Shown here piece by piece: positions 1-64,000 of a DNA stretch of 64,000 bases. The DNA comes from an uncultured Methanomassiliicoccus sp. (lineage in GTDB: Archaea > Thermoplasmatota > Thermoplasmata > Methanomassiliicoccales > UBA472). Positions within the stretch are counted from its first letter, which is position 1. Each line of letters begins with the position of its first letter. The stretch is from positions 11,912 through 75,911 of the forward strand of contig CAZPFU010000007.1 of assembly GCA_964585915.1 (NCBI GenBank). Direction: 5' to 3'. The position numbers were made by a program, and so were the translations under genes. Below the pieces are notes generated by a model. That model made no database searches. It had not been told where the DNA came from and was given only the letters and a program-made list of their open reading frames with translations.

Positions 1-485
1 GCACGGTGTTCGAGGCGGTGCTGCTGGGCCGAAGGCCATACGTGGACTGGGATGTGAGCGAAAGGGACCTGAGGCTGACCGGCAGGGTCATACGAATGCT
101 GGGGTTGGAGGGCATATCGCAGAAGCACGTGGATTCCATCAGCGGTGGGGAGTATCAGCTGGTGCAGATCGCCAGGGCCATCGTCCAGCAGCCCAGGGTC
201 ATGCTGCTCGATGAGCCTACCAGCAACCTGGACCTGAGCAACCAGCACCGCATCATGGGCGCCATTTCCCACATCGTCCGGGAGAACGGAATGTGCGCGG
301 TGATGACGAACCACGACCTCAACCTCTCCTTGAGGTACTGCAATCGCTTCATAATGATGAAGGGGGGCAGGATCCATGCCGCCGGAGGACGGGAGGTCAT
401 CAACCCTGGCAATATCCATGAAGTCTACGGTCTCGAGGTCTACGTGGAGGAGATGAACGGGATACCCCTGGTAATACCTAAGTGA
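1..485 (+). CDS. ABC transporter ATP-binding protein, FepC/BtuD-type (iron-siderophore/cobalamin class), 5' end outside window
   Basis: ABC signature 'SGGEYQLVQIARAI' and Walker B 'VMLLDEPTSNLD'. The frame is open to the window edge. Stop TGA at 483-485. Confidence 0.85.
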   Translation, partial: TVFEAVLLGRRPYVDWDVSERDLRLTGRVIRMLGLEGISQKHVDSISGGEYQLVQIARAIVQQPRVMLLDEPTSNLDLSNQHRIMGAISHIVRENGMCAVMTNHDLNLSLRYCNRFIMMKGGRIHAAGGREVINPGNIHEVYGLEVYVEEMNGIPLVIPK

Positions 486-486
486 T

Positions 487-1146
487 GTGATGATCAATAT
501 GACGGCCAAAGGCGATGCGGTAAGCGATTTCCTTAGCAGAAGGGCGTTCAACCCCAAACAGATGGACTTCTTCGAGGAGCGTGCGGCGATATGGGACAAG
601 ATCACCGTCCACGACCATCAGAAGGTGGAAAGGATAACCTCGCTCCTGGGGATGAAAGGTGACGAAATGATACTGGATGTGGGAACGGGGACCGGAATAA
701 TGATCCCCTTCTACGAGAAGCATCTCACCACAGGAAGGGTGTGCGCGATAGATTATTCCGAGGCGATGATCGAGCAGGCCCGAAAAAAGTATCCCGAGCT
801 GGATCACCCGCTGGTTTCCTACCGGGTCCTCGACCTGTATCGGGCGGACTTCGGTCCCGTGTTCGACCTTGTCGTCTGCTATTCATGCTTCCCTCATTTT
901 CCAGATCCGCTCAAGGCCATCAGCGTCCTCGGGGGATGCCTGAAAGAAGGTGGAAGGCTGGTCATCGCCCATTCCTCCTCCAAGGAGCACATCAACAAGG
1001 TGCACATGGACGGCGGAGAGGAGATAAACACCGATTTCCTGCCTGAGATGAAGGTCATGAGGGCCATGATGGAAATGACTGGCATGGGTATGGAGTTCGA
1101 ACAGGACGACTCAGAATACTACATCGCGATAGCCAAAAAGGGCTAA
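487..1146 (+). CDS. Class I SAM-dependent methyltransferase
   Basis: Motif I 'ILDVGTGTGIM', about 219 aa. GTG at 487 or ATG at 490, directly after the ABC gene stop. Confidence 0.8.
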   Translation: MMINMTAKGDAVSDFLSRRAFNPKQMDFFEERAAIWDKITVHDHQKVERITSLLGMKGDEMILDVGTGTGIMIPFYEKHLTTGRVCAIDYSEAMIEQARKKYPELDHPLVSYRVLDLYRADFGPVFDLVVCYSCFPHFPDPLKAISVLGGCLKEGGRLVIAHSSSKEHINKVHMDGGEEINTDFLPEMKVMRAMMEMTGMGMEFEQDDSEYYIAIAKKG

Positions 1147-1243
1147 AGGTCTGAGGTAAAAAAATTAAAAAAAGGGTTTTGGGACCGGATACGATGGCTC
1201 GCTCCGGCATATGGTATCTGGTGACCCCAACCCGTGTTCGTGC

Positions 1244-1573
1244 TCACGCGGTCTGGGCCGTTGGGGTCTCCACGGAATACCTGTTGTACAAGAAGACCAT
1301 CCCCGCCCAGACCAGGACAGATCCCACCAGCATCGCGGTCCCTATGGTCGCCATCTCCCCGAGCATGGTGGCGGTGTCCGCCGCGCTCTCCATCGCTGAG
1401 AGGAACGGAGGATAGGGAACGATCTCCTCATGGGCCACATGCTCCAGGGCCAAAGCGATGCTTCCGCCCCATAATAGCATGTTCAGCCATGCTATGTGCA
1501 GTCTTTCCGGAATCTTCTTTCCAAAGGCCGTGGTGAAGATCGCCGCGGTCATCGGTACTAAAAAGCATGCCAT
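1244..1573 (-). CDS. Small integral membrane protein (paralog of 1580-1912)
   Basis: 109 aa with hydrophobic segments. Segment 'IAWLNMLLWGGSIALALEHVAHEE' aligns with 'LNFLALMLWGLSVMILIDHILGYE' of the neighbouring ORF. Confidence 0.55.
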   Translation of the reverse strand: MACFLVPMTAAIFTTAFGKKIPERLHIAWLNMLLWGGSIALALEHVAHEEIVPYPPFLSAMESAADTATMLGEMATIGTAMLVGSVLVWAGMVFLYNRYSVETPTAQTA

Positions 1574-1579
1574 TTCATT

Positions 1580-1912
1580 TCACCCCTTAACCGGTTCTCC
1601 TTGCTCCACTGTCTTCGTTACGGCCAGCTCTCCCCTTATCTTCGCCTTTACCAGTACGGCCTCCCAAAGGGTGAAGATCGGTATCAGCATGGCGATCCCG
1701 AGCACGACGCCGCTGGTGATGAGGCCGTCGGTCTCCATCTCCAGGAAGGCACCGCCCTCATAACCCAGGATATGATCGATCAGGATCATCACGGACAATC
1801 CCCATAACATCAGGGCAAGGAAATTCAGCTTGTATTTTTTAGGCGCGATCAGCCACGCAAGTGTGACGGCCAGCGCCGCGATCAGAGTCGTTATCAACCA
1901 CATTTGAATCAC
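1580..1912 (-). CDS. Small integral membrane protein (paralog of 1244-1573)
   Basis: 110 aa with three hydrophobic helices. An AT-rich TATA-like region lies upstream at 1920-1960. Confidence 0.6.
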   Translation of the reverse strand: MIQMWLITTLIAALAVTLAWLIAPKKYKLNFLALMLWGLSVMILIDHILGYEGGAFLEMETDGLITSGVVLGIAMLIPIFTLWEAVLVKAKIRGELAVTKTVEQGEPVKG

Positions 1913-1999
1913 CTATCTCTTTTGCGTAACACTTTTTTTATATTTTTAATACGCTAAGGCGATCGAAGAATATGTACTTTCCCATGAGGTCGGTTGTCC

Positions 2000-2611
2000 A
2001 TGCAAAGAAGAGATGAGGCGATGGAAGGAACGATTCATCACGAAGGGGAGCTAGTCGCGAAGACCGCGTATTCCCCAGAAAGGATCAACCTATCCCCGGG
2101 TCTCGATATAATCGCCGACTCCGTCGATGATGAAAGATTGGTCTCACTCCTGTCCGAGGAGGGACGAAGCGGATTCCTAGCGGCGACAGATCGGTTCCAG
2201 GCCCAGTTCCTGGTAATGAACCCGGACCTGTATTCTGAGGAGCATGCGCATGATTATGACTTCATCATCTATACGATGGAAGGAAGATGGGTCCTCTGCA
2301 GCCAGGGAAGGCGCTGTCTGATGTCCCCCGGTTCCATATGCGGGGTTTCCGCCGGCGTCCCGGTCGGTATGGAAGCTCCCTTCGAAGAACCGGCCCGCCT
2401 CCTCTTTTTTCTGGCCGGAGGCATCTCCACGCAAAAGAGGTATGAGGAGTACCTGAGGAAGGTGAGCGATGACAAGGCGGCCGCGCACGGGAACGAAATG
2501 AGGCGGATCTCCGACCTGCCTTCTTCTCACCCTGCTCGGACCTTCGCTCGCTCAGTTACCCCTAAAGAAGAAAAAAAGTGCTGGATACCGACCAACGTTT
2601 GTTCGCCCTAG
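2000..2611 (+). CDS. Cupin-fold protein (hypothetical)
   Basis: 'HAHDYDFIIYTMEGRWVL...GVPVGMEA' resembles a cupin_2 core. Start uncertain (TTG 1994 or ATG 2000). Stop TAG. Confidence 0.45.
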   Translation: MQRRDEAMEGTIHHEGELVAKTAYSPERINLSPGLDIIADSVDDERLVSLLSEEGRSGFLAATDRFQAQFLVMNPDLYSEEHAHDYDFIIYTMEGRWVLCSQGRRCLMSPGSICGVSAGVPVGMEAPFEEPARLLFFLAGGISTQKRYEEYLRKVSDDKAAAHGNEMRRISDLPSSHPARTFARSVTPKEEKKCWIPTNVCSP

Positions 2612-3849
2612 GCGAAGCGCTCCCTGGTGAACAGCGCAGCCAAGGTTGCCATGGTCATTCCTGCCAGCATCAAAAACCAGACCGAGCGATACTCCGAGAG
2701 CGAATTATTGGCTATCATGTACCCGGAGACCATCTGCAGCAGCGCCCCGCCGGCGAAAGGGAAGATGTTCAGGGAGGCTATCGCCGTACCGGTCATGGAC
2801 CGGGGGAAGGCATCCTTCACCTGCCCGTAGATCGGCACGTACCAGCCGGCGAAGAAACCGAAGACGAAATGCAGTGCGGCGTAGGCCGCATGGTCGGTCA
2901 GGCGGCCGGAGGCGAACCACATGACACCCCACATGAGCGTGAAGGCCGCCGTCCCGAACACCACCACCTTGCGGCGGGAGCGCAGCACCCGGTCGGAGAT
3001 GAAACCGGAGACGGGGCAGCCAGCGATCATTCCCAGCCCGACGAAGGTCAGCGAGAAGCCGTACTCGGCCTTGTCCCAGCCAAGCACATCACGGAAGAAC
3101 GGGCCGCCCATCAGCCCCTGGTACACCATGAGGCTGCCGTACATGAAGAAGAAGATCACCGCGAAGGGCCAGAACCTGATGCCCGAGCCGAAGACGCGGC
3201 GAAGGGAATCGATCAGGGGCAATCTCTCGCCCTCCTCATCATCCAGAGCCTCTTCCGCCCCGGGCAGTCCCACGTCCTGCGGCCGGTCACGGACCAACAG
3301 CCACATGAGCCACGTCAGTACGGCCGTCAGGACCGCCAAGGCCAGGAACACCTGCCGCCAGCCGGCGTAATCGGACATGGCTGCCAAAGGTCCTGCGGCG
3401 GCTAGGCCGCCAACGTTGCCCACCATCAGCAGTATGCCGGTCAGGGTACTGAACTCGTCCCGGTGGAACCAGGAGGAGAGGACCTTGAGCGTCGGCACGT
3501 ATACCATGGCCACCCCCAGGCCGATCATCACCCTTCCGGCGACGACCATCTCGAAGCTTCCCGCCAGGGCAGTGACGAAAGCTCCCAGGGCGGACAGGGC
3601 GGTGAAGGCGCAGACGGTGCGGCGGGGCCCCCAGCGGTCGGTGAGCACCCCGCAGGGCAGCTGCATGACCGTGTACGCGTAGAAGTAAGCGGAGCTTAGG
3701 ACGGCCACCGCGGTCAGGCCGACCCCGAAGGATTCCTGAAGGTCGGTGGCCAGGACGGCGGGCGACACCCGGTGGAAGTACACCAGGAAGTAGGTGAGGG
3801 CCATTATGCCGAATATGGTCCAGCGGTTCCACAGATGATGCTCCTTCAT
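2608..3849 (-). CDS. MFS transporter
   Basis: 413 aa, about 12 TM segments. The N-terminal 'YFHRVSPAVLATDLQ...GVLTDRWGPRR' loop motif is typical of MFS transporters. Confidence 0.85.
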   Translation of the reverse strand: MKEHHLWNRWTIFGIMALTYFLVYFHRVSPAVLATDLQESFGVGLTAVAVLSSAYFYAYTVMQLPCGVLTDRWGPRRTVCAFTALSALGAFVTALAGSFEMVVAGRVMIGLGVAMVYVPTLKVLSSWFHRDEFSTLTGILLMVGNVGGLAAAGPLAAMSDYAGWRQVFLALAVLTAVLTWLMWLLVRDRPQDVGLPGAEEALDDEEGERLPLIDSLRRVFGSGIRFWPFAVIFFFMYGSLMVYQGLMGGPFFRDVLGWDKAEYGFSLTFVGLGMIAGCPVSGFISDRVLRSRRKVVVFGTAAFTLMWGVMWFASGRLTDHAAYAALHFVFGFFAGWYVPIYGQVKDAFPRSMTGTAIASLNIFPFAGGALLQMVSGYMIANNSLSEYRSVWFLMLAGMTMATLAALFTRERFA

Positions 3850-4008
3850 CGCCTTCCCCTCATCTCCCCTTCCAGCACCGGGTGCCGGTCGCCCACGAAG
3901 GTTGAGATGAATCCTCTACCGGAGGTTAATAGATTTACCGCGGCCCCGTTCTCGAGCTCGTTCAAGGCGGTTCCGGCGAGCGTCTCCGCCATGAGCTCCG
4001 GGGCCGGT

Positions 4009-4818
4009 TCATTGACCGCCCGCAGATCTTCCACTGCATGCTTCGAAAAGCATTCCCACCTTTTTCCTCATGTCCTCTGGGGTCGCCTCGTCGAGGGTCA
4101 AAGCGACGAGCGCGCTCCCCACCACCGCCCCGTCCGCCCCCGCCGCCCGCACCGCCCTTATCTGCTCGGGATGGGAGATGCCGAACCCGGCGGCCAGGGG
4201 CACGCCGGGATCCATCTCCCGTCCTCGTCGCACCATCTCCTCCAGCTGACGGCCCAACTCCGTTTCCCTGCCGGTCACCCCGGTCCTGGTCACCAGATAA
4301 AGGAACCCTTCCGTCGCCCGCATCAGCTCCCTCTGCCGGTCCGCGGGCGTCAGCGGGGTGCTCAGCTGCACCAGGCACAGCCCCCGCTCCCGGCATATCT
4401 CCCTCAGGCTTCCGCCCTCATGCAGCGGCAGGTCCGGGACGATCAGTCCGTCGGCGCCGGCCTTCAGGGCCTCGTTCACGAAACGCTCCTCCCCACGACG
4501 GAATATGGGGTTGTAGTAGCCCATGAGCACCAGGGGCTTGTCGGTACGCTTCCGCAGCTCCCTCACCATGTCCAGGACCATCGGCGGGGTCACCCCGTTC
4601 TCCAAGGCCCGCACCCCGGCCTCCTGGATCACCGGGCCGTCGGCCACCGGGTCCGAGAAGGGCACGCCGACCTCCAGCACGTCCGCTCCCCCCTCCAGGC
4701 AGGCCAAGGCCATATCGATGAAACGCCGCGGGTCGGGAACTCCGGCCATCAGATAGCATATCAGTGCGGTCCTCCCCTCCTCCTTGGCGCATCGGAAGGC
4801 GCTCCGCAGCCGGTTCAT
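4009..4818 (-). CDS. trpA: Tryptophan synthase alpha chain
   Basis: '[18 protein letters not shown]' TrpA motif. 4-nt ATGA overlap with trpB. Confidence 0.95.
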
Positions 4819-5987
4819 CCCACCACCCCCATGTCGAACACGGTCTCCAGGTCCTTGTCCCCCCGGCCGGAGATGGTGATGACGACCACCTCGTCCCTCT
4901 TCATGAGGGAGGCCTCCCGCATCCCGGCGTGAACGGCGTGGGCGCTCTCCAGGGCGGGTATGATCCCCTCCACCCGTGACAGCGTGACGAAGGACCTCAG
5001 GGCCTCATCGTCCGTCACCCCCACGTATCGCGCCCGGCGCAGGTCCTTCAGCAGGCAGTGCTCCGGACCCACCCCCGGATAGTCCAGCCCTGGGGCGATG
5101 CTGTGCGCCTCCTTTATCATGCCGTGCTCATCCTGCAGCAGATAGGCCTTGCAGCCCTGCAGCACCCCGACCTCCCCGCGGCTGAGGGAGGCCGAATGAT
5201 GCTCCGTTTCCAAGCCCTCGCCGGCCGCCTCGGCCCCCAGCAATCGGACCCCCTCATCCTCTAGGAAGGGATGGAAGGTCCCAATGGCGTTGCTGCCGCC
5301 GCCCACGCAGGCCACCAGCAGGTCCGGCAGGCAGCCCTCGGCCTCCTGAAGCTGTTCTCGTATCTCGCGTCCGATGACGCTCTGGAAGTCCCGCACCATG
5401 GCCGGATAGGGGTGGGGGCCGGCCGCCGTGCCCAGCAGATAGTAGGTGCTCTCCACGCTGCCGGCCCAGTCCCGGAACGCCTCGTTTATTGCGTCCTTGA
5501 GCAGCTTGGAGCCCGAACGTACCTCGTGCACCTCGGCCCCCATGAGCCTCATGCGGAACACGTTCATGCGCTGCCGGGCCACGTCCTTCTCGCCCATGTA
5601 GATCTCGGCCGACATTCCAAGCACCGCGGCGGCCATGGCCGTGGCCGTGCCGTGCTGCCCGGCCCCGGTCTCGGCGATGAGGCGCTGCTTCCCCATGCGC
5701 CGGGCGAGCAGCGCCTGGCCCATGACGTTGTTGAACTTGTGCGCTCCGCCGTGGCAGAGGTCCTCGCGCTTCAGGTAGATCTTCGCCCCGCCGCACATCT
5801 CCGTGAGCCTTCTGGCGAAATAGAGCGGGGTCTCCCGTCCCCCGTAATGGCGGTTGTACATATCCAGCTCCTCGATGAAGGCCGGGTCCCGCCTGGCCTG
5901 TTCATAAGACATCTCCAGTTCCTGCAGCGCAGGCACCAGCACCTCGGGCACGTACTGCCCTCCATACTCTCCGAACCTGGTGTTCAT
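4815..5987 (-). CDS. trpB: Tryptophan synthase beta chain
   Basis: 'HGGAHKFNN' PLP-lysine motif, 'GGGSNAIG', 390 aa. Confidence 0.97.
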
Positions 5988-6601
5988 TCCTCGTCACCTC
6001 TGATCGCTTCCATGATCATCTTGACCTTTCGGAAGTCCTTCCTTCCGTTCTCCTCCGCCCCGCTGGAGATATCTACGGCGAAGGGACCTACGGTCTCGAT
6101 CGCCCTCTGGACGTTCCCGGCGTCAAGTCCCCCGGCCAGCACCACCGGCAGCGGTTCGACCTTCTGCCGCAGGTTCCGGCTCAGGGACCAGTCGTGCGTC
6201 ATCCCGTTCCCCCCGACCCGCGGACCGGGGGAATCCAGCACCAGCGCCTCCAGGTAGGACAGGGCGGGCAGGTCAACCTCCGTGCCCCTGCGCATGGGGA
6301 GCATCCCCCACAGCGGAACGCCGAGGTCGGCCGTCTTCGACAGCAGCTCCCGGTCCAAAGGGGTGTGCAGCTGCAGGACGTCCGGCTCCAGTCTGCGGAC
6401 CATGTCCTCCAGCGCCTCCGGGCGCCTTTCGGTGGTCACCGCCACCTTGCGTACATCGCACATGGGCATTAGCTCCCTGGCCCGATCGACCTTCAGGCAC
6501 CTTGGCGAGTCGGAAAGGACCACGAACCCCAGATAGTCCGCCTTGCGACAGACATCCAGGTCCTCCGGGGTCCGCATCCCGCAGATCTTCAGCTTGGTCA
6601 T
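5984..6601 (-). CDS. trpF: Phosphoribosylanthranilate isomerase
   Basis: Starts '[15 protein letters not shown]'. The ATG at 6601 forms an ATGA overlap with the trpC stop. The upstream part of track ORF 5984-7243 is an out-of-frame shadow of trpC. Confidence 0.9.
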
Positions 6602-7395
6602 CTGGTCATCCTCAGGGAAAGCAGCTTCTCCTTCGGGCAGGGCGAACCGCTCAGGGCTGAGCCTATGAGCACCCCGGAGGCGCCCAGGTCGCGCATGCGC
6701 CGCACGTCCTCGGCCGAATCCATCATGCTCATGGCCAGGGCAGGTCTTCCGTCCGACCGCATCAGTTCCAACGCCTCCGGCATGACGTCCGGGCCCGGAT
6801 GGAAGGTCCGAAGGTCCCTCCGATTGTAGGCGAGGACGTCCGCCTGGGAGGCGAACGCCCCTTCCAGTTCGTTCAGGTCGGAGGATTCCAGGACCACTTC
6901 CAGGCCCAGGTCGTGGGCCTCCTCGATCAGAACGTCCCTGCCGGTCGCCAGGTCCCGATCGAACACCCCCTGAATGAGCAGGACGGCCGAGGCTCCCCGA
7001 CGTGATGCGGCCACCACCTGCTCCCGGTCCACCACGAAGTCCTTCATCATCACCGGCAAGCCGGTATGAACGGCCATCTCCAGATACCGCAAGGAGCCTA
7101 GGAAGTAGCGTGGTTCGGTGATCACCGACATCGCCACCGCCCCTCCCAGACGATAATCTTCGATCAGTTCCTCGGCGACATGAGGGCCCAGCCTTCCGGC
7201 GGTGGGCGAGGCCAGCTTGACCTCGGCCACTATCGGGAAACATTCAGGGGTGCGCAGGGATTCCGCCATGGACGGCCGTTCGGGGCCCATCCCCCTGGCA
7301 TACTTTACCGCGCCGTCGGAATAGAAACCGCAGTCCACCAGCTCCTGGGCGTTGCGCACCAGGAGCGACAGGCGGTCCTCCACCCCGCTTAACAT
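6598..7395 (-). CDS. trpC: Indole-3-glycerol phosphate synthase
   Basis: 'IVAEVKLASPTAG' and 'LLIQGV...EVVLESS' IGPS motifs, 265 aa. Confidence 0.93.
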   Translation of the reverse strand: MLSGVEDRLSLLVRNAQELVDCGFYSDGAVKYARGMGPERPSMAESLRTPECFPIVAEVKLASPTAGRLGPHVAEELIEDYRLGGAVAMSVITEPRYFLGSLRYLEMAVHTGLPVMMKDFVVDREQVVAASRRGASAVLLIQGVFDRDLATGRDVLIEEAHDLGLEVVLESSDLNELEGAFASQADVLAYNRRDLRTFHPGPDVMPEALELMRSDGRPALAMSMMDSAEDVRRMRDLGASGVLIGSALSGSPCPKEKLLSLRMTR

Positions 7396-8384
7396 CAGGC
7401 CTCACCCCGGCTGGCCCTGATGTAATCCCTCATCTTGGCGAAGGCCCTGCCGCTGTCGATGGTCATCTCGGCCAGGGCGACCCCGGAGGCCAGGCTGGGC
7501 GCCTTTCCGGAGATCAGCAGCGCGCAGGCGCTGTTCACCAGGACCGCGTCCCGCCGCGGCCCTCTCCTTCCGCGAAGCACCTCGTAGCTGCAGCGGGCGG
7601 CGGCCTGGGGGGACAGCTCGGCTATGTCCTTGGGGGAGCATCTCATTATTCCGAAATCCTCCGGCGCCAGCTCGTATCGTTCCACAACCCCGTTCCTCAG
7701 GTGGGCGACCAGGGTGACGTCGCAGGGCGACACCTCATCCATGCCCGGAAGGCCGTGCACGACCATGGCCTCCTCCACGCCCAGCGAGGCCAGCACCCGC
7801 GGGACCACGTCCAGCAGTTCCCGGGCGCTCACTCCCATGAGCTGACGGCGCCTGCCCAGGACCGGGTTCATCAGGGGCCCCATGACATTGAACACCGTCC
7901 GGCAGGGGACCATCCGGCGGGCCTTGGAGGCTTGGCGCATGGCGGGGTGGTAGAGGGGGGCGAAAAGGAAGGCGAAGCCCAGCCGGTCCAACATCCTGGA
8001 GGAGGTCTCCAGGCTCGGGGATATGTTGGCGCCCACCGCCTCCAGGAGGTCGGCGCTGCCGCAGCGGCCGATGGAAGAACGGTTGCCGTGCTTGGCCACC
8101 GGGACCCCGGCCGCGGCCAGGACGAACGAGGCGGTGGTGCTTATGTTGAAGGTGCGCACGGCCGCCCCGCCCGTCCCGCACAGGTCCATGACCATGGGGT
8201 GGGAGGTGGCCAGCCTCCGGCACTGGGGATAGAAGACGGAGATCATGCCCATGATATCCTCCGCTCGGTCCCCCCGGCCCTTCATGGCCTGCAGGCGCTC
8301 AGCGATGTCCCGGTCGGACATCCTCCCCTCCAATATCTCGCAGGCGAAGGTCCTGGCCTGTTCGAACTCCTCCGCCTGGCTCAT
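7395..8384 (-). CDS. trpD: Anthranilate phosphoribosyltransferase
   Basis: 'DLCGTGGAAVRTFNISTTASFVLAAAGVPVAKHGNRS' motif. Start 'MSQAEEFEQ' at 8384 gives an ATGA overlap with the trpG stop. Confidence 0.93.
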   Translation of the reverse strand: MSQAEEFEQARTFACEILEGRMSDRDIAERLQAMKGRGDRAEDIMGMISVFYPQCRRLATSHPMVMDLCGTGGAAVRTFNISTTASFVLAAAGVPVAKHGNRSSIGRCGSADLLEAVGANISPSLETSSRMLDRLGFAFLFAPLYHPAMRQASKARRMVPCRTVFNVMGPLMNPVLGRRRQLMGVSARELLDVVPRVLASLGVEEAMVVHGLPGMDEVSPCDVTLVAHLRNGVVERYELAPEDFGIMRCSPKDIAELSPQAAARCSYEVLRGRRGPRRDAVLVNSACALLISGKAPSLASGVALAEMTIDSGRAFAKMRDYIRASRGEA

Positions 8385-8974
8385 GCCGTTTCCTCCAGGG
8401 AACGAACGTAATTGTCCACCAGGTCCTGCCCCCGGTCGGTCAGGATGGACTCGGGATGGAACTGCACCCCCTCGATCGGATATCGGCGGTGACGCAGCCC
8501 CATCACCGTGCCGTCCTCGCTGCGGGCGGTGACCTCCAGGCATTCGGGCAAGGTGTCCTCGAGAACGCACAGGGAGTGGTACCTGCCGGCCATCATGGGG
8601 GACGGCAATCCCTTGAATATGCCGCGTCCATCGTGCAGCACCAGGGTGCCCTTTCCATGCAACGGCAGGGGAGCCCTGACCACCTGGCCGCCGAAGGCGC
8701 AGGCTATGCCCTGATGCCCCAGGCACACCCCCAGGGTGGGGACCGAGCGGGAAGCTCCCCTGATCAGTTCGGCACAGAGCCCGAAATCACCCGGGTTCGA
8801 GGGATGCCCCGGCCCCGGGGATATCACGATTCCTTCATACCGGTCCAAAACCGAATCCAGGTCCAGCCGGTCGTTCCTGATCACCTCCGGTTGCGCACCG
8901 GCGGCGGCCAGGGACTGTGCCAGGTTGTAGACGAAGGAATCGTAGTTGTCCACCAGCAACACCCGCGGCCTCAT
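8381..8974 (-). CDS. trpG: Anthranilate synthase component II (glutamine amidotransferase)
   Basis: 'MRPRVLLVDNYDSFVYNL', catalytic 'GVCLGHQ' and 'GVQFHPES'. ATGA overlap with the trpE stop. Confidence 0.93.
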   Translation of the reverse strand: MRPRVLLVDNYDSFVYNLAQSLAAAGAQPEVIRNDRLDLDSVLDRYEGIVISPGPGHPSNPGDFGLCAELIRGASRSVPTLGVCLGHQGIACAFGGQVVRAPLPLHGKGTLVLHDGRGIFKGLPSPMMAGRYHSLCVLEDTLPECLEVTARSEDGTVMGLRHRRYPIEGVQFHPESILTDRGQDLVDNYVRSLEETA

Positions 8975-10281
8975 CTTCCCGCCTCGCACATCCGCAGGGA
9001 GCGATGCATGGCCCCCAGCTTGGCCTGGCATTCCAGGTATTCCCGTTCCGGCACGGAGTCCAGCACTATGCCCGCCCCGGCCTGCAGGCGCATCCGGTCC
9101 CCGATCACGAAGGCCGAACGGATGGTTATGGCGGTGTCCAGGTCGCCGGAGTCCGAGATGTATCCGACCGCCCCGGCATAGGGCCCCCGCCCGCGACCCT
9201 CGAGCGATTCTATGAGGCGCATGGCCCGGTGCTTCGGGGCTCCGCTTACCGTGCCGGCCGGGAACACCGCCGCCAGGGCGTCCAGGGCGTCCTGGTCGCT
9301 CCGGAGGATACCGCGCACCCTGGACACCATGTGCTGCACGTGGCTGTACTCCTCCACCCTCATCAGGTCGGCCACCTCCACCGTTCCCGGCTCGCTCACC
9401 TTGCCCAGGTCGTTGCGGGCCAGGTCCACCAGCATGAGGTGCTCGGCCCTCTCCTTCTCGTCCGCCAGCATCGATCTCCGATTGCTCCTCCGTTCCCGCA
9501 GGTCCGCGCCAAGCGGTCGGGTGCCGGCGATGGGAAAGGTCACCGCCTCCCTCCCCCGCACGGTGACCAGGGTCTCCGGGCTGGACCCCAGGACCTTGCG
9601 CTCCCCGAAGTCCAGATAGAACATGTAGGGGGAGGGGTTCACCTGGCGCAAACGCAGGTAGTATTGGAAGGGATCGCCCTCGAAGCGGTGCTCCTCATGC
9701 CCGGACAGCACTACCTGGAAGGCCTCCCCCTCCTCGATCCTCCGTTTGAGGTCTTCCACCCCGCTCTCGTAATAGTCACTCTCGGTCCCGGAAAGGCGCT
9801 CCCGCAGGCGGAAGGGCTCCATATCCGTATCGGCCTCCAGCCCAGGAAGGCTGTTCTCCTCGTCCTCGGGATAGAAGTGGTACACCTTGAAGGCCGAATG
9901 GTCGTAGACCAGGCCGCTGTCGTATAGTCCTAGCTCGTAGGCCGGGAAACCCCCGTCCCGGAGGCGCAGGTCCCTCTCCAGGGAGTTCACGAAATGGTAC
10001 GAGAAATATCCGACCAGGCCACCCATGAACGGAAAGGGGGCACGATTCATCGGACGGGAGCGCATGACCTCACGCACCTCCTGCAGGTCCTGACCGTCCT
10101 GACCGCGAAGCACCGTTATCGGGGAGCAGCCCAGGAACGAGTAGGCCACGGTCCGGGAGGACCCTTCGGCGCTCTCCAGCAGGAAGGAGGGCCGGCCTGG
10201 CACGCGCATCCTGGCGTAGGCCTCGGCAGGGCTGAGGTTCAGGGAGACCTCCTCAAAGACGATCTTCGGCGATTTGCTCAT
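8971..10281 (-). CDS. trpE: Anthranilate synthase component I
   Basis: 'FPAGTVSGAPKHRAM' and 'GPYAGAVGY' chorismate-binding motifs. Likely start 'MSKSPKIV' at 10281; the track start at 10317 is the alternative. Confidence 0.93.
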   Translation of the reverse strand: MSKSPKIVFEEVSLNLSPAEAYARMRVPGRPSFLLESAEGSSRTVAYSFLGCSPITVLRGQDGQDLQEVREVMRSRPMNRAPFPFMGGLVGYFSYHFVNSLERDLRLRDGGFPAYELGLYDSGLVYDHSAFKVYHFYPEDEENSLPGLEADTDMEPFRLRERLSGTESDYYESGVEDLKRRIEEGEAFQVVLSGHEEHRFEGDPFQYYLRLRQVNPSPYMFYLDFGERKVLGSSPETLVTVRGREAVTFPIAGTRPLGADLRERRSNRRSMLADEKERAEHLMLVDLARNDLGKVSEPGTVEVADLMRVEEYSHVQHMVSRVRGILRSDQDALDALAAVFPAGTVSGAPKHRAMRLIESLEGRGRGPYAGAVGYISDSGDLDTAITIRSAFVIGDRMRLQAGAGIVLDSVPEREYLECQAKLGAMHRSLRMCEAGR

Positions 10282-10411
10282 CGTAAAACTTGCACAATAA
10301 TGACCATATATAAGCATTATTGAATTTAATAATACGATATAAAATAATAAAATACATTAGCGGGACCGGCCGGAGAAGGCCGTTCAATGGAGGATGATAA
10401 ACGAGCCGTGC

Positions 10412-11026
10412 TCATATGGTCAGCAATATCTGCACGCCCAGCAGGATGACGATGGCGTTGCCGATCAGGACGCTGGCGGTCATGAACCTCGGCGTCAGGT
10501 GCCTCCGGGCCAAGGCACCCAGTCCAGCCAGCAGCGTCTCCCAGGTGAGCGAGGCGAAGGCCACCCCGGCCACGAACCACAGGCAGTCCGCGAGCGAGAA
10601 GGACCAGGAAGGGCCTTTGCCGATGATCAGGGCCAGGAAATAGGCCACGGTGAAGGGGTTGAGCAAAGTGATGGCCACGAACTTGAGGTATATGGCCAGG
10701 TCTCCCTCCTTCTTCGGCTGGACCACGGCGCTCTCCTTCGACCTTCCCCGGCATCGCAATATCCCATAGATTCCCATGGCCATCAGCACGATCGCGCTGG
10801 CCACCTGCAATGGCGTCGAGTAGGGGGCGATCAAGGCCACCACCGCCGCGCCGGCGAACACGGCCAGGGCCGCGCAGACAAGGTCCACGGTGGCCGTTCC
10901 GGCCCCGGCCGCGAAGCCTTTCCTGAACCCATGGTCCAAGGAGGTATTGATTATGAGTATTGCGACCGCCCCCAGGGGGATGGCGATGCCGTACCCTGCT
11001 ATCAACCCCTCCAAGAACGCTCCCAT
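10412..11026 (-). CDS. LysE/RhtB-family amino-acid exporter
   Basis: 204 aa from 'MGAFLEGLIAGYGIAIPLGAV', six hydrophobic helices, LysE-type N-terminal motif. The track ORF N-terminus (to 11179) is an extension. Confidence 0.8.
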   Translation of the reverse strand: MGAFLEGLIAGYGIAIPLGAVAILIINTSLDHGFRKGFAAGAGTATVDLVCAALAVFAGAAVVALIAPYSTPLQVASAIVLMAMGIYGILRCRGRSKESAVVQPKKEGDLAIYLKFVAITLLNPFTVAYFLALIIGKGPSWSFSLADCLWFVAGVAFASLTWETLLAGLGALARRHLTPRFMTASVLIGNAIVILLGVQILLTI

Positions 11027-11132
11027 GTTCGGCCCTCCACCCTGAAACGCGGGCGCATAGAAGAAATCATTGGTGCGCGGAATAAATGAAAAACGATAAT
11101 ACGTAGGGCAGTATTGGGTCAGCGGAGATATC

Positions 11133-11705
11133 ATGAAGGTAGTGGCGTTCAACGGCAGCCCCAGGGTCAACGGCAACACCCATCAAGCGCTGGAGCTCGT
11201 TCTCGAGGAGCTGCGGAAGGAAGGCATCGAGACCGAGCTTATCGACATCTGCCGGGAGGAGCTCAAGCCTTGCCGGGCCTGCGGCACCTGCGGCAAGAAC
11301 AAGGACGAGAGGTGCGTGATGGCCGAGGACCGGCTGAACGAGTACGTGCAGAAGATGAAGGCCGCGGACGGGATGATCATCGGTTCCCCGGTGTACTTCG
11401 GAAACATGACCGCCCAGACCAAGGCCTTCCTGGACCGGGCCTTCTACGTAGCACGTGCCAATGGTGACATGTTCCGCCTCAAGGTCGGCGCAGCGGTGGC
11501 GGTAAACCGCCGCGCAGGGGCGCTGGACACCTTCGACGAGATCAACAAGCTCTTCCTCATCAGCCAGATGATAGTTCCGGGCAGCAGCTACTGGAACACC
11601 ATCACCGCCCTGAAGCCTGGTGACATCGCCACGGACGAGGAGGGCATCAAGACCATGAAGACCCTGGGAAAGAACATGGCCTGGCTGCTCAAGAAGCTGA
11701 GATGA
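11133..11705 (+). CDS. Iron-sulfur flavoprotein (Isf / NADPH-dependent FMN reductase fold)
   Basis: 'MKVVAFNGSPRVNGNT' flavodoxin-like start plus a compact Cys motif 'CRACGTCGKNKDERC' (CX2CX2CX7C). Confidence 0.8.
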   Translation: MKVVAFNGSPRVNGNTHQALELVLEELRKEGIETELIDICREELKPCRACGTCGKNKDERCVMAEDRLNEYVQKMKAADGMIIGSPVYFGNMTAQTKAFLDRAFYVARANGDMFRLKVGAAVAVNRRAGALDTFDEINKLFLISQMIVPGSSYWNTITALKPGDIATDEEGIKTMKTLGKNMAWLLKKLR

Positions 11706-11706
11706 T

Positions 11707-12225
11707 ATGGCAGAACTGGGGCTGGTCCACGTCTACACCGGCGATGGGAAGGGCAAGACCACCGCCGCCCTCGGCATGTGCGCCCGGGCCGTGGGCCACG
11801 GCTACCGGGCGCTGATCGTCCAGTTCATGAAGACCGCCGGGACCTACGGGGAGAACTTCCTCTCGCTTTCCGGTCTGGAGGTCGTCGCCTCGGGACACGA
11901 CTGCCTGGTGTTCTCCAACCAGGTCACCCAGGCCGACCGGGACAAGGCGGCCGAGGGAATGAGGACGGCGGCCGAGGCCTTGCGTTCCGGCAAGTACCGC
12001 GTCGTGGTCCTGGACGAGGTTAGCGTGGCCATCAAGTTCGGCCTGCTCGGGACGGAAGAGGTGGTCAGGGCGATCAGAGAACGGGGGCCCGGGGTGGAGG
12101 CGGTCATCACCGGAAGATACGCGCCGCCGGAGCTTCTGGAGATCGCCGATTATATCACGGAGATGAGGGCCATCAAGCACCCATACCAGAAGGGCGTAAC
12201 CTCTCGGAAGGGCGTCGACCGTTGA
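11707..12225 (+). CDS. cobO: Cob(I)yrinic acid a,c-diamide adenosyltransferase (CobA/CobO/BtuR type)
   Basis: 'VHVYTGDGKGKTTAALG' P-loop and 'VVLDEV' motif, 172 aa. Confidence 0.88.
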   Translation: MAELGLVHVYTGDGKGKTTAALGMCARAVGHGYRALIVQFMKTAGTYGENFLSLSGLEVVASGHDCLVFSNQVTQADRDKAAEGMRTAAEALRSGKYRVVVLDEVSVAIKFGLLGTEEVVRAIRERGPGVEAVITGRYAPPELLEIADYITEMRAIKHPYQKGVTSRKGVDR

Positions 12226-12346
12226 TCTGGACGAAGGAACCTCTTCGTGCATTGTCGATTTGTTCCTAACCGTGTTATTACGAAACATGGGAGCAGGCAA
12301 ACATCTATTATCCAGGGCGTTGAACGAAGTTGTTCTGGGGAGCTCA

Positions 12347-12523
12347 TTGTTACCCAAATCCGCCAACAGGGGACGATATGCGGGCGTGAGGGAGCTCAGC
12401 GAATGTTGGATATGCGTCTGCGACAGCACCAATCTTAACCGGCAGAACCGATGCTGGTGCTGCGGCAACCCCCGTTTCGTCAGCGAGGGGATGCAGGTCG
12501 CCAACGGTGATCGGACCGATTGA
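12347..12523 (+). CDS. Zinc-finger mini-protein (RanBP2-like finger), start uncertain
   Basis: Contains 'WICVCDSTNLNRQNRCWCCGNPR'. Candidate TTG at 12347 follows GGGGAG. The longer track ORF starts at 12260. Confidence 0.4.
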   Translation: MLPKSANRGRYAGVRELSECWICVCDSTNLNRQNRCWCCGNPRFVSEGMQVANGDRTD

Positions 12524-12586
12524 GATCGTGATCGTTGAACCACTCCGCAAAACAGTTATCTAGCGGAAGCTGAAAACGTTCATATC

Positions 12587-12742
12587 ATGAGCGAGGCGAA
12601 GCCCGGGGAGGGCAAGCCCAAGTGCACCATCTGCGAATCCTTCAATCTAAAGGGCACCTGGACCTGCGAGTGCGACGCCATCAACATCTCCCGCGACACC
12701 AAGTGCTGGAGATGCGGGCGGCCGCGCATCGAAGGGGATTGA
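12587..12742 (+). CDS. Zinc-finger mini-protein (51 aa, RanBP2-like finger plus N-terminal CxxC)
   Basis: My translation: MSEAKPGEGKPKCTICESFNLKGTWTCECDAINISRDTKCWRCGRPRIEGD. Below the ORF-track length cutoff. Paralogous to 12347-12523. Confidence 0.5.
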   Translation: MSEAKPGEGKPKCTICESFNLKGTWTCECDAINISRDTKCWRCGRPRIEGD

Positions 12743-12744
12743 GC

Positions 12745-13011
12745 TCAGAAGAGCTCGTCCAGCTCCTTCATGGTCAGACGCAGCTGTATCACGTCTCCCA
12801 CCACCGCCACCAGGTCGGTGGAGACGTTGATGATGATCGGCTTGAACAGCTTCTTCTTGATATGCAGCTCCTTGGCGGCGTCCTTGTTGACGTTGACCAG
12901 TATGTGCAGGACCGTCCACTTCTCGGTGTTGATGGTGCTTCCAAATAGGATGCCGAGCTCGCGGCCGTCCTTGCTGATGACCCTCTTCTTGTCCACGCTG
13001 CTTAATTCCAT
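12745..13011 (-). CDS. PRC-barrel domain protein
   Basis: 88 aa. 'KRVISKDGRELGILFGSTINTEKWTVLHILV' is a typical archaeal PRC-barrel pattern. Confidence 0.75.
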   Translation of the reverse strand: MELSSVDKKRVISKDGRELGILFGSTINTEKWTVLHILVNVNKDAAKELHIKKKLFKPIIINVSTDLVAVVGDVIQLRLTMKELDELF

Positions 13012-13059
13012 TGAGGAGAACCCCGTTCAACATGACCATGAACGGAGATAAGGGTTTCC

Positions 13060-13260
13060 TCATTTGGCGGCCGCCATAATGATGGCCACCACCAGGAAGG
13101 CCAGCCCGGCCAACAACCAGTTGCCGGTGAACATCAGGACGAAGATGGCCGCCAGGGTGGCCGGGAAGAACCTGATCAGGCTGCCGATGATCAGCAGGAT
13201 GACCACGCCGACGATCACCAGGAACAGGAAACCCGCCAGTATCCAAAGCTCGATGATCAT
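13060..13260 (-). CDS. Small membrane protein (2 TM)
   Basis: 66 aa from 'MIIELWILAGFLFLVIVGVVILLII'. The track ORF extends to 13335. Confidence 0.45.
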   Translation of the reverse strand: MIIELWILAGFLFLVIVGVVILLIIGSLIRFFPATLAAIFVLMFTGNWLLAGLAFLVVAIIMAAAK

Positions 13261-13356
13261 CGCCCGTCCATGGACGCCCCCGGTCAAGTAAGTTGCGACG
13301 CCCCTCCACTTCGGCGCAGAAGAATTTAATGGCACGATTGCCGATAGGTGCCCTCG

Positions 13357-15216
13357 ATGGTCAGGGCTTGGGAGGAGGAGTACAGATCTAAGGTCCTCAC
13401 CGCCGAGGAGGCGGTGCTGAAGATAGGTCCCGGGAGGACGGTGTTCCTGGGAACGGCCTGCGGGGAACCGCAGGCTCTAGTGAAGGCTTTGCTCGCAAAG
13501 TCCTACGCCATGATCGACAGCGAGGTCATCCAGACCCTATCTCTTGGCCTGACCTTCTACGCCGAGGACCAGTTTCGCGACCAGTTCCGCCTCAACGCCT
13601 TCTTCATCGGTCCGAACGTCAGGGGGGCGGTGAACGAGGGCCGGGCCGATTACACCCCGGTGAACCTCTCCGACATCGAAAGGCTGTTCTCCAGCGGGCT
13701 CAAGCCGGTGGACGTGGCGCTCATTCAGGTCTCCCCGCCCGATGAGGACGGTTATTGCAATTTGGGCGTGTCGGTGGACATCACCATGTCCGCGGCCATG
13801 CATGCGGACGTCGTCATCGCGGAGGTCAACCCCAACATGCCCCGCCTGGGCGGGGACAGCAGGCTGCATCTGAAGGAGATCGACCACTTCGTGGAGAACG
13901 ACCAGCCGATACTGGAGTTCATCGGCGACGGCGAGGTATCGCGCACCGCGCCGCGCATCGGGAAGCACGTGGCCGACCTGATCCCGGACGGGGCGACCAT
14001 CCAGATCGGTTATGGCAGCGTGCCGGACGCCATTTTGGCGTACCTCGATGAGAAGAAGGACCTGGGAGTTCATACCGAGATGTTCTCCGACGGGATCATC
14101 GACCTGGTGGAGAAGGGGGTCATCACCGGAAAGCGCAAGGGCTTCCACGACGGCAAGATCGTCGCCTCCTTCTGCATGGGCTCCAAGCGTCTCTACGATT
14201 TCATCGACGGGAACGAGATGTTCGAGATGTACCCGTCATCGTACACCAACGACCCGTGCAACATCTCCCGCAACCGCAACATGATCGCCATCAACTCCGC
14301 CCTGGAGGTGGACCTCACCGGACAGGTGTGCACCGACCAGATCGGGCACCGCTTCTACTCCGGAATAGGCGGTCAGGCCGACTTCATGCGCGGGGCGGCG
14401 CGCTCACCGGGCGGGAAAGCGATAATCGCCATGCCCTCCACCGCCCAGCATTACACCATCTCGCGCATCGTGCCCACCCTCTCCGCCGGAGGGGGCGTTA
14501 CCACCACGCGCGGGGACGTGCAGTTCGTGGTGACCGAGTTCGGAGTGGCCGACCTGCGGGGCAAGAGCATCATGGAGCGGGCCTTGGCGCTCATCGGCAT
14601 CTCCCACCCCCGCTTCCGGGCCGAACTGCTGATGCACGCCAAATCGCTCCATTACGTCTACCAGGACCAGATGGAGGCCGGATACGTCGGCATGTACCCG
14701 GAGCAGTACGAGCAGGTGCGCGTCGTCGCTGACCAGGAGATGTACTTCCGGCCGGCGAAGCCGACGGACGAGCCGATGCTCAAGGAAATGTTCTACTCGC
14801 TCTCCCGCGATACCGTCTACAACCGGTTCATGGGGCTCAAGCGCAGCATGCCCCACCGCGAGCTGATGCGCATCGTGAACATCGATTACGACACGCGCAT
14901 GACATTGTGCGGCTTCGTCAACGAGGACGGGGTGTGGTCCATGACGTCGTTCGCCATGTACGACCTGGACAAGGCCAGCAACACCGCCGAGATATCCTTC
15001 GCGGTGAGCGACCGATGGCAGAACAAGCGCATCGGGACCATGCTCATGGACATGATGATCGCCATCGCCCGGGAACGCAAGATACGGGCGTTCACGGCCG
15101 AGCTCCTGGGGGAGAACATGCGCATGCTGGACCTCTTCTACCGCACCGGCCTCAAGGTGGAGACCAGGCTGATGGAGGATACCTATCTCGTGACCATCGA
15201 CCTATGGACCAAGTGA
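13357..15216 (+). CDS. Acetyl-CoA hydrolase/CoA-transferase family domain fused to a C-terminal GNAT acetyltransferase
   Basis: The N-terminal about 430 aa match the 4-hydroxybutyrate CoA-transferase/acetyl-CoA hydrolase pattern ('LTAEEAV', 'INSALEVDLTGQV', 'GIGGQADF'). The C-terminal about 170 aa are GNAT ('WQNKRIGTMLMDMMIAIARERKI'). Confidence 0.85.
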   Translation: MVRAWEEEYRSKVLTAEEAVLKIGPGRTVFLGTACGEPQALVKALLAKSYAMIDSEVIQTLSLGLTFYAEDQFRDQFRLNAFFIGPNVRGAVNEGRADYTPVNLSDIERLFSSGLKPVDVALIQVSPPDEDGYCNLGVSVDITMSAAMHADVVIAEVNPNMPRLGGDSRLHLKEIDHFVENDQPILEFIGDGEVSRTAPRIGKHVADLIPDGATIQIGYGSVPDAILAYLDEKKDLGVHTEMFSDGIIDLVEKGVITGKRKGFHDGKIVASFCMGSKRLYDFIDGNEMFEMYPSSYTNDPCNISRNRNMIAINSALEVDLTGQVCTDQIGHRFYSGIGGQADFMRGAARSPGGKAIIAMPSTAQHYTISRIVPTLSAGGGVTTTRGDVQFVVTEFGVADLRGKSIMERALALIGISHPRFRAELLMHAKSLHYVYQDQMEAGYVGMYPEQYEQVRVVADQEMYFRPAKPTDEPMLKEMFYSLSRDTVYNRFMGLKRSMPHRELMRIVNIDYDTRMTLCGFVNEDGVWSMTSFAMYDLDKASNTAEISFAVSDRWQNKRIGTMLMDMMIAIARERKIRAFTAELLGENMRMLDLFYRTGLKVETRLMEDTYLVTIDLWTK

Positions 15217-15945
15217 GCCGCAGTCCGGGCATGAGGGGTTTCGGGCGAACACCACCTCGTCCACTTGCCAGCTCTTGAGGTCTATGAACAGCGCCCGTCC
15301 GTTGGGCGCCTCCCCGATCCCGGTGATGATCTTGACCGCCTCCGCCGCCTGCATCGAGCCAATGACGCCGGCCGCCGCGCCAAGCACCGGGACCCCGCTC
15401 CAGCGGTTCGGCAGCGAGGGGAAGGCGCATCTCAGGCAAGGGCCTCCGGGAAGGACGCTCATCACATGGCCGGTGAACCCCTCCACCGCCCCGTGCACCA
15501 GGGGTATCCTTCGCCGCAGGCAGATCCGGTTCAGCAGGTAACGTCCCTTGGGATTGTCCAGGCAGTCCACGGCCAGGTCGGCGCCATCCATGATGAAGGG
15601 GGTCTCCTCCTCCAGCCTCATCGGCAATGCTTCCACGTCCACCTCGGAGTTCAACGCCTCTATCTTGAGGCGCGCCGACTCCACCTTGTAACGGGGAAGC
15701 AGCGCGTCCTCCTCGAAATGGATGACCTGACGGTTCAGGTTGGAAGGTTCCGCTTTCTGGTCGTCGATCAGTATCAGCTTCCCGACTCCGGCCGCGGCCA
15801 GGTATTGGCACACCGGGGAACCGAGACCGCCTACCCCGACCACGGCCACGCTGACCCCGGACAGTTTCTCCTGCGCCCTGGGTCCGAAGCCGGGTATCGC
15901 CAGTTGGCGGGCGTAACGGTCCTTCATGGGGACCAGGATGGTCAT
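15202..15945 (-). CDS. ThiF/MoeB/UbaA-family E1-like adenylyltransferase
   Basis: 'RYARQLAIPGFG', 'VAVVGVGGLGSPVCQYLAAAGVGKLILIDDQ', and two CxxC pairs ('CLRC', 'CPDC'). Start at 15945, 15927 or 15981. Confidence 0.85.
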   Translation of the reverse strand: MTILVPMKDRYARQLAIPGFGPRAQEKLSGVSVAVVGVGGLGSPVCQYLAAAGVGKLILIDDQKAEPSNLNRQVIHFEEDALLPRYKVESARLKIEALNSEVDVEALPMRLEEETPFIMDGADLAVDCLDNPKGRYLLNRICLRRRIPLVHGAVEGFTGHVMSVLPGGPCLRCAFPSLPNRWSGVPVLGAAAGVIGSMQAAEAVKIITGIGEAPNGRALFIDLKSWQVDEVVFARNPSCPDCGSLGP

Positions 15946-16041
15946 GGGCGAATATAACAGGTGCTCCCTTGAACCGAGCAAAGATCTCCATTGATAAGAT
16001 ATTTAAATCAAAATTTCTTCACGCAGTACGGGGGGCGGTTC

Positions 16042-16959
16042 GTGGAGACGGTGATAGAGGTCAGGAACCTCGTTAAAAGGTACGGCGACCTGTTTGCAGT
16101 GAACGGAATAGATCTGGACGTTAGGGCGGGAGAGGTCTACTCCATCCTCGGTCCCAACGGCGCCGGGAAGACCACCTCGGTGGAGATCATGGAATGCCTG
16201 AGGATGAAGACCTCCGGGGAGGTGCGCATCCTCGGCCACGACATAGAGAAGGGGCAGAAGGAGATCAGGAAGCGCATCGGCGTTCTTCCGCAATCCTTCA
16301 ACGCCTTCGATTATCTCACCGTAAAGGAGAACATCGAGTACTTCGGCGGGCTGTTCGAGAAGAACATCGCCACCGACGAACTGATCGAGGCGGTCCATCT
16401 GGAGGACAAACGGAACGTCTGGTTCACCAATTTGTCCGGGGGTCTGAAGCAGAGGGTGGGGGTGGCCATCGCCATGGTCAACGACCCCGACCTGATATTC
16501 CTGGACGAGCCAACCACCGGCCTTGACCCCAAAGCGAGAAGGGAGGTCTGGGAGGTCATCCGCAAGCTGAAGTCGCAGAACAAGACCGTGATACTCACCA
16601 CCCACTATATGGAGGAGGCGGAGATCCTCTCGGACCAGGTGGCCATCATGAACGACGGCAATTTCATAGCCATGGGCACCCCCAAGCAGATCATCGACCG
16701 GTATGGTTCGGGAAGCACCTGCGTGGTCAAGGGCGCCAATGCCGCCGCGGCAACCGCGGTAAATGCCGCGGGCATGTTCCATGAGGCCCATAACGGCGAT
16801 CTGATGGTGAAGCTGGACAACAAGGGGTCTCTGCCCAGGCTCATCGGCCTGCTGTCCGGGCCCGAGGTCACCTATGACGAGGTGCTCATCAAGGGAAGCA
16901 CCCTGGAGGACGTCTTCCTCAAGCTGACCGGAAAAAAGCTGGCGGAGGTGGAGCAATGA
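16042..16959 (+). CDS. ABC transporter ATP-binding protein (ABC-2/DrrA type)
   Basis: Walker A 'GPNGAGKTT', signature 'LSGGLKQR', Walker B 'LIFLDEPT'. Start GTG 16042 or 16051, downstream of the TATA-like 'gatatttaaatc'. Confidence 0.9.
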   Translation: METVIEVRNLVKRYGDLFAVNGIDLDVRAGEVYSILGPNGAGKTTSVEIMECLRMKTSGEVRILGHDIEKGQKEIRKRIGVLPQSFNAFDYLTVKENIEYFGGLFEKNIATDELIEAVHLEDKRNVWFTNLSGGLKQRVGVAIAMVNDPDLIFLDEPTTGLDPKARREVWEVIRKLKSQNKTVILTTHYMEEAEILSDQVAIMNDGNFIAMGTPKQIIDRYGSGSTCVVKGANAAAATAVNAAGMFHEAHNGDLMVKLDNKGSLPRLIGLLSGPEVTYDEVLIKGSTLEDVFLKLTGKKLAEVEQ

Positions 16960-18047
16960 AGCTCAAGCACGTCATGGTGGACCTCAGAGGACAGGCCCGC
17001 TCCTTCTTCAGGGTAAAGAGCAACCTTTTCTGGGTCTTCGCCTTCCCATTGCTCCTGATCATCATATTCGGGGCCATCTTCTCAAACCTAGGGTCGGGAA
17101 CGGTGACCCTTAGCGTGCAGAACCTGGACGAAGGTCCGGGTTCCCAGCAGCTGCTGGCCGCTTTGAACGAAACAAGCATGGTCAAGATCGAGTTCATATC
17201 TCCGTCCGCAGACCTGGAGCAGCACATCAAGGACAATTCACTGACCTATGTCATGGTCATACCAGCGAACTTCTCGGCCAATCTGGCGTCCAACGTCACG
17301 GCCGGGGTCGAGCTGCGCCTCGATGAGACCGTGTCCACATCCAGTGCGGTGTTCAACATCGTCAATGGAGTGGTGAACACCATGAACCTGCAGATGGCCG
17401 GCGGGGAGCAGCACATAACGATCGAGGTGGGAAGCATCGTGCAGAAACGCTTCACCTTCCTGGACTTCTTCGTGCCCGGAATAATCGGCCTGACCATCAT
17501 GACCACCTGCGTGTTCAACGTGCAGGGCACCATCTCCCGCTTCCGCACGAACGGCATATTCCGAAAGCTGGCGACGACCCCGATGACCCCCTTCGAATGG
17601 CTGCTGTCCCGCATACTGTGGCACCTGTTCATTTCCTTCCTCACGCTGGCGGTCATCATGGGCTTCGGGATGCTCATCTTCGGAATGAACATGAGCGTCA
17701 ACCTGCCGGTGGTGCTGATGATCGTGGCCGGGAGCGCCATGTTCTCCGCCCTGGGCATGATGGTCGCCCGCTTCGTGAAGAACGAGGAGACGGCAAGCAT
17801 GGCCGCCAACGCCATCACCTTCCCGATGATGTTCCTGTCCGGCACGTTCTTCCAGCTGGAGATGATGCCCTCCTACCTGCAGCAGGTGGCTGCGGTACTG
17901 CCGCTCACCTACATGAGCCAGGGCCTGAGGGACGCCATGGTCTACGACAACCAGGCCGGGGCATACTTCAACCTGGCGGTGGTGGCGGTCATAGGCGTTA
18001 TATTCGTGATCGTGGCCGTGCTGATCACCAAGTGGGAGGAGGAATGA
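16956..18047 (+). CDS. ABC-2 type transporter permease
   Basis: ATGA overlap with the ATPase gene. 363 aa with a large extracytoplasmic loop followed by 5 TM segments. Confidence 0.85.
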   Translation: MKLKHVMVDLRGQARSFFRVKSNLFWVFAFPLLLIIIFGAIFSNLGSGTVTLSVQNLDEGPGSQQLLAALNETSMVKIEFISPSADLEQHIKDNSLTYVMVIPANFSANLASNVTAGVELRLDETVSTSSAVFNIVNGVVNTMNLQMAGGEQHITIEVGSIVQKRFTFLDFFVPGIIGLTIMTTCVFNVQGTISRFRTNGIFRKLATTPMTPFEWLLSRILWHLFISFLTLAVIMGFGMLIFGMNMSVNLPVVLMIVAGSAMFSALGMMVARFVKNEETASMAANAITFPMMFLSGTFFQLEMMPSYLQQVAAVLPLTYMSQGLRDAMVYDNQAGAYFNLAVVAVIGVIFVIVAVLITKWEEE

Positions 18048-18093
18048 GGCGACTCAAAGTTAAATATCAAGGCGCATCTTTCCAGGCGATCAC

Positions 18094-19587
18094 GTGCTAG
18101 GCCGAAAGTCGTTCCTACTGTTCATCTCCAGGATGTTGACGGCAGCCCTTGCCTACGTGGGGCTGTACTTCATGACCCGGCCTCCTCTGGGACCGGAGAT
18201 CTACGGTACGATATCGTACACCATGGCCTTCGTGGCCACCTTCAACGCGGTGTCCGATCTGGGCTTCTCGAGCGCGCACATCAAGAAGGTGTCCGAGGGC
18301 GAGGACCCGGACGAGTGCATCAGCACCTTCGCCGCCATCAAGCTGGTACTCACCGGTCTGATGGTGGTCCTGATACTGTCGTCGGTGTTCATCTGGACCG
18401 GTCCGATGGGGAACGTCCTCACCGACACCAGCATCGACCTCATCCTGCTGTTCGTCCTCTATCAGGTGCTTTACGACATCTCATCCATAGCCACCTTCAC
18501 CTTCCAGGCCAAGATGGAGATGGCCAAGATGCCGCTGGTGACCCTGGTCGACCCGGTGGTCCGGCTTCCATTGGTCATCATGGTGGCCCTGACCGCCGGC
18601 GGGGTCATGGACCTGGCGTACGCCTATGTGCTGGGGGCCATAGCCGTCGTGCTGCTGGCCATGTACCTTCTCTTCCGGGAGGGCATCAGGTGGAAAAGGC
18701 CGGTGCTATGGCGTTCTTACTACAAGTTCGCCCTTCCCCTGATAATCATCACCCTGGTCAGCGCGGTGAGCGCCAGCGCCGACAAGCTCATCATCGGCGC
18801 CTTCTGGACCACCACCGACGTGGGCCTGTACACCGCGCCGGTGGTCTTCTTGAGCGTTTTCGCCACCGTGAGCACCGCGGTCTCCACTCTCACCTTCCCG
18901 TCCTTCTCCAAGCTGCACGCCGAGGGCAACCTGGAGGAGATCCGTCAGATGTCCAAACGGGCGGAGCGCTACATAGCCATGATCGGGCTGCCGATAACGT
19001 TGCTCATCATCATGTTCCCATATGCGGTTTGCGAGGTGCTGCTCGGCCCGCTATTCATTGATTCGGGCGATGCCATAAGTATCATGGCGGTGACCAATTT
19101 CCTGGTCATGCTCAACGCGGTGCACAGCTCGCAGATAGTCGCCGTCGGCCGTCCTGACATATCCGCTCGCATAACCATATTCGTGGTCGTCCTGAACGTC
19201 ACCCTGATGTTCCTCTTCATTCCCCAGAACGGGTTCGGCCTCGGGTTCGTAGGGGCCTCCCTGGCGCTCCTTATCGGGAACATAATCGGTTTCGCCCTGG
19301 TCCGATACTCGGTATGGCGCCTGACCCGGACAGCTCCGAACGTCCGCCTAGGCTTCCACATGTTGGCCGGCCTGGTGGCCATGGGGGCCATGTTCGCCCT
19401 GAACCTGTTCATACCCATCGATCGTTTCTACACCCTCATCCTCTACGGGATGCTGGCCTTCGCGGTGTACCTGCCGGTGCTCGCTGTGCTCAAGGAGTTC
19501 ACCAGGGAGGACCTGGACTACTTCCTGGAACTGATCAACCTCAAGAAGATGTTCTCCTACATCGGCAGCGAGCTCAAGGGAAAGTGA
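18094..19587 (+). CDS. Polysaccharide/oligosaccharide flippase (MOP/Wzx superfamily)
   Basis: 497 aa, about 14 TM segments, 'polysaccharide biosynthesis protein'-like N-terminus. Confidence 0.8.
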   Translation: MLGRKSFLLFISRMLTAALAYVGLYFMTRPPLGPEIYGTISYTMAFVATFNAVSDLGFSSAHIKKVSEGEDPDECISTFAAIKLVLTGLMVVLILSSVFIWTGPMGNVLTDTSIDLILLFVLYQVLYDISSIATFTFQAKMEMAKMPLVTLVDPVVRLPLVIMVALTAGGVMDLAYAYVLGAIAVVLLAMYLLFREGIRWKRPVLWRSYYKFALPLIIITLVSAVSASADKLIIGAFWTTTDVGLYTAPVVFLSVFATVSTAVSTLTFPSFSKLHAEGNLEEIRQMSKRAERYIAMIGLPITLLIIMFPYAVCEVLLGPLFIDSGDAISIMAVTNFLVMLNAVHSSQIVAVGRPDISARITIFVVVLNVTLMFLFIPQNGFGLGFVGASLALLIGNIIGFALVRYSVWRLTRTAPNVRLGFHMLAGLVAMGAMFALNLFIPIDRFYTLILYGMLAFAVYLPVLAVLKEFTREDLDYFLELINLKKMFSYIGSELKGK

Positions 19588-19620
19588 AAAAAGAGGGTTT
19601 GAGGGAAAGGATTTCGCCGA

Positions 19621-21603
19621 TCACTTCTTATGCAGGGCGCGGGAGCCCTGGATCAGCACGTCCAGGATGCCGGGGTCGGCCAGGGTGGACGTGTCGCCCA
19701 GCTCCTCGGCCGTACCGGTCGCCACCTTGCGCAGGATGCGGCGCATGATCTTGCCCGAGCGGGTCTTGGGCATCCCGGGGCAGAACTGAATGACCTCGGG
19801 GGTGGCGATGGGACCCACCTCCCGGCGGACGTGCGCCACCAGCTCCTTGCGCAGCTGGTCCGTTTCCTCTACGCCGCTCTTCAGGGTGACGAAGGCATAG
19901 ATGGCCTCTCCCTTGATGGCGTGCGGCACCGGAACGATGGCCGCCTCGGCCACGTTGTGATGCGATACGAGAGCGGACTCCACCTCCGCCGCGCCGATGC
20001 GGTGGCCGGAGACCTTGATCACATCGTCCACGCGGCCCATGATCCAGTAGTATCCCTCGTCATCGCAGCGGGCGGAATCGCCGGTGAAGTACTTACCGGG
20101 GAAGCGGACCCAGTAGATCTCCTTGAACCGCTCGTGCTGCCCCCAGACGGTGCGCATGATGGACGGCCAGGGCTTTGTTATGCATAGGTATCCGCCCTCG
20201 TTCACTCCGGCCTTGCTGCCGTCGTCCTTGACCACCTCCGGGCAAACGCCGAAGAAGGGCAGGGTGGCCGAACCGGGCTTGGTGGTTATGGCCCCGGGGA
20301 GCGGGGTGATCAGTATGGAACCCGTTTCCGTCTGCCACCAGGTGTCCATGATCGGGCACTTCTCGTTGCCGACGTACTTGTGGTACCACATCCAGGCCTC
20401 GGGGTTGATAGGTTCGCCGACGGAACCGAGCACGCGCAGCGAGGAGAGGTCGCGACCCTGCGGCCACTTCTCGCCCTCCCTCATCAGGGAACGGATCGCG
20501 GTCGGAGCGGTGTAGAAGATGTTCACCTTGAACTTCTCCACGATGTTCCAGAAGCGGTCCACCTGCGGATACGTGGGAATGCCCTCGAACATGAGCGTGG
20601 TAGCCCCGGCGCAGAGCGGTCCGTACACGATGTAGCTGTGACCGGTGATCCAGCCGATGTCCGCCGTGCACCAGTAGGTGTCGTTCTCGTGGTAGTCGAA
20701 TATGTACTTGAAGGTGACGGACGTCCCCAGCAGGTACCCGGCGGTGCTGTGCACCACTCCCTTGGGCTTTCCGGTGGAACCGGAGGTGTACAGGATGAAC
20801 AGCGGGTCCTCGGCGTCGCACCAGACGGCCTCGCAGGAGCGGTCGGCCTTGGCCATCTCCTCGTGCCACCAGATGTCCCGGCCAGGCTCCATCGGGCATT
20901 CCGCGCCGGCGCGCTTAACGACGATGACCTTCTCTATGGACGTGCCCTTTTCCAGGGCCACGTCGGCATTGGTCTTGAGCGGGACGAACTTGCTGCCGCG
21001 GTGGTTGCCGTCGGCGGTGATCAGGACCTTGGACTCGCAGTCGGCGATGCGGTCCTTGAGCGATTCCGAGCTGAACCCTCCGAACACGATGCTGTGCACC
21101 GCTCCGATGCGAGTGCAGGCTAGCATTGCGATGGCCAGCTCGGGGATCATGGGCAGGTACAAGGAGACCCGGTCACCCTTCTGCACTCCCAGGGACTTCA
21201 GGACGTTGGCGAAGCGGCATACTTCGGTGTGCAGCTGCTGGTAGGTGTAGGTCTTGACATCATCCTCGTTCTCCCCCTGCCAGATGATGGCCGCCTTGTT
21301 CTTGCGGCCGTTCTCCAGGTGGCGGTCGAGGCAGTTATAGGATACGTTGAGCTTCCCGCCCTCGAACCACTTGATGACGGCGTTCTCCCTGTCCCAGCTG
21401 TGAAGGTTGTTCCACTTGGCGAACCAGTGCAGTTCCTCGGAGGCCATCTTGCCCCAGAACCTCTCGGGGTCCTCCACGGACTCCTTGTACATCTTCTTGT
21501 ACTGCTCGAGGCTCTTTATGTGCGCCTGCTCGCTGAACTCCTTCGAGGGCGGGAAACGCCGCACCTCCTCCATTACGCTCTCGATGGTCTTTCCGTCGCT
21601 CAT
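19621..21603 (-). CDS. acs: Acetyl-CoA synthetase (AMP-forming)
   Basis: '[12 protein letters not shown]', 'WWQTETG' and the C-terminal '[15 protein letters not shown]' with the acetylatable Lys. 660 aa. Confidence 0.97.
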
Positions 21604-21833
21604 TAGCCGCTTCCTCCTAATATGGGATGCCGGATCAGGGCAAACCGCCGTGCCCTCTTCCGTAAGATGATTAATAAAGATTATGGAAAACGCATAGTAC
21701 GGGCGGAATTAATTATAATTTCCGACCAATCCTACTGGAATTGTCGATTATTTTGCGGTATGTGATTCCTTGTAAGAATCTTCGAATTCCGAACGGAATA
21801 AAAAGGAAAAGGAAAGGGATGGGGAGGGGCCAA

Positions 21834-22199
21834 TCAGGCGTGGGTCTCCCTGAACATCATTCCCAGGTCGATGTCCAGGCAGTCGTCCGTGCTGCTGCCG
21901 TCCTCCATCTCGATGCGGGCGCGGATCTTGTTGCGCTCGAAAGATATGTTGGCATTGCGGACCATCGACTTGTACATGCTCATGCGCTTGCCCGACTGGG
22001 TCAGGCGGCGTTCGCTGCACTTGATCAGTCCCGCTTCCTCGAGCACCCTGATCTTGCGATAGCAGGCGGCTATCGGAATTCCCAAAGCATCGCTCAGCTC
22101 GAAGGCGCTCTTGGCCCGTCCCATGGTGGCCATGAGGATCTTGGCGGTGTACTCCTCCGTCAGCAGTCTAGAAGTCTCCAAGACGTGCATCTTTCCCAC
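21834..22199 (-). CDS. Winged-helix (ArsR/TrmB-like) transcriptional regulator
   Basis: 'KSAFELSDALGIPIAACYRKIRVLEEAGLI' HTH, 121 aa. Confidence 0.7.
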   Translation of the reverse strand: MGKMHVLETSRLLTEEYTAKILMATMGRAKSAFELSDALGIPIAACYRKIRVLEEAGLIKCSERRLTQSGKRMSMYKSMVRNANISFERNKIRARIEMEDGSSTDDCLDIDLGMMFRETHA

Positions 22200-22489
22200 G
22201 ACGCAGATTAGTGCGAAGGAGGATATATAAATGGAATCTTCATAGAATCACTATTGATTTTTGATAATCACGGACTGCCAGGATGCTTCCTGCAAGCGAT
22301 TCTGACCGATGATTTATCGCTATAGGTAAACACCGAACCCGGTCTTGCGGATCGGTTCGCGTAACAATATTGCCAGCAAGGTGTTATTTCTCAAGTATTT
22401 TTTTAACATTTATTTTACTGTTGAGATAACATTAATATACGGACCGCAACAATTTCATCATTGTGGGTCTCCCCCATAGGAGGTTAAGC

Positions 22490-22552
22490 ATGTCCTGCGG
22501 AAAGTGCGGTCCCAAGGGTGAGAAGAAGAAGGATGACAAGAAGAAGAAGTGA
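22490..22552 (+). CDS. Candidate 20-aa peptide MSCGKCGPKGEKKKDDKKKK
   Basis: GGAGGT lies 6 nt upstream of the ATG. CxxC plus a polylysine tail. Sits inside a 421-bp AT-rich intergenic region. There is no comparative support. Confidence 0.3.
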   Translation: MSCGKCGPKGEKKKDDKKKK

Positions 22553-22620
22553 GCTTCTTGTCCGTTCCGGAACTTCAAACCCTTTAACCTTCTTCTGTTG
22601 CCGACGATCAAATCACGGTT

Positions 22621-23508
22621 CTATTCCGACCTGGCCATCAGCAGGATGGCGGTGAATATCATCAGCGCGCCGGTGACCACGTAGGCGTCGATGACCTCGC
22701 CGAGGAACATCCAGCTGAGGAAGACCGCGAAGGCGGACTCCACCATCAATATCGTGGCGGAGGTGACCACGCTGATGTGCTTGAGCGCCGAGGTCCACAG
22801 CACCGTCGGCACGGTGGTGCACACGATGCCTATGAAAAGCACCGCCGGCAGGTCCGCCGGAGAAAGCCCGCCGTCCATGGGAACGACGAAGTACAAGGCC
22901 AGCAAGACCGGCGGCAGCAGCAGGTGCAGGCTCAGGCTCCACTGCTCCGCGGAGAGGCTGCGCAGCGCTATCCTGGAGGTGACCACCGACACGCCTATGC
23001 ACACCGCCGAGAGCAGCACCAGCAGGTTGCCGGTCATGCGCGAGCCGTCCAGGACCGAGAGGTCCCAACGGGTGGTCAGGGTGATTAATCCCAGGAGCGC
23101 GATGCCCAGCCCCAGCAGCCGCCGCCTTCCCAGTCTTTCACCGAACAGCAGACGGCTGAAGAAGGCCACGAAAACCACGTTGGTCCCGATTATCAGGCCA
23201 GCGGCCGAGGCGGTGGTCATGGTCAGACCCACGTAGGACGGGGCCACCACCCCGATGTTGACGATCGGCCCGGCCCAGAACTCCCAGCGTTTCAGCATCC
23301 CCGCGTCGAGCATCCCATTGGCGACCATGTACGCCAGCAGGACCGCCGAGCCCACGGCCATGGTGGCCGCCCCCAGCAGGAACGGGTTCACCTCGCCCAC
23401 GGTCATCTTTACCGCCACGTAGGACGTTCCCAGCATGAGGCTGGACAGCAGGGTGGTGAGCACTGCCCCGGTCCTCTTGTCGGTCGTTCCATCCAAAGCG
23501 GCGGTCAT
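22621..23508 (-). CDS. EamA/DMT-family transporter
   Basis: 295 aa, 10 TM segments, two EamA-like halves. Confidence 0.85.
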   Translation of the reverse strand: MTAALDGTTDKRTGAVLTTLLSSLMLGTSYVAVKMTVGEVNPFLLGAATMAVGSAVLLAYMVANGMLDAGMLKRWEFWAGPIVNIGVVAPSYVGLTMTTASAAGLIIGTNVVFVAFFSRLLFGERLGRRRLLGLGIALLGLITLTTRWDLSVLDGSRMTGNLLVLLSAVCIGVSVVTSRIALRSLSAEQWSLSLHLLLPPVLLALYFVVPMDGGLSPADLPAVLFIGIVCTTVPTVLWTSALKHISVVTSATILMVESAFAVFLSWMFLGEVIDAYVVTGALMIFTAILLMARSE

Positions 23509-23637
23509 ACGGGCGTTCCAGCATGGCGGTGAACAGGTACCCGGTCATCAAGGTTGCGGGAGCCTGCCCGAAAATGTCCGTCCTATCGCCTTCGGAAAAA
23601 ACCTAATATCCTAGTCCCTGGGTTATAGTAACGCCTC

Positions 23638-24462
23638 ATGTTCAAGAAGCTCTTGGTCCCGGTGGACCTTTCACCGCAGTCCATGATGATGGTCGAGATA
23701 GCCGCCCGCATGGAAAGGTACGGCGTGGAGGAGGTCATGATCTACTCCGCCCTGGACCACGTCTCCAAGCGGGACCCCCTGCTGAAAGCCTTGGACGACA
23801 GGGTGGGCAAGGCCGGTCTGGAGCATAAGCTGGTGACCGAGGTCCGCAAGGAGCCGGCGCTGGCGATATTGAAGGCGGCCGACTCGCACGGCATCACCAT
23901 GATCGCCCTGGCCGCCTCCGGGAAAGGAAGGGTCAGGGAGTTCATAGTCGGGAGCACCTCGCTGGGGGTCATCCGACGCTCCAAGCTCCCGGTCCTGTTG
24001 GACAAGTTCCCCCTGGAGGCCAGCGATGACCCGCAGCGCTATTGCGAGGAGTGCCCTCCCCTGCTGGAACGGGTGTTGGTCACCATCGACCTGAGCAGAG
24101 CGTCCAAGGTAATGCTGCCTTTCGTGCAGCAGCTCATAGACGCCGGGGCCAGGAAGATGACCCTGTTCCATGTGGTCCAATCGTCCAGGTACAGCATGAC
24201 CGACGACAAGCGCTTCCAGGAGGTCAAGCGCAAGATGGAGGCGTACCAGGCCAAGCTGGACGCCAAGGACTGCGAGATCGACGTGCATCTTCATTTTGGG
24301 ACGACGACCTACAACATCCTGGAGGCGGCGAGAGAGATAGACGCCACGTTGATCGTCTTGGGGACCACCGGAAAAGGATACCTTCGCGGCGCCACCTTGG
24401 GTTCCACCTCGGAAGAGGTGGTGAAAGGGTCCACCAGGCCGCTATTGCTCATTCCATCCTGA
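23638..24462 (+). CDS. Universal stress protein (tandem USP domains)
   Basis: Two USP repeats, each ending 'G(S/T)T..(G/E)V...S..P(V/L)L(L/I)'. Confidence 0.85.
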   Translation: MFKKLLVPVDLSPQSMMMVEIAARMERYGVEEVMIYSALDHVSKRDPLLKALDDRVGKAGLEHKLVTEVRKEPALAILKAADSHGITMIALAASGKGRVREFIVGSTSLGVIRRSKLPVLLDKFPLEASDDPQRYCEECPPLLERVLVTIDLSRASKVMLPFVQQLIDAGARKMTLFHVVQSSRYSMTDDKRFQEVKRKMEAYQAKLDAKDCEIDVHLHFGTTTYNILEAAREIDATLIVLGTTGKGYLRGATLGSTSEEVVKGSTRPLLLIPS

Positions 24463-25344
24463 TCAGAGGAAGTGCTCCCGTTCGTTAAGCTCCCGGATGC
24501 GCTGCCTGAGCCTCTCCCCGTAGACCGGGTGCTGGAGGGCCAGTTCCAACTGCGAGTTCAGCCATCCCGGGATGTCCCCGATGTCGTAACGTTTCCCCAC
24601 GAACTCCCAGGCCAGCATGCCCTCCTTCTTCTGCAGTAAGCGCAAAGCATCGGTAAGCTGCACCTCCCCGTTGTGCCCGGGCGGGGTCTTCTCGATGCAT
24701 TCGAATATTCCCGGCGTCAGAACGTACGTCCCGGCGATGCAAAGGTCGGAGGGGGCCTCTTCCGGTCTAGGCTTCTCCACCAGGTCCTTGATCTCATACA
24801 AGCGGTCGTCCAGCTTGACCGCGTCCAGCACGCCGTAGTCCTTGACCTTCTCTCCAGGCACCCGTTCCGCGGCGATCACGGATTTACCGGTGCGGACGTG
24901 GACCTCCATCAGCTGCCTGACCACCGGCACCTCGGACACATGAATGGTGTCGCCGAGCATCACGGCGAAAGGTTCGTTCCCAACATGGTGCCTGGCCTGG
25001 TACACCGCGTCCCCCAGGCCGCGCTGCTCGTGCTGGCGTATGTAATGCAGGTCGGCCAGCTCGTGCAGACCGTTTATGCTTTCCAGCAGCGTCCTGCGAT
25101 TGCCGTTCTTGAGAATGCTTTCCAGCTCGAAGGAGCGGTCAAAATGGTCCTCAATGGTCCGCTTATGCCGGCCAGTGACGATTATGATGTCCCTGATGCC
25201 GGCCTTCACCGCCTCCTCCACCACGTACTGGATGACCGGTTTGTCGATGACCGGGAGCATCTCCTTGGGCTGCTCCTTGGTAAGGGGGAGGAACCGCACC
25301 CCCCACCCAGCCGCCGGAATGACCGCCTTCATGGCTACCAGCAT
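24463..25344 (-). CDS. galU: UTP-glucose-1-phosphate uridylyltransferase
   Basis: 'KAVIPAAGWGVRFLPLTKEQPKEMLPVIDKPVIQYVVEEA'. Alternative start at 25332. Confidence 0.9.
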   Translation of the reverse strand: MLVAMKAVIPAAGWGVRFLPLTKEQPKEMLPVIDKPVIQYVVEEAVKAGIRDIIIVTGRHKRTIEDHFDRSFELESILKNGNRRTLLESINGLHELADLHYIRQHEQRGLGDAVYQARHHVGNEPFAVMLGDTIHVSEVPVVRQLMEVHVRTGKSVIAAERVPGEKVKDYGVLDAVKLDDRLYEIKDLVEKPRPEEAPSDLCIAGTYVLTPGIFECIEKTPPGHNGEVQLTDALRLLQKKEGMLAWEFVGKRYDIGDIPGWLNSQLELALQHPVYGERLRQRIRELNEREHFL

Positions 25345-26672
25345 ATCCCTTCGTAGTTATTGGTTTTTGTCACGCCGCGGCCGTCCACAACCAGCAGGCT
25401 GCCGTACAGCGCGGGGTCGGAGAACTCCTGCCATTCTGTAAGTACGAGAACGGAATCCGCCCCCTTCAGGCATTCCTTGGCCGTATGGCAGTAGGTGATC
25501 TGCGGGAACTCCTTTCCGAAGTTGTCCATGGCCTGGGGGTCGTACGCCCTTACCTTCGCACCTTTGCGCAGCAGCTCGGCCACCACGGTCAGCGAGCTGG
25601 CCTCCCGAATGTCATCAGTTCCGGGCTTGAACGCCAGTCCAAGTACGGCGACAGTGCTCCCGTACACCTCGGTATGCCTTTCCAGCAGTTCGATCACTCG
25701 CCTAGGCTGTCTCTCATTGACGGAAAGGGTGGCGTCCAGCATGTCCGTGCGGACGCCCAGCGAGCGGGCCTGCGCTCTGATCGACTTGACGTCCTTGGGG
25801 AAGCAGGAACCGCCGAAGCCGCATCCGGCCTTCAGGAACAGCGGTCCCACCCGGGGGTCCATGCCCACTCCCTTGGCCACCTCGCGGAAGTCCAATCCCA
25901 GCGATTTGCAGAGATTTCCCAGCTCGTTCACCAGGGAGATGCGGGCGGCCAGGAAGGCGTTGGAGGCCAGCTTGATCATCTCCGCCGTGGAGGGATCGGT
26001 GCGCATGACCGGTGCGTCTATCCCCTGGTACAGGGAGGCCACCTCTTCGTACGTCCGGTCGTCCATGGCCCCCACCACCACCCGGTCCGGGTTGAGGAAG
26101 TCCTTGACCGCCATCCCCTCCTTCAGGAACTCCGGGTTCATGGCCAATCCGAGCGTGTCCGGCGATCTTCCGGAGGCCTTGAGCAGCAAAGGTCCCACCA
26201 CGTCCTTGGTGGTATTGGGTGGTACGGTGCTCTTTACCACCACGGTGTGCCTTCCCTTCTTCTTGGACAGGGACTTTCCCAGGTCCTCCGTGGCCTTCAA
26301 CAGGTACTTCAGGTCCAGCGAGCCGTCCTCGTGCGAGGGCGTTCCCACGCACAGGAAGGTGACGTCCGTCGCCGGAACCTCGGAGTAATCGCTGGTCGCC
26401 CGGAACGAGCCGGACGCCAGGTGGCGCCGGAGCATCTCCTCCAGGCCCTCCTCGAATATCGGCGGCGCGCCGGCGTTGATGCTCTCTACCTTGGCCTTGA
26501 CGGTGTCCACGCAAAGCACCCGGTGGCCCAGCTCCGCGAAGCACACTCCGGACACCAGCCCGACGTAACCAGTACCGATTATGGAGACGTACGTTCCGCT
26601 CACCCGCTTTGGGAACGCCCTCGGATTATATAACCTGCACCAGCCCTTTTCCCAGATGATCGAATGCCGCAT
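25335..26672 (-). CDS. ugd: UDP-glucose 6-dehydrogenase
   Basis: 'VSIIGTGYVGLVSGVCFAELGH' Rossmann motif and catalytic 'GFGGSCFPKD'. Start is either ATG 26672 or GTG 26603. Confidence 0.9.
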   Translation of the reverse strand: MRHSIIWEKGWCRLYNPRAFPKRVSGTYVSIIGTGYVGLVSGVCFAELGHRVLCVDTVKAKVESINAGAPPIFEEGLEEMLRRHLASGSFRATSDYSEVPATDVTFLCVGTPSHEDGSLDLKYLLKATEDLGKSLSKKKGRHTVVVKSTVPPNTTKDVVGPLLLKASGRSPDTLGLAMNPEFLKEGMAVKDFLNPDRVVVGAMDDRTYEEVASLYQGIDAPVMRTDPSTAEMIKLASNAFLAARISLVNELGNLCKSLGLDFREVAKGVGMDPRVGPLFLKAGCGFGGSCFPKDVKSIRAQARSLGVRTDMLDATLSVNERQPRRVIELLERHTEVYGSTVAVLGLAFKPGTDDIREASSLTVVAELLRKGAKVRAYDPQAMDNFGKEFPQITYCHTAKECLKGADSVLVLTEWQEFSDPALYGSLLVVDGRGVTKTNNYEGICW

Positions 26673-26737
26673 CTGGCGGGGGTTTTCGCTATAATCTATA
26701 AATTCTCCATGGCGGTTAGGGTAGAAGTGGATAGGAC

Positions 26738-27562
26738 TTGAACGAACTGCAGCAGGTTCAGCTCTCCATACTTCAGGAGATGGACAGGGTCTGCCGTAAG
26801 AACGGCATCAGGTACTTCCTGTTCTCCGGGACCCTGCTGGGCGCCGTCCGTCACAAAGGGTTCATACCCTGGGACGACGACATCGACGTGGTGTTGCTGA
26901 GAGACGAGTACGAGCGTTTTGTGGGCCTTCCACCAGAGGAGTTCGGTCCGAACTTCTTCCTGCAGACCAGCGATACCGACCTGGAGTACAACAACGTCTA
27001 CGCCAAGGTCCGGCGTTCCGACACCACCTACGTGGAATCCTACATGGACCACAAGCGCATCAACCACGGGGTCTTCATAGACGTGTTCCCGCTGGACGGC
27101 GTTCCGTCCAACCGGTTCCTGCAGACCATCTTCTGGTATCCCATCTCTGTTCTAGGTTACACCGCCAGCCTCAAGGCCTTCAAGAAGGAGCCCAAGCCGC
27201 ACCTCATCTTCCCCTTCGTCCTCCTCAAGACGCTCAGCCCTTTGAGCGGTGGAACGCTGATGAAAGCGTACGGCAAACTGATGGGGATGTTCGATATCGG
27301 ACGAACGCAGAAGGTCGGCTTCCTGACCCACGCCGGCTTCCCTCTCGGTCACGTGGTCTACGAAAAATCGTGGTTCGACCGCACGGTGGATCTGGAGTAC
27401 GAAGGCCTGTCGTTCCCGGCGCCAGGCGAGCATCACAAGGTCCTCACGCAGCTCTTCGGGGAGTACATGAACCCGCCACCAGAGGACAAGCGGGTGTCGC
27501 ATCACGGGGCCACCCTTATCGACCTGGAACTCCCGTACCAGGAAGCAATCCACGAGATTTAA
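26738..27562 (+). CDS. LicD-family phosphotransferase
   Basis: 'YFLFSGTLLGAVRHKGFIPWDDDIDV' LicD nucleotidyltransferase-fold motif. TTG start. Confidence 0.85.
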   Translation: MNELQQVQLSILQEMDRVCRKNGIRYFLFSGTLLGAVRHKGFIPWDDDIDVVLLRDEYERFVGLPPEEFGPNFFLQTSDTDLEYNNVYAKVRRSDTTYVESYMDHKRINHGVFIDVFPLDGVPSNRFLQTIFWYPISVLGYTASLKAFKKEPKPHLIFPFVLLKTLSPLSGGTLMKAYGKLMGMFDIGRTQKVGFLTHAGFPLGHVVYEKSWFDRTVDLEYEGLSFPAPGEHHKVLTQLFGEYMNPPPEDKRVSHHGATLIDLELPYQEAIHEI

Positions 27563-27591
27563 TTATCTGGAACGGGATTGTCCCGCGTACC

Positions 27592-28971
27592 ATGATCGTG
27601 ACCGCCATAATCCTGGCCGGCGGCGTCGGCGAGCGCTTCGGGACCGAGGTGCCCAAGCAGTTCGTCAAGCTCTCCGGCAAGCCGATAATCGGGCATACCT
27701 TGGACACCTTCGAGGCGAACCGTTCCATCGACCACGTGGTCGTGGTGGTCAACCGCCGCTACCTGGAGCAGACCCGGTCACTGGTCAAGGAGTATGGTCT
27801 GCGGAAGGTCAGGTCGGTGGTTCCCGGCGGCGCCACTCGTCAGGCCTCCTCCTTCGAAGGGCTGAAGGCCTGCCCGGAAGGCACCACCCACGTTCTCATT
27901 CACGACGCCGTCCGCCCCTTCGTGGACGACGACATCATCGACCGTTGCGTATCAGCGTTCAGGGAGCACCAGGCGGTCGACGTATGTCTGGCCTCCACCG
28001 ACACCATCGTGGAGATCGACGGCAACCAGGACATATCCGGCATTCCCCTCCGATCGACGCTCCGCCGCGGGCAGACCCCGCAGGGTTTCCAGCATTCCCT
28101 GATACTCAAGGCGCACCAGCTGGCCTTGCAAGAAGGGTTCACCGACTCCACCGACGACTGCAATCTGCTGGTCCGTTCCAGGCTGGCCCCGGTGCACACC
28201 ATCGAGGGTTCGGCCTACAACATCAAGATCACCAACCCGCTAGACATATTCCTGGCGGAGCGCATATTCCAGCTGCGGCGGCGCAACCTGTCGCCGTTGT
28301 CCCGGGAAGGGCTATCATCGTATCTCCAAGGCAAGGTGCTGGCGGTCTTTGGCGGCAGCTCCGGGATCGGTAAGAGCATCTGCGGACTGGCCGAGGAATG
28401 CGGAGCCACGGCCATCTCGCTCTCCCGTTCCAGTGGGGCGGACATAACTGACGCCGGGCAGGTGAAGGCCGCCCTAGACAAGGTGGCCCGGGACCACGGC
28501 CGCATCGACGCGGTGGTGCTTTGTTCGGCCGTCATGCACCGCGGGAAGCTGGTCGACGCCGAGGACTCTCAGGTACTGAACCAGGTGCAGGTGAACCTGG
28601 CCGGGAACATCCTGGTCTCCAAGTACGCCATCCCGCATCTGGTCAAGACCAAAGGCAAACTGGTCTTCTTTGCCTCCAGCTCCTACACCAAGGGGCGGGA
28701 AGGGTACGCGGTCTACAGCGCCACCAAGGCGGCGATTGTGAACCTCATGCAGGCTCTGGCGGACGAGCTTAGCGGGCAGGTGGACGTGATCGCCATCAAC
28801 CCGCAGCGTACCAGAACCCCATTGCGAGTCTCGAACTTCGGGGAGGAGGACGCTGGCACCCTGCTCAGCCCGGAGTTCGTGGCCCTGCGTACCCTGGGGG
28901 CCATGGCCTCCGGTCTCACTGGCAGCGTGTTCGACATCTCGCTGACGGACGAAATCGGTCGGGGAAAGTGA
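27592..28971 (+). CDS. Bifunctional cytidylyltransferase (IspD/TarI-like) / short-chain dehydrogenase, CDP-ribitol synthase (Bcs1/Acs1)-like
   Basis: N-terminal 'AIILAGGVGERFG...PKQFVKL'. C-terminal SDR with 'VFGGSSGIGKS' and 'YSATKAA'. The true start 'MIVTAII' at 27592 lies inside the longer track ORF. Confidence 0.85.
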   Translation: MIVTAIILAGGVGERFGTEVPKQFVKLSGKPIIGHTLDTFEANRSIDHVVVVVNRRYLEQTRSLVKEYGLRKVRSVVPGGATRQASSFEGLKACPEGTTHVLIHDAVRPFVDDDIIDRCVSAFREHQAVDVCLASTDTIVEIDGNQDISGIPLRSTLRRGQTPQGFQHSLILKAHQLALQEGFTDSTDDCNLLVRSRLAPVHTIEGSAYNIKITNPLDIFLAERIFQLRRRNLSPLSREGLSSYLQGKVLAVFGGSSGIGKSICGLAEECGATAISLSRSSGADITDAGQVKAALDKVARDHGRIDAVVLCSAVMHRGKLVDAEDSQVLNQVQVNLAGNILVSKYAIPHLVKTKGKLVFFASSSYTKGREGYAVYSATKAAIVNLMQALADELSGQVDVIAINPQRTRTPLRVSNFGEEDAGTLLSPEFVALRTLGAMASGLTGSVFDISLTDEIGRGK

Positions 28972-28989
28972 TCGTTCCTATCGGAAAGT

Positions 28990-30228
28990 TCACTCCTCCT
29001 TCTTGGCCTCCGGCTCGGACTGGTCGCCCTCCTTCTTCTCCTTGGCGGCCTTCTTCTCCTCTTTAGCCTTGTCCCTTGCCGCTCTGTTCTCCTCCTTAGC
29101 CCTTTGCTTGGCGGCATCGCGTTCTTCCTTGGCCCTGCGCCGGGCCTCCTTGCGAACCTTGCGCTCCTCGCGCAGGTCCCTGGGGAAGCCGGCGGCCTTC
29201 CAGTCCGGGCGGTAGAGCAGCAATTCCAGTACGTAGTAGACGATCCACAGCCCGGTGCCGACCATCAGCAACAGGAGCAGCTTGGAGAAGTCCAGGTTTA
29301 TCGATATCTCCTCTATGGAATCGAAGACGAACTTGCCTCCCAGGCCGATGACCCATATCCAGTACAGGGTTATGAGGACCATTGTCACGGCCGGAACGAA
29401 TCTGGACACCGAGCCTTTGGGATAGAACCCCTTGAAGAAGGCCAGGGCGGCCATGGGGACACCGAGCATCACCATGAACGAGGAAATGTCATCCAGGTTG
29501 GACATCATGGAGTCCACCTCCTCCACGTTCAGGCTGGAGAATCCCGCCTTCATGAGGATGATGACCATCAAGGGAATGATCACGAACCCGATCAGCGTGG
29601 AACGGGCCAGCTTCAGCCCGTTGAACAAGGAGCCGTATCTCAGCCGGAAGTCGTGATAGAAGCGGTGGTCCCCCGGCTCCTCCGCAGGCTTGGCCTCGAT
29701 CGTTCCCTCCTTCTCCAGGAACGGCCGGCGGTGGTCGGCGAACTCGCCGAACTGCATCAGCACCGCCAGAAGTGCCGGGAAGAAGTACAGGGCGAATATA
29801 GAGTACAGGTCCAGCTCGAAGGCTTCCCTGGATATGACGTCCTCGGTGCGTCCATTAAGCAGGAGCGAAAAGACGTAGACGATCACCAGCACCGCGGCGG
29901 TCAGGCCGAACAGGAAGCGGGAGTAACTGCCCTTAGGGTAAGCCCCCTTGAAGAATCCCAGTACGGTCAGCACGATACCGAAGATGAGCACCATGGTCTG
30001 AAGGTCCCCAAGGAGGTCGCCCACCCTCTCCGGCCCCTCCTGTCTGGCCAGGACCATCATTCCCACGGCGAACAGGATATACGGGATGACCAGGTACTTC
30101 AGGGCGCTCCCGACGGCTCCGAACGCTCCCTTGACCGGGGAGAAATGCTTCTTGTCGAACTCTCCGATGTTCAAGGTCACATCCCCCAAGGCTCGTAGTA
30201 ATCCTGTTCGCTGATGCCGGTCCACCAC
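28990..30228 (-). CDS. Internally duplicated multi-TM membrane protein with a Lys/Glu/Arg-rich C-terminal tail
   Basis: Two halves share 'FFKGAYPKGSYSRF' / 'FFKGFYPKGSVSRF'. Tail 'RKVRKEARRRAKEERDAAKQRAKEENRAARDKAKEEKKAAKEKKE'. An alternative GTG start at 30180 forms a GTGA overlap with the upstream stop. Confidence 0.7.
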   Translation of the reverse strand: MVDRHQRTGLLRALGDVTLNIGEFDKKHFSPVKGAFGAVGSALKYLVIPYILFAVGMMVLARQEGPERVGDLLGDLQTMVLIFGIVLTVLGFFKGAYPKGSYSRFLFGLTAAVLVIVYVFSLLLNGRTEDVISREAFELDLYSIFALYFFPALLAVLMQFGEFADHRRPFLEKEGTIEAKPAEEPGDHRFYHDFRLRYGSLFNGLKLARSTLIGFVIIPLMVIILMKAGFSSLNVEEVDSMMSNLDDISSFMVMLGVPMAALAFFKGFYPKGSVSRFVPAVTMVLITLYWIWVIGLGGKFVFDSIEEISINLDFSKLLLLLMVGTGLWIVYYVLELLLYRPDWKAAGFPRDLREERKVRKEARRRAKEERDAAKQRAKEENRAARDKAKEEKKAAKEKKEGDQSEPEAKKEE

Positions 30229-31373
30229 TGGTAGTACAGGGTGACCTTGACATGCACCATCTCGTTTCCGGTGTTCACGGCGTCAAAGGCCTCCTGCGAA
30301 AGCCAGATCTGGGCCCACACCCAGCCGTTCTCCTCCAGGAAGACCATCTGGTTGATGTTGGTATAGAAACCGTGGGAGTCCGAGTATTCGATGAATGCAT
30401 TGGCGTACTGTCCCTGGTGCGCGGGATCGGTCTGGAAGCTGAACGGTATCATCACGAAATAGGAACCGCCCATGTCCTGCAGGTAGGAGGCGCCCATCTG
30501 CAGCTGCAGGTTGTAGATCGGATCTCCTCCTCCGCCGCCCCCGCCCTGGTTCAGCTGCCCCTCCTCATAGGTGAAGCAGTCCAGGACGTACAGGGTGGTG
30601 CGAACGGTGGCGTTGGCCGTGCCGTTGGTCAAGCGCCCGTAGGCCTCCTGGGAAAGAGGTATCTTCGCCGACTCATGCACCTGCTGCGACAGTTGAACAA
30701 CCTGCGTCGCATTGCTGGTGTACCCTTCCTCGTCCCTGTATTCGGTGACCGCCACGGTCTGCAGCCCATCGAGCACATCATCGGCCCGGAAGGAGAACGG
30801 CACGACCACATAGCGGTCGTCGCCCTCCTCCTGGGTCTGGGCGTTCCACGTCTCCACCTGCAGGTCGCTGATGAACGGCCCCCAGCCCATGTCGCTGGCG
30901 GCCTCCACGCTCAGCTGGACCATGTCCAGGGTGTACTTGGCGGAGATCTTGGCGTCGAACATCATCTCCGTCCCGTTGAATATCAGGTCAGAACGGACCC
31001 TCTGATCAAGGTCGTAGAGGTCCAGCTCGATGCCGATGGGCACCTCGGTCTCCTCCCCGGCGGGTATGTCCATTGGTTCACCCGCGCTCTCCGCCAGCAG
31101 GTCCCCTTCCTCGTTCATGAAGATGAACGATACGGTCAGGTCGTTGATGTCGAAGAACCCGTCATTGCGGACGGTTATGGGCATCTCCGCCCGGATGACC
31201 CCGTCCTCCAGGGTCATCTCGCCCTCATCCCCGCCTTCCAGGTCCAGGCCTATTCCGCCCGTGAGGAGCGGCAGGATGCTCAGAACGACTATCGCCGCCA
31301 CCATCAGCTTGAAGGCCACGATGCCCAAGCGGGTGACTACCAGGGGCCACTTCATGCAGGGACGCAGGAACAT
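30177..31373 (-). CDS. N-terminally anchored extracytoplasmic protein with duplicated domain and a Gly7 linker
   Basis: N-terminal TM 'IVAFKLMVAAIVVLSILPLL'. Repeats 'VVVPFSFRADD...LSQEAYGRLTNG' and 'FVMIPFSFQTDP...LSQEAFDAVNTG'. Confidence 0.7.
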   Translation of the reverse strand: MFLRPCMKWPLVVTRLGIVAFKLMVAAIVVLSILPLLTGGIGLDLEGGDEGEMTLEDGVIRAEMPITVRNDGFFDINDLTVSFIFMNEEGDLLAESAGEPMDIPAGEETEVPIGIELDLYDLDQRVRSDLIFNGTEMMFDAKISAKYTLDMVQLSVEAASDMGWGPFISDLQVETWNAQTQEEGDDRYVVVPFSFRADDVLDGLQTVAVTEYRDEEGYTSNATQVVQLSQQVHESAKIPLSQEAYGRLTNGTANATVRTTLYVLDCFTYEEGQLNQGGGGGGGDPIYNLQLQMGASYLQDMGGSYFVMIPFSFQTDPAHQGQYANAFIEYSDSHGFYTNINQMVFLEENGWVWAQIWLSQEAFDAVNTGNEMVHVKVTLYYQWWTGISEQDYYEPWGM

Positions 31374-31453
31374 GATGACTAATGAATCTATGCCGCTGCC
31401 AGTTCCCCGGCGGTAATCAGGGCGTAAAGTTAATTGGCGCCGTAGCGTTAGGG

Positions 31454-31954
31454 ATGGTCGTGAGCGAGATCAGGGTTAGGAAGCGCAAGAGGCTCCGGGA
31501 GAAGGAGCTGAAGGCACTGGCGGAGAATCTGCTCAACGCCACCGGCGTGGAGATCATCGGCCCCAAGGACACCGTGGACACCGCCGAGGGGCCGGAATGC
31601 GAGCTGATCATCATCAACAACGTCATCGAGGGCATGATGGTCGACGGACGCCCGTTCCCCACCATACGCGGGCTTCTCAAGCACAAGGCCACCAAGGGCT
31701 ACGTCTCGGTGGACATGGGCGCCGTTCCGTACGTCACCAACGGGGCGGACGTCATGGCCCCGGGCATAGTGGAGGTGGACCCGGGCATAAAGGAAGGCGA
31801 CCTGGTCTGGATCAGGGACATGACGCACAAGCGGCCCCTGGCGATAGGCAAGGCCCTGGTATCCGCGGAGGTCATGGCCGCCAAGGCCCCCGGCAAGGTC
31901 ATCAAGAACCTGCATTTCGTGGGCGACAAGATATGGAAGTACGATGAAAGGTGA
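31454..31954 (+). CDS. PUA-domain RNA-binding protein (Tma20/MCT-1-like)
   Basis: 'GYVSVDMGAVPYVTNGADVMAPGIV...GDLVWI...PLAIGKAL' PUA pattern. Start 'MVVSEIRV'. Confidence 0.8.
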   Translation: MVVSEIRVRKRKRLREKELKALAENLLNATGVEIIGPKDTVDTAEGPECELIIINNVIEGMMVDGRPFPTIRGLLKHKATKGYVSVDMGAVPYVTNGADVMAPGIVEVDPGIKEGDLVWIRDMTHKRPLAIGKALVSAEVMAAKAPGKVIKNLHFVGDKIWKYDER

Positions 31955-32034
31955 GCCGCCGGCCGCCTGCTGGGGTGCGATTCAGATACATTAATATTGA
32001 TTAGATGCCATAACTCTGCCAACCGAGGGATGCA

Positions 32035-32412
32035 ATGCCGATTCTCAAGAAACCGCTGGGAAAGGGGAAGGAAGACGTCAAGAGCGTGGAGACCGACCAG
32101 TACATCGACCTGGGGGCGCTGTACTTCCAGGACGAGAGCGTCATCTCCGCCGGGGGCATCAAGATCGCCGAGATCTACCGATACGAGGACGTGGGTCCGA
32201 TAACCCAGCCGGTCTATCAGGGCAACATCCTAATGATCGACTACTCGCCGATCGCCAACGACCAGAACACCCTGAAGCGCATCACCAACGAACTGAAGTC
32301 CGTGGCCAGGGACACCAACGGCGACGTGGCCGCCATCGGCAACAACTTCATCGTGGTGGCGCCCAACGGCATCCGCATCGACCGGAAGAAGATAAAGGGC
32401 GGCTACCAGTAA
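32035..32412 (+). CDS. sepF: Archaeal SepF-like cell-division protein (DUF552)
   Basis: 'YIDLG...IKIAEIYRYEDVGPITQPVYQGNILMIDYSPI...GDVAAIGNNFIVVAPNGIRIDR', 125 aa. Confidence 0.8.
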   Translation: MPILKKPLGKGKEDVKSVETDQYIDLGALYFQDESVISAGGIKIAEIYRYEDVGPITQPVYQGNILMIDYSPIANDQNTLKRITNELKSVARDTNGDVAAIGNNFIVVAPNGIRIDRKKIKGGYQ

Positions 32413-32452
32413 GCCCTTGGCCCCCATCCCGGGGCCCCAGCTCACTTTTTTC

Positions 32453-33769
32453 ATGTCCGGGCAGAAGATAATCCACGACAGCGTGCACGGCAGCGTCAAG
32501 GTGGACGGCGCCTTCCTGGAGATACTGCACCGCCCCGAGATGCAGCGGCTGCACGGGGTGAAGCAGCTCGGCCTGGCGCATCTGGTGTTCCCGGGCGCCA
32601 ACCACACCCGCTTCGAGCATTCCCTCGGCACGTACCACGTGGCCGACCTGATGTGCGAGGCCTTATCGCTCAGCAAAGAGGACCGCGACCAGGCCTTGGC
32701 CTCAGCGCTGCTGCACGACCTGGGGCATGCGCCCTTCTCGCACACCCTCGAGGAGGTGCTGGAGAACCGCTTCTCCCTGGACCACATGGAGATCGGGGCG
32801 GCCCTGATAGATGGGCGGCGCAGCGTGTTGCGGGAGGGCGAGAAGGAGCTGATCGGCTGTCACGGCACCATATCCGAGCTGCTGGAGCGGAACGGCATAT
32901 CCTCCGAGGCGGTGGCCGATATCATCGTATCACCGGGGCACAAGGCCCGCCGCGGGCAGCGCATGATCACCGAGGACAGCGGGCAGTCCCATTTCAATTC
33001 GCACGATTACCTGAACCAGATGTTGCACGGTCCGGTGGACGCCGACCAGATGGACTACCTGCTGAGGGACGCCCATTACACCGGGGTAGCGCACGGCACT
33101 ATCGACATCGACCGCATCATTCATACGATAGCGCTGCACCACGGGGACATCGTGGTCCGCAAGAACGGCATGGTGGCCGCCGAAGGCCTGATGGTCGCCC
33201 GGGCGCTGATGTACACCTCGGTGTACTTCCACAAGACCGTGCGCATCGCCGAGATGATGCTGTGCAAGGCCGTGGAAGCAGCGGACGACTCCATCGCCGA
33301 CGGATTGCAGAGGGAGAGCGACGCCTCCCTCGTTGAGCGCCTGGTGGCCCAGGGCGGGCGCCCCAAGCGCATCGTGACGCTTCTTCGTTACCGCCAGCTT
33401 TACAAGCGCGCCTTCTCAGTCTACGTCCCGGACATGAGCGAGGAGGATGCGGAGCGTTTGCTGCCGATCACCGAGTACCGCCGCCGCAAGACGGTCGAGG
33501 CCACGATCGCCGACCGGGCCGGGGTGGACCCCTCCGAGGTCATTTTGGACGTTCCGTCGCGCCAGCTCATCACTGGCGAGGTGCGCCGCGGCAAGACGGA
33601 AGTTCCTATCCTGAACGGCGAGAAGGTCAGGCCGCTCACCAGGCTGAGCCCCATAAGCAAGGCCCTGCAGTCCCGCGGAGTTCACGACTGGGCGGTGATG
33701 GTCTCCTGCCCGGAGCGCCAGGTGGAGAAGGTCGAACGCGCCGCCTCAAGGACGCTCGGCGACCTTTAG
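32453..33769 (+). CDS. HD-domain phosphohydrolase (SAMHD1/dNTP triphosphohydrolase-like)
   Basis: 'RFEHSLGTYHV', 'LLHDLGHAPFSH', 'DADQMDYLLRDAHYTG'. Confidence 0.85.
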   Translation: MSGQKIIHDSVHGSVKVDGAFLEILHRPEMQRLHGVKQLGLAHLVFPGANHTRFEHSLGTYHVADLMCEALSLSKEDRDQALASALLHDLGHAPFSHTLEEVLENRFSLDHMEIGAALIDGRRSVLREGEKELIGCHGTISELLERNGISSEAVADIIVSPGHKARRGQRMITEDSGQSHFNSHDYLNQMLHGPVDADQMDYLLRDAHYTGVAHGTIDIDRIIHTIALHHGDIVVRKNGMVAAEGLMVARALMYTSVYFHKTVRIAEMMLCKAVEAADDSIADGLQRESDASLVERLVAQGGRPKRIVTLLRYRQLYKRAFSVYVPDMSEEDAERLLPITEYRRRKTVEATIADRAGVDPSEVILDVPSRQLITGEVRRGKTEVPILNGEKVRPLTRLSPISKALQSRGVHDWAVMVSCPERQVEKVERAASRTLGDL

Positions 33770-35229
33770 CCCTTCATGACCCCGATGGGGGTCAGCTTGG
33801 CCACCGGGCGGGACAGTCCGGCGCCCACGACCACCCTTATGACGTCATCGATGTCCTTGTACGCCCCGGGCGCCTCCTCCTGGATGCCGTCGCGGGTGCT
33901 TCCCTTGAGATAGATGCCTTTGGCCTCCATCTCCTGGGTTATAGCTTTAACTGAATAGGAGCGGATGGCCGCCTCCCTGGACATGACCCGGCCGGCCCCG
34001 TGGCAGGTGGAGCCGAACGACTCCTGCATGGCCCTCTCGGTACCCACGAGCACGTAGGAGCCGGTGCCCATGTCCCCCGGGATCAGGACCGGCTGACCGA
34101 TGGAGCTGTAGATGGACGGGACATCCCGATGCCCGGCCGGGAAAGCTCTCGTGGCGCCCTTGCGATGCACGTACACCTTACGGCGCTTACCTTCGTAAGC
34201 ATGCTCCTCCACCTTGGCGATGTTGTGAGCGACATCGTACACCAGGTCCATGCCCAGGTCCTCCGCGGAACGGGCAAAGACCTTCTCGAAGGATTGGCGT
34301 ACCCAGTGCATGATCATCTGCCGGTTCGCCCAAGCATAGTTCGCGCCGCAGGCCATGGCCGCGTGGTAGTCCTGCCCTTCCTTGGAGTTCACCGGGGCGC
34401 AGGCCAATTGCCTGTCCGGCAGACGCAGGTTGCGGTCCTTCACCGCCCTCTCCATCACCTGCAGATAGTCCGTAGCGATCTGGTGCCCGCAGCCGCGGGA
34501 ACCGCAATGAATGGAAACGGTGACCTGACCCTCTTCCACCAGCCCGAAGGCCTTGGCCGCCACGGGATCGAAGATCTTCTCCACCTTATCAACCTCCAGG
34601 AAGTGGTTGCCCGATCCGAGCGATCCGACCTGGGGCACGCCGCGCTGCTTGGCCTTGGCGGAAACCTTGGAGGCGTCAGCGTTCTTCATGCGGCCGTTCT
34701 CTTCCGTCCGGACCAGGTCCTCGGACCAGCCGTAGCCTTCGGCGACCGCCCATTCCGCCCCCTCCTCCAATATGCGGTCTATTTGGTTCGCCGCCACGTC
34801 GACCACGCCCTTGGAGCCGACCCCGGCCGGGACGTTCTGGAACAGGGTATTGATCAGCTCCCTTATCTTGGGCGCCACATCGTTCGTCCGCAGGTCGGTG
34901 GTTATCAGTCGAACGCCGCAGTTGATGTCGAACCCGATGCCGCCCGGAGAGATCACGCCCTCCTCGGCATCCATGGCCGCCACGCCGCCGATGGGGAAAC
35001 CATAGCCCCAGTGGATGTCCGGCATGGCCAAGGACCTTCCTACTATCCCGGGAAGGCAGGCGACGTTGGCCGCCTGCTCCGGCGAGTTGTCGGAGACTAT
35101 GGTCTTTATCATCTTATCGTCTGCGAAGATGACCGCGTCCGCGTTCATGCACTCCTTGTAGGAGCGGGGGATCATCCAGCGATAGTCATCGATCTTTTCC
35201 AGCGGACCGTTCCAGCTCAAATCTTTCAC
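33766..35229 (-). CDS. rtcB: RNA-splicing ligase RtcB
   Basis: 'PDIHWGYGFPIGGVAA', 'GSGNHFLE', 'HCGSRGCGHQ', 'STCHGAGR', 487 aa. Confidence 0.97.
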   Translation of the reverse strand: MKDLSWNGPLEKIDDYRWMIPRSYKECMNADAVIFADDKMIKTIVSDNSPEQAANVACLPGIVGRSLAMPDIHWGYGFPIGGVAAMDAEEGVISPGGIGFDINCGVRLITTDLRTNDVAPKIRELINTLFQNVPAGVGSKGVVDVAANQIDRILEEGAEWAVAEGYGWSEDLVRTEENGRMKNADASKVSAKAKQRGVPQVGSLGSGNHFLEVDKVEKIFDPVAAKAFGLVEEGQVTVSIHCGSRGCGHQIATDYLQVMERAVKDRNLRLPDRQLACAPVNSKEGQDYHAAMACGANYAWANRQMIMHWVRQSFEKVFARSAEDLGMDLVYDVAHNIAKVEEHAYEGKRRKVYVHRKGATRAFPAGHRDVPSIYSSIGQPVLIPGDMGTGSYVLVGTERAMQESFGSTCHGAGRVMSREAAIRSYSVKAITQEMEAKGIYLKGSTRDGIQEEAPGAYKDIDDVIRVVVGAGLSRPVAKLTPIGVMKG

Positions 35230-35348
35230 CTCGGGCTCGAAAACCCATGCAGCTGCCCTGATTTATAGGAAACCCCCAGGGTGGTTCCCAACTATGATAA
35301 TCGGCGAACATCATTAATAGCCATAGGATTCATAGTCCAACAAATCCC

Positions 35349-36518
35349 ATGCTTGAGCTAGGACCTCTAACGCCAGCATTCCTTTCGTTGGCCATATCCG
35401 AGTTCGCTCTGGGGGGCTATGTGCTCCTCAGGGGGCGTTTCTCGCCGGTCAATAGGACCTTCTTTTGGCTGGCGGTACTGGCGGGGTTGGGCAGCCTGTT
35501 GGACCTGATGGTGGCCAGCCTGAACTCCCAATCCCTGGCCGGTTGGGCGATAAGGTCCCTGGTGTTCGTGGCGATCCTGGAGATGGGCGTGGCCTACCGC
35601 CTGAGCATCCTGGTCCCCCATCCAAGCCAAATGCTCCTATTGAAGGACCGCCATGGGGAATACAATCTACTGGTATTGGCGGTGGCGGCGATAACCGCCG
35701 CTACAGTATGGGACGTGGTGAGGGACGACAATGGTTGGAAACCGGTCGACGACCTCCCATTCGCAGTGCTCGCCATACTGATAATCCTCTATCTGGTGTT
35801 CCTTACCACATCCCTCTTGAAAAGGTGGGGAAAGCTGAAGGGTCTACAACGTAGGCAGGCCGCCCTGTTCAGCAGCGCCCTGGCCATCCCGGCCGTGCTT
35901 ATGATACCCGTCATGGCCACGGCGATGACCGGGACGGAGTTCCCGCGCATGTACGGGCTCGGGGAGATAATCTCGGTGGTCATCGTGGCCTATGCCATCC
36001 TGCGCTATCAGCTTCTGATACCCCTAAGGGTCAGGGAACCGGTCCTTCCCCACCGCCAGGTCCCCTCGCTCACCAAGGGCCGGGCTTACCTCTTCGAGTC
36101 GGCCTCCCCCGACCGGATGTTCGAATCGGTGGTACAGGAGATGGGGGACGGGATGTCGGCGCTCATAGTTACGCGCATTCATCCCGATCAGTTGAGGGCG
36201 CGGTACCAGCTCACCCAGACCCCCATAATATGGCTGGCCATGAGCCCTGGTCCGGACAGGGTCGACCCCTCCAACATCCAGCTTCTGACGCACATGACCA
36301 TGGAGTTCGTGCGCAAAGGACCTTCCTTAATCGCCCTGGAGGGGCTGGAGTACCTGATGCTGAACAACGACCTGAACAAGGTGCTCAAGTTCCTCGGACA
36401 ATTGAGGGACGAGGTCATCGTGGAGGGCTCTATACTTCTGGTCTCGGTGGACCCCCGCACGCTCACGGAGAGGCAGAAGGCCATACTGGAGCGGGAGCTG
36501 GAAGTGCTGAAGGAATGA
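35349..36518 (+). CDS. Membrane sensor-like protein: N-terminal 7-TM domain plus C-terminal DUF835
   Basis: About 230 aa of TM helices, then 'IVTRIHPDQLRARY...IIWLAMSP...IALEGLEYLMLNN...LLVSVDPRTL', typical of the DUF835 family. Confidence 0.75.
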   Translation: MLELGPLTPAFLSLAISEFALGGYVLLRGRFSPVNRTFFWLAVLAGLGSLLDLMVASLNSQSLAGWAIRSLVFVAILEMGVAYRLSILVPHPSQMLLLKDRHGEYNLLVLAVAAITAATVWDVVRDDNGWKPVDDLPFAVLAILIILYLVFLTTSLLKRWGKLKGLQRRQAALFSSALAIPAVLMIPVMATAMTGTEFPRMYGLGEIISVVIVAYAILRYQLLIPLRVREPVLPHRQVPSLTKGRAYLFESASPDRMFESVVQEMGDGMSALIVTRIHPDQLRARYQLTQTPIIWLAMSPGPDRVDPSNIQLLTHMTMEFVRKGPSLIALEGLEYLMLNNDLNKVLKFLGQLRDEVIVEGSILLVSVDPRTLTERQKAILERELEVLKE

Positions 36519-36524
36519 AAAAGG

Positions 36525-36599
36525 GGCCGAGAGCGCGATTTGAACGCGCGTCCGGGGATCCACAGTCCCCAAGGATAACCAGGCTACCCCATCCCGGCC
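36525..36599 (-). tRNA. tRNA-His (anticodon GUG) with genomically encoded G-1
   Basis: Hand-folded. G-1 pairs with C73. Acceptor stem GCCGGGA/UCUCGGC, anticodon stem GGGGA/UCCCC, loop CUGUGGA, T-arm GCGCG-UUCAAAU-CGCGC. A T5 run follows the 3' end and CCA is not encoded. Confidence 0.85.
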
Positions 36600-36627
36600 A
36601 TGATGGGATTTCAGCATTGCGTCAAGC

Positions 36628-36639
36628 TTAATAAATATT
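36628..36639 (-). promoter_or_regulatory. TATA-like box upstream of tRNA-His
   Basis: The minus strand reads 'AATATTTATTAA' about 30 nt upstream of the tRNA 5' end. Confidence 0.4.
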
Positions 36640-36646
36640 CGCCCTG

Positions 36647-37219
36647 TCACTCGAACGGGAACACCGAATAGAGGATGGCGAACTTTGGTTTTCCTTCCTC
36701 TGGATGCTTGTCCGAGAGCTCCTTTAGCCGGTCATCAAGGTCCGATATCAGCTTTTCCGCGTCCTGGGCCGCGGAATCGCTGACCGGCAGGATGACGTAG
36801 TTCGCGCCGAACGGATAGTTAGGGCGGTCGGCCACGTTCACGAAGTAATCCTTCCGCTCATCCATGGTGCGTATGCCGCGGTTGAGGATGCCCTTGATGG
36901 CGCCCAGGGCGGCGAACACGATGTTCAGTCGTTCGGCAATATCCACGGAGCTGACCCCGGCGGCGTCGCCCATGATCCCCGGTTCGAACGCGGAGCGATA
37001 GTACTTCTCAACAAGGTTCCCGACCAGCTCAGTGCGCGTGGGCACGATCAATCCGGCCTCCAGCAGCTTCTTGATGTGGTATTGGGCGTTCTGCACGCTC
37101 AGGCCCAGAAGGTCGGATATGGCGGTGGTGGTCATCTCTCTAATGGCAAGCAAGGACAATATGGCCAGACGGTTAGGGTCCGACAGCACCTTGATCTGTT
37201 CAACACCTATCTCGTTCAT
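36647..37219 (-). CDS. ArsR-family HTH transcriptional regulator with C-terminal extension
   Basis: 'LSDPNRLAILSLLAIREMTTTAISDLLGLSVQNAQYHIKKLLEAGLI'. Confidence 0.8.
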   Translation of the reverse strand: MNEIGVEQIKVLSDPNRLAILSLLAIREMTTTAISDLLGLSVQNAQYHIKKLLEAGLIVPTRTELVGNLVEKYYRSAFEPGIMGDAAGVSSVDIAERLNIVFAALGAIKGILNRGIRTMDERKDYFVNVADRPNYPFGANYVILPVSDSAAQDAEKLISDLDDRLKELSDKHPEEGKPKFAILYSVFPFE

Positions 37220-37496
37220 TTTGCACCACTAAAATCGTTTTTTAGCGTTGTAGTAGCAAGATAATGATTAAATATTATTTCAATCATCGTTCAAATGCGA
37301 TTATACCGATAAGAACTCACTAAAGAGGTGATACATGTGAAGAAGAACCAAGGCCAGCCGAACTTTGTCATAGTCAACGGCAACATATTTTTCCTGCGCG
37401 CTTAGATCACCGCTGACGATGACCAATCCTCCTTTTTTTTATTTTTTCGATTCACCAGACGATAGTAATTAATCATGCGCCCCCGATGAAGGGCCG

Positions 37497-38297
37497 ATGC
37501 GGGACAAGGCCGGGCTGCTGCTTCCGTTTTTCATCATCGCCGTAGCCGAGGCGTTGTACTTCGACGGGTCGGTGGAATCCTGCCTGGGATTGCACGCCCT
37601 CAACATTTTCGTGTGCATACTGGTGCCGATCTGGTCGGAGAAGCGCATGCTCCTGTACCAGTCGTTCGCCCTGGTCTCCCTGCTGCGCGTGCTGAACATA
37701 GGAATGCCGGTGTTCTTCACCGAAACGCTGCTCTGGATGCCTTTCGTTTACGCCCCGATCATCGTGGCCGGCTATATCGTGTGGAGGCAGACGGTGGTGG
37801 ACGCCGGCAAATTGCATTGGCGCAACCTGCTGCGCTTCCTGAACGGACACGGGCTGCGGCCGGACGTCAAATGGAAGTGGGAGTACCTGCTCATCGCCAT
37901 AATATTCGGTTACCTGGTGGCCAACCTGGAGCACTTCGTGCTGGACAACACCGCCTTGGTCAAGGACCTGGGCCCCCTCGACCTGGGCAAGCTGCTCCTG
38001 GTCATGGTGGTCTTCGTCGGCTTCGGCGAGGAGCTGATATTCCGCGGATTGCTGCAGAGCTCGGTGGAGAAGCTGCACGGAGGGTACGTGTCCATAGTCG
38101 TCTCCGCCCTGATGTTCTCCGTCATGCACTCCGGCTATCACAGCGTTCCCTACCTCATCTTCGTCCTGGGGGTCGGGCTGGTGCTTGCCTATGCATACGA
38201 AAGGACCGGCAGCCTTGGTCTGGTCGCCTTGATGCACGGCATACTGAACTTCTTCCTGTTCTCCTTCCTGTCATTCGGCTACGGGCTGCTGCCTTAG
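37497..38297 (+). CDS. CPBP-family intramembrane glutamic endopeptidase (CAAX protease-like)
   Basis: 'GFGEELIFRGLLQ', 'SALMFSVMH', 'HGILNF' motifs. Confidence 0.85.
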   Translation: MRDKAGLLLPFFIIAVAEALYFDGSVESCLGLHALNIFVCILVPIWSEKRMLLYQSFALVSLLRVLNIGMPVFFTETLLWMPFVYAPIIVAGYIVWRQTVVDAGKLHWRNLLRFLNGHGLRPDVKWKWEYLLIAIIFGYLVANLEHFVLDNTALVKDLGPLDLGKLLLVMVVFVGFGEELIFRGLLQSSVEKLHGGYVSIVVSALMFSVMHSGYHSVPYLIFVLGVGLVLAYAYERTGSLGLVALMHGILNFFLFSFLSFGYGLLP

Positions 38298-38458
38298 GCC
38301 GTGAGCGGTCCTTAAAAAATTTTGGCGACCGTCTAGGGACAATAAAGCACGCCTTTGTTGATTTCGAATCATCCCCTTTATTATCGAAGGCGGAATCCTA
38401 CAGCACCCCGGCGATAACAATATCATCGCCGTGGCGAATGTTAACGACGGTGCAAAAG

Positions 38459-39370
38459 ATGAAGCGGGACCTGACCACCATGCTGGACGTCCAGGACGAT
38501 ATACTGGACATATTGGAGACGGCCGAGGAGATGAAGAAGAAGCGGGACCTGGACGACCAACCGCTGAAGGGAAAGGTCCTGGCCATGATATTCGAGAAGT
38601 CCTCCACCCGCACCAGGGTCTCCTTCGAGGTGGGGATGATCGAGCTGGGCGGTTTCGCTGTGACGCTCAACACCAAGGACCTGCAGATGGGCCGCGGAGA
38701 GACCGTGGCGGACACCGCCCGGGTCCTCTCCCGCTATGTCGACGGCATCATGTACCGGGCTTACGAGCACGAGATGGTCATGGAGCTGGCCAAGCATGCA
38801 ACCGTTCCAGTCATCAACGGCCTGGACAACTTCGAACATCCATGCCAGATCATGGCCGACCTGCTTACGGTCAAGGAACATATAGGCAAGCTCAAAGGGA
38901 TCAAGATGGCCTATGTGGGCGACGGCAACAACGTCTGCAACTCGTTGATGCTCGGCTGCGCCATGGTGGGCATGGACCTATCCTGCGGCTGCCCCAAGGG
39001 GTATGAGCCGGATCCCGGAGTGACGAAAAAGGCCAAGGCCATCGCCAAGAAGAACGGCTGCAAGCTCAGCATCGTGGAGTCTCCCAAGGAAGCGGCCAAG
39101 GATGCGGACGTCGTTTACACGGACGTCTGGGTGTCCATGGGCCAGGAGGAGGAGCAGAAGCTGAGGGAGAAGATCTTCAAGCCCTACCAGGTGAACGCGG
39201 ACCTGATGTCCGTGGCGCATAGGAACGCCATAGTCATGCACTGCCTGCCCGCTCACCGGGGAATGGAGATAACCGACGAGGTCATCGACAGCGAGGCGTC
39301 GGTGGTGCTGGACCAGGCGGAGAACCGCCTGCACGCGCAGAAGTCCATCATGGTCGCCCTGATGGGCTGA
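38459..39370 (+). CDS. argF: Ornithine carbamoyltransferase
   Basis: 'FEKSSTRTRVSFE', 'HPCQIMADL', 'HCLPAHRGMEI'. Start 'MKRDLTTMLD' (alternative ATG 38438). The upstream part of track ORF 37613-39370 is a shadow. Confidence 0.93.
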   Translation: MKRDLTTMLDVQDDILDILETAEEMKKKRDLDDQPLKGKVLAMIFEKSSTRTRVSFEVGMIELGGFAVTLNTKDLQMGRGETVADTARVLSRYVDGIMYRAYEHEMVMELAKHATVPVINGLDNFEHPCQIMADLLTVKEHIGKLKGIKMAYVGDGNNVCNSLMLGCAMVGMDLSCGCPKGYEPDPGVTKKAKAIAKKNGCKLSIVESPKEAAKDADVVYTDVWVSMGQEEEQKLREKIFKPYQVNADLMSVAHRNAIVMHCLPAHRGMEITDEVIDSEASVVLDQAENRLHAQKSIMVALMG

Positions 39371-41030
39371 AACGGGCCTTCTGCTCGCCTATCTCTTTAT
39401 CCAGGGCCTCCAGGAAGGCCTTTATCTTTCGCTTAGGGACGGTAGCGCCAGCCGCCACGTTGTGACCGCCCCCCACGCCTTTTACCTGCAAGGCGGCCTG
39501 CTTCATCGCCTCGCCAAGGTGGACCCCGTTCTCCGCCAGCTCCCGTCTCATTCGGCCAGATACCTTGATCCTTTCGCCCAGCCTACCATTCTGTTTCTGG
39601 GTCCCCCCGTCCTGCTCGAGCATGTCGGAATCGTCCGAGACCTCGGCCATGGCGATCAGGGGCATGTCATCGCGAACTGAAAGGCGGACATCATCGTCAC
39701 GGGGTCTCTGGTCCAGGACCATGCCGACGATGATGCCCAGGATGGTATCCTCCGCATTGAGGGTATATTTGGGCTTGTTCTTGTGCTCCCGGCTGTCCAT
39801 CCTTCCCCTTATGTACTGGATGTGGTCCAGGGCGACTATCGAATGGATCTCCTCCAATCCCTTTTTCAGGTTGTCCCGGTGGTTCCCGAGCTTGGCCATG
39901 GCATCCGAGGAGAAGGACACCGGGTCCAGGCAGGCCTTTATGATCAGCTCCCCTTGGAACCCTTCGCTGATATCGTTCCCCTCCGTCGACACATTAGGCT
40001 CGACGACCGTTTCCACCGGTTCGGACCCGTTCTTGGAATGAAGGTATCGACCGGAGGCGTTAAGCATGGTGGCGAACTCCTTGGCCTCCCGGCTGGCCGA
40101 TCCGATCGGGAACTTGGGGAACAGGTATACATCCCCCATCATGTCCGCGAGAATGGCCGGGTCCTTGCCCATGTCGAGAAGGGATATCTTGAGCGCATCG
40201 ATGATATCGCTTCTTTGTTTCTCCTTAAGCTCAGACCAGCTGTAGAACTTGCTTAGGTTGTCGTCCTTGATGGACAGGTCACGCCGGCCCCGGTAGGTGC
40301 TCACTCCATTGTCCTTGAACAGTTGGCTCACGTCGCTGAAGGAGCACTCGCAACCTATGGCCTTGAGGTCATTGGAGAAGGCGATCATGGCCACCGCGGT
40401 CCGCGTGACCCAGCCGAAGAAAGGCAGGTCGTTCTTGATCTCCTTAAGTACTCCGGTGCTCAGGGCGTCCTTGATGACCGATGCGTGCAGAGGGCCATCC
40501 AGCTTTCGAGCCTTCTTATCCTGCAGGTCGCCCACCGCGCCCACGATGGCCAGATAGGCCAGGTCCACGTTGGTCGGATCCAGTTCCCTGGCCACGAAGT
40601 AGGTACACCCAGCCCCGCTCAGGTGCGTCGAGCCTTCAAAACCAAACTCCAAGGGATTGAGCATGTTATCCATGCCCCCGAAGAACTCCAGGAAGGATTG
40701 CCCGCTCCCGAAGATGTGGTGATGATCGGTTATGATGCAGCGAGACCGGTCGATGGATTTGTACGATCCAGCCCCCAGGTCACATATCCACACCAGGTCC
40801 TCGCTGCTGGAATTTATGAGATCGATGTCCTTCTCGCTAAATGATTTCAGGAAACGGACCCTCGGTTGCGCCCCCGCCCTTTCCACGGCCCGGTATGCTA
40901 TGGCCGCCGATGAGACCCCGTCCGCGTCTATATGGGAGAATATGGCCACGGACCTGGCCTTTCTGACTCGGGCGGCAAGCTCCTTGGCCCTCTGCCCGAA
41001 TCCTTGAAGATCACCGCTCACCTGCCGCAC
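39348..41030 (-). CDS. DHH-family RecJ-like phosphoesterase (archaeal RecJ/GAN-type)
   Basis: 'VAIFSHIDADGVSSAAIA' (DHH motif I), 'IITDHHH', C-terminal DHHA1 'GGGHNVAAGATV'. 560 aa. Confidence 0.8.
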   Translation of the reverse strand: MRQVSGDLQGFGQRAKELAARVRKARSVAIFSHIDADGVSSAAIAYRAVERAGAQPRVRFLKSFSEKDIDLINSSSEDLVWICDLGAGSYKSIDRSRCIITDHHHIFGSGQSFLEFFGGMDNMLNPLEFGFEGSTHLSGAGCTYFVARELDPTNVDLAYLAIVGAVGDLQDKKARKLDGPLHASVIKDALSTGVLKEIKNDLPFFGWVTRTAVAMIAFSNDLKAIGCECSFSDVSQLFKDNGVSTYRGRRDLSIKDDNLSKFYSWSELKEKQRSDIIDALKISLLDMGKDPAILADMMGDVYLFPKFPIGSASREAKEFATMLNASGRYLHSKNGSEPVETVVEPNVSTEGNDISEGFQGELIIKACLDPVSFSSDAMAKLGNHRDNLKKGLEEIHSIVALDHIQYIRGRMDSREHKNKPKYTLNAEDTILGIIVGMVLDQRPRDDDVRLSVRDDMPLIAMAEVSDDSDMLEQDGGTQKQNGRLGERIKVSGRMRRELAENGVHLGEAMKQAALQVKGVGGGHNVAAGATVPKRKIKAFLEALDKEIGEQKARFSPSGRP

Positions 41031-41782
41031 CCCACGAGCGCCCTCTCCTCCAGCCTTCCGTAGACCACCTCGGCCAACGGCTCCAAGTTCCTGGTGTCCT
41101 CCTGGTTGTAGCGGCGCAGCAGCTTCAGGGCGTTCTCGTTGCCCTTTCGTTCCCAGAGATGCCAGAGGTACACCGCCTCCTCCCCGGTGACGTATTCCAC
41201 CTCCTGCGGGCGGCGGTAGCCGAGCAGCACCTCCACCTGCTTCAGACCGCCGCGCAGCCCGACCTTGGGGCAGGCGTGCCGCAGGTCGTAATGGGGAACC
41301 TTGGGAACGGTGAATGGAAATTCCCTCTCGATCATCGGCAGGTCGAAGGTGCTGCCGTTGAAGGTGACCAGCATCTTGGACCCTTCGAGCGCATGCGACA
41401 GGTTTTCCGCGCTGAGGTCCATGCCCCTGGTCAGAGTGGTGGTATCGCCGTTACGGTGAACGGAGACCATGGTGATTATGGCACCAGGCCCAAGTCCGTT
41501 CGTCTCTATGTCCAAGTAAGCGGTATCTTCCTTCAAGCGCCGGTACATGCGCCAGTGCTGCCCTGACGGAAGAAGTCGGGTAAAGTATTCGGTCCGTCCC
41601 CGGTCCCAGAACTCTTTGGCCATCCCTAGCTCCTGGTCCAGGTCCTCCTTCTTGTGGATGGATACGCCGGCAAGATGTCTCCTCTCCAGGAACTCCTCCC
41701 AAGAGAGCACGCCGGTCTCCCAGAGCCTTCGCTCCTTCAGCTGTCCGATGCCCGGAAGTAGAAGGAAGGTGCGCCTGATCAT
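41018..41782 (-). CDS. RNase H-like (YprB-type) 3'-5' exonuclease domain protein
   Basis: 'AYLDIETNGL' DEDD motif and N-terminal 'LLPGIGQLKERRLWETGV' HhH-like segment. 13-nt overlap with the recJ-like gene start. Confidence 0.75.
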   Translation of the reverse strand: MIRRTFLLLPGIGQLKERRLWETGVLSWEEFLERRHLAGVSIHKKEDLDQELGMAKEFWDRGRTEYFTRLLPSGQHWRMYRRLKEDTAYLDIETNGLGPGAIITMVSVHRNGDTTTLTRGMDLSAENLSHALEGSKMLVTFNGSTFDLPMIEREFPFTVPKVPHYDLRHACPKVGLRGGLKQVEVLLGYRRPQEVEYVTGEEAVYLWHLWERKGNENALKLLRRYNQEDTRNLEPLAEVVYGRLEERALVGCGR

Positions 41783-41877
41783 CACCCATTCAGCGGAGCA
41801 TCCGTATAATATCCTATCGTTCCCAGCTCCGAAAATGTGCAAGGGATTGATATCCCTCCTACGGCTTTCTGAGGTCC

Positions 41878-42609
41878 ATGCAGCATATCGATGTCGCGCC
41901 CGACCTCCGTCTGCTCAACGGACGATGCGCGATGCTCATCCGATCCCGGACCCTGATACTGGGAGACCTTCATCTGGGCATCGAGGCCAGCCTGGAGCTG
42001 GACGGCATGCAGCTGCCGCGTGCCCAGGCCCGGGAGATGAAACGGAGGGTCGACGAGGTGGTGAGGGTGCATCCACCGAAGCGCATAGTGGTGCTCGGCG
42101 ACCTCAAGCACGAGTTCTCCCGGAACCTGGACCAGGAGTGGTCGCAGGTGCGGGACATGCTGGAGCATCTGGGTTCCATCGCCGAGGTGACGGTGGTGCG
42201 CGGCAATCACGACAATTATCTGGCGACCATCACCTCCCGGCTGGGCCTGGACCTGGTGGACGAGGCGGTGGTGGACGGCGTTCACCTTTCGCACGGCCAC
42301 ATCGTCGATCCCGGGCGGCCGCTGGTGCAGGGTCACGAGCATCCCTCCGCCCGCCTCTTCGACGGCGTCGGCGGCTACGTCAAGCTTCCGGCCTTCCTTT
42401 ATCACCAGCAGGCGGAAGTGCTGATACTCCCGGCCTTCAGCCCCCTGGCCGCCGGGAACGATGTCAGTACCCTCCTGGCTGGAGATGTGCTGTCCCCCGG
42501 TCTCCGGGAATTGGACATGGGCGAGGCGGAGGTCTTCGGCTGCAGCGACATCGGGTTGATCCGCTTGGGCAAGGTCAGGGACCAGTCGAAAGGCCGCCGA
42601 AGGGCATAG
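41878..42609 (+). CDS. Metallophosphoesterase (calcineurin-like)
   Basis: 'LILGDLHLG', 'VVLGDLKHEF', 'VRGNHDNY', 'LSHGH', 'GHEHP'. Confidence 0.8.
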   Translation: MQHIDVAPDLRLLNGRCAMLIRSRTLILGDLHLGIEASLELDGMQLPRAQAREMKRRVDEVVRVHPPKRIVVLGDLKHEFSRNLDQEWSQVRDMLEHLGSIAEVTVVRGNHDNYLATITSRLGLDLVDEAVVDGVHLSHGHIVDPGRPLVQGHEHPSARLFDGVGGYVKLPAFLYHQQAEVLILPAFSPLAAGNDVSTLLAGDVLSPGLRELDMGEAEVFGCSDIGLIRLGKVRDQSKGRRRA

Positions 42610-42643
42610 GTTCAATAGCGACCATGTTTTTTCCATTACGGCC

Positions 42644-43582
42644 ATGCCAACCATCAAGCAGAAGAGGGTGCTCATCACCGGCGGCGCCGGTTTCATAGGC
42701 TCCAACATCGTCCAGGCGCTTCACGATAAGAACGAGGTGCTGGTCCTGGACGACCTCACCACAGGGAAGCGCAACAACCTGGAAGGAATGGACGTCGAGC
42801 TGGTGGAGGGAAGCATCCGGGACGCCGACAAGGTCCGGGGGGTCATGGAGGGCGTGGATTACGTTTTCCATCACGCGGCCATCGCCTCCGTCCCGCGCAG
42901 CGTGGACGATCCGGTCTCCAGCAACCAGGTGAACGTGTGCGGCACGCTCCGGGTGCTCATGGAGGCCCGGGACGCCAAGGTTCGTAAGGTCGTTTTCGCT
43001 TCATCCTCCGCCATCTACGGCGACGCGCCGTCCGAGAGCAAACGAGAGGATGATCTGCCCGCCCCGATATCCCCGTACGCGGTCACCAAGCTAACCGGGG
43101 AGATGTACTGCCGGAACTTCTGGCTGAACTATCGCCTGCCGACCTGCAGCCTGCGCTACTTCAATGTTTACGGACCAAGGCAGGACCCCAATTCGGATTA
43201 CGCCGCGGTCATCCCGCGCTTCATCTCCGCGGCCAAGGCCGGCAGGCCGCTCACGATATTCGGGGACGGGGAGCAGACCAGGGACTTCGTGTTCGTCAAG
43301 GACGTGGTTCAGGCGAACATACTGGCCGCTACGGACGAGAAACATCACGGCGAGGTGTTCAACGTGGCCAACCAGGAGAAGGTCACCATCAACCTGCTGG
43401 CATCGCTTGTTCTGTGTTCATTGGGCCTCGAGGAGAGGGGGAACATGGTCCATCTGGAGGAGAGGGCGGGGGACGTTAAGCATTCCCTGGCTGACATCGG
43501 GAAGGCCCGTCGGATGCTGGGCTACTCCCCCGGTTACCGACTGAAGGAAGGGCTCTCGATTACCGGGGCCAGCATGAACTAG
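42644..43582 (+). CDS. NAD-dependent nucleotide-sugar epimerase/dehydratase
   Basis: 'VLITGGAGFIGSN', 'YAVTK' catalytic YxxxK, 312 aa. Confidence 0.9.
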   Translation: MPTIKQKRVLITGGAGFIGSNIVQALHDKNEVLVLDDLTTGKRNNLEGMDVELVEGSIRDADKVRGVMEGVDYVFHHAAIASVPRSVDDPVSSNQVNVCGTLRVLMEARDAKVRKVVFASSSAIYGDAPSESKREDDLPAPISPYAVTKLTGEMYCRNFWLNYRLPTCSLRYFNVYGPRQDPNSDYAAVIPRFISAAKAGRPLTIFGDGEQTRDFVFVKDVVQANILAATDEKHHGEVFNVANQEKVTINLLASLVLCSLGLEERGNMVHLEERAGDVKHSLADIGKARRMLGYSPGYRLKEGLSITGASMN

Positions 43583-43682
43583 GCCTTCGGAGTTCGCCGA
43601 GAACCTTTCCTTCTCCTTTTTATGATTCGGACCGAAACTTAATTACCATCAGAAGTCCTATATTTTCCAGAGGGTTAGTTTG

Positions 43683-43775
43683 GTGGAGTGCATCGTCTGT
43701 GGATGTATCTTGAAGAAGAACCAAGATAAGTGCCCTGTTTGTGGTGCATCCCAAAGTGAGGATGACGATTATTGA
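43683..43775 (+). CDS. Candidate 30-aa zinc-ribbon peptide
   Basis: My translation (GTG start): VECIVCGCILKKNQDKCPVCGASQSEDDDY, with two CxxC knuckles. Overlaps the radical SAM gene start by 14 nt in another frame. Confidence 0.35.
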   Translation: MECIVCGCILKKNQDKCPVCGASQSEDDDY

Positions 43776-44853
43776 TCCGCGGTCGATAGGCGGGATTCGG
43801 CCGGCGCGGTGGGGCTTTTCAGAGGGTACCAGCGTGGCCTGCGGCTTATGCCCTCATCATTGCACCCTGTCCGAGGGCGGTCTGGGGAGGTGCCGGGCCC
43901 GCGGGGTGGTCGATGGAAGGCTGGTCACCTTCAACTACGGACACATACGAGCCCAGGTGGTGGACCAGATCGAGAAGAAGCCTATCTATCACTACCGCCC
44001 CGGCAGCAAGCTCCTGTCCATAGGCACCTTCGGCTGCAATCTTGACTGCGACTGCTGCCAGAACGCCGCCCTGGCATCCTCCGGCCCGTCCGGCAAGGAG
44101 GAGCCGCTGACCTCCCCGGAGGAGGTGGTGGGGTTCGCCCTGTCCAAAGGGGTGCAAGGTATCGCTTTCACCTTCAACGAGCCAGTGGTGTGGAGCGAGT
44201 TCATATTGGATGTCTCAAAGATCGCCAGGACTGGCCGTCTCTACCTCATGATGAACTCCAACGGCTTCGTGGAGGAGGACCCGCTCTCCGAGCTCCTGAA
44301 AGCGGTGGACGCCTTCAAGGTGGACGTCAAGGGCTTCACTGAGGAATTCTATCGGAACAACTGCGGAGGGACCCTCTCTCCGGTATTACGCACATGCAAG
44401 ATGATAAGGGACGTGGGAAAACATCTCGAACTGGCCTATCTAATCATCCCTGGGTTGAACGACGGGAAGGAGGAGATGAACGACTTCTTCGGCTGGGCGG
44501 CAGAACTGGGCAAGGAGGTTCCCCTTCACCTTTACCGTTTCATGCCCGCCCATCGCCTTTCCCATCTCCCGCCCACCGGGATGGGGGCGATGAGGGACGC
44601 CAAGGCATTGGCGGTCTCCCACGGGCTGAAATTCGTTTACCTGAGCGGCATGGTCGAGGGGGACGAACATCAGACCTTCTGCCCCAAATGTCGTTCCCTG
44701 GTCATCAGCAGGGCCGCCAAGGAGGTCTCGGAAAAGGTGGTGTACGAAGGCAGCCGGCTGAGCAAGTTCTGCCCCTCATATTCAGAAATCGATGATCGTA
44801 CCAAAGAAGGCCGATGCCCGTTCTGCGATGAAATTATCTATAAAAGTCCATGA
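43762..44853 (+). CDS. Radical SAM activase, AmmeMemoRadiSam / PflA-like family
   Basis: N-terminal 'CGLCPHHCTLSEGGLGRCRAR' and radical SAM 'GCNLDCDCCQN' (CX3CX2C). C-terminal 'CPKC...CPFC' zinc ribbon. Start ATG 43762 or GTG 43741. Confidence 0.85.
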   Translation: MTIIDPRSIGGIRPARWGFSEGTSVACGLCPHHCTLSEGGLGRCRARGVVDGRLVTFNYGHIRAQVVDQIEKKPIYHYRPGSKLLSIGTFGCNLDCDCCQNAALASSGPSGKEEPLTSPEEVVGFALSKGVQGIAFTFNEPVVWSEFILDVSKIARTGRLYLMMNSNGFVEEDPLSELLKAVDAFKVDVKGFTEEFYRNNCGGTLSPVLRTCKMIRDVGKHLELAYLIIPGLNDGKEEMNDFFGWAAELGKEVPLHLYRFMPAHRLSHLPPTGMGAMRDAKALAVSHGLKFVYLSGMVEGDEHQTFCPKCRSLVISRAAKEVSEKVVYEGSRLSKFCPSYSEIDDRTKEGRCPFCDEIIYKSP

Positions 44854-44898
44854 ATGTAAACGGATTAAACGGCCTTAACGATAGTGCATGGCATGAAC

Positions 44899-44948
44899 GA
44901 ATGGATGTATAATCCATCCATTCAAAACCATATGGATGTTTCATCCAT
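44899..44948. promoter_or_regulatory. Pair of inverted repeats built on ATGGAT/ATCCAT, upstream of the corrinoid protein gene
   Basis: IR1 is GAATGGAT(44899-44906)-N9-ATCCATTC(44916-44923). IR2 is ATGGATG(44932-44938)-TTT-CATCCAT(44942-44948). A TATA-like 'CTTTATTAG' follows at about 44959. Confidence 0.4.
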
Positions 44949-45015
44949 CCATCCAAGGCTTTATTAGTCTAAATTGAAATTTGGACGCAGAAAACATCTT
45001 TGGAGGAAATCTAAA

Positions 45016-45651
45016 ATGGCAAACATGGATCTATTGATTGACATAGTGGTCAAGGGGAGGATCAAGGAAGCTAAGGGGGAGACCCAGAAGCTCCTTGACA
45101 GCGGAGTCTCCGCCAAGGAGATCATCTTCAACGGCTTGAGCAAGGCCATGGAGATCGTCGGTGAGAAGTACGAGAAGAAGGAGTACTTCCTGCCCCAGGT
45201 ATTGCTGTCCGCTCAGACCCTGTACCAGGGACTGAACCTCGCCCTGCCGAAGCTGGACACCGCCTCTGCCGAGGCCGCCGGAAAGATCGTTATCTGCGTG
45301 GTCGAGGGAGATGTGCACGACATCGGCAAGAACATCTGCAAGGCTCTGCTGACCGGCGCTGGGAACACCATGTTCGACCTGGGCCGCGACGTGCCCCTGA
45401 AGGACATCGTGCAGAAGGCCAAGGACGAGAACGCCCAGATCATCGCGACCTCCACCCTGATGACCCCCACCCTGGCGGGCATGAAGGAGATCGAGAAGAT
45501 GCTGGCCGAGGGCGGCCTGAAGGGCAAGATAAAGACCATGGTAGGCGGCGGTGCCACCTCCGCGGACTTTGCCAAGAGCATCGGTGCAGACGGCTGGGGC
45601 TACGACGCCAACGAAGCCGTTCGCGAAGCGATCAGGCTCCTGAAGCACTAA
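45016..45651 (+). CDS. Methyltransferase cognate corrinoid protein (B12-binding, MtaC/MtbC/MttC-like)
   Basis: 'VEGDVHDIGKNI' DxHxxG motif, 'ATSTLMT', 'VGGG'. GGAGG lies 8 nt upstream of the ATG at 45016. Confidence 0.92.
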   Translation: MANMDLLIDIVVKGRIKEAKGETQKLLDSGVSAKEIIFNGLSKAMEIVGEKYEKKEYFLPQVLLSAQTLYQGLNLALPKLDTASAEAAGKIVICVVEGDVHDIGKNICKALLTGAGNTMFDLGRDVPLKDIVQKAKDENAQIIATSTLMTPTLAGMKEIEKMLAEGGLKGKIKTMVGGGATSADFAKSIGADGWGYDANEAVREAIRLLKH

Positions 45652-45652
45652 A

Positions 45653-45680
45653 GGGGCATCGCCCCCAATTCCTTTTTTTT
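45653..45680 (+). terminator. Hairpin plus T8 terminator after the corrinoid protein gene
   Basis: GGGGC-atc-GCCCC at 45653-45665, followed by TTTTTTTT at 45673-45680. Confidence 0.5.
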
Positions 45681-45753
45681 ATGACCCTTTTCTAAAATAT
45701 ACATTTTTATATAATATTATTAGTGCATAATCTTATACCTCTTGGTCATTATT

Positions 45754-46578
45754 ATGCATCGGTGCGAGATGACTGTCAGAGAGGATGCCGTCAGTAAGGA
45801 GATCTTTGAGCTGAAGCAGAAGGTGGAGGAGATGGGACTCGAGCTCCGTTACATAGCCGCCCTGCTGCAGGGCTCGCAATCCCTGGACCTTGGGAGGCCG
45901 GAGATGTTCGAGCTCCTCCGGGACGAGGCGCGACAGAAGGCCGAGATCCGTTTGGATGCCGGCATGGCCAAGAGGTGCGAGATGCGGCCGGAGTGCAGAC
46001 AGAGGTTCATGCAGCTGCTGGACGAGAACCTGAGGCTGCTGGACCGGCCCCGGGTGACCGAGGAGGACCTGGAACGACAGAACGAGAAGCTTGAATCCCT
46101 GAGGTCCCAGGCCATGGCGGGCAGATGCGACGGTTGTTTCAAGGAGGTCGGTTCGCTGTTCCAGGACCAGACCGAGCTGATGCGGCAACTGGGCTTGTAT
46201 CGAAGCAAGGAGGAGATCAGGAACAGCATCGACCTGATGCCGGAGGACGTCATCGTGCGAGACATACTTGAACCGCTATCGAACCCGCAGCGCATGCTGA
46301 TCATGAAAGCGCTGAGCAGGTCCCAGCGCTCCTTCACCGAGCTATCCTCACTGACCAATCTGCGGGGCGGGAACCTGTTGTTCCATCTGCAGAGACTCAC
46401 CGGCACCGGAATGGTGTTCCAGAGAGGCGGCCGCGGCGATTACGCCTTGACTCCGAAAGGGCAGAGCTCGCTGGAGACCGTGAACGACCTTTATATGCGG
46501 ACGAACAATGCCGAGAGGGAGAGAACCGCCTCCGTTGCCAACAGCGGCCGCGTCAGCACGATCTCGAGCTCGGATTGA
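45754..46578 (+). CDS. HTH (ArsR-like) regulator with N-terminal coiled-coil/Cys-containing domain
   Basis: C-terminal 'LSNPQRMLIMKALSRSQRSFTELSSLTNLRGGNLLFHLQRLTGTGMV'. The N-terminal heptad-rich region carries 'CEMRPEC' and 'CDGC'. Confidence 0.7.
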   Translation: MHRCEMTVREDAVSKEIFELKQKVEEMGLELRYIAALLQGSQSLDLGRPEMFELLRDEARQKAEIRLDAGMAKRCEMRPECRQRFMQLLDENLRLLDRPRVTEEDLERQNEKLESLRSQAMAGRCDGCFKEVGSLFQDQTELMRQLGLYRSKEEIRNSIDLMPEDVIVRDILEPLSNPQRMLIMKALSRSQRSFTELSSLTNLRGGNLLFHLQRLTGTGMVFQRGGRGDYALTPKGQSSLETVNDLYMRTNNAERERTASVANSGRVSTISSSD

Positions 46579-46632
46579 ATGCGCAACTTGTATAATCGAT
46601 GAGATAGGTATCATGCAGAACCGGGGGAGTGG

Positions 46633-47997
46633 ATGAAGGGTATATCCAGCCGCACGCTGCAAGGGGTCCTGTTAGGCTGGGCCATAGCTTTCGAGGGCTT
46701 CTTCGCGCTCAGCCTGGCGAACGTGACCAGCATAGACGGCATCGGGACCATCATGGCCTCGACGTTCCGGCTGGCCGCGGTCCAGCTGGCCGCCCTTGGA
46801 GTGTTCATCTCCGCGGTCTGGGCCTTCAAGATGGCCTTCCCCGACCTGGAGAAATCCATCCTCATCAAACTGTTCAACCTTTTAGCCTATCTCGCCATGG
46901 CCGTAGTGGCGGCCGAGGGGATCGCGATGGCGGTGCTCGCCGGCGACATCAGCATAACCGATTTCGGTGGGGTGGGAAAGAAATGGGTCGTCCTGGTCGG
47001 CGCCCAGCTATTCGCCGTCGGCCTGATCTCCCTGCGCCTTTGGAGGCTCCGCAACGTCACGCCGGAGAACTGGCTGACCGATTCATCAGGTCAGGCATCC
47101 GCCGCGCTCATCGCCCTGGAAGGTTTGGTCGCCTACGGCATCGCCGGCACCACCCGGGTGATCGGCATCGCCGGCTTTCAGGAGAGCACCATCGCCAACG
47201 GCGGCCTCCTGTTGATGGCCATCGGTCTTTCCATGTTCATTCTGTGGACCTTGCCCTATGATCCCTGGTTATCGCTCAAGCTCCCAAAGAAGCTCATGCG
47301 ATGGCCGAGCATGTTGGCGATGACCGTTCTGGGCGGGACCATCGCCGCCGGCTGCGTCTTCGCCACCTATCACGTCGGACCGGTGGACGTGGAAGGCGTG
47401 GGCAGCGTGAGCAAGATCGTGGTGGTCGCCGGGGTCTCCCAGCTCTTCGCCCTAGGTCTGGCCGCGCCCATGCTCTGGAAGGTTCGCAAGGAGCCGTTCG
47501 ACCGTAAGTACCTGGGCGTGCTGATGGTCACCTTGGCCCTCTCCCTGCTGGCGTTGGAAGGGGTGTTCGCCATGGCCTTGGCCGCCAACACCTATATCGA
47601 AGGATTGGGCGGGATACTGGAAAGCACCTTCCGCCTGGCCGGCGCCCAGCTTCTGGTCCTATCGTTGATCGCCATCTTCGCCTGGCTGGTCAAGGACAGC
47701 CCTCTGCTGTCCACATGGCCCAAGCGCATAATGTCCTCGGCGTTCCTGGTCGCCGCGGCGACGATCGCCCTGGAAGGTCTGGCGGTCATCCTGATGGCCG
47801 TGAACATCCGCATCGACGGGTTCAGCGGAGTGGGGGAGAGGTACGTCCTGCTAGGCGGCCTGCAGATGGCGCTTCTCGCCTCCATCGCCCTGGTGTTCTG
47901 GGCCAGGACCAGGGGCATCACATCGAATTTCAGGTTGGCCGGTACCGCGGCCGCGGCCTTCGTGGTCCTCCTGGTGCCCATCGCCCTGTTGTTGTGA
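46633..47997 (+). CDS. Polytopic membrane protein made of six ~72-aa two-helix repeats (unknown family)
   Basis: Repeats are anchored on the (A/L)EG motif at aa 21, 95, 163, 309 and 381, with a degenerate copy near aa 234. Each contains '..I.G.GG....F.L.G.QL..L.L....W'. Confidence 0.8.
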   Translation: MKGISSRTLQGVLLGWAIAFEGFFALSLANVTSIDGIGTIMASTFRLAAVQLAALGVFISAVWAFKMAFPDLEKSILIKLFNLLAYLAMAVVAAEGIAMAVLAGDISITDFGGVGKKWVVLVGAQLFAVGLISLRLWRLRNVTPENWLTDSSGQASAALIALEGLVAYGIAGTTRVIGIAGFQESTIANGGLLLMAIGLSMFILWTLPYDPWLSLKLPKKLMRWPSMLAMTVLGGTIAAGCVFATYHVGPVDVEGVGSVSKIVVVAGVSQLFALGLAAPMLWKVRKEPFDRKYLGVLMVTLALSLLALEGVFAMALAANTYIEGLGGILESTFRLAGAQLLVLSLIAIFAWLVKDSPLLSTWPKRIMSSAFLVAAATIALEGLAVILMAVNIRIDGFSGVGERYVLLGGLQMALLASIALVFWARTRGITSNFRLAGTAAAAFVVLLVPIALLL

Positions 47998-48049
47998 GAA
48001 TTACGGCAATTCTTATATTCGGGCTGCACAGATTCGGTGGTTTGATATT

Positions 48050-50017
48050 ATGGCAACAAGAAGACTGGGATTGGGTCTGGACACCGGCGGGACCTACACC
48101 GACGCGGCGATCGTGGACATGGACAACATGGAGGTGCTGTCCAAGGGCAAGTCAAAGACCACTTATCATGACCTATCCATAGGCATCCTGGGGGCCATCG
48201 ATGAGGCCTTAAGGAGCGACGCCTTCGACCGGTCGGACATCCAATTCGTCGGCCTATCGACCACCCTCGCGACCAACTCCATCCTGACCGGGAAGGGGGG
48301 AAAGGTCGGACATATAGGCATAGGCTGGACGCCAATGGGCGATTATCGGTCAGGAGCGGACCTGGACGTCTACATCAAAGGCGGCCATGGGGTATGGGCT
48401 CAGCAGGTCGCTCCCCTGGACACCGCTGCCCTGGTGGAGGCCGTGGAGGATATGCAGACAGAGGTCGATTCGTTCGTTGTCTCCAGTCATTTCAGCGTAT
48501 ACAACCCCGCGCACGAGCTGGAGGCCGCCCGCATCATCAAGCAGCGCACCGGACTTCCGGTAGTGCTAGGACATCATCTCACCTCCCAGCTCGGCGTCCC
48601 GGAGAGAAGCGTGACCGCGGTGCTCAACGCCCGCCTGCTGCCGATAATCTCCGATTTCCTGGACGGGGTCGAGCGTTCCCTTAAGGAAAGGGGCGTCGAC
48701 GCCACCATCCTGGTGTTCAAGGGGGACGGAACGCTTATGAACATCGAGAAAGCCCGCGAGAGGCCGGTGGAGACCATCCTCTCCGGACCGGCGGCCAGCC
48801 TGATGGGCGGCAAGCTGCTCTGCAGGGAGGACAACTTCATCGTGGTGGACATCGGAGGCACGTCCACGGACATCGCCTATCTGGACGAAGGGTTCCCGCG
48901 CATCTCCAAGGAAGGAGCCACCGTCGGCCGCTGGCGCACCAGAGTGCGTGCCATTGACATCTGGACGGTGGGATTGGGCGGCGATTCCCATGTGGTGTCC
49001 GATCAGAGGGGCAACTTCAAGATCGGGCCGGAGCGGGTGATACCGCTCTCGGTGGCCTCCTCGTCCTATCCCTGGATCAAGGAGAGGATGAACGCCACCA
49101 GCGAGACGAACTACTATCTTCACGTGGAAAGGGCGGTAACCAAACTCTCCCCCAAGGAGAGGTCGGTCTACGAGTTCGTCAAGGTCCATCCCATCTGCAC
49201 CCTGGAGGAGATACGCCTCGGCAATCCTGAGGTGTACACCTATCGGGACGTGGTCAAGCACCTGAAGGACCGTGGGTTCCTGCAGATGACCGGCCTCACC
49301 GCCACCGATTTCATGCACGTGCAGGGTTACTTCGACCGCTTCGACGTGGAGGCCGCCGCTCTAGGCGTTCAGTTCATGGCCAACTGGGGGCACAAATCCT
49401 TCGAGGATTATGTGGATTCCTTCCAGCAGGAGTTCATCACCAGGGTGGGCGAGGAGATCATGCGCAAGGTGGTCCTTGACGAATCGGGGGATATGGAGGG
49501 TACGCCCGGCTTCAACTACCTTCTGCGTTCCGCCGTCAACGGCAACCGCGGCAGCAGCATAACCTCGTTAACCGGATTGGACCGGCCTCTGGTGGGCATC
49601 GGCGCTCCGACTCACATCTATATGCCGTCCCTGGAGAAGCGTATGAACGTCAAGGTCATCATGCCCCGGGACCACGACGTCGGCAATGCCGTGGGAGCGG
49701 TGTGCAGCCAGATCTCAGAGACGGTCACTGCGCAGGTCTTCCCCAACGCGGACAACGTCTTCTTCGTCCTCGGTCCTTTCGGCACGCCGGTCACCTACGG
49801 TCATCTGGAACAGGCCGTGAGCGCTGCCCGGCGGCAGGCCGAGGAGTACGTGAGGAACAGGGTGTACGAGGCGGGAGCGGAGAACATCCGGGTCCGCAGC
49901 GATATAAGCGAGAACAAGTTCTACGGCGGGGACAACGTGGAAGGGGAGCAGACCGCCTGGGTGGACATCGTGGCCAGGGCTACGGGGGATCCCGCGCCCA
50001 AGCTGAAGAAGGCGTAA
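48050..50017 (+). CDS. Hydantoinase/oxoprolinase (HyuA-like, ASKHA fold) family protein with long C-terminal extension
   Basis: 'LGLGLDTGGTYTDAAIV', 'VVDIGGTSTDIA', 'IWTVGLGGDS'. 655 aa. Confidence 0.8.
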   Translation: MATRRLGLGLDTGGTYTDAAIVDMDNMEVLSKGKSKTTYHDLSIGILGAIDEALRSDAFDRSDIQFVGLSTTLATNSILTGKGGKVGHIGIGWTPMGDYRSGADLDVYIKGGHGVWAQQVAPLDTAALVEAVEDMQTEVDSFVVSSHFSVYNPAHELEAARIIKQRTGLPVVLGHHLTSQLGVPERSVTAVLNARLLPIISDFLDGVERSLKERGVDATILVFKGDGTLMNIEKARERPVETILSGPAASLMGGKLLCREDNFIVVDIGGTSTDIAYLDEGFPRISKEGATVGRWRTRVRAIDIWTVGLGGDSHVVSDQRGNFKIGPERVIPLSVASSSYPWIKERMNATSETNYYLHVERAVTKLSPKERSVYEFVKVHPICTLEEIRLGNPEVYTYRDVVKHLKDRGFLQMTGLTATDFMHVQGYFDRFDVEAAALGVQFMANWGHKSFEDYVDSFQQEFITRVGEEIMRKVVLDESGDMEGTPGFNYLLRSAVNGNRGSSITSLTGLDRPLVGIGAPTHIYMPSLEKRMNVKVIMPRDHDVGNAVGAVCSQISETVTAQVFPNADNVFFVLGPFGTPVTYGHLEQAVSAARRQAEEYVRNRVYEAGAENIRVRSDISENKFYGGDNVEGEQTAWVDIVARATGDPAPKLKKA

Positions 50018-50172
50018 CGGCGTCCCCACGGTGATGCGGCGGTGACCTTCAAATGGTCATGCTGGACCACACTCAGAGGGCAAACTGTTTCTAGAATATT
50101 TTAAATAGTATTTATTGTTTACCTCCTGTAATTACAAAATAAATTGAAATTGAAGGTGGTCCGACGGAAGGC

Positions 50173-51216
50173 ATGTTGTTCGGGGCTTTGCAGAGCGGCA
50201 TCGACGGTTTGATCGAATACGTTTCACAGCACACCTTGACCTGTCTGATACCGGCGTTCTTCATCGCCGGGGCGATCGCGGCCTTCGTCAAGAAGGAGGC
50301 CATCCTGAAGTACTTCGGGCCGCAGACCAAGAAGTACGTATCTTACCCGGTAGCCTCGATCTCCGGCCTGGTGCTGGCGGTCTGCAGCTGCACCATACTT
50401 CCCCTGTTCACCGGGATCTATAAAAAAGGAAGCGGTCTCGGTCCGGCGGTGACGTTCCTGTTCGCCGGCCCGGGCATCAACATACTGGCTATCATATATA
50501 CCGCCCAGGTGTTGGGTTACGACATCGGGATCGCCCGGGCGGTCGCCGCCATAGGCATGTCATTGCTGGTCGGTCTGATCATGGCGACGCTGTTCCGCGG
50601 AGAGAAGCATATGGGCGAGTTCAAGCTTCTCTCCAGCGGCGGGGACAAGCCCAAATGGGTCATCCTCAGCTTCTTCCTCCTCCTGGGCCTCATACTGGTC
50701 ATCGGCGCCTCCCAGCTGGATTGGCTGGTGAAGCTGCCCATCGTTTACGCCTTGACGTTGGTGGTGGCCTACCTTGCGATATACCATTTCGAGAGGGATG
50801 AGATCACTGACTGGGGAATGGAGACCTGGGACCTGACCAAGAAAATATTACCGATATTGCTCATAGGAACGTTCGCGGTCGGGGTTCTCGCCTATTTCCT
50901 GCCACCGGAGACCTTCGCCCCATACCTGGGGAACAACTCGATCTCAGCGAACCTCATAGCATCCGTACTGGGGGCCATCCTTTACATGCCGACCTTGCTC
51001 GAGGTGCCTATAATCGGCACCACGTTCGGATACACCACCGGAGCGATGGCCGCCGGTCCGGCTCTAGCGCTACTTCTGGCTGGTCCGACGATAAGCGCTC
51101 CTTCCCTAGTGGTGTTGGCCCGGGTCATGGGTGTGAAGAAGACGCTGACCTATGCGGTCCTAGTTGTGATCATGTCCACCATCGCCGGAATGATCTTCGG
51201 ATCATTGGTCGGGTGA
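50173..51216 (+). CDS. DUF318/ArsP-like permease
   Basis: 347 aa, about 8-10 TM segments, 'LAVCSCTILPLF' Cys pair in a TM segment. Followed by a thioredoxin-like gene, the usual partner of this family. Confidence 0.8.
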   Translation: MLFGALQSGIDGLIEYVSQHTLTCLIPAFFIAGAIAAFVKKEAILKYFGPQTKKYVSYPVASISGLVLAVCSCTILPLFTGIYKKGSGLGPAVTFLFAGPGINILAIIYTAQVLGYDIGIARAVAAIGMSLLVGLIMATLFRGEKHMGEFKLLSSGGDKPKWVILSFFLLLGLILVIGASQLDWLVKLPIVYALTLVVAYLAIYHFERDEITDWGMETWDLTKKILPILLIGTFAVGVLAYFLPPETFAPYLGNNSISANLIASVLGAILYMPTLLEVPIIGTTFGYTTGAMAAGPALALLLAGPTISAPSLVVLARVMGVKKTLTYAVLVVIMSTIAGMIFGSLVG

Positions 51217-51268
51217 TCTGGATGACAAATTGATAGTTCGTTAAACACAATGAGGACAAGTGAGAACG

Positions 51269-51502
51269 ATGAGGATAGAGGTGTTCGGTACTGGGTGCGC
51301 CAAGTGTAAAAGGCTTGAGAAGAACGTCCATGAAGCATTGGCCAAGAGCGGGATCAAAGCGGAAGTGATCAAGATCGAGGACATCGACGCCATAACCGAC
51401 CGCGGTATCATGGTCACCCCGGCGTTGGCCATCGACGGTGATGTAAAACTGATGGGCAAGGTACCCTCGGTCGATGAATTGGTAGAATTTTTCAGGGCGT
51501 GA
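51269..51502 (+). CDS. Thioredoxin-fold 'redox-active disulfide protein 2'-like protein
   Basis: 'MRIEVFGTGCAKCKRL...TPALAIDGDVKLMGKVPS', 77 aa. Confidence 0.8.
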   Translation: MRIEVFGTGCAKCKRLEKNVHEALAKSGIKAEVIKIEDIDAITDRGIMVTPALAIDGDVKLMGKVPSVDELVEFFRA

Positions 51503-51909
51503 CGGACATGGAGGAGATAAAGTGTTCCTGCCAGGGCGGAACGGTCATCATGTACTCCTGCTCAGGTAACGCCAACCTGGGCCAGGCCTGCAATGAGCTG
51601 GCACAGCGGCTCATGGAGCGGGGTGTGGGAAGAATGGGCTGCCTGGCCGGCGTGGGTGGGCATGTGCCGAACATGGTCCTTTCAGCCCAGAGCGCGGACG
51701 AGATCATCGTCCTCGACGGATGTCAGATGGGCTGTGCTTTGAAGATTATGGAGCACGCCGGGGCCAAGGCATCCGTTCATCTGGTGGCCACCGAGATCGG
51801 TCTGGTCAAGAAGAACGGCAAGAGGTGGACAGAGGACGAGGTCCAGGCGATGGACGAGGCCCTAGCTCAACTCAGACCTTCTCGAAACGGGTTCGTACGA
51901 ATCGAGTGA
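51499..51909 (+). CDS. DGC-domain (putative metal-binding) protein
   Basis: 'YSCSGNANLGQ' and 'VLDGCQMGCALK' (DGC motif). The GTG start overlaps the preceding TGA; the alternative is ATG 51508. Confidence 0.7.
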   Translation: MTDMEEIKCSCQGGTVIMYSCSGNANLGQACNELAQRLMERGVGRMGCLAGVGGHVPNMVLSAQSADEIIVLDGCQMGCALKIMEHAGAKASVHLVATEIGLVKKNGKRWTEDEVQAMDEALAQLRPSRNGFVRIE

Positions 51910-52285
51910 TGTCCTCCCTGGCCTGACGGAAGGCAGCAAGCCTTTCATCATGATCGCCTTCCACAGCTGACGGGTCTGGGAGACCGGCATGCTCATGGTC
52001 CTTGGCCCCGGAAAAGAACGGGCATATCTCGTTCGCCCCGTCGCATACCGTGACGGCCAGGTCGAACCTCTCGTTCTTGAACTCGTCCAGGTGCTTGGAC
52101 CGGTTCCCGGAGATGTCTATCCCCAGCTCGGACATCACCTCGATGGCCAGATGGTGAACAGTTCCTGGTCTGGTGCCCGCGCTTCGGGCCTCCACCCGTC
52201 CGGAGAAGAGCGAGTTGGCAATTCCTTCGGCCATCTGACTCCGGGCCGAGTTGTGGGTGCAGATGAAAAGAACGCGGTAGGTCAT
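51872..52285 (-). CDS. arsC: Arsenate reductase (LMW-PTPase family)
   Basis: 'VLFICTHNSARSQMAEG' CX5R P-loop, 137 aa. Confidence 0.9.
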   Translation of the reverse strand: MTYRVLFICTHNSARSQMAEGIANSLFSGRVEARSAGTRPGTVHHLAIEVMSELGIDISGNRSKHLDEFKNERFDLAVTVCDGANEICPFFSGAKDHEHAGLPDPSAVEGDHDERLAAFRQAREDITRFVRTRFEKV

Positions 52286-52345
52286 GGTATCCTATTACGA
52301 AAAGCAAAGTATTTCAATATATTTTGAACTATCTCCTATTAGAGC

Positions 52346-53437
52346 GTGAGACCTCTGACCGAGCAGACCGCCAAGCTGTCTTTCCTCAACAAATTCCTGA
52401 CCGTCTGGATATTCCTAGCCATGGCCTTAGGGGTTGGACTCGGCATCACCATTCCCGGGCTGGCCGAAGCTCTTGATTCCTTAAGCGTAGGCACCACCTC
52501 CATCCCAATCGCCATTGGGCTGATCTTGATGATGTTCCCGCCTTTGGCCAAAGTACGATACGAGGACCTGCCCAAGATCACCGGGATGCCCGAAACCAAG
52601 AGGATGTTCTCCGTCTCGCTTTTGCTCAACTATCTGGTCGGTCCAATGCTCATGTTCGCCCTGGCCTGGATTTTCCTGCCCGACCTTCCGGAATACCGCA
52701 TCGGTCTCATCCTAACCGGCATTGCCCGCTGCATTGCCATGGTCCTGGTCTGGAACCAACTGGCAAAGGGGGATTCAGAGTACGCCGCCGTACTTGTGGC
52801 CTTGAACTCCCTATTTCAGATCGTCCTGTACGCTTTCTACGCTTACTTCCTGGTCTTCATGCTCTCCGACGCCCTCGTACCCGGTTCGGGCGTGCAGGTG
52901 GACATCACTATGGTGGAGGTCGCCATCACCGTGCTGATCTATCTGGGGATACCCTTCTTCGGAGGGATGCTCACCAGGTACGCCCTCCGGAAGCGCAAAG
53001 GGGCGGAATGGTACGACGGGCGGTTCTTGCCGGTCACGGGCAAGGTATCGCTGCTCGCCCTCCTATTCACCATCATGATCATGTTCTCTCTGAAAGGCGA
53101 GTACCTGGTGCAGCTGCCTCTGGACGTTGTGCGCATCGCCATACCTCTGTTGATCTACTTCCTGACGATGTTCCTCCTCTCCTTCTATCTCTCCATAAAG
53201 TTGCGTTTCGATTATCAGCATGCCGCGGCGCAATCGTTCACCGCCTCCTCCAACAACTTCGAGCTGGCCATTGCCGTGGCCATCGGAGTGTTCGGGATCG
53301 GATCAGGAGTGGCCTTCGCCGCGGTGGTAGGGCCTCTGGTGGAGGTCCCGGTGTTGATAAGCCTAGTCAATATGTCGCTGTGGTTCAAGGGACAGTACTT
53401 CGACCAGGATGGAAAAATAAAGAAAAAGAAAGGATAA
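52346..53437 (+). CDS. acr3: Arsenite efflux transporter, ACR3 family
   Basis: 363 aa, 10 TM segments. '[16 protein letters not shown]', '[13 protein letters not shown]' (conserved Cys), '[12 protein letters not shown]'. Confidence 0.92.
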
Positions 53438-53455
53438 AAAAGGGATTTGGGGCGT

Positions 53456-54481
53456 TTAGCCCTTGACGGCCTTGACCACGGCGGCCAGGTTGTCGTCGGA
53501 TATGAGGGCGGACAGCCCGCATCCCGGGGAGATCACGTCGAAACCGGCGGCCACGCAGCGCTTGGCATGGGCCATGCAGTCCGCGGGGGTTCCCTGCAGC
53601 AGCGGGTTGACGACGCCGATGTTCCCGATCAGGGCGGCGCGCTTGTTGACGATCTTGACGCCCTCTTCCGGAACGACCTTCTCCTCGATGGACAGGGCCT
53701 TGCATCCGGTCTTGATCATGTTGTCCAGGATGTCGGTGGTGTTGCCGCAGATGTGCAGAACGCCAGTGGCTCCCTTGACCGGGGCCAGCGAGTCAGCCAG
53801 GTAGGCACCCGCGTACTCGTTGAACATGTCAGGGGAGAGCAGGTCGGTGCTGGCGGACGGCTCGGACATCTGAACGACGTCGGCTCCGGCGTCAGCCAAT
53901 GCCTGGCTGTATCCCTTGCATATCACGTTGGCGGCCTTGGTCCACTTGTGCACCAGGTCCGGGTCGACCATGATGTACAGCACGAGGTTCTCGGTGCTGA
54001 CCAGGTGACCGGCCAAGGTGAACGGTCCGGTGTTGCCGGCGATGACCGGGTACTCGGCGCCGAACTGGGCCTTCATCTTCTTTATGGCTTGCTGGCAGAT
54101 GGCCGCGCGGCCGCTCTTCAAGAACTCATCGACCGACATCAGGGCGGGGTCGTCCTCGAGGGCGAAGGGGTGTCCCTTCACCATCGGGGTCCTGTCCTTG
54201 CGGCCCTGCTCGACGGTGGTGACCTTCAGGCTGTCTATCTCGGCGGTCAGGCAGAACGGGGCCCTAACGGCCTCGAACCCGAACACCTTGGCCTGCCCGG
54301 ATCCCAGCTTGACCATCTTGTCAACGTCGTAGTGGGCTTCCGGCCAGGAAACACCGAGCTTGTCCATCTGTCCCATGGTTGCGCTCTGGGTGAACACGGC
54401 GACCGGCGGCCGGTCGTGCTGCTTTCCCTTCAACGCATCCAACACTCTGTCCCTTGGAGTCAATTTTTCAGACAAATTCAT
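53456..54481 (-). CDS. Methylcobamide:CoM methyltransferase (MtaA/MtbA, URO-D family)
   Basis: 'RVLDALKGKQHDRPPV', 'HICGNTT' and 'ISPGCGLS' Zn ligands. 341 aa. Confidence 0.9.
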   Translation of the reverse strand: MNLSEKLTPRDRVLDALKGKQHDRPPVAVFTQSATMGQMDKLGVSWPEAHYDVDKMVKLGSGQAKVFGFEAVRAPFCLTAEIDSLKVTTVEQGRKDRTPMVKGHPFALEDDPALMSVDEFLKSGRAAICQQAIKKMKAQFGAEYPVIAGNTGPFTLAGHLVSTENLVLYIMVDPDLVHKWTKAANVICKGYSQALADAGADVVQMSEPSASTDLLSPDMFNEYAGAYLADSLAPVKGATGVLHICGNTTDILDNMIKTGCKALSIEEKVVPEEGVKIVNKRAALIGNIGVVNPLLQGTPADCMAHAKRCVAAGFDVISPGCGLSALISDDNLAAVVKAVKG

Positions 54482-54648
54482 TCCCCCTATAATCCAGTAG
54501 GATTCTGACCTGTTCCGAGTATCTTATTTTCCGTACATTAATCTATCGGGTATGGATGCGAACGCAGCATCCTTTAACAGTAGTTGAAAATATTCTCCTG
54601 GCTCGACCGCTAACAGGTGAAACGATTGTAAAAAATCTTAACAAACGT

Positions 54649-55701
54649 TCAACCATCGGACGGCATACCGGTTGCGCACCTCGCCGTCGCCTCGCGCAGG
54701 GCGATGATGTTCTCCACCGGGGTCTTGAAGGCCATCTCGCATCCCGGGGCGATCATGTATCCCGGACCGCCGCCCCAATCTTTCATCATCGCTTTGACCT
54801 CGTCCGCCACCTGCCCCGGGGTGCCTTTGAAGAGGAGGAACGTCTGATCAATCCCGCCTATCATAGTGGTTCTGGAACGGAACTTGTCGTAGATCTCCTT
54901 GCGGTCCATGGCCTTGGGGGTGAGATGCAAACCCTCCATCGTCATTTTCAGATAGCCGTCCAGGTAAGGGTTCGCCGCGCAATTGTGGACGATGGACCTT
55001 ATACCGTTAGAACGGAAGGAGGATAGGAGCTTGGCAAGATACCCCAGGTCGAACCTTTCCAGCCCCTCGATGGAGTTGACGTCCGGCGAACAGGTGCCGT
55101 CCTCTATGAACACATAACCGACGCCCGATCCAGAAAGGTGCTCGCCGTACATGCGAGATGATTCAATGATGCGGTCCATAAGCTGGGCGGCCAGGTCAGG
55201 CTCGGACCAGGTGGACATGAGCAGATTCTCGTAACCCATGACCTCCCCGCTCATCATCACCGGTCCGTTTATGCAGCCGACCACCGCCACCTCGTTGCCG
55301 TGGCGTTCCTGCAGCAGCCCCGCGGCCCTGAGCGGAACGGACCAGAACTCGTCCTTCATCGGATCGACCGGTTGCACCTTGTCAAGTTCCTCCAACGAAG
55401 ATATGGCGTAGCCGTCCGCTCTCGGATAATAGTCCTTCTCCGGCCACCTCCACCTGGTGCCGTGAGCCCTGGCCTCCACCAGGATGTCGCCCCAGCCGGC
55501 CATGACGTTGTCGAAGCCGGTTATCCTCTGGGCCATGAGGCAGATCTTGGCGAACTTCTCCGGGTCGTGGAAACCCTCCCGCATGGTGAGCCCGGCGGCG
55601 TTCAGAACGGTGCGGGCGGCGCCCAGGTGCTGGTACATGATCGGCGGTCGGTCGTAAGGCGTCCTCTCGAAGGCCGCTTCGAACCTCTCACGCGGGAACA
55701 T
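54649..55701 (-). CDS. Divergent URO-D/MtaA-family methyltransferase
   Basis: 'YDRPPIMY', 'HNCA' and 'APGCE' retain the His/Cys/Cys Zn ligand pattern. By eye it aligns poorly with the adjacent MtaA outside these motifs. Confidence 0.8.
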   Translation of the reverse strand: MFPRERFEAAFERTPYDRPPIMYQHLGAARTVLNAAGLTMREGFHDPEKFAKICLMAQRITGFDNVMAGWGDILVEARAHGTRWRWPEKDYYPRADGYAISSLEELDKVQPVDPMKDEFWSVPLRAAGLLQERHGNEVAVVGCINGPVMMSGEVMGYENLLMSTWSEPDLAAQLMDRIIESSRMYGEHLSGSGVGYVFIEDGTCSPDVNSIEGLERFDLGYLAKLLSSFRSNGIRSIVHNCAANPYLDGYLKMTMEGLHLTPKAMDRKEIYDKFRSRTTMIGGIDQTFLLFKGTPGQVADEVKAMMKDWGGGPGYMIAPGCEMAFKTPVENIIALREATARCATGMPSDG

Positions 55702-55741
55702 GCGCCCTAATGCGCATGCGTTTTAGATATCCTTTACCTGT

Positions 55742-56194
55742 TCAATCCTTGATGCGTTTCTCCTTCTCATAGAAGTCGTTGATCACTTCGTAATCGATGC
55801 CGTGCTCGGCCATGAACCCCTTGGTGTACTCCAGCGACGTCTCGCGGACCTGGGGGTCCCACATGCCGTGCACTATGACGTGGACGATGAGCTCCCCGCG
55901 CATCATCTTGCTGCCGTCGAAGCGGTTCTGCACCGTCGGCGGGATGTCCATATCGATCAGGCTCACCGATATAGTGGAACCGCCCTCAGCGGTCAGGAAG
56001 GACTTGATGTGCCCGATCATGTCCGCCCCTTTGGCGAAGCACTCCTTGGTGATGCCGTTCATCAGGTCCAGGACCATCCTCTCGGACCGTTCCCCGTCCA
56101 AGGGTTCCCTGATGTAGAGCCGCAACCACATGGAGAACTTGCCCAGCTCGTCAGACGCCCGGTGGGTGAGCAGCTGCCTTTCCTTCTGGTCCAT
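55742..56194 (-). CDS. Hypothetical protein, possible stand-alone CobW_C-like domain
   Basis: 150 aa from 'MDQKERQLL'. Starts 4 nt after the COG0523 GTPase gene stop. 'IGHIKSFL...ELIVHVIVHGM' loosely resembles CobW C-terminal domain strands. Confidence 0.5.
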   Translation of the reverse strand: MDQKERQLLTHRASDELGKFSMWLRLYIREPLDGERSERMVLDLMNGITKECFAKGADMIGHIKSFLTAEGGSTISVSLIDMDIPPTVQNRFDGSKMMRGELIVHVIVHGMWDPQVRETSLEYTKGFMAEHGIDYEVINDFYEKEKRIKD

Positions 56195-56198
56195 CCCC

Positions 56199-56864
56199 TC
56201 ACTCCCCGTACTTCTTGTCGAAGCGTTCCTCGGCGTCCGAAAGGTCGTACACCACCGCCTTGCCTTGCACCATGAGGTCGGCAACCTCCTTGATGCCCTG
56301 CCCGGTCCGCGAGGAGCCATAGTACAGGCGCACCTCCGGGTTGAGGCCTCTGACCATCTCGGTGACGTGATGCAGGCGCTCCTCGTTCACCGCGTCTACC
56401 TTGTTGATGAGGACCGCATCGGCCTCGATGATCTGGGTCTCGACGAGCCGCCGAACATTGTTCATGAGCTTGTCGATGCGTATGGCGTCCACGAAGGTGA
56501 CTATCGGCGACTGCTCCAGGATCCTGGGCATCTTCTTGACCGTCTCCGCCGCGGCCTGCTTGAGTCCGAGGGGGATAGCCACACCGGTCGGCTCCACCAG
56601 GATCACGTCCGGCCTGTAGCTCATGTAGATGTTGGTCACCGTGGTGGTGAGGGTTCCCTGCACCTCGCAGCATATGCACCCGCCGGAGATCTCCATGGTG
56701 TCGATGCCGTGCACCTCCATGCACTTTCGGTCAACGTTGATGTGGCCCACGTCGTTCACGATGGTGGCCACCTTGAGCCCGCGGGAGTTCAGCTCCTTGG
56801 CCACCTCGATCAGGAAGGTGGTCTTGCCGCTCCCCAAGAAACCAGTTACCTGGGCGATCCTCAT
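56199..56864 (-). CDS. COG0523 (CobW/YjiA/ZigA-type) G3E GTPase domain only
   Basis: 'GFLGSGKTTFL' P-loop, 'GGCICCEV' CxCC metal motif, 'LINKVD'. Only 221 aa and lacks the usual C-terminal domain. Confidence 0.85.
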   Translation of the reverse strand: MRIAQVTGFLGSGKTTFLIEVAKELNSRGLKVATIVNDVGHINVDRKCMEVHGIDTMEISGGCICCEVQGTLTTTVTNIYMSYRPDVILVEPTGVAIPLGLKQAAAETVKKMPRILEQSPIVTFVDAIRIDKLMNNVRRLVETQIIEADAVLINKVDAVNEERLHHVTEMVRGLNPEVRLYYGSSRTGQGIKEVADLMVQGKAVVYDLSDAEERFDKKYGE

Positions 56865-57031
56865 GCAATCACGCTAGCGGCGTTAAGGGTCTTCCGAGTA
56901 TAATTTCATTGTCCCGTGAGCGGTCCGGACGGGGACGCCGCCGGTCGCAGGCTGGACGACCCTTCGTAGGGTGTGAAGAACGGGAACAGTATTATAAATC
57001 CGACGATGGCATTCTCCCCTCGAGGTTATCC

Positions 57032-58690
57032 ATGGCATTGGGAGTCGCGCTGGATTTGGGAACTAGCGGTTACCGGGGGCACCTGGTAGATCTGGACAAG
57101 AAGGGCAAGATCCTGGCTACGGCCATCACCATGAGGCACCCGCTTCCCGGGGCCAACATCATGGACCATCTGCATTTCTGGATGGAGAACGGTCCTGAGG
57201 TCGGGCACCGCATCGTCATCGAGACGGTCGACAAGCTGATCGAGACCTTGGGGGCCAAGCCCGAGGAGATCAACCGCGTTTCCGTATGCGGAAACCCGGC
57301 CCAGATGTCCATGTTCGAAAAGATCGAGATACGCGACCTGGCCTTCGCCGGCCAATCCATCCTGAAGCGCCTTAACGTCAAGGTCCCGGAGCGCAAGGCC
57401 CATTCCATCAAGGCCGAGGAGCTCGGCATGAGGTCGGTCAAGCGCACCGCGGAGGTCCGAATCCCACCGTCGATACGCCACGAGATCGGCGCGGACGCCC
57501 TGGCCATGATCATGAAGACCGGGCTCATGGACAAGAAGGAGACCTGCATGGTGACCGACTACGGCACCAACGCCGAGATGGGCCTGTTCTACAAGGGCGA
57601 GCTGTACACCGGCTCCGCCGCCGCCGGTCCGGCCATGGAAGGCCAATCGATCGACTTCGGCATGCTCGCCGCACCGCAGGCGATCTCCGACATCGTGCTC
57701 GGGGATAACGGCAAATGGTACAACCTGGTGCTCAACGAAAAGCTGCACCCGGTCAAGTCCGCCCTGGTCGACCCGCGCAGCGGGGACGAGCAGCGCCTGG
57801 ACGGCGTCGTCGCCCGCGGTATCACCGGCACCGGCACCGTGGCCGCCATGGCCATCGGCCTGGAGACCGGAGTGATCAGGCTGCCGTACGTGGACACCCC
57901 AGACCGCAAGATACATCTCACCAATGGGATCACCTTCAGCGAGGAGGACGTACGCGAGGCCGGCAAGGCCACCGGGGCCATCCGCGCCGGGCACCGCACC
58001 CTCATCGAGGAGGTCGGGGTGGACGACACGGAGATCAAGACCATGTACATGGCCGGCGCGTCCGGTACGTACGTGGACCCGATCAAAGCGCAGACCGTGG
58101 GACTAATACCCAGGGTCCTGGAGAAGACCGTGCAGGCCGGGAACACCTCCCTCATGATGTCCTACGACATCCTGGTGGACGATGACGGCCTGGACAAGAT
58201 GCAGGACGTGGCCAACGCCATCTCCAGCAAGCACATAATGTTCGCCACCAGCAAGGTCTTCGAGGACATCTACGTCAACGAGATTGCCTACTGGACCGAG
58301 GGCATGAGCATGGAGATGTATAACGACATGGTCAAGTACGCCGGGCTGCGCCCGCTTCCGGATATAGTTCGTCCCAAGGAAGTGGTCCGCCTGGTGATGT
58401 CGGATATCCCGGTCATCGGCGCTCGGGGACTGAAGACCCTGGACGATGTGGGCGTGTACCTCATGGGCTCCTTCGAGGGATGCATCGGCTGCAAGAAGTG
58501 CCAGAGGGAGTGCCCGGAATGCGCCCTGCAGGTGTCCACGCTCGGGGATAAGAAGGACAAGAAGTGGCTGATAAGGGTGAACACCGAACACTGCCTGGGA
58601 ACGGCCTGCAAGAAATGCCAGTCCATATGTCCGGAGGGCGTGTACGACTTCAGCGCCCTGAAGATCGTCAAGAAGGGAGCGGACGTTTAG
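57032..58690 (+). CDS. ramA: Corrinoid protein reductive activase (RamA family)
   Basis: ASKHA-like 'VALDLGTSGYRGHLVD' N-terminus. The C-terminus has two ferredoxin motifs, 'CIGCKKCQRECP' and 'CLGTACKKCQSICP'. Start 'MALGV' at 57032. Confidence 0.88.
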   Translation: MALGVALDLGTSGYRGHLVDLDKKGKILATAITMRHPLPGANIMDHLHFWMENGPEVGHRIVIETVDKLIETLGAKPEEINRVSVCGNPAQMSMFEKIEIRDLAFAGQSILKRLNVKVPERKAHSIKAEELGMRSVKRTAEVRIPPSIRHEIGADALAMIMKTGLMDKKETCMVTDYGTNAEMGLFYKGELYTGSAAAGPAMEGQSIDFGMLAAPQAISDIVLGDNGKWYNLVLNEKLHPVKSALVDPRSGDEQRLDGVVARGITGTGTVAAMAIGLETGVIRLPYVDTPDRKIHLTNGITFSEEDVREAGKATGAIRAGHRTLIEEVGVDDTEIKTMYMAGASGTYVDPIKAQTVGLIPRVLEKTVQAGNTSLMMSYDILVDDDGLDKMQDVANAISSKHIMFATSKVFEDIYVNEIAYWTEGMSMEMYNDMVKYAGLRPLPDIVRPKEVVRLVMSDIPVIGARGLKTLDDVGVYLMGSFEGCIGCKKCQRECPECALQVSTLGDKKDKKWLIRVNTEHCLGTACKKCQSICPEGVYDFSALKIVKKGADV

Positions 58691-59536
58691 TTGCGGCTCA
58701 CCTGCCTGGTGGATGATAATTCAGGCACCTCAAACCCCTTATCGTCCATTTCCAAGGCGCCCGGCAATTTCCTCGCCGAGCACGGTCTTTCCCTTCTGAT
58801 CGAGACCGACCAGGGAAAGAAGGTGCTGCTGGACACAGGTTCCTCGGAAGAGGCGTTCCTGCACAACCTCGGCCTGGTCGGCCTGAGGCCCAAGGACATC
58901 GACCTGGTGTTCATCTCCCACGGCCACTACGACCATCTAGGCGCCCTGCCTCTTCTCGTGCGGGAAGGCGTCCCGGTTCACACGCATCCCCTGACCTTTC
59001 AAGGCCGTCGCTTCGTCGAGGCCTCCGGGGTAAGGAAGGAGATAGGGCCTTCCGCCGAGCTGCTCTCCCTTCTTAAAACAAGCCCGCCGGTGTATGACGA
59101 CAAACCCCGGGAGCTGGTGAGCGGGATCAGCACCACCGGGGAGGTGTTCAGAAGGACGGACTTCGAAAGGCCGGCATCCTTCCTCATCGAAAGGGAGGGC
59201 GAGGTGTCCACCGACCTCATCATGGAGGAGCAGGCGCTGTGCCTGTCCACCAGGAACGGGCTGGTGGTGCTCACCGGCTGCGGTCATCCTGGCATAGTGA
59301 ACATCCTCACCCAGGTGGGCATGCACACCGGTCGCAGGTTGCTCATGGCCGCCGGAGGGTTCCACCTGTGGAAGGCGGATGCCGAGGTCCTGCTGAAGAC
59401 CTTGGAAGGGGTGCGGCGGGCGGGAGTGGAAAAGGTGGCTCCGATGCACTGCTCCGGGTTCACCGCCACCAAGCTCTTTTCGGACCGCTTCCCCGGTTTC
59501 CTGCTCTTGGGAACCGGTTGCTCCATGGAGCTATAG
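58691..59536 (+). CDS. MBL-fold protein of the DHPS-like family (MJ0301-type, archaeal dihydropteroate-synthase analogue family)
   Basis: 'LVDDNSG...LAEHGLSLLIE...VLLDTGSS...FISHGHYDHLGAL'. The TTG start is the codon immediately after the ramA TAG. Confidence 0.8.
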   Translation: MRLTCLVDDNSGTSNPLSSISKAPGNFLAEHGLSLLIETDQGKKVLLDTGSSEEAFLHNLGLVGLRPKDIDLVFISHGHYDHLGALPLLVREGVPVHTHPLTFQGRRFVEASGVRKEIGPSAELLSLLKTSPPVYDDKPRELVSGISTTGEVFRRTDFERPASFLIEREGEVSTDLIMEEQALCLSTRNGLVVLTGCGHPGIVNILTQVGMHTGRRLLMAAGGFHLWKADAEVLLKTLEGVRRAGVEKVAPMHCSGFTATKLFSDRFPGFLLLGTGCSMEL

Positions 59537-60415
59537 GTCCCGCACCGCCTGCTCCATCATCATGTCCGCGAAGGACGCCACCGGCATGGCGCGCCTGGCG
59601 TATTCCATGGGGCCGTATACAACGTAGTCCGCCCCCGACATGATGCTTATGGCCACCGCCGAGGCGTCCACGCTGCGCCGGGCCTCCTTGGGGTCCTCCA
59701 GGCCTTCCAGGCGCAGGCACTCCACGGCGTTGTGCAGGGCGCATCCGGTGGGCAATCCCCACTTGGCCTTGGCCACCAGGATCGAGCGCAGGGCCGACCC
59801 GGCGCTCAGGTCCGGCGAGGTCACCGCGGTGTCTATGAGCAAGTTCCTGACCCCTAGTTCCTCCGCCTCCGGTATCAAGCCCTGAGGGATCAGGTCGTCC
59901 CCGCTGTCCAGTATATAGATCCTTCCTTTGACGTCATCCCCGCGGGGATTGAACGCCAGGACCACCGCGTTCACCGGCGGGCAGTCGCGGAGCGCCTCCC
60001 TCTCCTGGTCCGACAGGCCGACGTTGATGGTGTTGTACACCACCCGGTCGAGTATGCCCATCTCCCGCGCGCTCCTCAGGAACGATAGGCGGACCTCGGC
60101 GCTTCCGGAATCGGCGAACAGCGGTCCAGGTACCTTGTCGCAAACCGCTTCCAGGTAGGCCCGGGCCGCATCGCAGCTTTCCGCGTAGAGCATCAGCCCG
60201 GAGGGGCAGCCGCAGTTTCCCATGGTCGCGAGGTAGCTTTCCAGCCTCTCGTTCAGCTTTGGCATGTCCAGGGAACCGCAGCGGGGGTCCAGGACCACCG
60301 TGTGCCTGGGGTAGAAGAGGGAACCCACCAGCATGGTCCTTCTCCTCCCAGGCTGTCCTCCTATTTTGACGCCGCCGATGCTCAGCTCACGTTGCGCGGT
60401 CTGGAACTTGTACAT
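59531..60415 (-). CDS. MtrH-family methyltransferase (methyl-pterin:corrinoid methyltransferase-like)
   Basis: The N-terminus 'MYKFQTAQRELSIGGVKIGGQPG...LVGSLFY' closely follows the MtrH N-terminal consensus. 294 aa. Confidence 0.88.
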   Translation of the reverse strand: MYKFQTAQRELSIGGVKIGGQPGRRRTMLVGSLFYPRHTVVLDPRCGSLDMPKLNERLESYLATMGNCGCPSGLMLYAESCDAARAYLEAVCDKVPGPLFADSGSAEVRLSFLRSAREMGILDRVVYNTINVGLSDQEREALRDCPPVNAVVLAFNPRGDDVKGRIYILDSGDDLIPQGLIPEAEELGVRNLLIDTAVTSPDLSAGSALRSILVAKAKWGLPTGCALHNAVECLRLEGLEDPKEARRSVDASAVAISIMSGADYVVYGPMEYARRAMPVASFADMMMEQAVRDL

Positions 60416-60416
60416 G

Positions 60417-61190
60417 TCAGAACCCCGTCAGATACGAACGCAATCTCAAGGCCAGTTCCACGGAAGGCACGGTGATGACCCTGCCCTGCAGCGGCTCCAG
60501 GACCACCCCGAACTCCTGGTCCAGCAGGACCATGCCCATGCTCGTGTTCAGCCCGTCCGAGGGGAGCCGGAGCATGGGGGTGATGAAATCGTCAGAGGCC
60601 TGATGGAGCTGCTTGGCCACGTTGCCGCCCTCGCCGGCGAAGGCCTTGGAGCGGACGATGATAGCCTCTCCCGGGTACGGCGGATATGTCCTTTTGGCCA
60701 GCTCTCGCAATGTGGCCTCCAGCCGGTCCCGGCTCTCCACCTCGAACTCGTAGATAGGGTCGTAGGCGGCGATCTCCTGCGCCGGCGTGTCGTCCATGAT
60801 GTCCACCAGAACCACCTGTGCGCGGAACCTTTCGATGGCTTCCAGGGGCAGGTCGCACAGGAACGGGATGGCCGATCTGGTATCACGTATACGACGGTGC
60901 TCGTCTACGCCGTTATCCATCAGCGCGTGAATGGCCGCTCCCGGGAAATGCCCGAACTCCTCCTTGCCGCAGAGCACCAGCACCCTGATCCTGGGATTGG
61001 ATATGATGTTGGCGATGACCCGCTCCAGCCCTATGTTCTCCGTCTTCAGGATGCCTTTGATGCAGTAAAGCTCGGGCGGGACCTCCACCGCCCCTCTTCC
61101 GACTATTAGCACCGCCACAGGCGAAGCTTCGTCGCCCAGAACGTAATCACCGCTGGCCGTAGGCCACGTATACGTTTTCGTCATTGCCAT
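60417..61190 (-). CDS. MtrA-like corrinoid-binding protein, soluble (no C-terminal TM anchor)
   Basis: 'WPTASGDYVLGD..SPVAV', 'KTENIGLERVIANIISNPRIRVLVLCGKEEFGH', 'AIPFL...EAIERFRAQV'. The C-terminal about 90 aa are not hydrophobic. Confidence 0.85.
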   Translation of the reverse strand: MAMTKTYTWPTASGDYVLGDEASPVAVLIVGRGAVEVPPELYCIKGILKTENIGLERVIANIISNPRIRVLVLCGKEEFGHFPGAAIHALMDNGVDEHRRIRDTRSAIPFLCDLPLEAIERFRAQVVLVDIMDDTPAQEIAAYDPIYEFEVESRDRLEATLRELAKRTYPPYPGEAIIVRSKAFAGEGGNVAKQLHQASDDFITPMLRLPSDGLNTSMGMVLLDQEFGVVLEPLQGRVITVPSVELALRLRSYLTGF

Positions 61191-61258
61191 TTCCCCGGAG
61201 TATTCAATTTCAATAATATATAAAAAGTGTCATGGCCAGCTATCACCCGTTAACATCG

Positions 61259-61273
61259 TTTTGTCAGACAAAA
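61259..61273. promoter_or_regulatory. Perfect 15-bp palindrome in a divergent promoter region
   Basis: TTTTGTC-A-GACAAAA, located between the mtrA-like start (61190) and the 241-aa ORF start (61345). Confidence 0.3.
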
Positions 61274-61344
61274 ATCAATTTCGGGGTTATGGGGATAAGC
61301 GATAAATACCGCCCCTTTTGTAATACGCGGCAGGAAGGGATAGA

Positions 61345-62070
61345 ATGGGAGTCTCAATAGCGATATGCGAGATAGACAGCGACTGCGCGTTGTGCAAGAT
61401 CGGAAAGACCACCTTGCTGAAGGTCAACCTGAAGGACGTGTCGGGGTTCGAGGACCTGGCCGAGTTCGATCTGGTGGTACCGATCAGCCAGGCCAAGATG
61501 CTGATGGGCGAGAACTGGGAAGCGTTCCTTAAGCGGAACCGCCTGGACCCGGAGATGGAGACGCTGTACCTGGAGAAGGTCAAGAACGAGGCGGACCGAC
61601 AGCTGCTCACCGCCGAGAGCCAGAAGCTCTACACCGGTTGGATATCCCTGGACAAGGTGCCCGCCGACCGCATGAACGCCCTGATGGAGAAGGCCGGCAA
61701 GGACGACCGGCTGACCGGCTGGGACATGCTGTCCTTTGACGACATGGCCGCCACCTGCGCCCGTTGCACGCTCTCCTGGGACGAGGGAAGGGGCTGCATG
61801 GGAACCTTCGGACCGGAGAACAGTGCCCTGCCCGGCATCGCCCAGAAGTACGGCTGCGCCATCGTGGCCAACGTCCCGGCCTCCGTGGAGAGCAAGAAGT
61901 TATTCTCCGTGGAGGACGCCAAAGCGCTCCTGGCCGAGGTCAAACTGCTGAGGGAGAAGCTTCCGGACGAGGGGAAGGTCATGGTCCGCCGCTACTCCGG
62001 CGTGCTGGACCGCCTGGAGAAGATGGGCAACGTCTGTCTCACCTTCAACACCCGGTTCTACTTCCTGTAG
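61345..62070 (+). CDS. Hypothetical Cys-motif protein (241 aa)
   Basis: Full-length ORF with normal coding composition. 'CEIDSDCALC' and 'CARCTLSWDEGRGCMGTFGP...GC' motifs. I do not recognise the family. Confidence 0.6.
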   Translation: MGVSIAICEIDSDCALCKIGKTTLLKVNLKDVSGFEDLAEFDLVVPISQAKMLMGENWEAFLKRNRLDPEMETLYLEKVKNEADRQLLTAESQKLYTGWISLDKVPADRMNALMEKAGKDDRLTGWDMLSFDDMAATCARCTLSWDEGRGCMGTFGPENSALPGIAQKYGCAIVANVPASVESKKLFSVEDAKALLAEVKLLREKLPDEGKVMVRRYSGVLDRLEKMGNVCLTFNTRFYFL

Positions 62071-62116
62071 ACCGAAACCCTTTTTTTCCCTATTTGCCTT
62101 CTTTTAACGAATTGAG

Positions 62117-62398
62117 ATGAGCGGAGAGGATTCCAAACTCAACTGCGTGGGCTGCGATACCGGACTGTCCTTGAGCGAGGGCGAGAAGCTCCTGGTGAAC
62201 GGCCAGCTGGTGGAGCTGGTCGGATTGGACGAGATCATGGAAGAGGTCCGCAAGTTCAAGATACCTCAGCGCAAGCTGGTGGCCGACGAGCTGTTAGCCC
62301 GGGCGAAGGCACGGAACGCGGTCCCGGAAGGCTCGGAGAAGCAGTACCGGGACGCGCTGATGGACGAGTACGACAGGCGCTACCTCAGCGTGATGTGA
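62117..62398 (+). CDS. Hypothetical small protein with N-terminal CxxC (93 aa)
   Basis: 'NCVGCDTGLSL...LLVNGQLVELVGLDEIMEEV'. Same strand, 46 nt downstream of the 241-aa ORF. Confidence 0.55.
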   Translation: MSGEDSKLNCVGCDTGLSLSEGEKLLVNGQLVELVGLDEIMEEVRKFKIPQRKLVADELLARAKARNAVPEGSEKQYRDALMDEYDRRYLSVM

Positions 62399-63391
62399 TC
62401 ACGCCGTCACACGCAGGTTGAGGTTCAGGCTCTGCACCTCGTTCTCCACCGCGCCGATGATCCTATTCTCGGCGGAGGTTCCCGTGTACTCCATCATCGG
62501 CGAGGGGGCGAAGGGAAGCGCCGGGGCGCCGTCCTTGTAAAGCAGGAACCAGAGCTTGAAATTTCCACCGATCGTCACATTGAACCGGTAGGGCAGCTCC
62601 CATTGCGGCTGCCATTCCCCTTCCAGATCGACATCGGTATGCTCCAGGGTGACGTTGAAGGAATCGAAGAAGTACATGGCGTGCACCTGCGTGGCGTTGT
62701 CCACGAAGCTCATGTTCACCAGCCAGAGCTCGACGGTGTACTCCACCTTCCTATGCTCATGATTGGCGATGCCGATGATCACCGAGGCGTCCTCCCCGAC
62801 CGTGAGGTTCCTGGGGTATTCGGTGGCGTTGCCTCCCGGCCCAAGGATGTAGAACTCGGTGAAGCTCTCCCCCTGGCGAGGGACGGCCACCACGTAGACC
62901 AGGGCGATGACCGAGGAGAGTATGGATATCACCAGTACGATGGTCAGGACCTTATCGACACCCTTCTCCGCCTTGAACTGCGATGAATATCTCCTCCAGA
63001 CCGCGCTCGGATCGAACGGCAGGTACGGGAGCTCGGCCCTTTCGCGGCGATACAACCCTCCGGCGCTCAGGGCGATGTTCAGGGCGGCCAAGGAGAACAA
63101 TATCGGAGCCAGCCTGATGCCGAACGGGGTGTAGTTGAGGCCGAAGCCGACCAGCGGCGATATGGCTATGCTCAATCCGAAGGATAGGGCCACCCGCTCG
63201 ATTATCTCCAGGTCCTTGCTCTCCGGGAACAGCACTGACAGGGCCGCATAGCCGGGGAAGAACAGGATGAACGGGAGCCCGATGACGATGCGCAGGGCGC
63301 TGTCCGGCAAGGCGTATATCACCAATATGAGTATGAGTGAAAGGATCCCGATGGACCAGAGGTCCCAATCCCTCCTGGGCTGCGCTCTCAT
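62399..63391 (-). CDS. DUF1616-family archaeal membrane protein
   Basis: N-terminal TM bundle 'IVIGLPFILFFPGYAALSVLFPES..LEIIERVALSFGLSIAISPL' followed by an extracytoplasmic beta-rich domain. Confidence 0.75.
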   Translation of the reverse strand: MRAQPRRDWDLWSIGILSLILILVIYALPDSALRIVIGLPFILFFPGYAALSVLFPESKDLEIIERVALSFGLSIAISPLVGFGLNYTPFGIRLAPILFSLAALNIALSAGGLYRRERAELPYLPFDPSAVWRRYSSQFKAEKGVDKVLTIVLVISILSSVIALVYVVAVPRQGESFTEFYILGPGGNATEYPRNLTVGEDASVIIGIANHEHRKVEYTVELWLVNMSFVDNATQVHAMYFFDSFNVTLEHTDVDLEGEWQPQWELPYRFNVTIGGNFKLWFLLYKDGAPALPFAPSPMMEYTGTSAENRIIGAVENEVQSLNLNLRVTA

Positions 63392-63486
63392 CCCTCACGG
63401 GGAGTGAGTGAGCGTATTTATCGGTTTGTGGATTTCCCGCGTCCTAGACCAGTTATTAATAATCCCGGGTTCGATACCCGCCCGCC

Positions 63487-64000
63487 ATGGCGCTATGCGA
63501 GCTATTCGAACTGGAGGACCTTCGACTGCTGGAGAACACCCTGGAAGACCTGGGGAACGAGGTCTTCCTCTCCCAGATGCTGCGCGGGTCGGAACAGGTC
63601 CGCCTGCTGATCTCGCATGACGAGACGCCCTTGGCCATGGCCAGGCGGGATGAGGGCGGCTGGAAGGCGGTCAGCTTCCTTTGGAAGGAACCTTCCGACG
63701 AGCTCATAGAGATACTTCCTGAGCTGGAGATCATGGTCTATACCTGCGATACCGAGACCTACCGGGAGGCGGTCTACGATCACTTCAGCCGCCGGATCTT
63801 GCAGGAGGTCGAACCTTCCCCGGAGGACCTGCCGGAGGACCGTGCCAAGAAGGTCTCCGACCTGGTTTGGAAGGTGTGGGACTTCAAGCCCGGAGAGCTG
63901 TGCTACGATTGCTGCTGCGGCTCCGGCGTGGGCAGCCTGGCCCTCTCCAAGGTCGGACTGCGCTCCTTCGCCTTCGATATCGATGCCGGTCTACTCAGCC
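63487..64000 (+). CDS. Putative SAM-dependent methyltransferase, 3' end outside window
   Basis: Open frame from ATG 63487 to the window end (not in the track). 'CYDCCCGSGVGSLAL...FAFDID' resembles methyltransferase motifs I/II. Confidence 0.65.
   Translation, partial: MALCELFELEDLRLLENTLEDLGNEVFLSQMLRGSEQVRLLISHDETPLAMARRDEGGWKAVSFLWKEPSDELIEILPELEIMVYTCDTETYREAVYDHFSRRILQEVEPSPEDLPEDRAKKVSDLVWKVWDFKPGELCYDCCCGSGVGSLALSKVGLRSFAFDIDAGLLS

Follow-up and report, generated by a model that had tools for sequence, protein, structure and literature searches.

The window analysed here, a 64,000-nucleotide stretch of DNA from an uncultured, methane-producing Methanomassiliicoccus sp., carries a gene for a LicD-family phosphotransferase followed by a gene in which an IspD/TarI-type cytidylyltransferase is fused to an SDR reductase. 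Do these two genes enable an archaeon to attach ribitol phosphate, or a related alditol phosphate, to a glycan at its surface? We favour, with moderate confidence, the view that the licD and fusion genes act together, as a cassette of two, to decorate a surface glycoconjugate with alditol (ribitol) phosphate. From the evidence below we infer ribitol as the alcohol, the pairing of donor and transferase, the acceptor and any link to UDP-Glc/UDP-GlcA.

Organization of the locus

A sequence-only reading of this DNA had described galU and ugd, on the minus strand, as diverging from licD, on the plus strand. All four genes were found where it placed them, on the strands it gave:

24463–25344, minus strand: galU, UTP-glucose-1-phosphate uridylyltransferase, 293 aa (TIGR01099, PF00483)
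25335–26603, minus strand: ugd, nucleotide-sugar 6-dehydrogenase, 422 aa from the probable GTG start at 26603 (three UDPG_MGDP_dh domains)
26604–26737: region between the diverging ugd and licD genes, containing two TATA-like elements in opposite orientation (read from the sequence)
26738–27562, plus strand: licD, LicD-family CDP-alcohol phosphotransferase, 274 aa, TTG start (PF04991)
27563–27591, plus strand: licD-fusion spacer, 29 nt (read from the sequence)
27592–28971, plus strand: IspD-SDR fusion gene, 459 aa, ATG start (PF01128 and PF00106/PF13561)
27598–28269, plus strand: N-terminal IspD/TarI-type cytidylyltransferase domain of the fusion, residues 3–226 (PF01128)
28324–28941, plus strand: C-terminal classical SDR domain of the fusion, residues 245–450 (PF00106, PF13561)

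Pfam E-values of the four genes are far beyond chance expectation. The reported 29-nt gap is exact, as the TAA stop of licD occupies 27560–27562 and the ATG of the fusion gene begins at 27592. The two genes share a strand and are presumably co-transcribed. The short gap and the licD-then-fusion order recur at four other loci (L001, L002, L003 and L019).

The galU product exceeds the cut-off of the GalU model TIGR01099 (361.6 bits against 326.8) and matches PF00483 (E 7e-31). The gene is the second of a ugd-galU operon, its start overlapping the ugd stop by 10 nt, and is 78–93% identical to its counterparts in congeners, whether or not these carry the licD cassette. In the ugd product, each of the three UDPG_MGDP_dh domains is present (E 7e-57, 7e-35 and 4e-27), and the score with TIGR03026 is 448 bits (cut-off 189.8). 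Among equivalogs, AglM scores highest, but its 494 bits fall short of the 670 cut-off of that model. The most likely substrate is UDP-glucose.

The longest ugd reading frame (25335–26672, minus strand) begins at an ATG at 26672. The true start is probably the GTG at 26603, which would leave the first 23 codons of the frame untranslated. In three congeners a stop codon falls inside this extension, and congener ugd genes start with MRVSIIGTGYVG (MRVSIIGTG). With the GTG start, the divergent intergenic region measures about 134 nt instead of 65 nt. On the minus strand, the TATA-like element TTATATAA (26633–26626) is located about 26 nt upstream of the GTG, a spacing that suggests a leaderless ugd transcript. 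On the plus strand, TATAATCTATAAAT (26690–26703) precedes the TTG of licD. Both elements are putative promoter components.

The LicD protein

The assignment to the LicD family was borne out. The protein matches PF04991 over the full model (1–227/227; E 1e-42; 147 bits, cut-off 22.6), and its motifs are intact. GxLLGAxRH...PWDxDxD spans residues 31–51, and the acidic DVFPLD follows at 115–120. These motifs, D115 and D120 included, are invariant among eight LicD proteins encoded next to a fusion gene. The TTG start is supported by the N-terminus, which is conserved in the same eight proteins. Inspection of the sequence reveals neither an obvious signal peptide nor a long hydrophobic stretch at the N-terminus. 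No second licD gene occurs in the genome.

LicD enzymes use more than one donor. FKTN and FKRP, which belong to this family, transfer ribitol-5-phosphate from CDP-ribitol (PMC8587909), and CDP-choline, possibly also CDP-glycerol, serves other members (PMC9574508). Residues 19–55 of the window protein align to the catalytic motif of FKRP (6KAJ; E 2e-5), and its best NCBIfam match is the cholinephosphotransferase model Mf1, with which it scores 71.6 bits (cut-off 225). Genomic association, in the form of co-occurrence and adjacency with the fusion gene and the lack of a choline kinase match, suggests that the donor may be CDP-ribitol, as for FKTN/FKRP, and not CDP-choline or CDP-glycerol.

The IspD-SDR fusion protein

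A fusion of an IspD/TarI-type cytidylyltransferase to an SDR reductase had been predicted, and domain searches confirmed it. PF01128 (IspD) covers residues 3–226 (E 1e-52), and adh_short (PF00106, E 3e-26) and adh_short_C2 (PF13561, E 3e-24) cover residues 245–450 approximately. This is the domain order described for Bcs1, in which an IspD-like cytidylyltransferase is N-terminal and the C-terminal part is a reductase resembling FabG (PMC4017328). The family is very large, and a length of about 460 aa is typical of it.

The cytidylyltransferase domain features the motifs AGGVGERF, PKQF, HDAVRPF, DT, RGQTPQ and KIT. Its catalytic residues (G11, G13, R15, K22, H104, D105, R108, P109, K212 and T214) are all present and invariant in the family alignment, as are residues G254, G258, G260, N335, S362, Y375 and K379 of the SDR domain. 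The latter domain contains a GGSSGIG motif, the N335/S362/Y375/K379 tetrad and the invariant R406 and R412; we presume the roles of its residues from general knowledge of SDR enzymes. The S278-R279 pair following strand beta-2 is read as a preference for NADP(H), and R406 and R412 are candidate phosphate binders. The protein retains 56 of the 56 positions conserved in at least 97% of 66 family members, and departs from the 90% family consensus only at F123 and M315. Its two-domain structure model has a mean pLDDT of 86.7, and the SDR domain is modelled confidently as a Rossmann fold, with block pLDDT values mostly between 87 and 98.

TarI-type and IspD-type cytidylyltransferases are inseparable by sequence or fold. 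The fusion scores 189.4 with TIGR00453 (ispD), above the cut-off of 181.3, and 164.4 with NF001183 (ribitol-5-P cytidylyltransferase), just under the cut-off of 166. Matches of the N-terminal domain to PDB sequences are about equal for B. subtilis IspD (5ddt) and TarI (4jis, 6xhp), and its fold matches IspD, TarI and human ISPD, again with no clear preference for either type. Full-length homologues (43–48% identity) are named ribitol-5-phosphate 2-dehydrogenase/D-ribitol-5-phosphate cytidylyltransferase by JGI/NCBI, and NCBI MAGs list close homologues under the name 2-C-methyl-D-erythritol 4-phosphate cytidylyltransferase. By analogy with Bcs1, we infer that the fusion reduces ribulose-5-P with NADPH to ribitol-5-P and couples the latter to CTP, yielding CDP-ribitol.

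Linkage of licD to the fusion gene

Co-occurrence and adjacency within f1, the family of the window, support functional coupling of LicD and the fusion protein. In this family, LicD was found only in five genomes (G000, G018, G027, G103 and G023), and each of these has the fusion gene as well; in a sixth f1 genome with the fusion, the gene sits at the edge of a contig. The licD and fusion genes adjoin in G018, G027 and G103, and are 7 kb apart in G023. They adjoin even where the flanking context differs. Sixteen Methanomassiliicoccales genomes of other families have LicD without the fusion.

Beyond family f1, 80 species loci were surveyed, and 70 of them have a TagF-like (63) or LicD (8) gene at most 6 kb from the fusion gene; Pfam served as a spot-check of these assignments. 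Other archaeal fusion proteins, from Korarchaeota and Ignisphaera MAGs, have a TagF-like neighbour. Glycan clusters surround the pair at L002 (GT2, rml and NeuB), L004 (Wzx and GT4) and L101 (GT2, GT4 and a GDP-mannose dehydratase).

A variable slot next to galU and ugd

The pair occupies a slot between the conserved galU-ugd genes and two genes for fast-evolving envelope proteins. Congeners feature a GT4 gene (G013 and G008) or a Wzx-like gene (G002) in this slot, for which at least three alternative cassettes are known, the licD-fusion pair being one. This swappable slot holding the pair is a new observation. No glycosyltransferase gene adjoins the cassette in the window. An EamA gene 3 kb from the pair is kept in congeners without LicD, and so is not part of the cassette.

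The sequence-only reading had predicted a glycan built from UDP-Glc and UDP-GlcA. The galU and ugd genes do adjoin the cassette, but they are a fixture of the locus also in congeners that have neither licD nor the fusion gene, and in G027 the pair is 132 kb away from ugd. Adjacency is thus only circumstantial evidence for glucose or glucuronic acid in the decorated glycan.

Proposed pathway and alternatives

In the proposed pathway, the SDR domain would reduce D-ribulose-5-phosphate with NADPH to D-ribitol-5-phosphate. The starting compound is an ordinary intermediate, which the HPS (220.9 bits, above cut-off), PHI-like (146.7 bits) and RpiA (269 bits) proteins encoded in the genome could supply. 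The cytidylyltransferase domain would join this product to CTP and so form CDP-ribitol, as Bcs1 does. A cytoplasmic LicD would then move ribitol-5-phosphate from CDP-ribitol onto a sugar hydroxyl, either of a glycolipid or of a lipid-linked oligosaccharide, with release of CMP. The decorated precursor would finally be flipped and displayed; a gene for a Wzx-type flippase is located 7 kb upstream of the cassette, and AglB/STT3 is encoded in the genome.

A teichoic-acid-type poly(alditol-phosphate) system was rejected, as no TagF-like (PF04464) polymerase gene was matched in the genome. The single LicD and the missing TagF-like gene suggest a decoration, not a polymer. The position of the cassette in the variable slot by ugd-galU implies that this decoration would be one of several interchangeable surface-glycan variations in the genus.

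Of the competing explanations, the one that survives best, though we deem it unlikely, is that the fusion starts from some other ketose phosphate and makes a different CDP-polyol, for instance CDP-arabinitol, -xylitol, -erythritol or -glycerol, whose polyol phosphate LicD then transfers. The substrate of the cytidylyltransferase cannot be assigned from sequence or fold, and the archaeal fusion proteins form a branch separate from the named bacterial ones (97–99 SH-aLRT), on which specificity could have drifted. Three observations argue for ribitol. Homologue names in JGI/NCBI are those of ribitol enzymes. Every near-invariant position, including R406 and R412, is common to the window protein and to the Streptomyces members that are associated with ribitol teichoic acid. 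Furthermore, in the characterised routes to glucitol and mannitol, the CDP-ketose is reduced by an extended SDR (PF01370; PMC10918830), whereas the window protein has a classical SDR (PF00106) fused downstream of the cytidylyltransferase, as Bcs1 does.

Far less probable is the explanation that the two proteins are no donor-transferase pair, LicD moving phosphocholine or glycerol phosphate and the fusion product being put to another use, for example as a solute or in a lipid head group. Phosphocholine transfer is the activity for which LicD proteins are best known, and the best NCBIfam match, though below cut-off, is Mf1; the donor could be made elsewhere, the EamA protein might be LicB-like, and LicD occurs without the fusion in the 16 genomes mentioned above. 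Conversely, a search of the genome for choline kinase gave no match, congeners without LicD retain the EamA gene, and LicD is confined in f1 to genomes with the fusion, the genes being adjacent in three more of them despite differing flanks.

A true IspD, making CDP-methylerythritol for isoprenoids, had been named as a competing identity for the N-terminal domain; despite the TIGR00453 score and the NCBI names of close homologues, we reject this as vanishingly improbable, since neither DXR (PF02670) nor IspF (PF02542) was matched in the 94.5%-complete genome (9–10 bacterial control genomes were matched), the domain is fused to an SDR and embedded among glycan genes, and a distribution limited to 7/121 genomes of the order and 3/301 of the phylum sample misfits an essential lipid pathway.

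With alditol (ribitol)-phosphate decoration retained as the preferred explanation, a wider proposal can be put forward more tentatively, at not quite even chances. Decoration with alditol (ribitol) phosphate may be a genuine trait of archaeal surface glycans that has been overlooked, the work of a Bcs1-type branch, mainly archaeal, that teams up with LicD in Methanomassiliicoccales and with TagF-like proteins in Korarchaeota, Ignisphaera and Asgard relatives, and carried here as an interchangeable cassette in a hypervariable slot next to fast-evolving envelope proteins. If so, the locus would serve surface diversity much as O-antigen or capsule switching does in bacteria, and viruses might be what drives it.

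Comparison with known systems

Both enzymes are of well-known kinds; it is the archaeal setting for which no published report was found. Our literature search on CDP-ribitol or ribitol-phosphate chemistry in archaea returned no paper, which upholds the earlier statement that the modification is hardly documented for archaea.

A close counterpart by published description is Bcs1/Acs1 of Haemophilus influenzae (EC 1.1.1.405 + 2.7.7.40), which is alike in architecture and in its length of about 460 aa. Bcs1 has been characterised as a CDP-ribitol synthase (PMC10299916). The window fusion differs in being archaeal, on a branch apart from all named bacterial members, and in lacking the surrounding ABC-transporter capsule regions 1 and 3. 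Moreover, its partner is a LicD protein, whereas the ribitol-phosphate transferase of H. influenzae type b is the TagF-like CroT domain of Bcs3 (PMC10299916), so that the analogy with Bcs1 is incomplete.

Streptomyces homologues of the fusion (42–44% identity over residues 4–453) share all the near-invariant positions and have TagF-like neighbours. By architecture and context, they resemble the Streptomyces 'TarIJ' fusion (SGR_4956); the 'tarIJ' gene goes with a chemically determined ribitol-phosphate wall teichoic acid (10.1101/2025.04.24.650519; PMC13274773). In Streptomyces, the partner is a TagF-like polymerase, and poly(ribitol-phosphate) is attached to peptidoglycan. In contrast, the window genome is archaeal and has neither peptidoglycan nor a TagF-like gene.

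TarI of Staphylococcus aureus and Streptococcus pneumoniae is homologous to the N-terminal domain of the fusion (6xhp, 4jis and 2vsh; E 1e-28 to 1e-35), and TarI/TarJ carry out the two-step chemistry proposed for the fusion. TarJ, however, stands alone as a protein and lacks homology to the reductase domain of Bcs1, the reductases having been recruited convergently (PMC4017328); in the window protein, the reductase is a classical SDR and part of the fusion.

Campylobacter jejuni HS5.18/HS5.17 and pneumococcal Mnp1/Mnp2 likewise combine PF01128 with an NADPH-dependent reductase of the SDR superfamily to provide a CDP-alditol (CDP-6-D-glucitol or CDP-D-mannitol) for surface polysaccharides (PMC10918830). 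In these systems, the two activities reside in separate proteins and the extended SDR (PF01370) acts after cytidylyl transfer, whereas the window protein has PF00106 in the Bcs1 order.

Animal CRPPA (ISPD) and FKTN/FKRP follow a similar logic, an IspD-family protein making CDP-ribitol for transferases of the LicD superfamily (PMC8587909). CRPPA has no active reductase and receives ribitol-5-phosphate from elsewhere, in contrast to the fusion, which carries its own SDR. FKTN and FKRP, unlike the window LicD, are Golgi membrane proteins with additional domains. When the whole two-domain fusion model is compared by fold, human ISPD (4CVH) ranks first, with 17% identity over 471 alignment columns.

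Genes of the licD locus

The sequence-only reading had placed galU, ugd, licD and a two-domain fusion gene side by side at this locus, and ORFs and domain matches confirm all four at their positions. The DNA is from an uncultured member of the Methanomassiliicoccales, and close homologues bear names from this order. The 29 nt that it had counted between the LicD stop codon and the ATG of the fusion gene were found in the sequence, and domain matches bear out a cytidylyltransferase joined to an SDR reductase in the Bcs1 order. The genes and putative promoter elements are as follows.

24463-25344, minus strand: galU (TIGR01099, 361.6 bits, over the cut-off)
25335-26672, minus strand: longest ugd ORF (three UDPG_MGDP_dh domains; nearest equivalog AglM, 494 bits, under the cut-off of 670)
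26633-26626, minus strand: TATA-like TTATATAA, about 26 nt upstream of the ugd GTG at 26603
26690-26703: second TATA-like run, facing licD
26738-27562, plus strand: licD (PF04991 full length, E 1e-42)
27592-28971, plus strand: fusion, 459 aa (IspD domain, residues 3-226, E 1e-52; classical SDR, residues ~245-450, E 3e-26)

The longest ugd ORF is most likely over-extended by 23 codons (26604-26672), with translation starting at GTG 26603, because stop codons interrupt these 23 codons in three congeners, whose genes begin MRVSIIGTG. Together with the distance to the TATA-like element, this start suggests that the ugd-galU transcript is leaderless.

The fusion protein

A protein-collection search with the fusion returned more than 3,000 significant matches, nearly all of 450-475 aa and with the same two domains. 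Several of these, at 43-48% identity, carry the JGI or NCBI name ribitol-5-phosphate 2-dehydrogenase (NADP+) / D-ribitol-5-phosphate cytidylyltransferase. Both domains are conserved in the family alignment, and the linker is nearly constant in length. Invariant elements include the P-loop, PKQF, HDxVRP, RGQTPQ and KxT in the cytidylyltransferase domain, and GGxSGIG, the S-R pair after strand beta-2, the N-S-Y-K tetrad, R406 and R412 in the SDR domain. Among 66 members, the window fusion keeps all 56 positions conserved at 97% or more, and differs from the 90% consensus at F123 and M315 only. The same architecture is found in Bcs1 of H. influenzae, a characterised CDP-ribitol synthase (PMC10299916) composed of an N-terminal IspD-like cytidylyltransferase and a C-terminal FabG-like reductase (PMC4017328); judged from this published description, the two proteins are exactly alike in domain arrangement. 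No Haemophilus locus is among the 80 loci kept from the contig scan for fusion homologues.

The AlphaFold model of the fusion, for which the family alignment served as input (mean pLDDT 86.7), is confident within each domain and not confident in the relative orientation of the domains (pTM 0.55). The top fold match to this model is human ISPD/CRPPA (PDB 4CVH), with 471 aligned columns extending past the cytidylyltransferase domain. The model comparison hints that the Bcs1-type SDR has a degenerate relative in the C-terminal domain of the human protein.

That the fusion might be a true IspD, a possibility raised in the sequence-only reading, is favoured by its TIGR00453 (ispD) score of 189.4 against a cut-off of 181.3; the score for NF001183 (ribitol-5-P cytidylyltransferase), 164.4, falls slightly under the cut-off of 166. 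IspD and TarI types score nearly equally against the fusion in NCBIfam, PDB sequence and fold searches, so these do not tell the two apart. This possibility is ruled out by gene content and distribution. Neither DXR nor IspF was matched in the window's genome (1.79 Mb, 57 contigs, 94.5% complete), and bacterial control genomes were matched. Moreover, the fusion gene was found in 7 of the 121 Methanomassiliicoccales genomes and in 3 of 301 from a sample of the phylum, a rarity that does not fit a role in an essential lipid pathway. The substrate proposed for the fusion, ribulose-5-phosphate, should be available, since the window's genome contains genes for HPS (220.9 bits, over the cut-off), a PHI-like protein (146.7 bits) and RpiA (269 bits). 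NCBI MAG homologues close to the fusion are named 2-C-methyl-D-erythritol 4-phosphate cytidylyltransferase because TIGR00453 exceeds its cut-off. Applied to archaea that have no MEP pathway, it is almost certainly incorrect and, as a practical point, misleading.

LicD and its association with the fusion

The window's genome encodes a single LicD, and neither a TagF-like gene nor a choline kinase was found in it. Within the window's family (41 genomes, including the window's), LicD was found in five genomes only, and each of these also has the fusion: G000 (the window's genome), G018, G027 (MAG UBA472), G103 and G023. In a sixth fusion genome, G097, the fusion gene lies at the extreme edge of a contig. 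The licD gene directly neighbours the fusion gene in G018, G027 and G103, and lies 7 kb from it in G023. The pair also recurs in three rather dissimilar settings, each a glycan cluster. Neighbourhood L002 (66% identity) has GT2, rml and NeuB genes around it, L004 (54% identity) has Wzx and GT4 genes, and in G027 the pair is accompanied by genes for GT2, GT4 and a GDP-mannose dehydratase.

More broadly, a TagF-like gene (63 loci) or LicD (8 loci) lies within 6 kb of the fusion at 70 of 80 species-representative loci, which are not independent, as over half are from Streptomyces; ten of the 70 were checked with Pfam. In Korarchaeota and Ignisphaera MAGs, the fusion is accompanied by a TagF-like gene and glycosyltransferases, in nearly identical cassettes.

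L005, 5619-8404, and L006, 3037-5827: GT2, TagF-like and fusion genes (Korarchaeota and Ignisphaera MAGs)

This layout is of teichoic-acid style, in Thermoproteota-type archaea.

Two members of the LicD superfamily, FKTN and FKRP, use CDP-ribitol as the donor for ribitol-5-phosphate transfer (PMC8587909). The window LicD can be aligned to the catalytic motif of FKRP, and the motifs that do not vary among fusion-linked LicDs are intact in it. Elsewhere in the order, 16 genomes of families f6 and f7 carry one to three LicD genes each and no Bcs1-type fusion; the LicDs there must depend on a different donor or on a synthase that is split.

Ribitol or another alditol

There is good circumstantial evidence, though not proof, that the alcohol would be ribitol rather than another alditol. 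In the characterised routes to CDP-glucitol and CDP-mannitol, a PF01128 transferase works with an extended SDR (PF01370), which is a protein of its own and acts on the CDP-ketose as reductase (PMC10918830), whereas the window reductase is of the classical SDR type and is fused in the order seen in Bcs1. Streptomyces members of the fusion family (42-44% identity) adjoin TagF-like genes and resemble, by architecture and context alone, the published 'tarIJ' gene, the presence of which accompanies chemically determined ribitol-phosphate wall teichoic acid in Streptomyces (10.1101/2025.04.24.650519; PMC13274773).

Phylogeny and archaeal context

In quick maximum-likelihood trees built under two models, the window fusion falls in a 10-member clade with named Methanomassiliicoccales sequences (SH-aLRT 99-100). 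A split with support of 97-99 places this clade with Promethearchaeota, Nitrososphaerales, Korarchaeota and Ignisphaera, and all named bacteria on the opposite side. Archaeal monophyly is not claimed, as the archaeal side also holds three sequences without a taxon name and one Thermoplasmatota sequence (from G170) groups with the bacteria. The trees give no sign of a recent transfer of the fusion from a named bacterial group, and our claim is limited to that.

Ribitol-phosphate is characteristic of Gram-positive teichoic acids, some Gram-negative capsules and the mammalian dystroglycan glycan, and the combination of a CDP-alditol synthase with a CDP-alcohol phosphotransferase is textbook knowledge in bacteria and animals. 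LicD and the fusion both belong to known families. The sequence-only reading had called such chemistry hardly documented in archaea; in keeping with this, the literature searched yielded no report of ribitol-phosphate, CDP-ribitol or LicD function in archaea, and nothing relevant on teichoic acids or TagF in archaea or on the Methanomassiliicoccales envelope. If the prediction is true, phosphodiester-linked alditols would join the known archaeal glycan modifications, and the logic of ISPD plus LicD would be at work across bacteria, archaea and animals. Phosphodiester-linked alditol groups bring negative charge and are potential virus receptors.

A variable glycan slot

Of what is new at this locus, the polymorphism of the position that the pair occupies is the most useful detail. 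Congeners without the cassette keep the gene order Wzx, acs, HTH, EamA, Usp, galU, ugd, slot, two envelope proteins, PUA, SepF, HD and RtcB.

Window, 26604-31373: slot region, including the two envelope-protein genes
L099, 8333-9724: slot
L100, 8575-9954: slot
L102, 5176-6695: slot
Window, 28990-31373, minus strand: two unannotated envelope/membrane proteins beside the slot
Window, 22621-23508, minus strand: EamA transporter gene, between acs and galU
Window, 23638-24462, plus strand: tandem-Usp gene, between acs and galU

In the window, G018 and L001, a close MAG relative, the slot is filled by licD and the fusion. G013 and G008 have a GT4 glycosyltransferase there and G002 has a Wzx-like flippase, while synteny on either side is otherwise kept. 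At least three cassettes thus alternate in this variable glycan slot, the licD-fusion pair being one of them. A role in surface-glycan variation is supported by this arrangement, which also gives a concrete handle on such variation among closely related uncultured methanogens. No tRNA or meaningful flanking repeat marks a mobile element around the cassette, and its GC content (about 0.61) is that of the neighbouring sequence, with no compositional anomaly.

The two envelope proteins share 44-57% identity between congeners, against 80-97% for the flanking housekeeping genes, and the Wzx gene (18094-19587) is likewise divergent (52-72%). From these values, the two have the look of surface proteins that evolve fast, and they could be glycan carriers or targets of viral selection.

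The position of galU and ugd next to the cassette had been taken to predict Glc and GlcA in the glycan; their coordinates hold, and the prediction is weakened because galU-ugd is kept whichever cassette is present. The EamA and tandem-Usp genes are also conserved in congeners with any cassette, and are for this reason probably unrelated to the LicD module, notwithstanding a superficial analogy to LicB, a choline transporter.

The sole STT3/AglB match in the genome (G000:C2:113140-114426) lies outside the window, within an ORF of 2163 aa. For an oligosaccharyltransferase this length would be unusual, and an HPS-like match lies directly beside the STT3/AglB match.

Follow-up and report, generated by a model that had tools for sequence, protein, structure and literature searches.

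A Methanomassiliicoccales membrane protein family of paired two-helix repeats, with a candidate role in the cell envelope

Introduction

Few membrane proteins contain more than three internal repeats, and a repeat number that varies within one family (2, 4, 6, 8) is rarer still. Several described systems come close. The multiplied c/K subunits of archaeal A-type and V-type ATPases carry tandem two-helix hairpins of ~70-80 aa in one chain, in copy numbers that vary between lineages; duplicated, triplicated, and 13-fold forms are known from archaeal A-type ATPases. Their hairpins contain a membrane-embedded carboxylate and Gln and pack through Gly/Ala faces, with the essential carboxylate in the second helix and the polar loop in the cytoplasm. 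Trk/Ktr/HKT proteins and K+ channels repeat a two-helix unit around a Gly-containing loop, in a four-unit form, and their re-entrant pore loop, consisting of pore helix and filter, takes about 25 residues or more. Soluble alpha-solenoids (14-3-3, ankyrin/TPR-like, and designed proteins) are chains of helical hairpins with variable repeats and a possible cap helix. GtrA-like and SMR-like ArnE/F carriers are single proteins of four transmembrane (TM) helices, and in the gtrA-gtrB arrangement the small carrier gene lies beside a GT2 gene. MFS-type transporters have 12 TM helices in a two-fold, 6+6 repeat.

Here, we describe a protein family that resembles each of these systems in part. It shares the tandem hairpins, their length, the variable copy number, the buried carboxylate and Gln, and the Gly/Ala faces of c/K subunits; however, its Glu lies in the first helix, its Gly-rich beta-hairpin is predicted to face outward, its Glu-Gln (E-Q) pairs lie between units and can be lost, and it has an extra C-terminal helix, no ATPase context, and no sequence relationship to c/K subunits. 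Like Trk/Ktr/HKT proteins and K+ channels, it has two-helix units around a Gly-containing loop and a four-unit form, but its loop leaves no room for a pore helix and filter, the structural unit is a pair of units, 2-, 6-, and 8-unit forms exist, and there is no family match. The chain of helical hairpins, its variable length, and its possible cap recall the alpha-solenoids, which are water-soluble, whereas the helices here are TM helices of 21-27 residues and the structural matches are insignificant (TM-score ≤ 0.37, E > 0.9). A four-TM module beside sugar-nucleotide/GT2 genes (at loci L025, L017, and L019) is reminiscent of GtrA-like and ArnE/F carriers, but those lack beta-hairpins, E-Q clamps, and tandem multiplication, and no sequence match links them to the family. 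Finally, TM number and overall size are similar to those of MFS-type transporters, yet the arrangement is three four-helix modules plus one helix rather than 6+6, with Foldseek TM-scores ≤ 0.22 and no Pfam or NCBIfam match.

The host lineage, the Methanomassiliicoccales, consists of methanogens that reduce methyl compounds and live in guts, digesters, and sediments; their envelope and lipid biology is poorly understood.

Results and Discussion

Six tandem units and a closing helix

The window, meaning the whole stretch of 64,000 nucleotides that was analysed, contains one gene of this family. Odd- and even-numbered repeat units are called A and B.

46589..46596, + strand: TATA-like box tgtataat, in the 54-bp gap after the upstream HTH gene (read from the sequence)
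46623..46629, + strand: Shine-Dalgarno-like GGGGGAG, 3 nt 5' of the ATG (read from the sequence)
46633..47997, + strand: repeat-protein gene, 454 aa, 13 TM helices; stop codon 47995-47997 (ORF list)
46633..47058, + strand: A-B module 1, units 1+2, aa 1-142, TM1-TM4 (unit bounds, AlphaFold2 helices, covariation pairing)
47059..47499, + strand: A-B module 2, units 3+4, aa 143-289, TM5-TM8 (unit bounds, AlphaFold2, covariation)
47500..47931, + strand: A-B module 3, units 5+6, aa 290-433, TM9-TM12 (unit bounds, AlphaFold2, covariation)
47932..47994, + strand: C-terminal 13th TM helix, aa 434-454, '...AAAAFVVLLVPIALLL' (AlphaFold2 helix 431-453)

The ORF at 46633-47997 starts with ATG, and the TATA-like box is possibly the gene's own promoter. 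The region is GC-rich and holds many spurious overlapping ORFs.

The protein consists of six tandem units of 68-74 aa followed by a 13th helix. Each unit (~72 aa) comprises a TM helix, a Gly-rich beta-hairpin of 12-14 residues (I-x-G-x-G-G-I), and a second TM helix. Cutting the protein at residues 1, 75, 143, 216, 290, 362, and 434 gave six units that align over ~72 columns. Against 200 shuffles, Smith-Waterman scores reached z = 3.4 to 14.6 for all 15 unit pairs, and for 13 of them no shuffle attained the observed score. Unit-specific profiles built from 33 orthologues aligned to one another by hhalign with E = 4.6e-6 to 5.1e-19 (15 pairs), and a unit HMM found six domains in the ORF (E 1e-21 to 6e-25 each) and nothing outside it in the six-frame translation of the window. 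At the DNA level, TRF reported no tandem repeat and there are just short stretches of roughly 65-75% identity; the repeat is thus visible only in the protein, which points to an old duplication.

These statistics bear out the preliminary description of this DNA, which had read six tandem two-helix repeats from the translation. Its expectation of an archaeal host holds as well. Its anchor positions are the Glu or Gly of a recurring A-x-E-G motif (E21, E95, E163, G234, E309, and E381), and the strings it quoted map to residues 19-63 and 307-351. Where it allowed that the repeat statistics might fall short or that a known transporter family might claim the protein, all 15 pairs proved significant and no family matched.

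A four-helix module with two crossed Glu-Gln pairs

The six repeats stand, but not as the flat six-fold duplication first suggested, nor as a six-fold symmetric bundle, since odd and even units differ and E and Q covary within A-B pairs only. Mean hhalign scores were 84 for odd-odd and 72 for even-even comparisons, vs 50 for odd-even. Some columns differ between odd and even units throughout the family; column 44, for example, is T in 72 of 95 odd units and T/Y/W in even units. Hierarchical clustering of pairwise unit scores did not separate A from B types, and the alternation shows only in the parity statistics, in specific columns, and in covariation.

The covariation concerns a Glu in the first helix of one unit and a Gln in the second helix of the other. 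Presence of the Gln of unit A goes with that of the Glu of unit B (2 × 2 counts 18, 7 and 1, 69; odds ratio 177, p 7.5e-13), as does the Glu of A with the Gln of B (13, 9 and 2, 71; odds ratio 51, p 1.2e-8), both as counts without phylogenetic correction. Loss events are scattered over lineages and positions. The same residues showed no association inside a single unit (p 0.27, 0.17) and none from one module to another (p 1). When all column pairs of 346 modules (Neff 195) were scanned by MI-APC without prior selection, the two E-Q pairs took first and second place, and next came antiparallel TM1/TM2 contacts, G22-G49, G15-G56, and A25-V45 among them. Both partners have disappeared jointly in numerous lineages and at modules 1, 2, and 3, and E to Q substitutions yield Q-Q pairs. 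The intramembrane polar residues therefore behave as structural pairs: they are lost jointly, and Q can replace E.

Because E and Q covary only across an odd-even unit pair, the building block is the four-helix A-B module, used three times here. We regard this as strongly inferred, with one to four such modules in relatives. Closure of the chain into a ring through the Q of the last unit and the E of the first was unsupported: the unit-1 E is kept in 88% of proteins, and the last-unit Q is often lost. Hairpin residues Gly38 and Thr44 of unit A show a modest association with the A.Q-B.E pair (p 0.003 and 0.006, 16 tests), a coupling that is suggestive only.

The window protein has five of the six possible E-Q pairs, and the sixth is absent on both sides. 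Module 1, with AlphaFold2 helices at 6-29, 42-68, 76-101, and 116-138, has both clamps (E21-Q125 and Q51-E95), as does module 3 (E309-Q411 and Q339-E381). Module 2 retains E163-Q270, and its second clamp is gone on both sides (L194/G234); the same joint loss is seen in relatives P0026 and P0032, while P0041 and P0046 retain Q and E.

We propose that units A and B, slightly different from each other, would pack as an up-down-up-down four-helix module. Small-residue (A/G) faces would join the two helices of a unit, and two crossed hydrogen-bonded pairs, each a Glu in TM1 of one unit and a Gln in TM2 of the other, would hold the units together. Modules are chained one to four times, three in this protein, and nearly always closed by an extra C-terminal helix.

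Predicted structure and topology

The 12-13 TM helices anticipated in the preliminary description agree with the AlphaFold2 model of the window protein, which has 13 long helices (pLDDT 83, pTM 0.83). A 4-unit paralogue was modelled with pLDDT 85 and pTM 0.87, and both models consist of helix, beta-hairpin, helix units. Their input alignments are shallow, at 36 and 56 sequences, and models of repeat proteins may be over-confident; we base the module geometry on covariation and secondary structure. Foldseek found no significant match in the PDB for the 6-unit model (best TM-score 0.25, best E 0.23) or the 4-unit model (best TM-score 0.37, E > 0.9). Among the weak top matches of the latter are soluble alpha-solenoids and designed repeat proteins.

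Charge distribution gives a predicted orientation. Linkers contain 344 K+R vs 122 D+E, and hairpins 197 vs 245; for the window protein alone, K+R number 12 in the inner loops and 2 in the hairpins. The Lys/Arg-rich linkers would accordingly be cytoplasmic, and an outward orientation is predicted for the C-terminus and the hairpins. Variability in the outer hairpins does not exceed that in the helices (column identity 0.71 vs 0.69), and they thus carry no signature of an exposed arms-race surface.

Family, copy number, and distribution

Of 1.84 billion proteins, 75 representatives belong to the family. An organism name is attached to a minority of members, and each of these is from Methanomassiliicoccales. 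Full-length orthologues of the window type (45-99% identity) were found in 13 GTDB species, in about 50 protein clusters; the underlying genome scan reached window-type orthologues only.

Full-length members have even unit numbers only: 2, 4, 6, and 8 units in about 170, 300, 454, and 605 aa, with 4-unit forms the commonest. The closing helix of the window protein ends in '...LLVPIALLL', which fits the family's L-x-P-x-A-x-L ending, a motif kept in most relatives of all four lengths. It is missing from the 147-aa 2-unit genes that lie directly 5' of a 4-unit gene, and such tandem 2-unit and 4-unit genes stand in place of a 6-unit gene.

The preliminary description did not recognise the family, and our searches gave the same outcome. 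At E ≤ 1, Pfam and NCBIfam scans covering the window protein and 38 diverse relatives returned scattered single-member noise only, a PDB sequence search with unit, 6-unit, and 4-unit profiles gave nothing below E 0.09, and a description of the family was not found in the literature. From these comparisons and the models, the family and its predicted fold appear to be categorically new.

Genomic neighbourhood and function

Our functional reading rests on gene neighbourhood and evolutionary rate. With low confidence, we prefer an envelope-associated modular scaffold or carrier to a classical transporter, and put the probability of architecture and function taken together at roughly 0.5. The transporter assumption of the preliminary description fares poorly: no transporter family or fold matches, the polar residues act as structural pairs, and the protein diverges far faster than the ArsP-type and ACR3 transporters of its syntenic block.

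In 13 of 13 species, the window-type orthologue is flanked by a corrinoid protein/HTH pair on one side and a hydantoinase-like gene on the other. All four genes, in the order corrinoid protein, ArsR-type HTH, repeat gene, hydantoinase-like gene, share one strand with gaps of 52-54 bp, and genes for two MtaA-like proteins, CobW, RACo, and MtrH-like and MtrA-like proteins follow further 3'. This arrangement, together with ~13 TM helices and conserved intramembrane Glu, invites the view that the protein is a permease or channel for the adjacent corrinoid methyltransferase system, importing a methylated substrate, corrinoid, or metal, with the buried Glu as binding or coupling sites. We consider this unlikely. 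Synteny is just as strong across the entire 20-kb block, OTCase, DHH, and RNase H genes included, and adjacency to the corrinoid genes therefore carries no extra weight; TATA-like boxes are present in both gaps flanking the repeat gene; and no HTH, hydantoinase-like, or corrinoid-protein homologue was found at ten loci with other paralogues. Moreover, E and Q are dispensable if lost jointly, E can turn into Q, the unit number ranges from 2 to 8, and there is no transporter family or fold match. The repeat protein also evolves much faster than permeases at the same loci: identity between genomes is 45-53%, compared with 78-83% for the ArsP-type permease and 78-82% for ACR3, and between the same genomes the corrinoid protein has 88-93% and the hydantoinase-like protein 74-83%. 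The placement most likely reflects conserved gene order and not shared function, though its conservation in 13 species could mark a real functional link.

Other paralogues have a different setting. Four further groups have members less than 8 kb from a DUF1616 gene, usually with an Rce1-like gene as well and always with glycosyltransferase or sugar-nucleotide genes, several of them co-directional with short gaps. The DUF1616-linked loci are L001 (6-unit), L017 and L019 (8-unit), L021 and L022 (2+4-unit), and L024 and L025 (4- and 2-unit). At L025, a 2-unit member (4 TM plus closing helix) is directly 5' of UDP-GlcNAc 2-epimerase, GT2, and DUF1616 genes; at L017 and L019, the 8-unit member is directly 3' of UDP-glucose dehydrogenase and sugar-nucleotidyl transferase genes; and the members at L001, L021, and L022 lie within glycosyltransferase clusters. 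Two paralogue groups have no glycan neighbourhood at the gene itself. In one, the members at L018, L020, and L024 lie between Nitro_FeMo-Co and ParA/SufBD genes, with GT4 glycosyltransferases (L018) or a DUF1616/GT2 block (L024) within 1-8 kb; the other, at L023, is among housekeeping genes. In the window, the DUF1616 gene is 14 kb from the repeat gene. A DUF1616 protein of Haloferax is an N-glycosylated membrane protein (PMC8241124).

The members that adjoin sugar-nucleotide/GT2 genes or lie in glycosyltransferase clusters would also suit a flippase-like translocator of lipid-linked sugars, analogous to the 4-TM GtrA or ArnE/F proteins near GT2, with the 4-TM module multiplied. This we hold to be quite improbable: no GtrA (PF04138), SMR (PF00893), or other Pfam match appeared at E ≤ 1 among 39 members, conserved basic or aromatic residues for a phosphate or sugar head group were not seen, and the window gene itself lies outside any glycan cluster. 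To our knowledge, no GtrA/SMR-like carrier has been multiplied to 13-17 TM helices.

Two further candidates arise from the repeat itself. A proteolipid-like ion-binding ring, with one carboxylate per two-helix hairpin as in multiplied c/K subunits, would explain tandem 2-TM hairpins of ~70-75 aa, Glu and Gln at equal membrane depth, Gly-rich faces, and variable copy number. It is largely refuted and very improbable: none of 39 members matched ATP-synt_C (PF00137) at E ≤ 1; when the unit profile was aligned by hhalign with the c subunits of E. coli and I. tartaricus, the probability was ≤ 1%; Glu lies in the first helix; the acidic Gly-rich hairpin is predicted to face outward, opposite to c subunits; the E-Q pairs are freely lost; and no ATPase genes are nearby. 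Scarcely credible, and largely refuted by loop length, is a K+-channel/Trk/Ktr/HKT-like protein with the G-x-G-G loops as selectivity filters; the resemblance lies in the pair of TM helices flanking a Gly-rich loop and in the prevalence of 4-unit forms, but the models show the 12-14-residue loop as a surface beta-hairpin that lacks a pore helix, Pfam gave no channel or TrkH match, hhalign against KcsA gave a probability of 0.4%, and a 6-unit form and an A-B module are ill-suited to a four-fold pore. The chance that the repeats are a product of hydrophobic low-complexity composition, or that the ORF is not a real gene, is practically nil despite the surrounding GC-richness, the spurious ORFs, and the biased composition of TM segments: composition-preserving shuffles fail to give the scores, profile-profile E-values extend to 5e-19, the protein is conserved over its full length in 13 species with its length held at 443-464 aa, and the covariation is position-specific, which together refute it.

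For the envelope scaffold or carrier that we favour, the module chain would form an extended array of membrane-embedded helical hairpins, its small beta-hairpins lined up along the outer face; alternating-access transport is not envisaged. M. luminyensis has no prominent cell-wall-like structure (PMC4153887), and in the envelope of organisms of this kind the array might act as a scaffold, or as a carrier tied to surface-glycan biogenesis. A bolder version, which we offer tentatively and think rather doubtful, would see a new type of membrane fold in the family: E-Q-clamped four-helix modules strung into an intramembrane "solenoid" with a cap helix, its length changed two units at a time (5 to 17 TM), that would serve as a Methanomassiliicoccales envelope component, either a surface-glycoconjugate scaffold or a missing carrier of lipid-linked sugars.

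Conclusion

Covariation alone reveals the building rule of this family: two buried Glu-Gln pairs, crossed between units, lock a four-helix module. The family illustrates cleanly how nature builds membrane proteins from modules, and its fold is possibly new. With several paralogues in surface-glycan loci, it is also a tangible candidate for an envelope role not yet described in the Methanomassiliicoccales.

Repeat units and their predicted structure

The gene under study encodes a 454-aa membrane protein.

46633-47997, plus strand: repeat protein gene, 454 aa, ATG start

Reading the sequence, we found a GGGGGAG run ending three bases before the ATG and a TATA-like 'tgtataat' ~40 bp upstream. 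The preliminary description had proposed six tandem two-helix repeats. Its quoted repeat strings occur verbatim in the translation, and its anchors are a recurring A-x-E-G motif (E21, E95, E163, G234, E309, and E381). The six units span 68-74 aa each and are alignable across ~72 columns. Unit-versus-unit scores exceeded composition-preserving shuffles in 15/15 pairs (z 3.4-14.6), hhalign between unit-specific profiles built from orthologues gave E values of 4.6e-6 to 5.1e-19, and a unit HMM run across the whole window matched six domains, all of them in this ORF. The six repeats are confirmed. No repeat is visible in the gene at the DNA level, and the unit duplications are therefore ancient.

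An AlphaFold2 model built from 36 family sequences (pLDDT 83, pTM 0.83) contained 13 long helices, in line with the earlier estimate of ~12-13. In five of six units, the two helices are connected by a short strand (three residues), a turn, and another strand; unit 1 has a loop modeled at low confidence and without strands. A four-unit paralogue modeled from 56 sequences had the same unit design (pLDDT 85, pTM 0.87). The unit consensus is A-x-E-G in TM1, A-G-x3-I-x-G-x-G-G-I-x3-T in the hairpin, and L-x-G-x-Q-L-x2-L-G-x6-W in TM2. Based on the charge distribution, the Lys/Arg-rich linkers between units are predicted to be cytoplasmic, with the hairpins and C-terminus outside.

A module of paired units

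The repeat feature is real and the preliminary description correct in part, but the true module is a pair of units, A (odd) and B (even). Units of the same parity (odd with odd, even with even) resemble each other more than units of opposite parity do, both in this protein and family-wide. Profile columns 21 and 51 hold the conserved Glu and Gln, respectively. The two residues did not covary when taken from the same unit (P = 0.27 and 0.17), nor when taken from different modules (P = 1). Inside the odd-even pair, A-unit Q covaried with B-unit E ([[18,7],[1,69]], OR 177, P = 7.5e-13), as did A-unit E with B-unit Q (OR 51, P = 1.2e-8). When 346 modules (Neff 195) were scanned by MI-APC in an unbiased way, these two column pairs outranked all others, and the next strongest (e.g. 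G22-G49, G15-G56, and A25-V45) fit antiparallel TM1/TM2 packing. E and Q have been lost together in many lineages, with no module position spared, and replacement of E by Q yields Q-Q pairs. In the repeat protein, modules 1 and 3 keep both pairs, and module 2 has lost one on both sides (L194/G234).

We infer from covariation and secondary structure that the module has four helices running up-down-up-down. Small-residue faces would hold together the helices inside each unit, and two crossed, hydrogen-bonded E-Q pairs would tie unit A to unit B. We regard the modular design of the protein, and the structural function of these pairs, as demonstrated or strongly indicated.

Family size and changes in unit number

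An exhaustive HMMER search of 1.84 billion representatives with the unit profile (E ≤ 0.001) matched 75 proteins, a few of the weakest of which are likely non-members. Word-indexed searches added ~50 orthologue clusters and >100 four-unit paralogues. All members bearing an organism name, a minority of the total, belong to Methanomassiliicoccales, and several genomes carry a six-unit and a four-unit paralogue together. Unit counts of 2, 4, 6, and 8 occur among full-length members, corresponding to about 170, 300, 454, and 605 aa; most of these proteins conserve a last, closing helix ending in L-x-P-x-A-x-L. Apparent three-unit counts in the 300-aa group arise because one divergent unit scores below threshold, and single-unit matches look like fragments.

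Three paralogue loci carry two members each:

L021, 7357-8948: split family genes, two-unit and four-unit
L022, 7356-8957: split family genes, two-unit and four-unit
L025, 4478-5353 and 8001-8519: one four-unit and one two-unit member

The two-unit gene of L021 and of L022 (147 aa) lacks the closing helix and lies directly upstream of the four-unit gene; in a further locus, L001, a six-unit gene occupies the position of both. By eye, the four-unit P0059 (L022) resembles the six-unit P0051 (L001) minus an internal pair, and its unit 2 mixes features of P0051 units 2 and 4. This comparison of P0059 and P0051 suggests that copy number changes through unequal recombination between repeats.

One outlier, P0086 (788 aa, on a single 5-kb ENA contig), has three units fused to an extracellular-looking domain of ~550 aa that is rich in Cys, Thr, and beta structure. 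Its odd unit number and predicted topology are at odds with the rest of the family. The protein could be a genuine fusion, or else a chimera produced by misassembly or a frameshift.

Genomic neighborhood

The following genes surround the repeat gene in the window:

37497-38297, plus strand: Rce1-like CPBP protease, 8 kb upstream
43741-45651 and 53456-61190: corrinoid-methyltransferase supercluster
45742-46578: ArsR-type HTH gene, 278 aa, C-terminal ArsR-type winged helix
48050-50017: hydantoinase-A/ASKHA-family gene, 655 aa
50173-53437: arsenic-resistance island
50173-51216: ArsP_1-type permease
51260-51502: thioredoxin-like CxxC protein
51499-51909: DGC-domain protein
51872-52285, minus strand: LMW-PTP/ArsC-like gene
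52346-53437: ACR3
62399-63391, minus strand: DUF1616, 14 kb downstream

On the strand of the repeat gene lie, upstream, genes for an AmmeMemoRadiSam-type radical SAM protein, a methyltransferase-type corrinoid protein, and the HTH protein; downstream, on that strand too, follow the hydantoinase-A-like protein, the arsenic island, two MtaA-like proteins, CobW, RACo, MtrH-like, and MtrA-like. The supercluster comprises the radical SAM, corrinoid, two MtaA-like, CobW, RACo/RamA, metallo-beta-lactamase-fold, MtrH-like, and MtrA-like genes, with no obvious substrate:corrinoid methyltransferase; its MtrA-like product lacks the usual C-terminal membrane anchor. The hydantoinase-like gene and the two MtaA-like genes flank the inserted arsenic island, and presence of the permease, ACR3, and upstream radical SAM gene varies among syntenic genomes. 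The ORF at 37613-39370, overlapping the Rce1-like gene, is an over-extended ornithine/aspartate carbamoyltransferase ORF.

The HTH protein has a long helical N-terminal domain bearing two Cys pairs (CEMRPEC, CDGC), and is a candidate sensor of metals or redox state. The hydantoinase-like gene, always directly 3' of the repeat gene and well conserved (74-91%), has weak MutL/GlmL-like matches at its N-terminus; its product might serve as a chaperone or reactivase for corrinoid proteins, dependent on ATP.

This setting bears on the first-ranked rival for function, a permease serving the corrinoid methyltransferase system. The order corrinoid protein, HTH, repeat gene, hydantoinase-like gene is kept in 13/13 species found; this synteny is uninformative because unrelated upstream housekeeping genes are equally kept. 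TATA-like boxes lie in both gaps flanking the repeat gene. The repeat protein is the fastest-evolving of the block (45-53% identity vs 78-83% for the ArsP-type permease and ACR3), followed by the HTH protein (55-84%). No corrinoid, HTH, or hydantoinase-like neighbors occur near any of the other paralogue groups.

Four of those groups lie ≤8 kb from DUF1616, mostly with an adjacent Rce1-like gene, amid glycosyltransferase and sugar-nucleotide genes, with which some are immediately co-directional. DUF1616 and Rce1-like genes form a divergent pair beside family members in several of the loci outside the window, and the L025 two-unit member is immediately upstream of UDP-GlcNAc 2-epimerase, GT2, and DUF1616. 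One further group sits between Nitro_FeMo-Co and ParA/SufBD genes, and another amid housekeeping genes. The second-ranked rival is a multiplied GtrA-like carrier of lipid-linked sugars.

We propose, with low confidence, that the module chain is an envelope-associated scaffold or carrier, whose small hairpins would be lined up along the outer face. This reading draws on several features: length varies, divergence is fast and spread evenly, a genome holds several paralogues, the polar pairs can be dispensed with, and family genes are associated with glycan loci. These organisms have no prominent wall (PMC4153887).

Comparison with known families

Pfam and NCBIfam gave no matches for the repeat protein or 38 relatives, PDB sequence searches with three profiles found nothing, and Foldseek returned no neighbor for the six-unit or four-unit model; weak top matches of the latter include soluble helical-repeat proteins. 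A proteolipid-like or channel-like ion device, the third-ranked rival, is largely refuted: multiplied ATPase proteolipids share tandem hairpins with a carboxylate, but there is no profile match, and the carboxylate helix, loop orientation, and carboxylate dispensability all differ. Trk/Ktr/HKT proteins are analogous in architecture, but differ in loop length and give no profile match. The family is new, as is its fold as predicted by the models.
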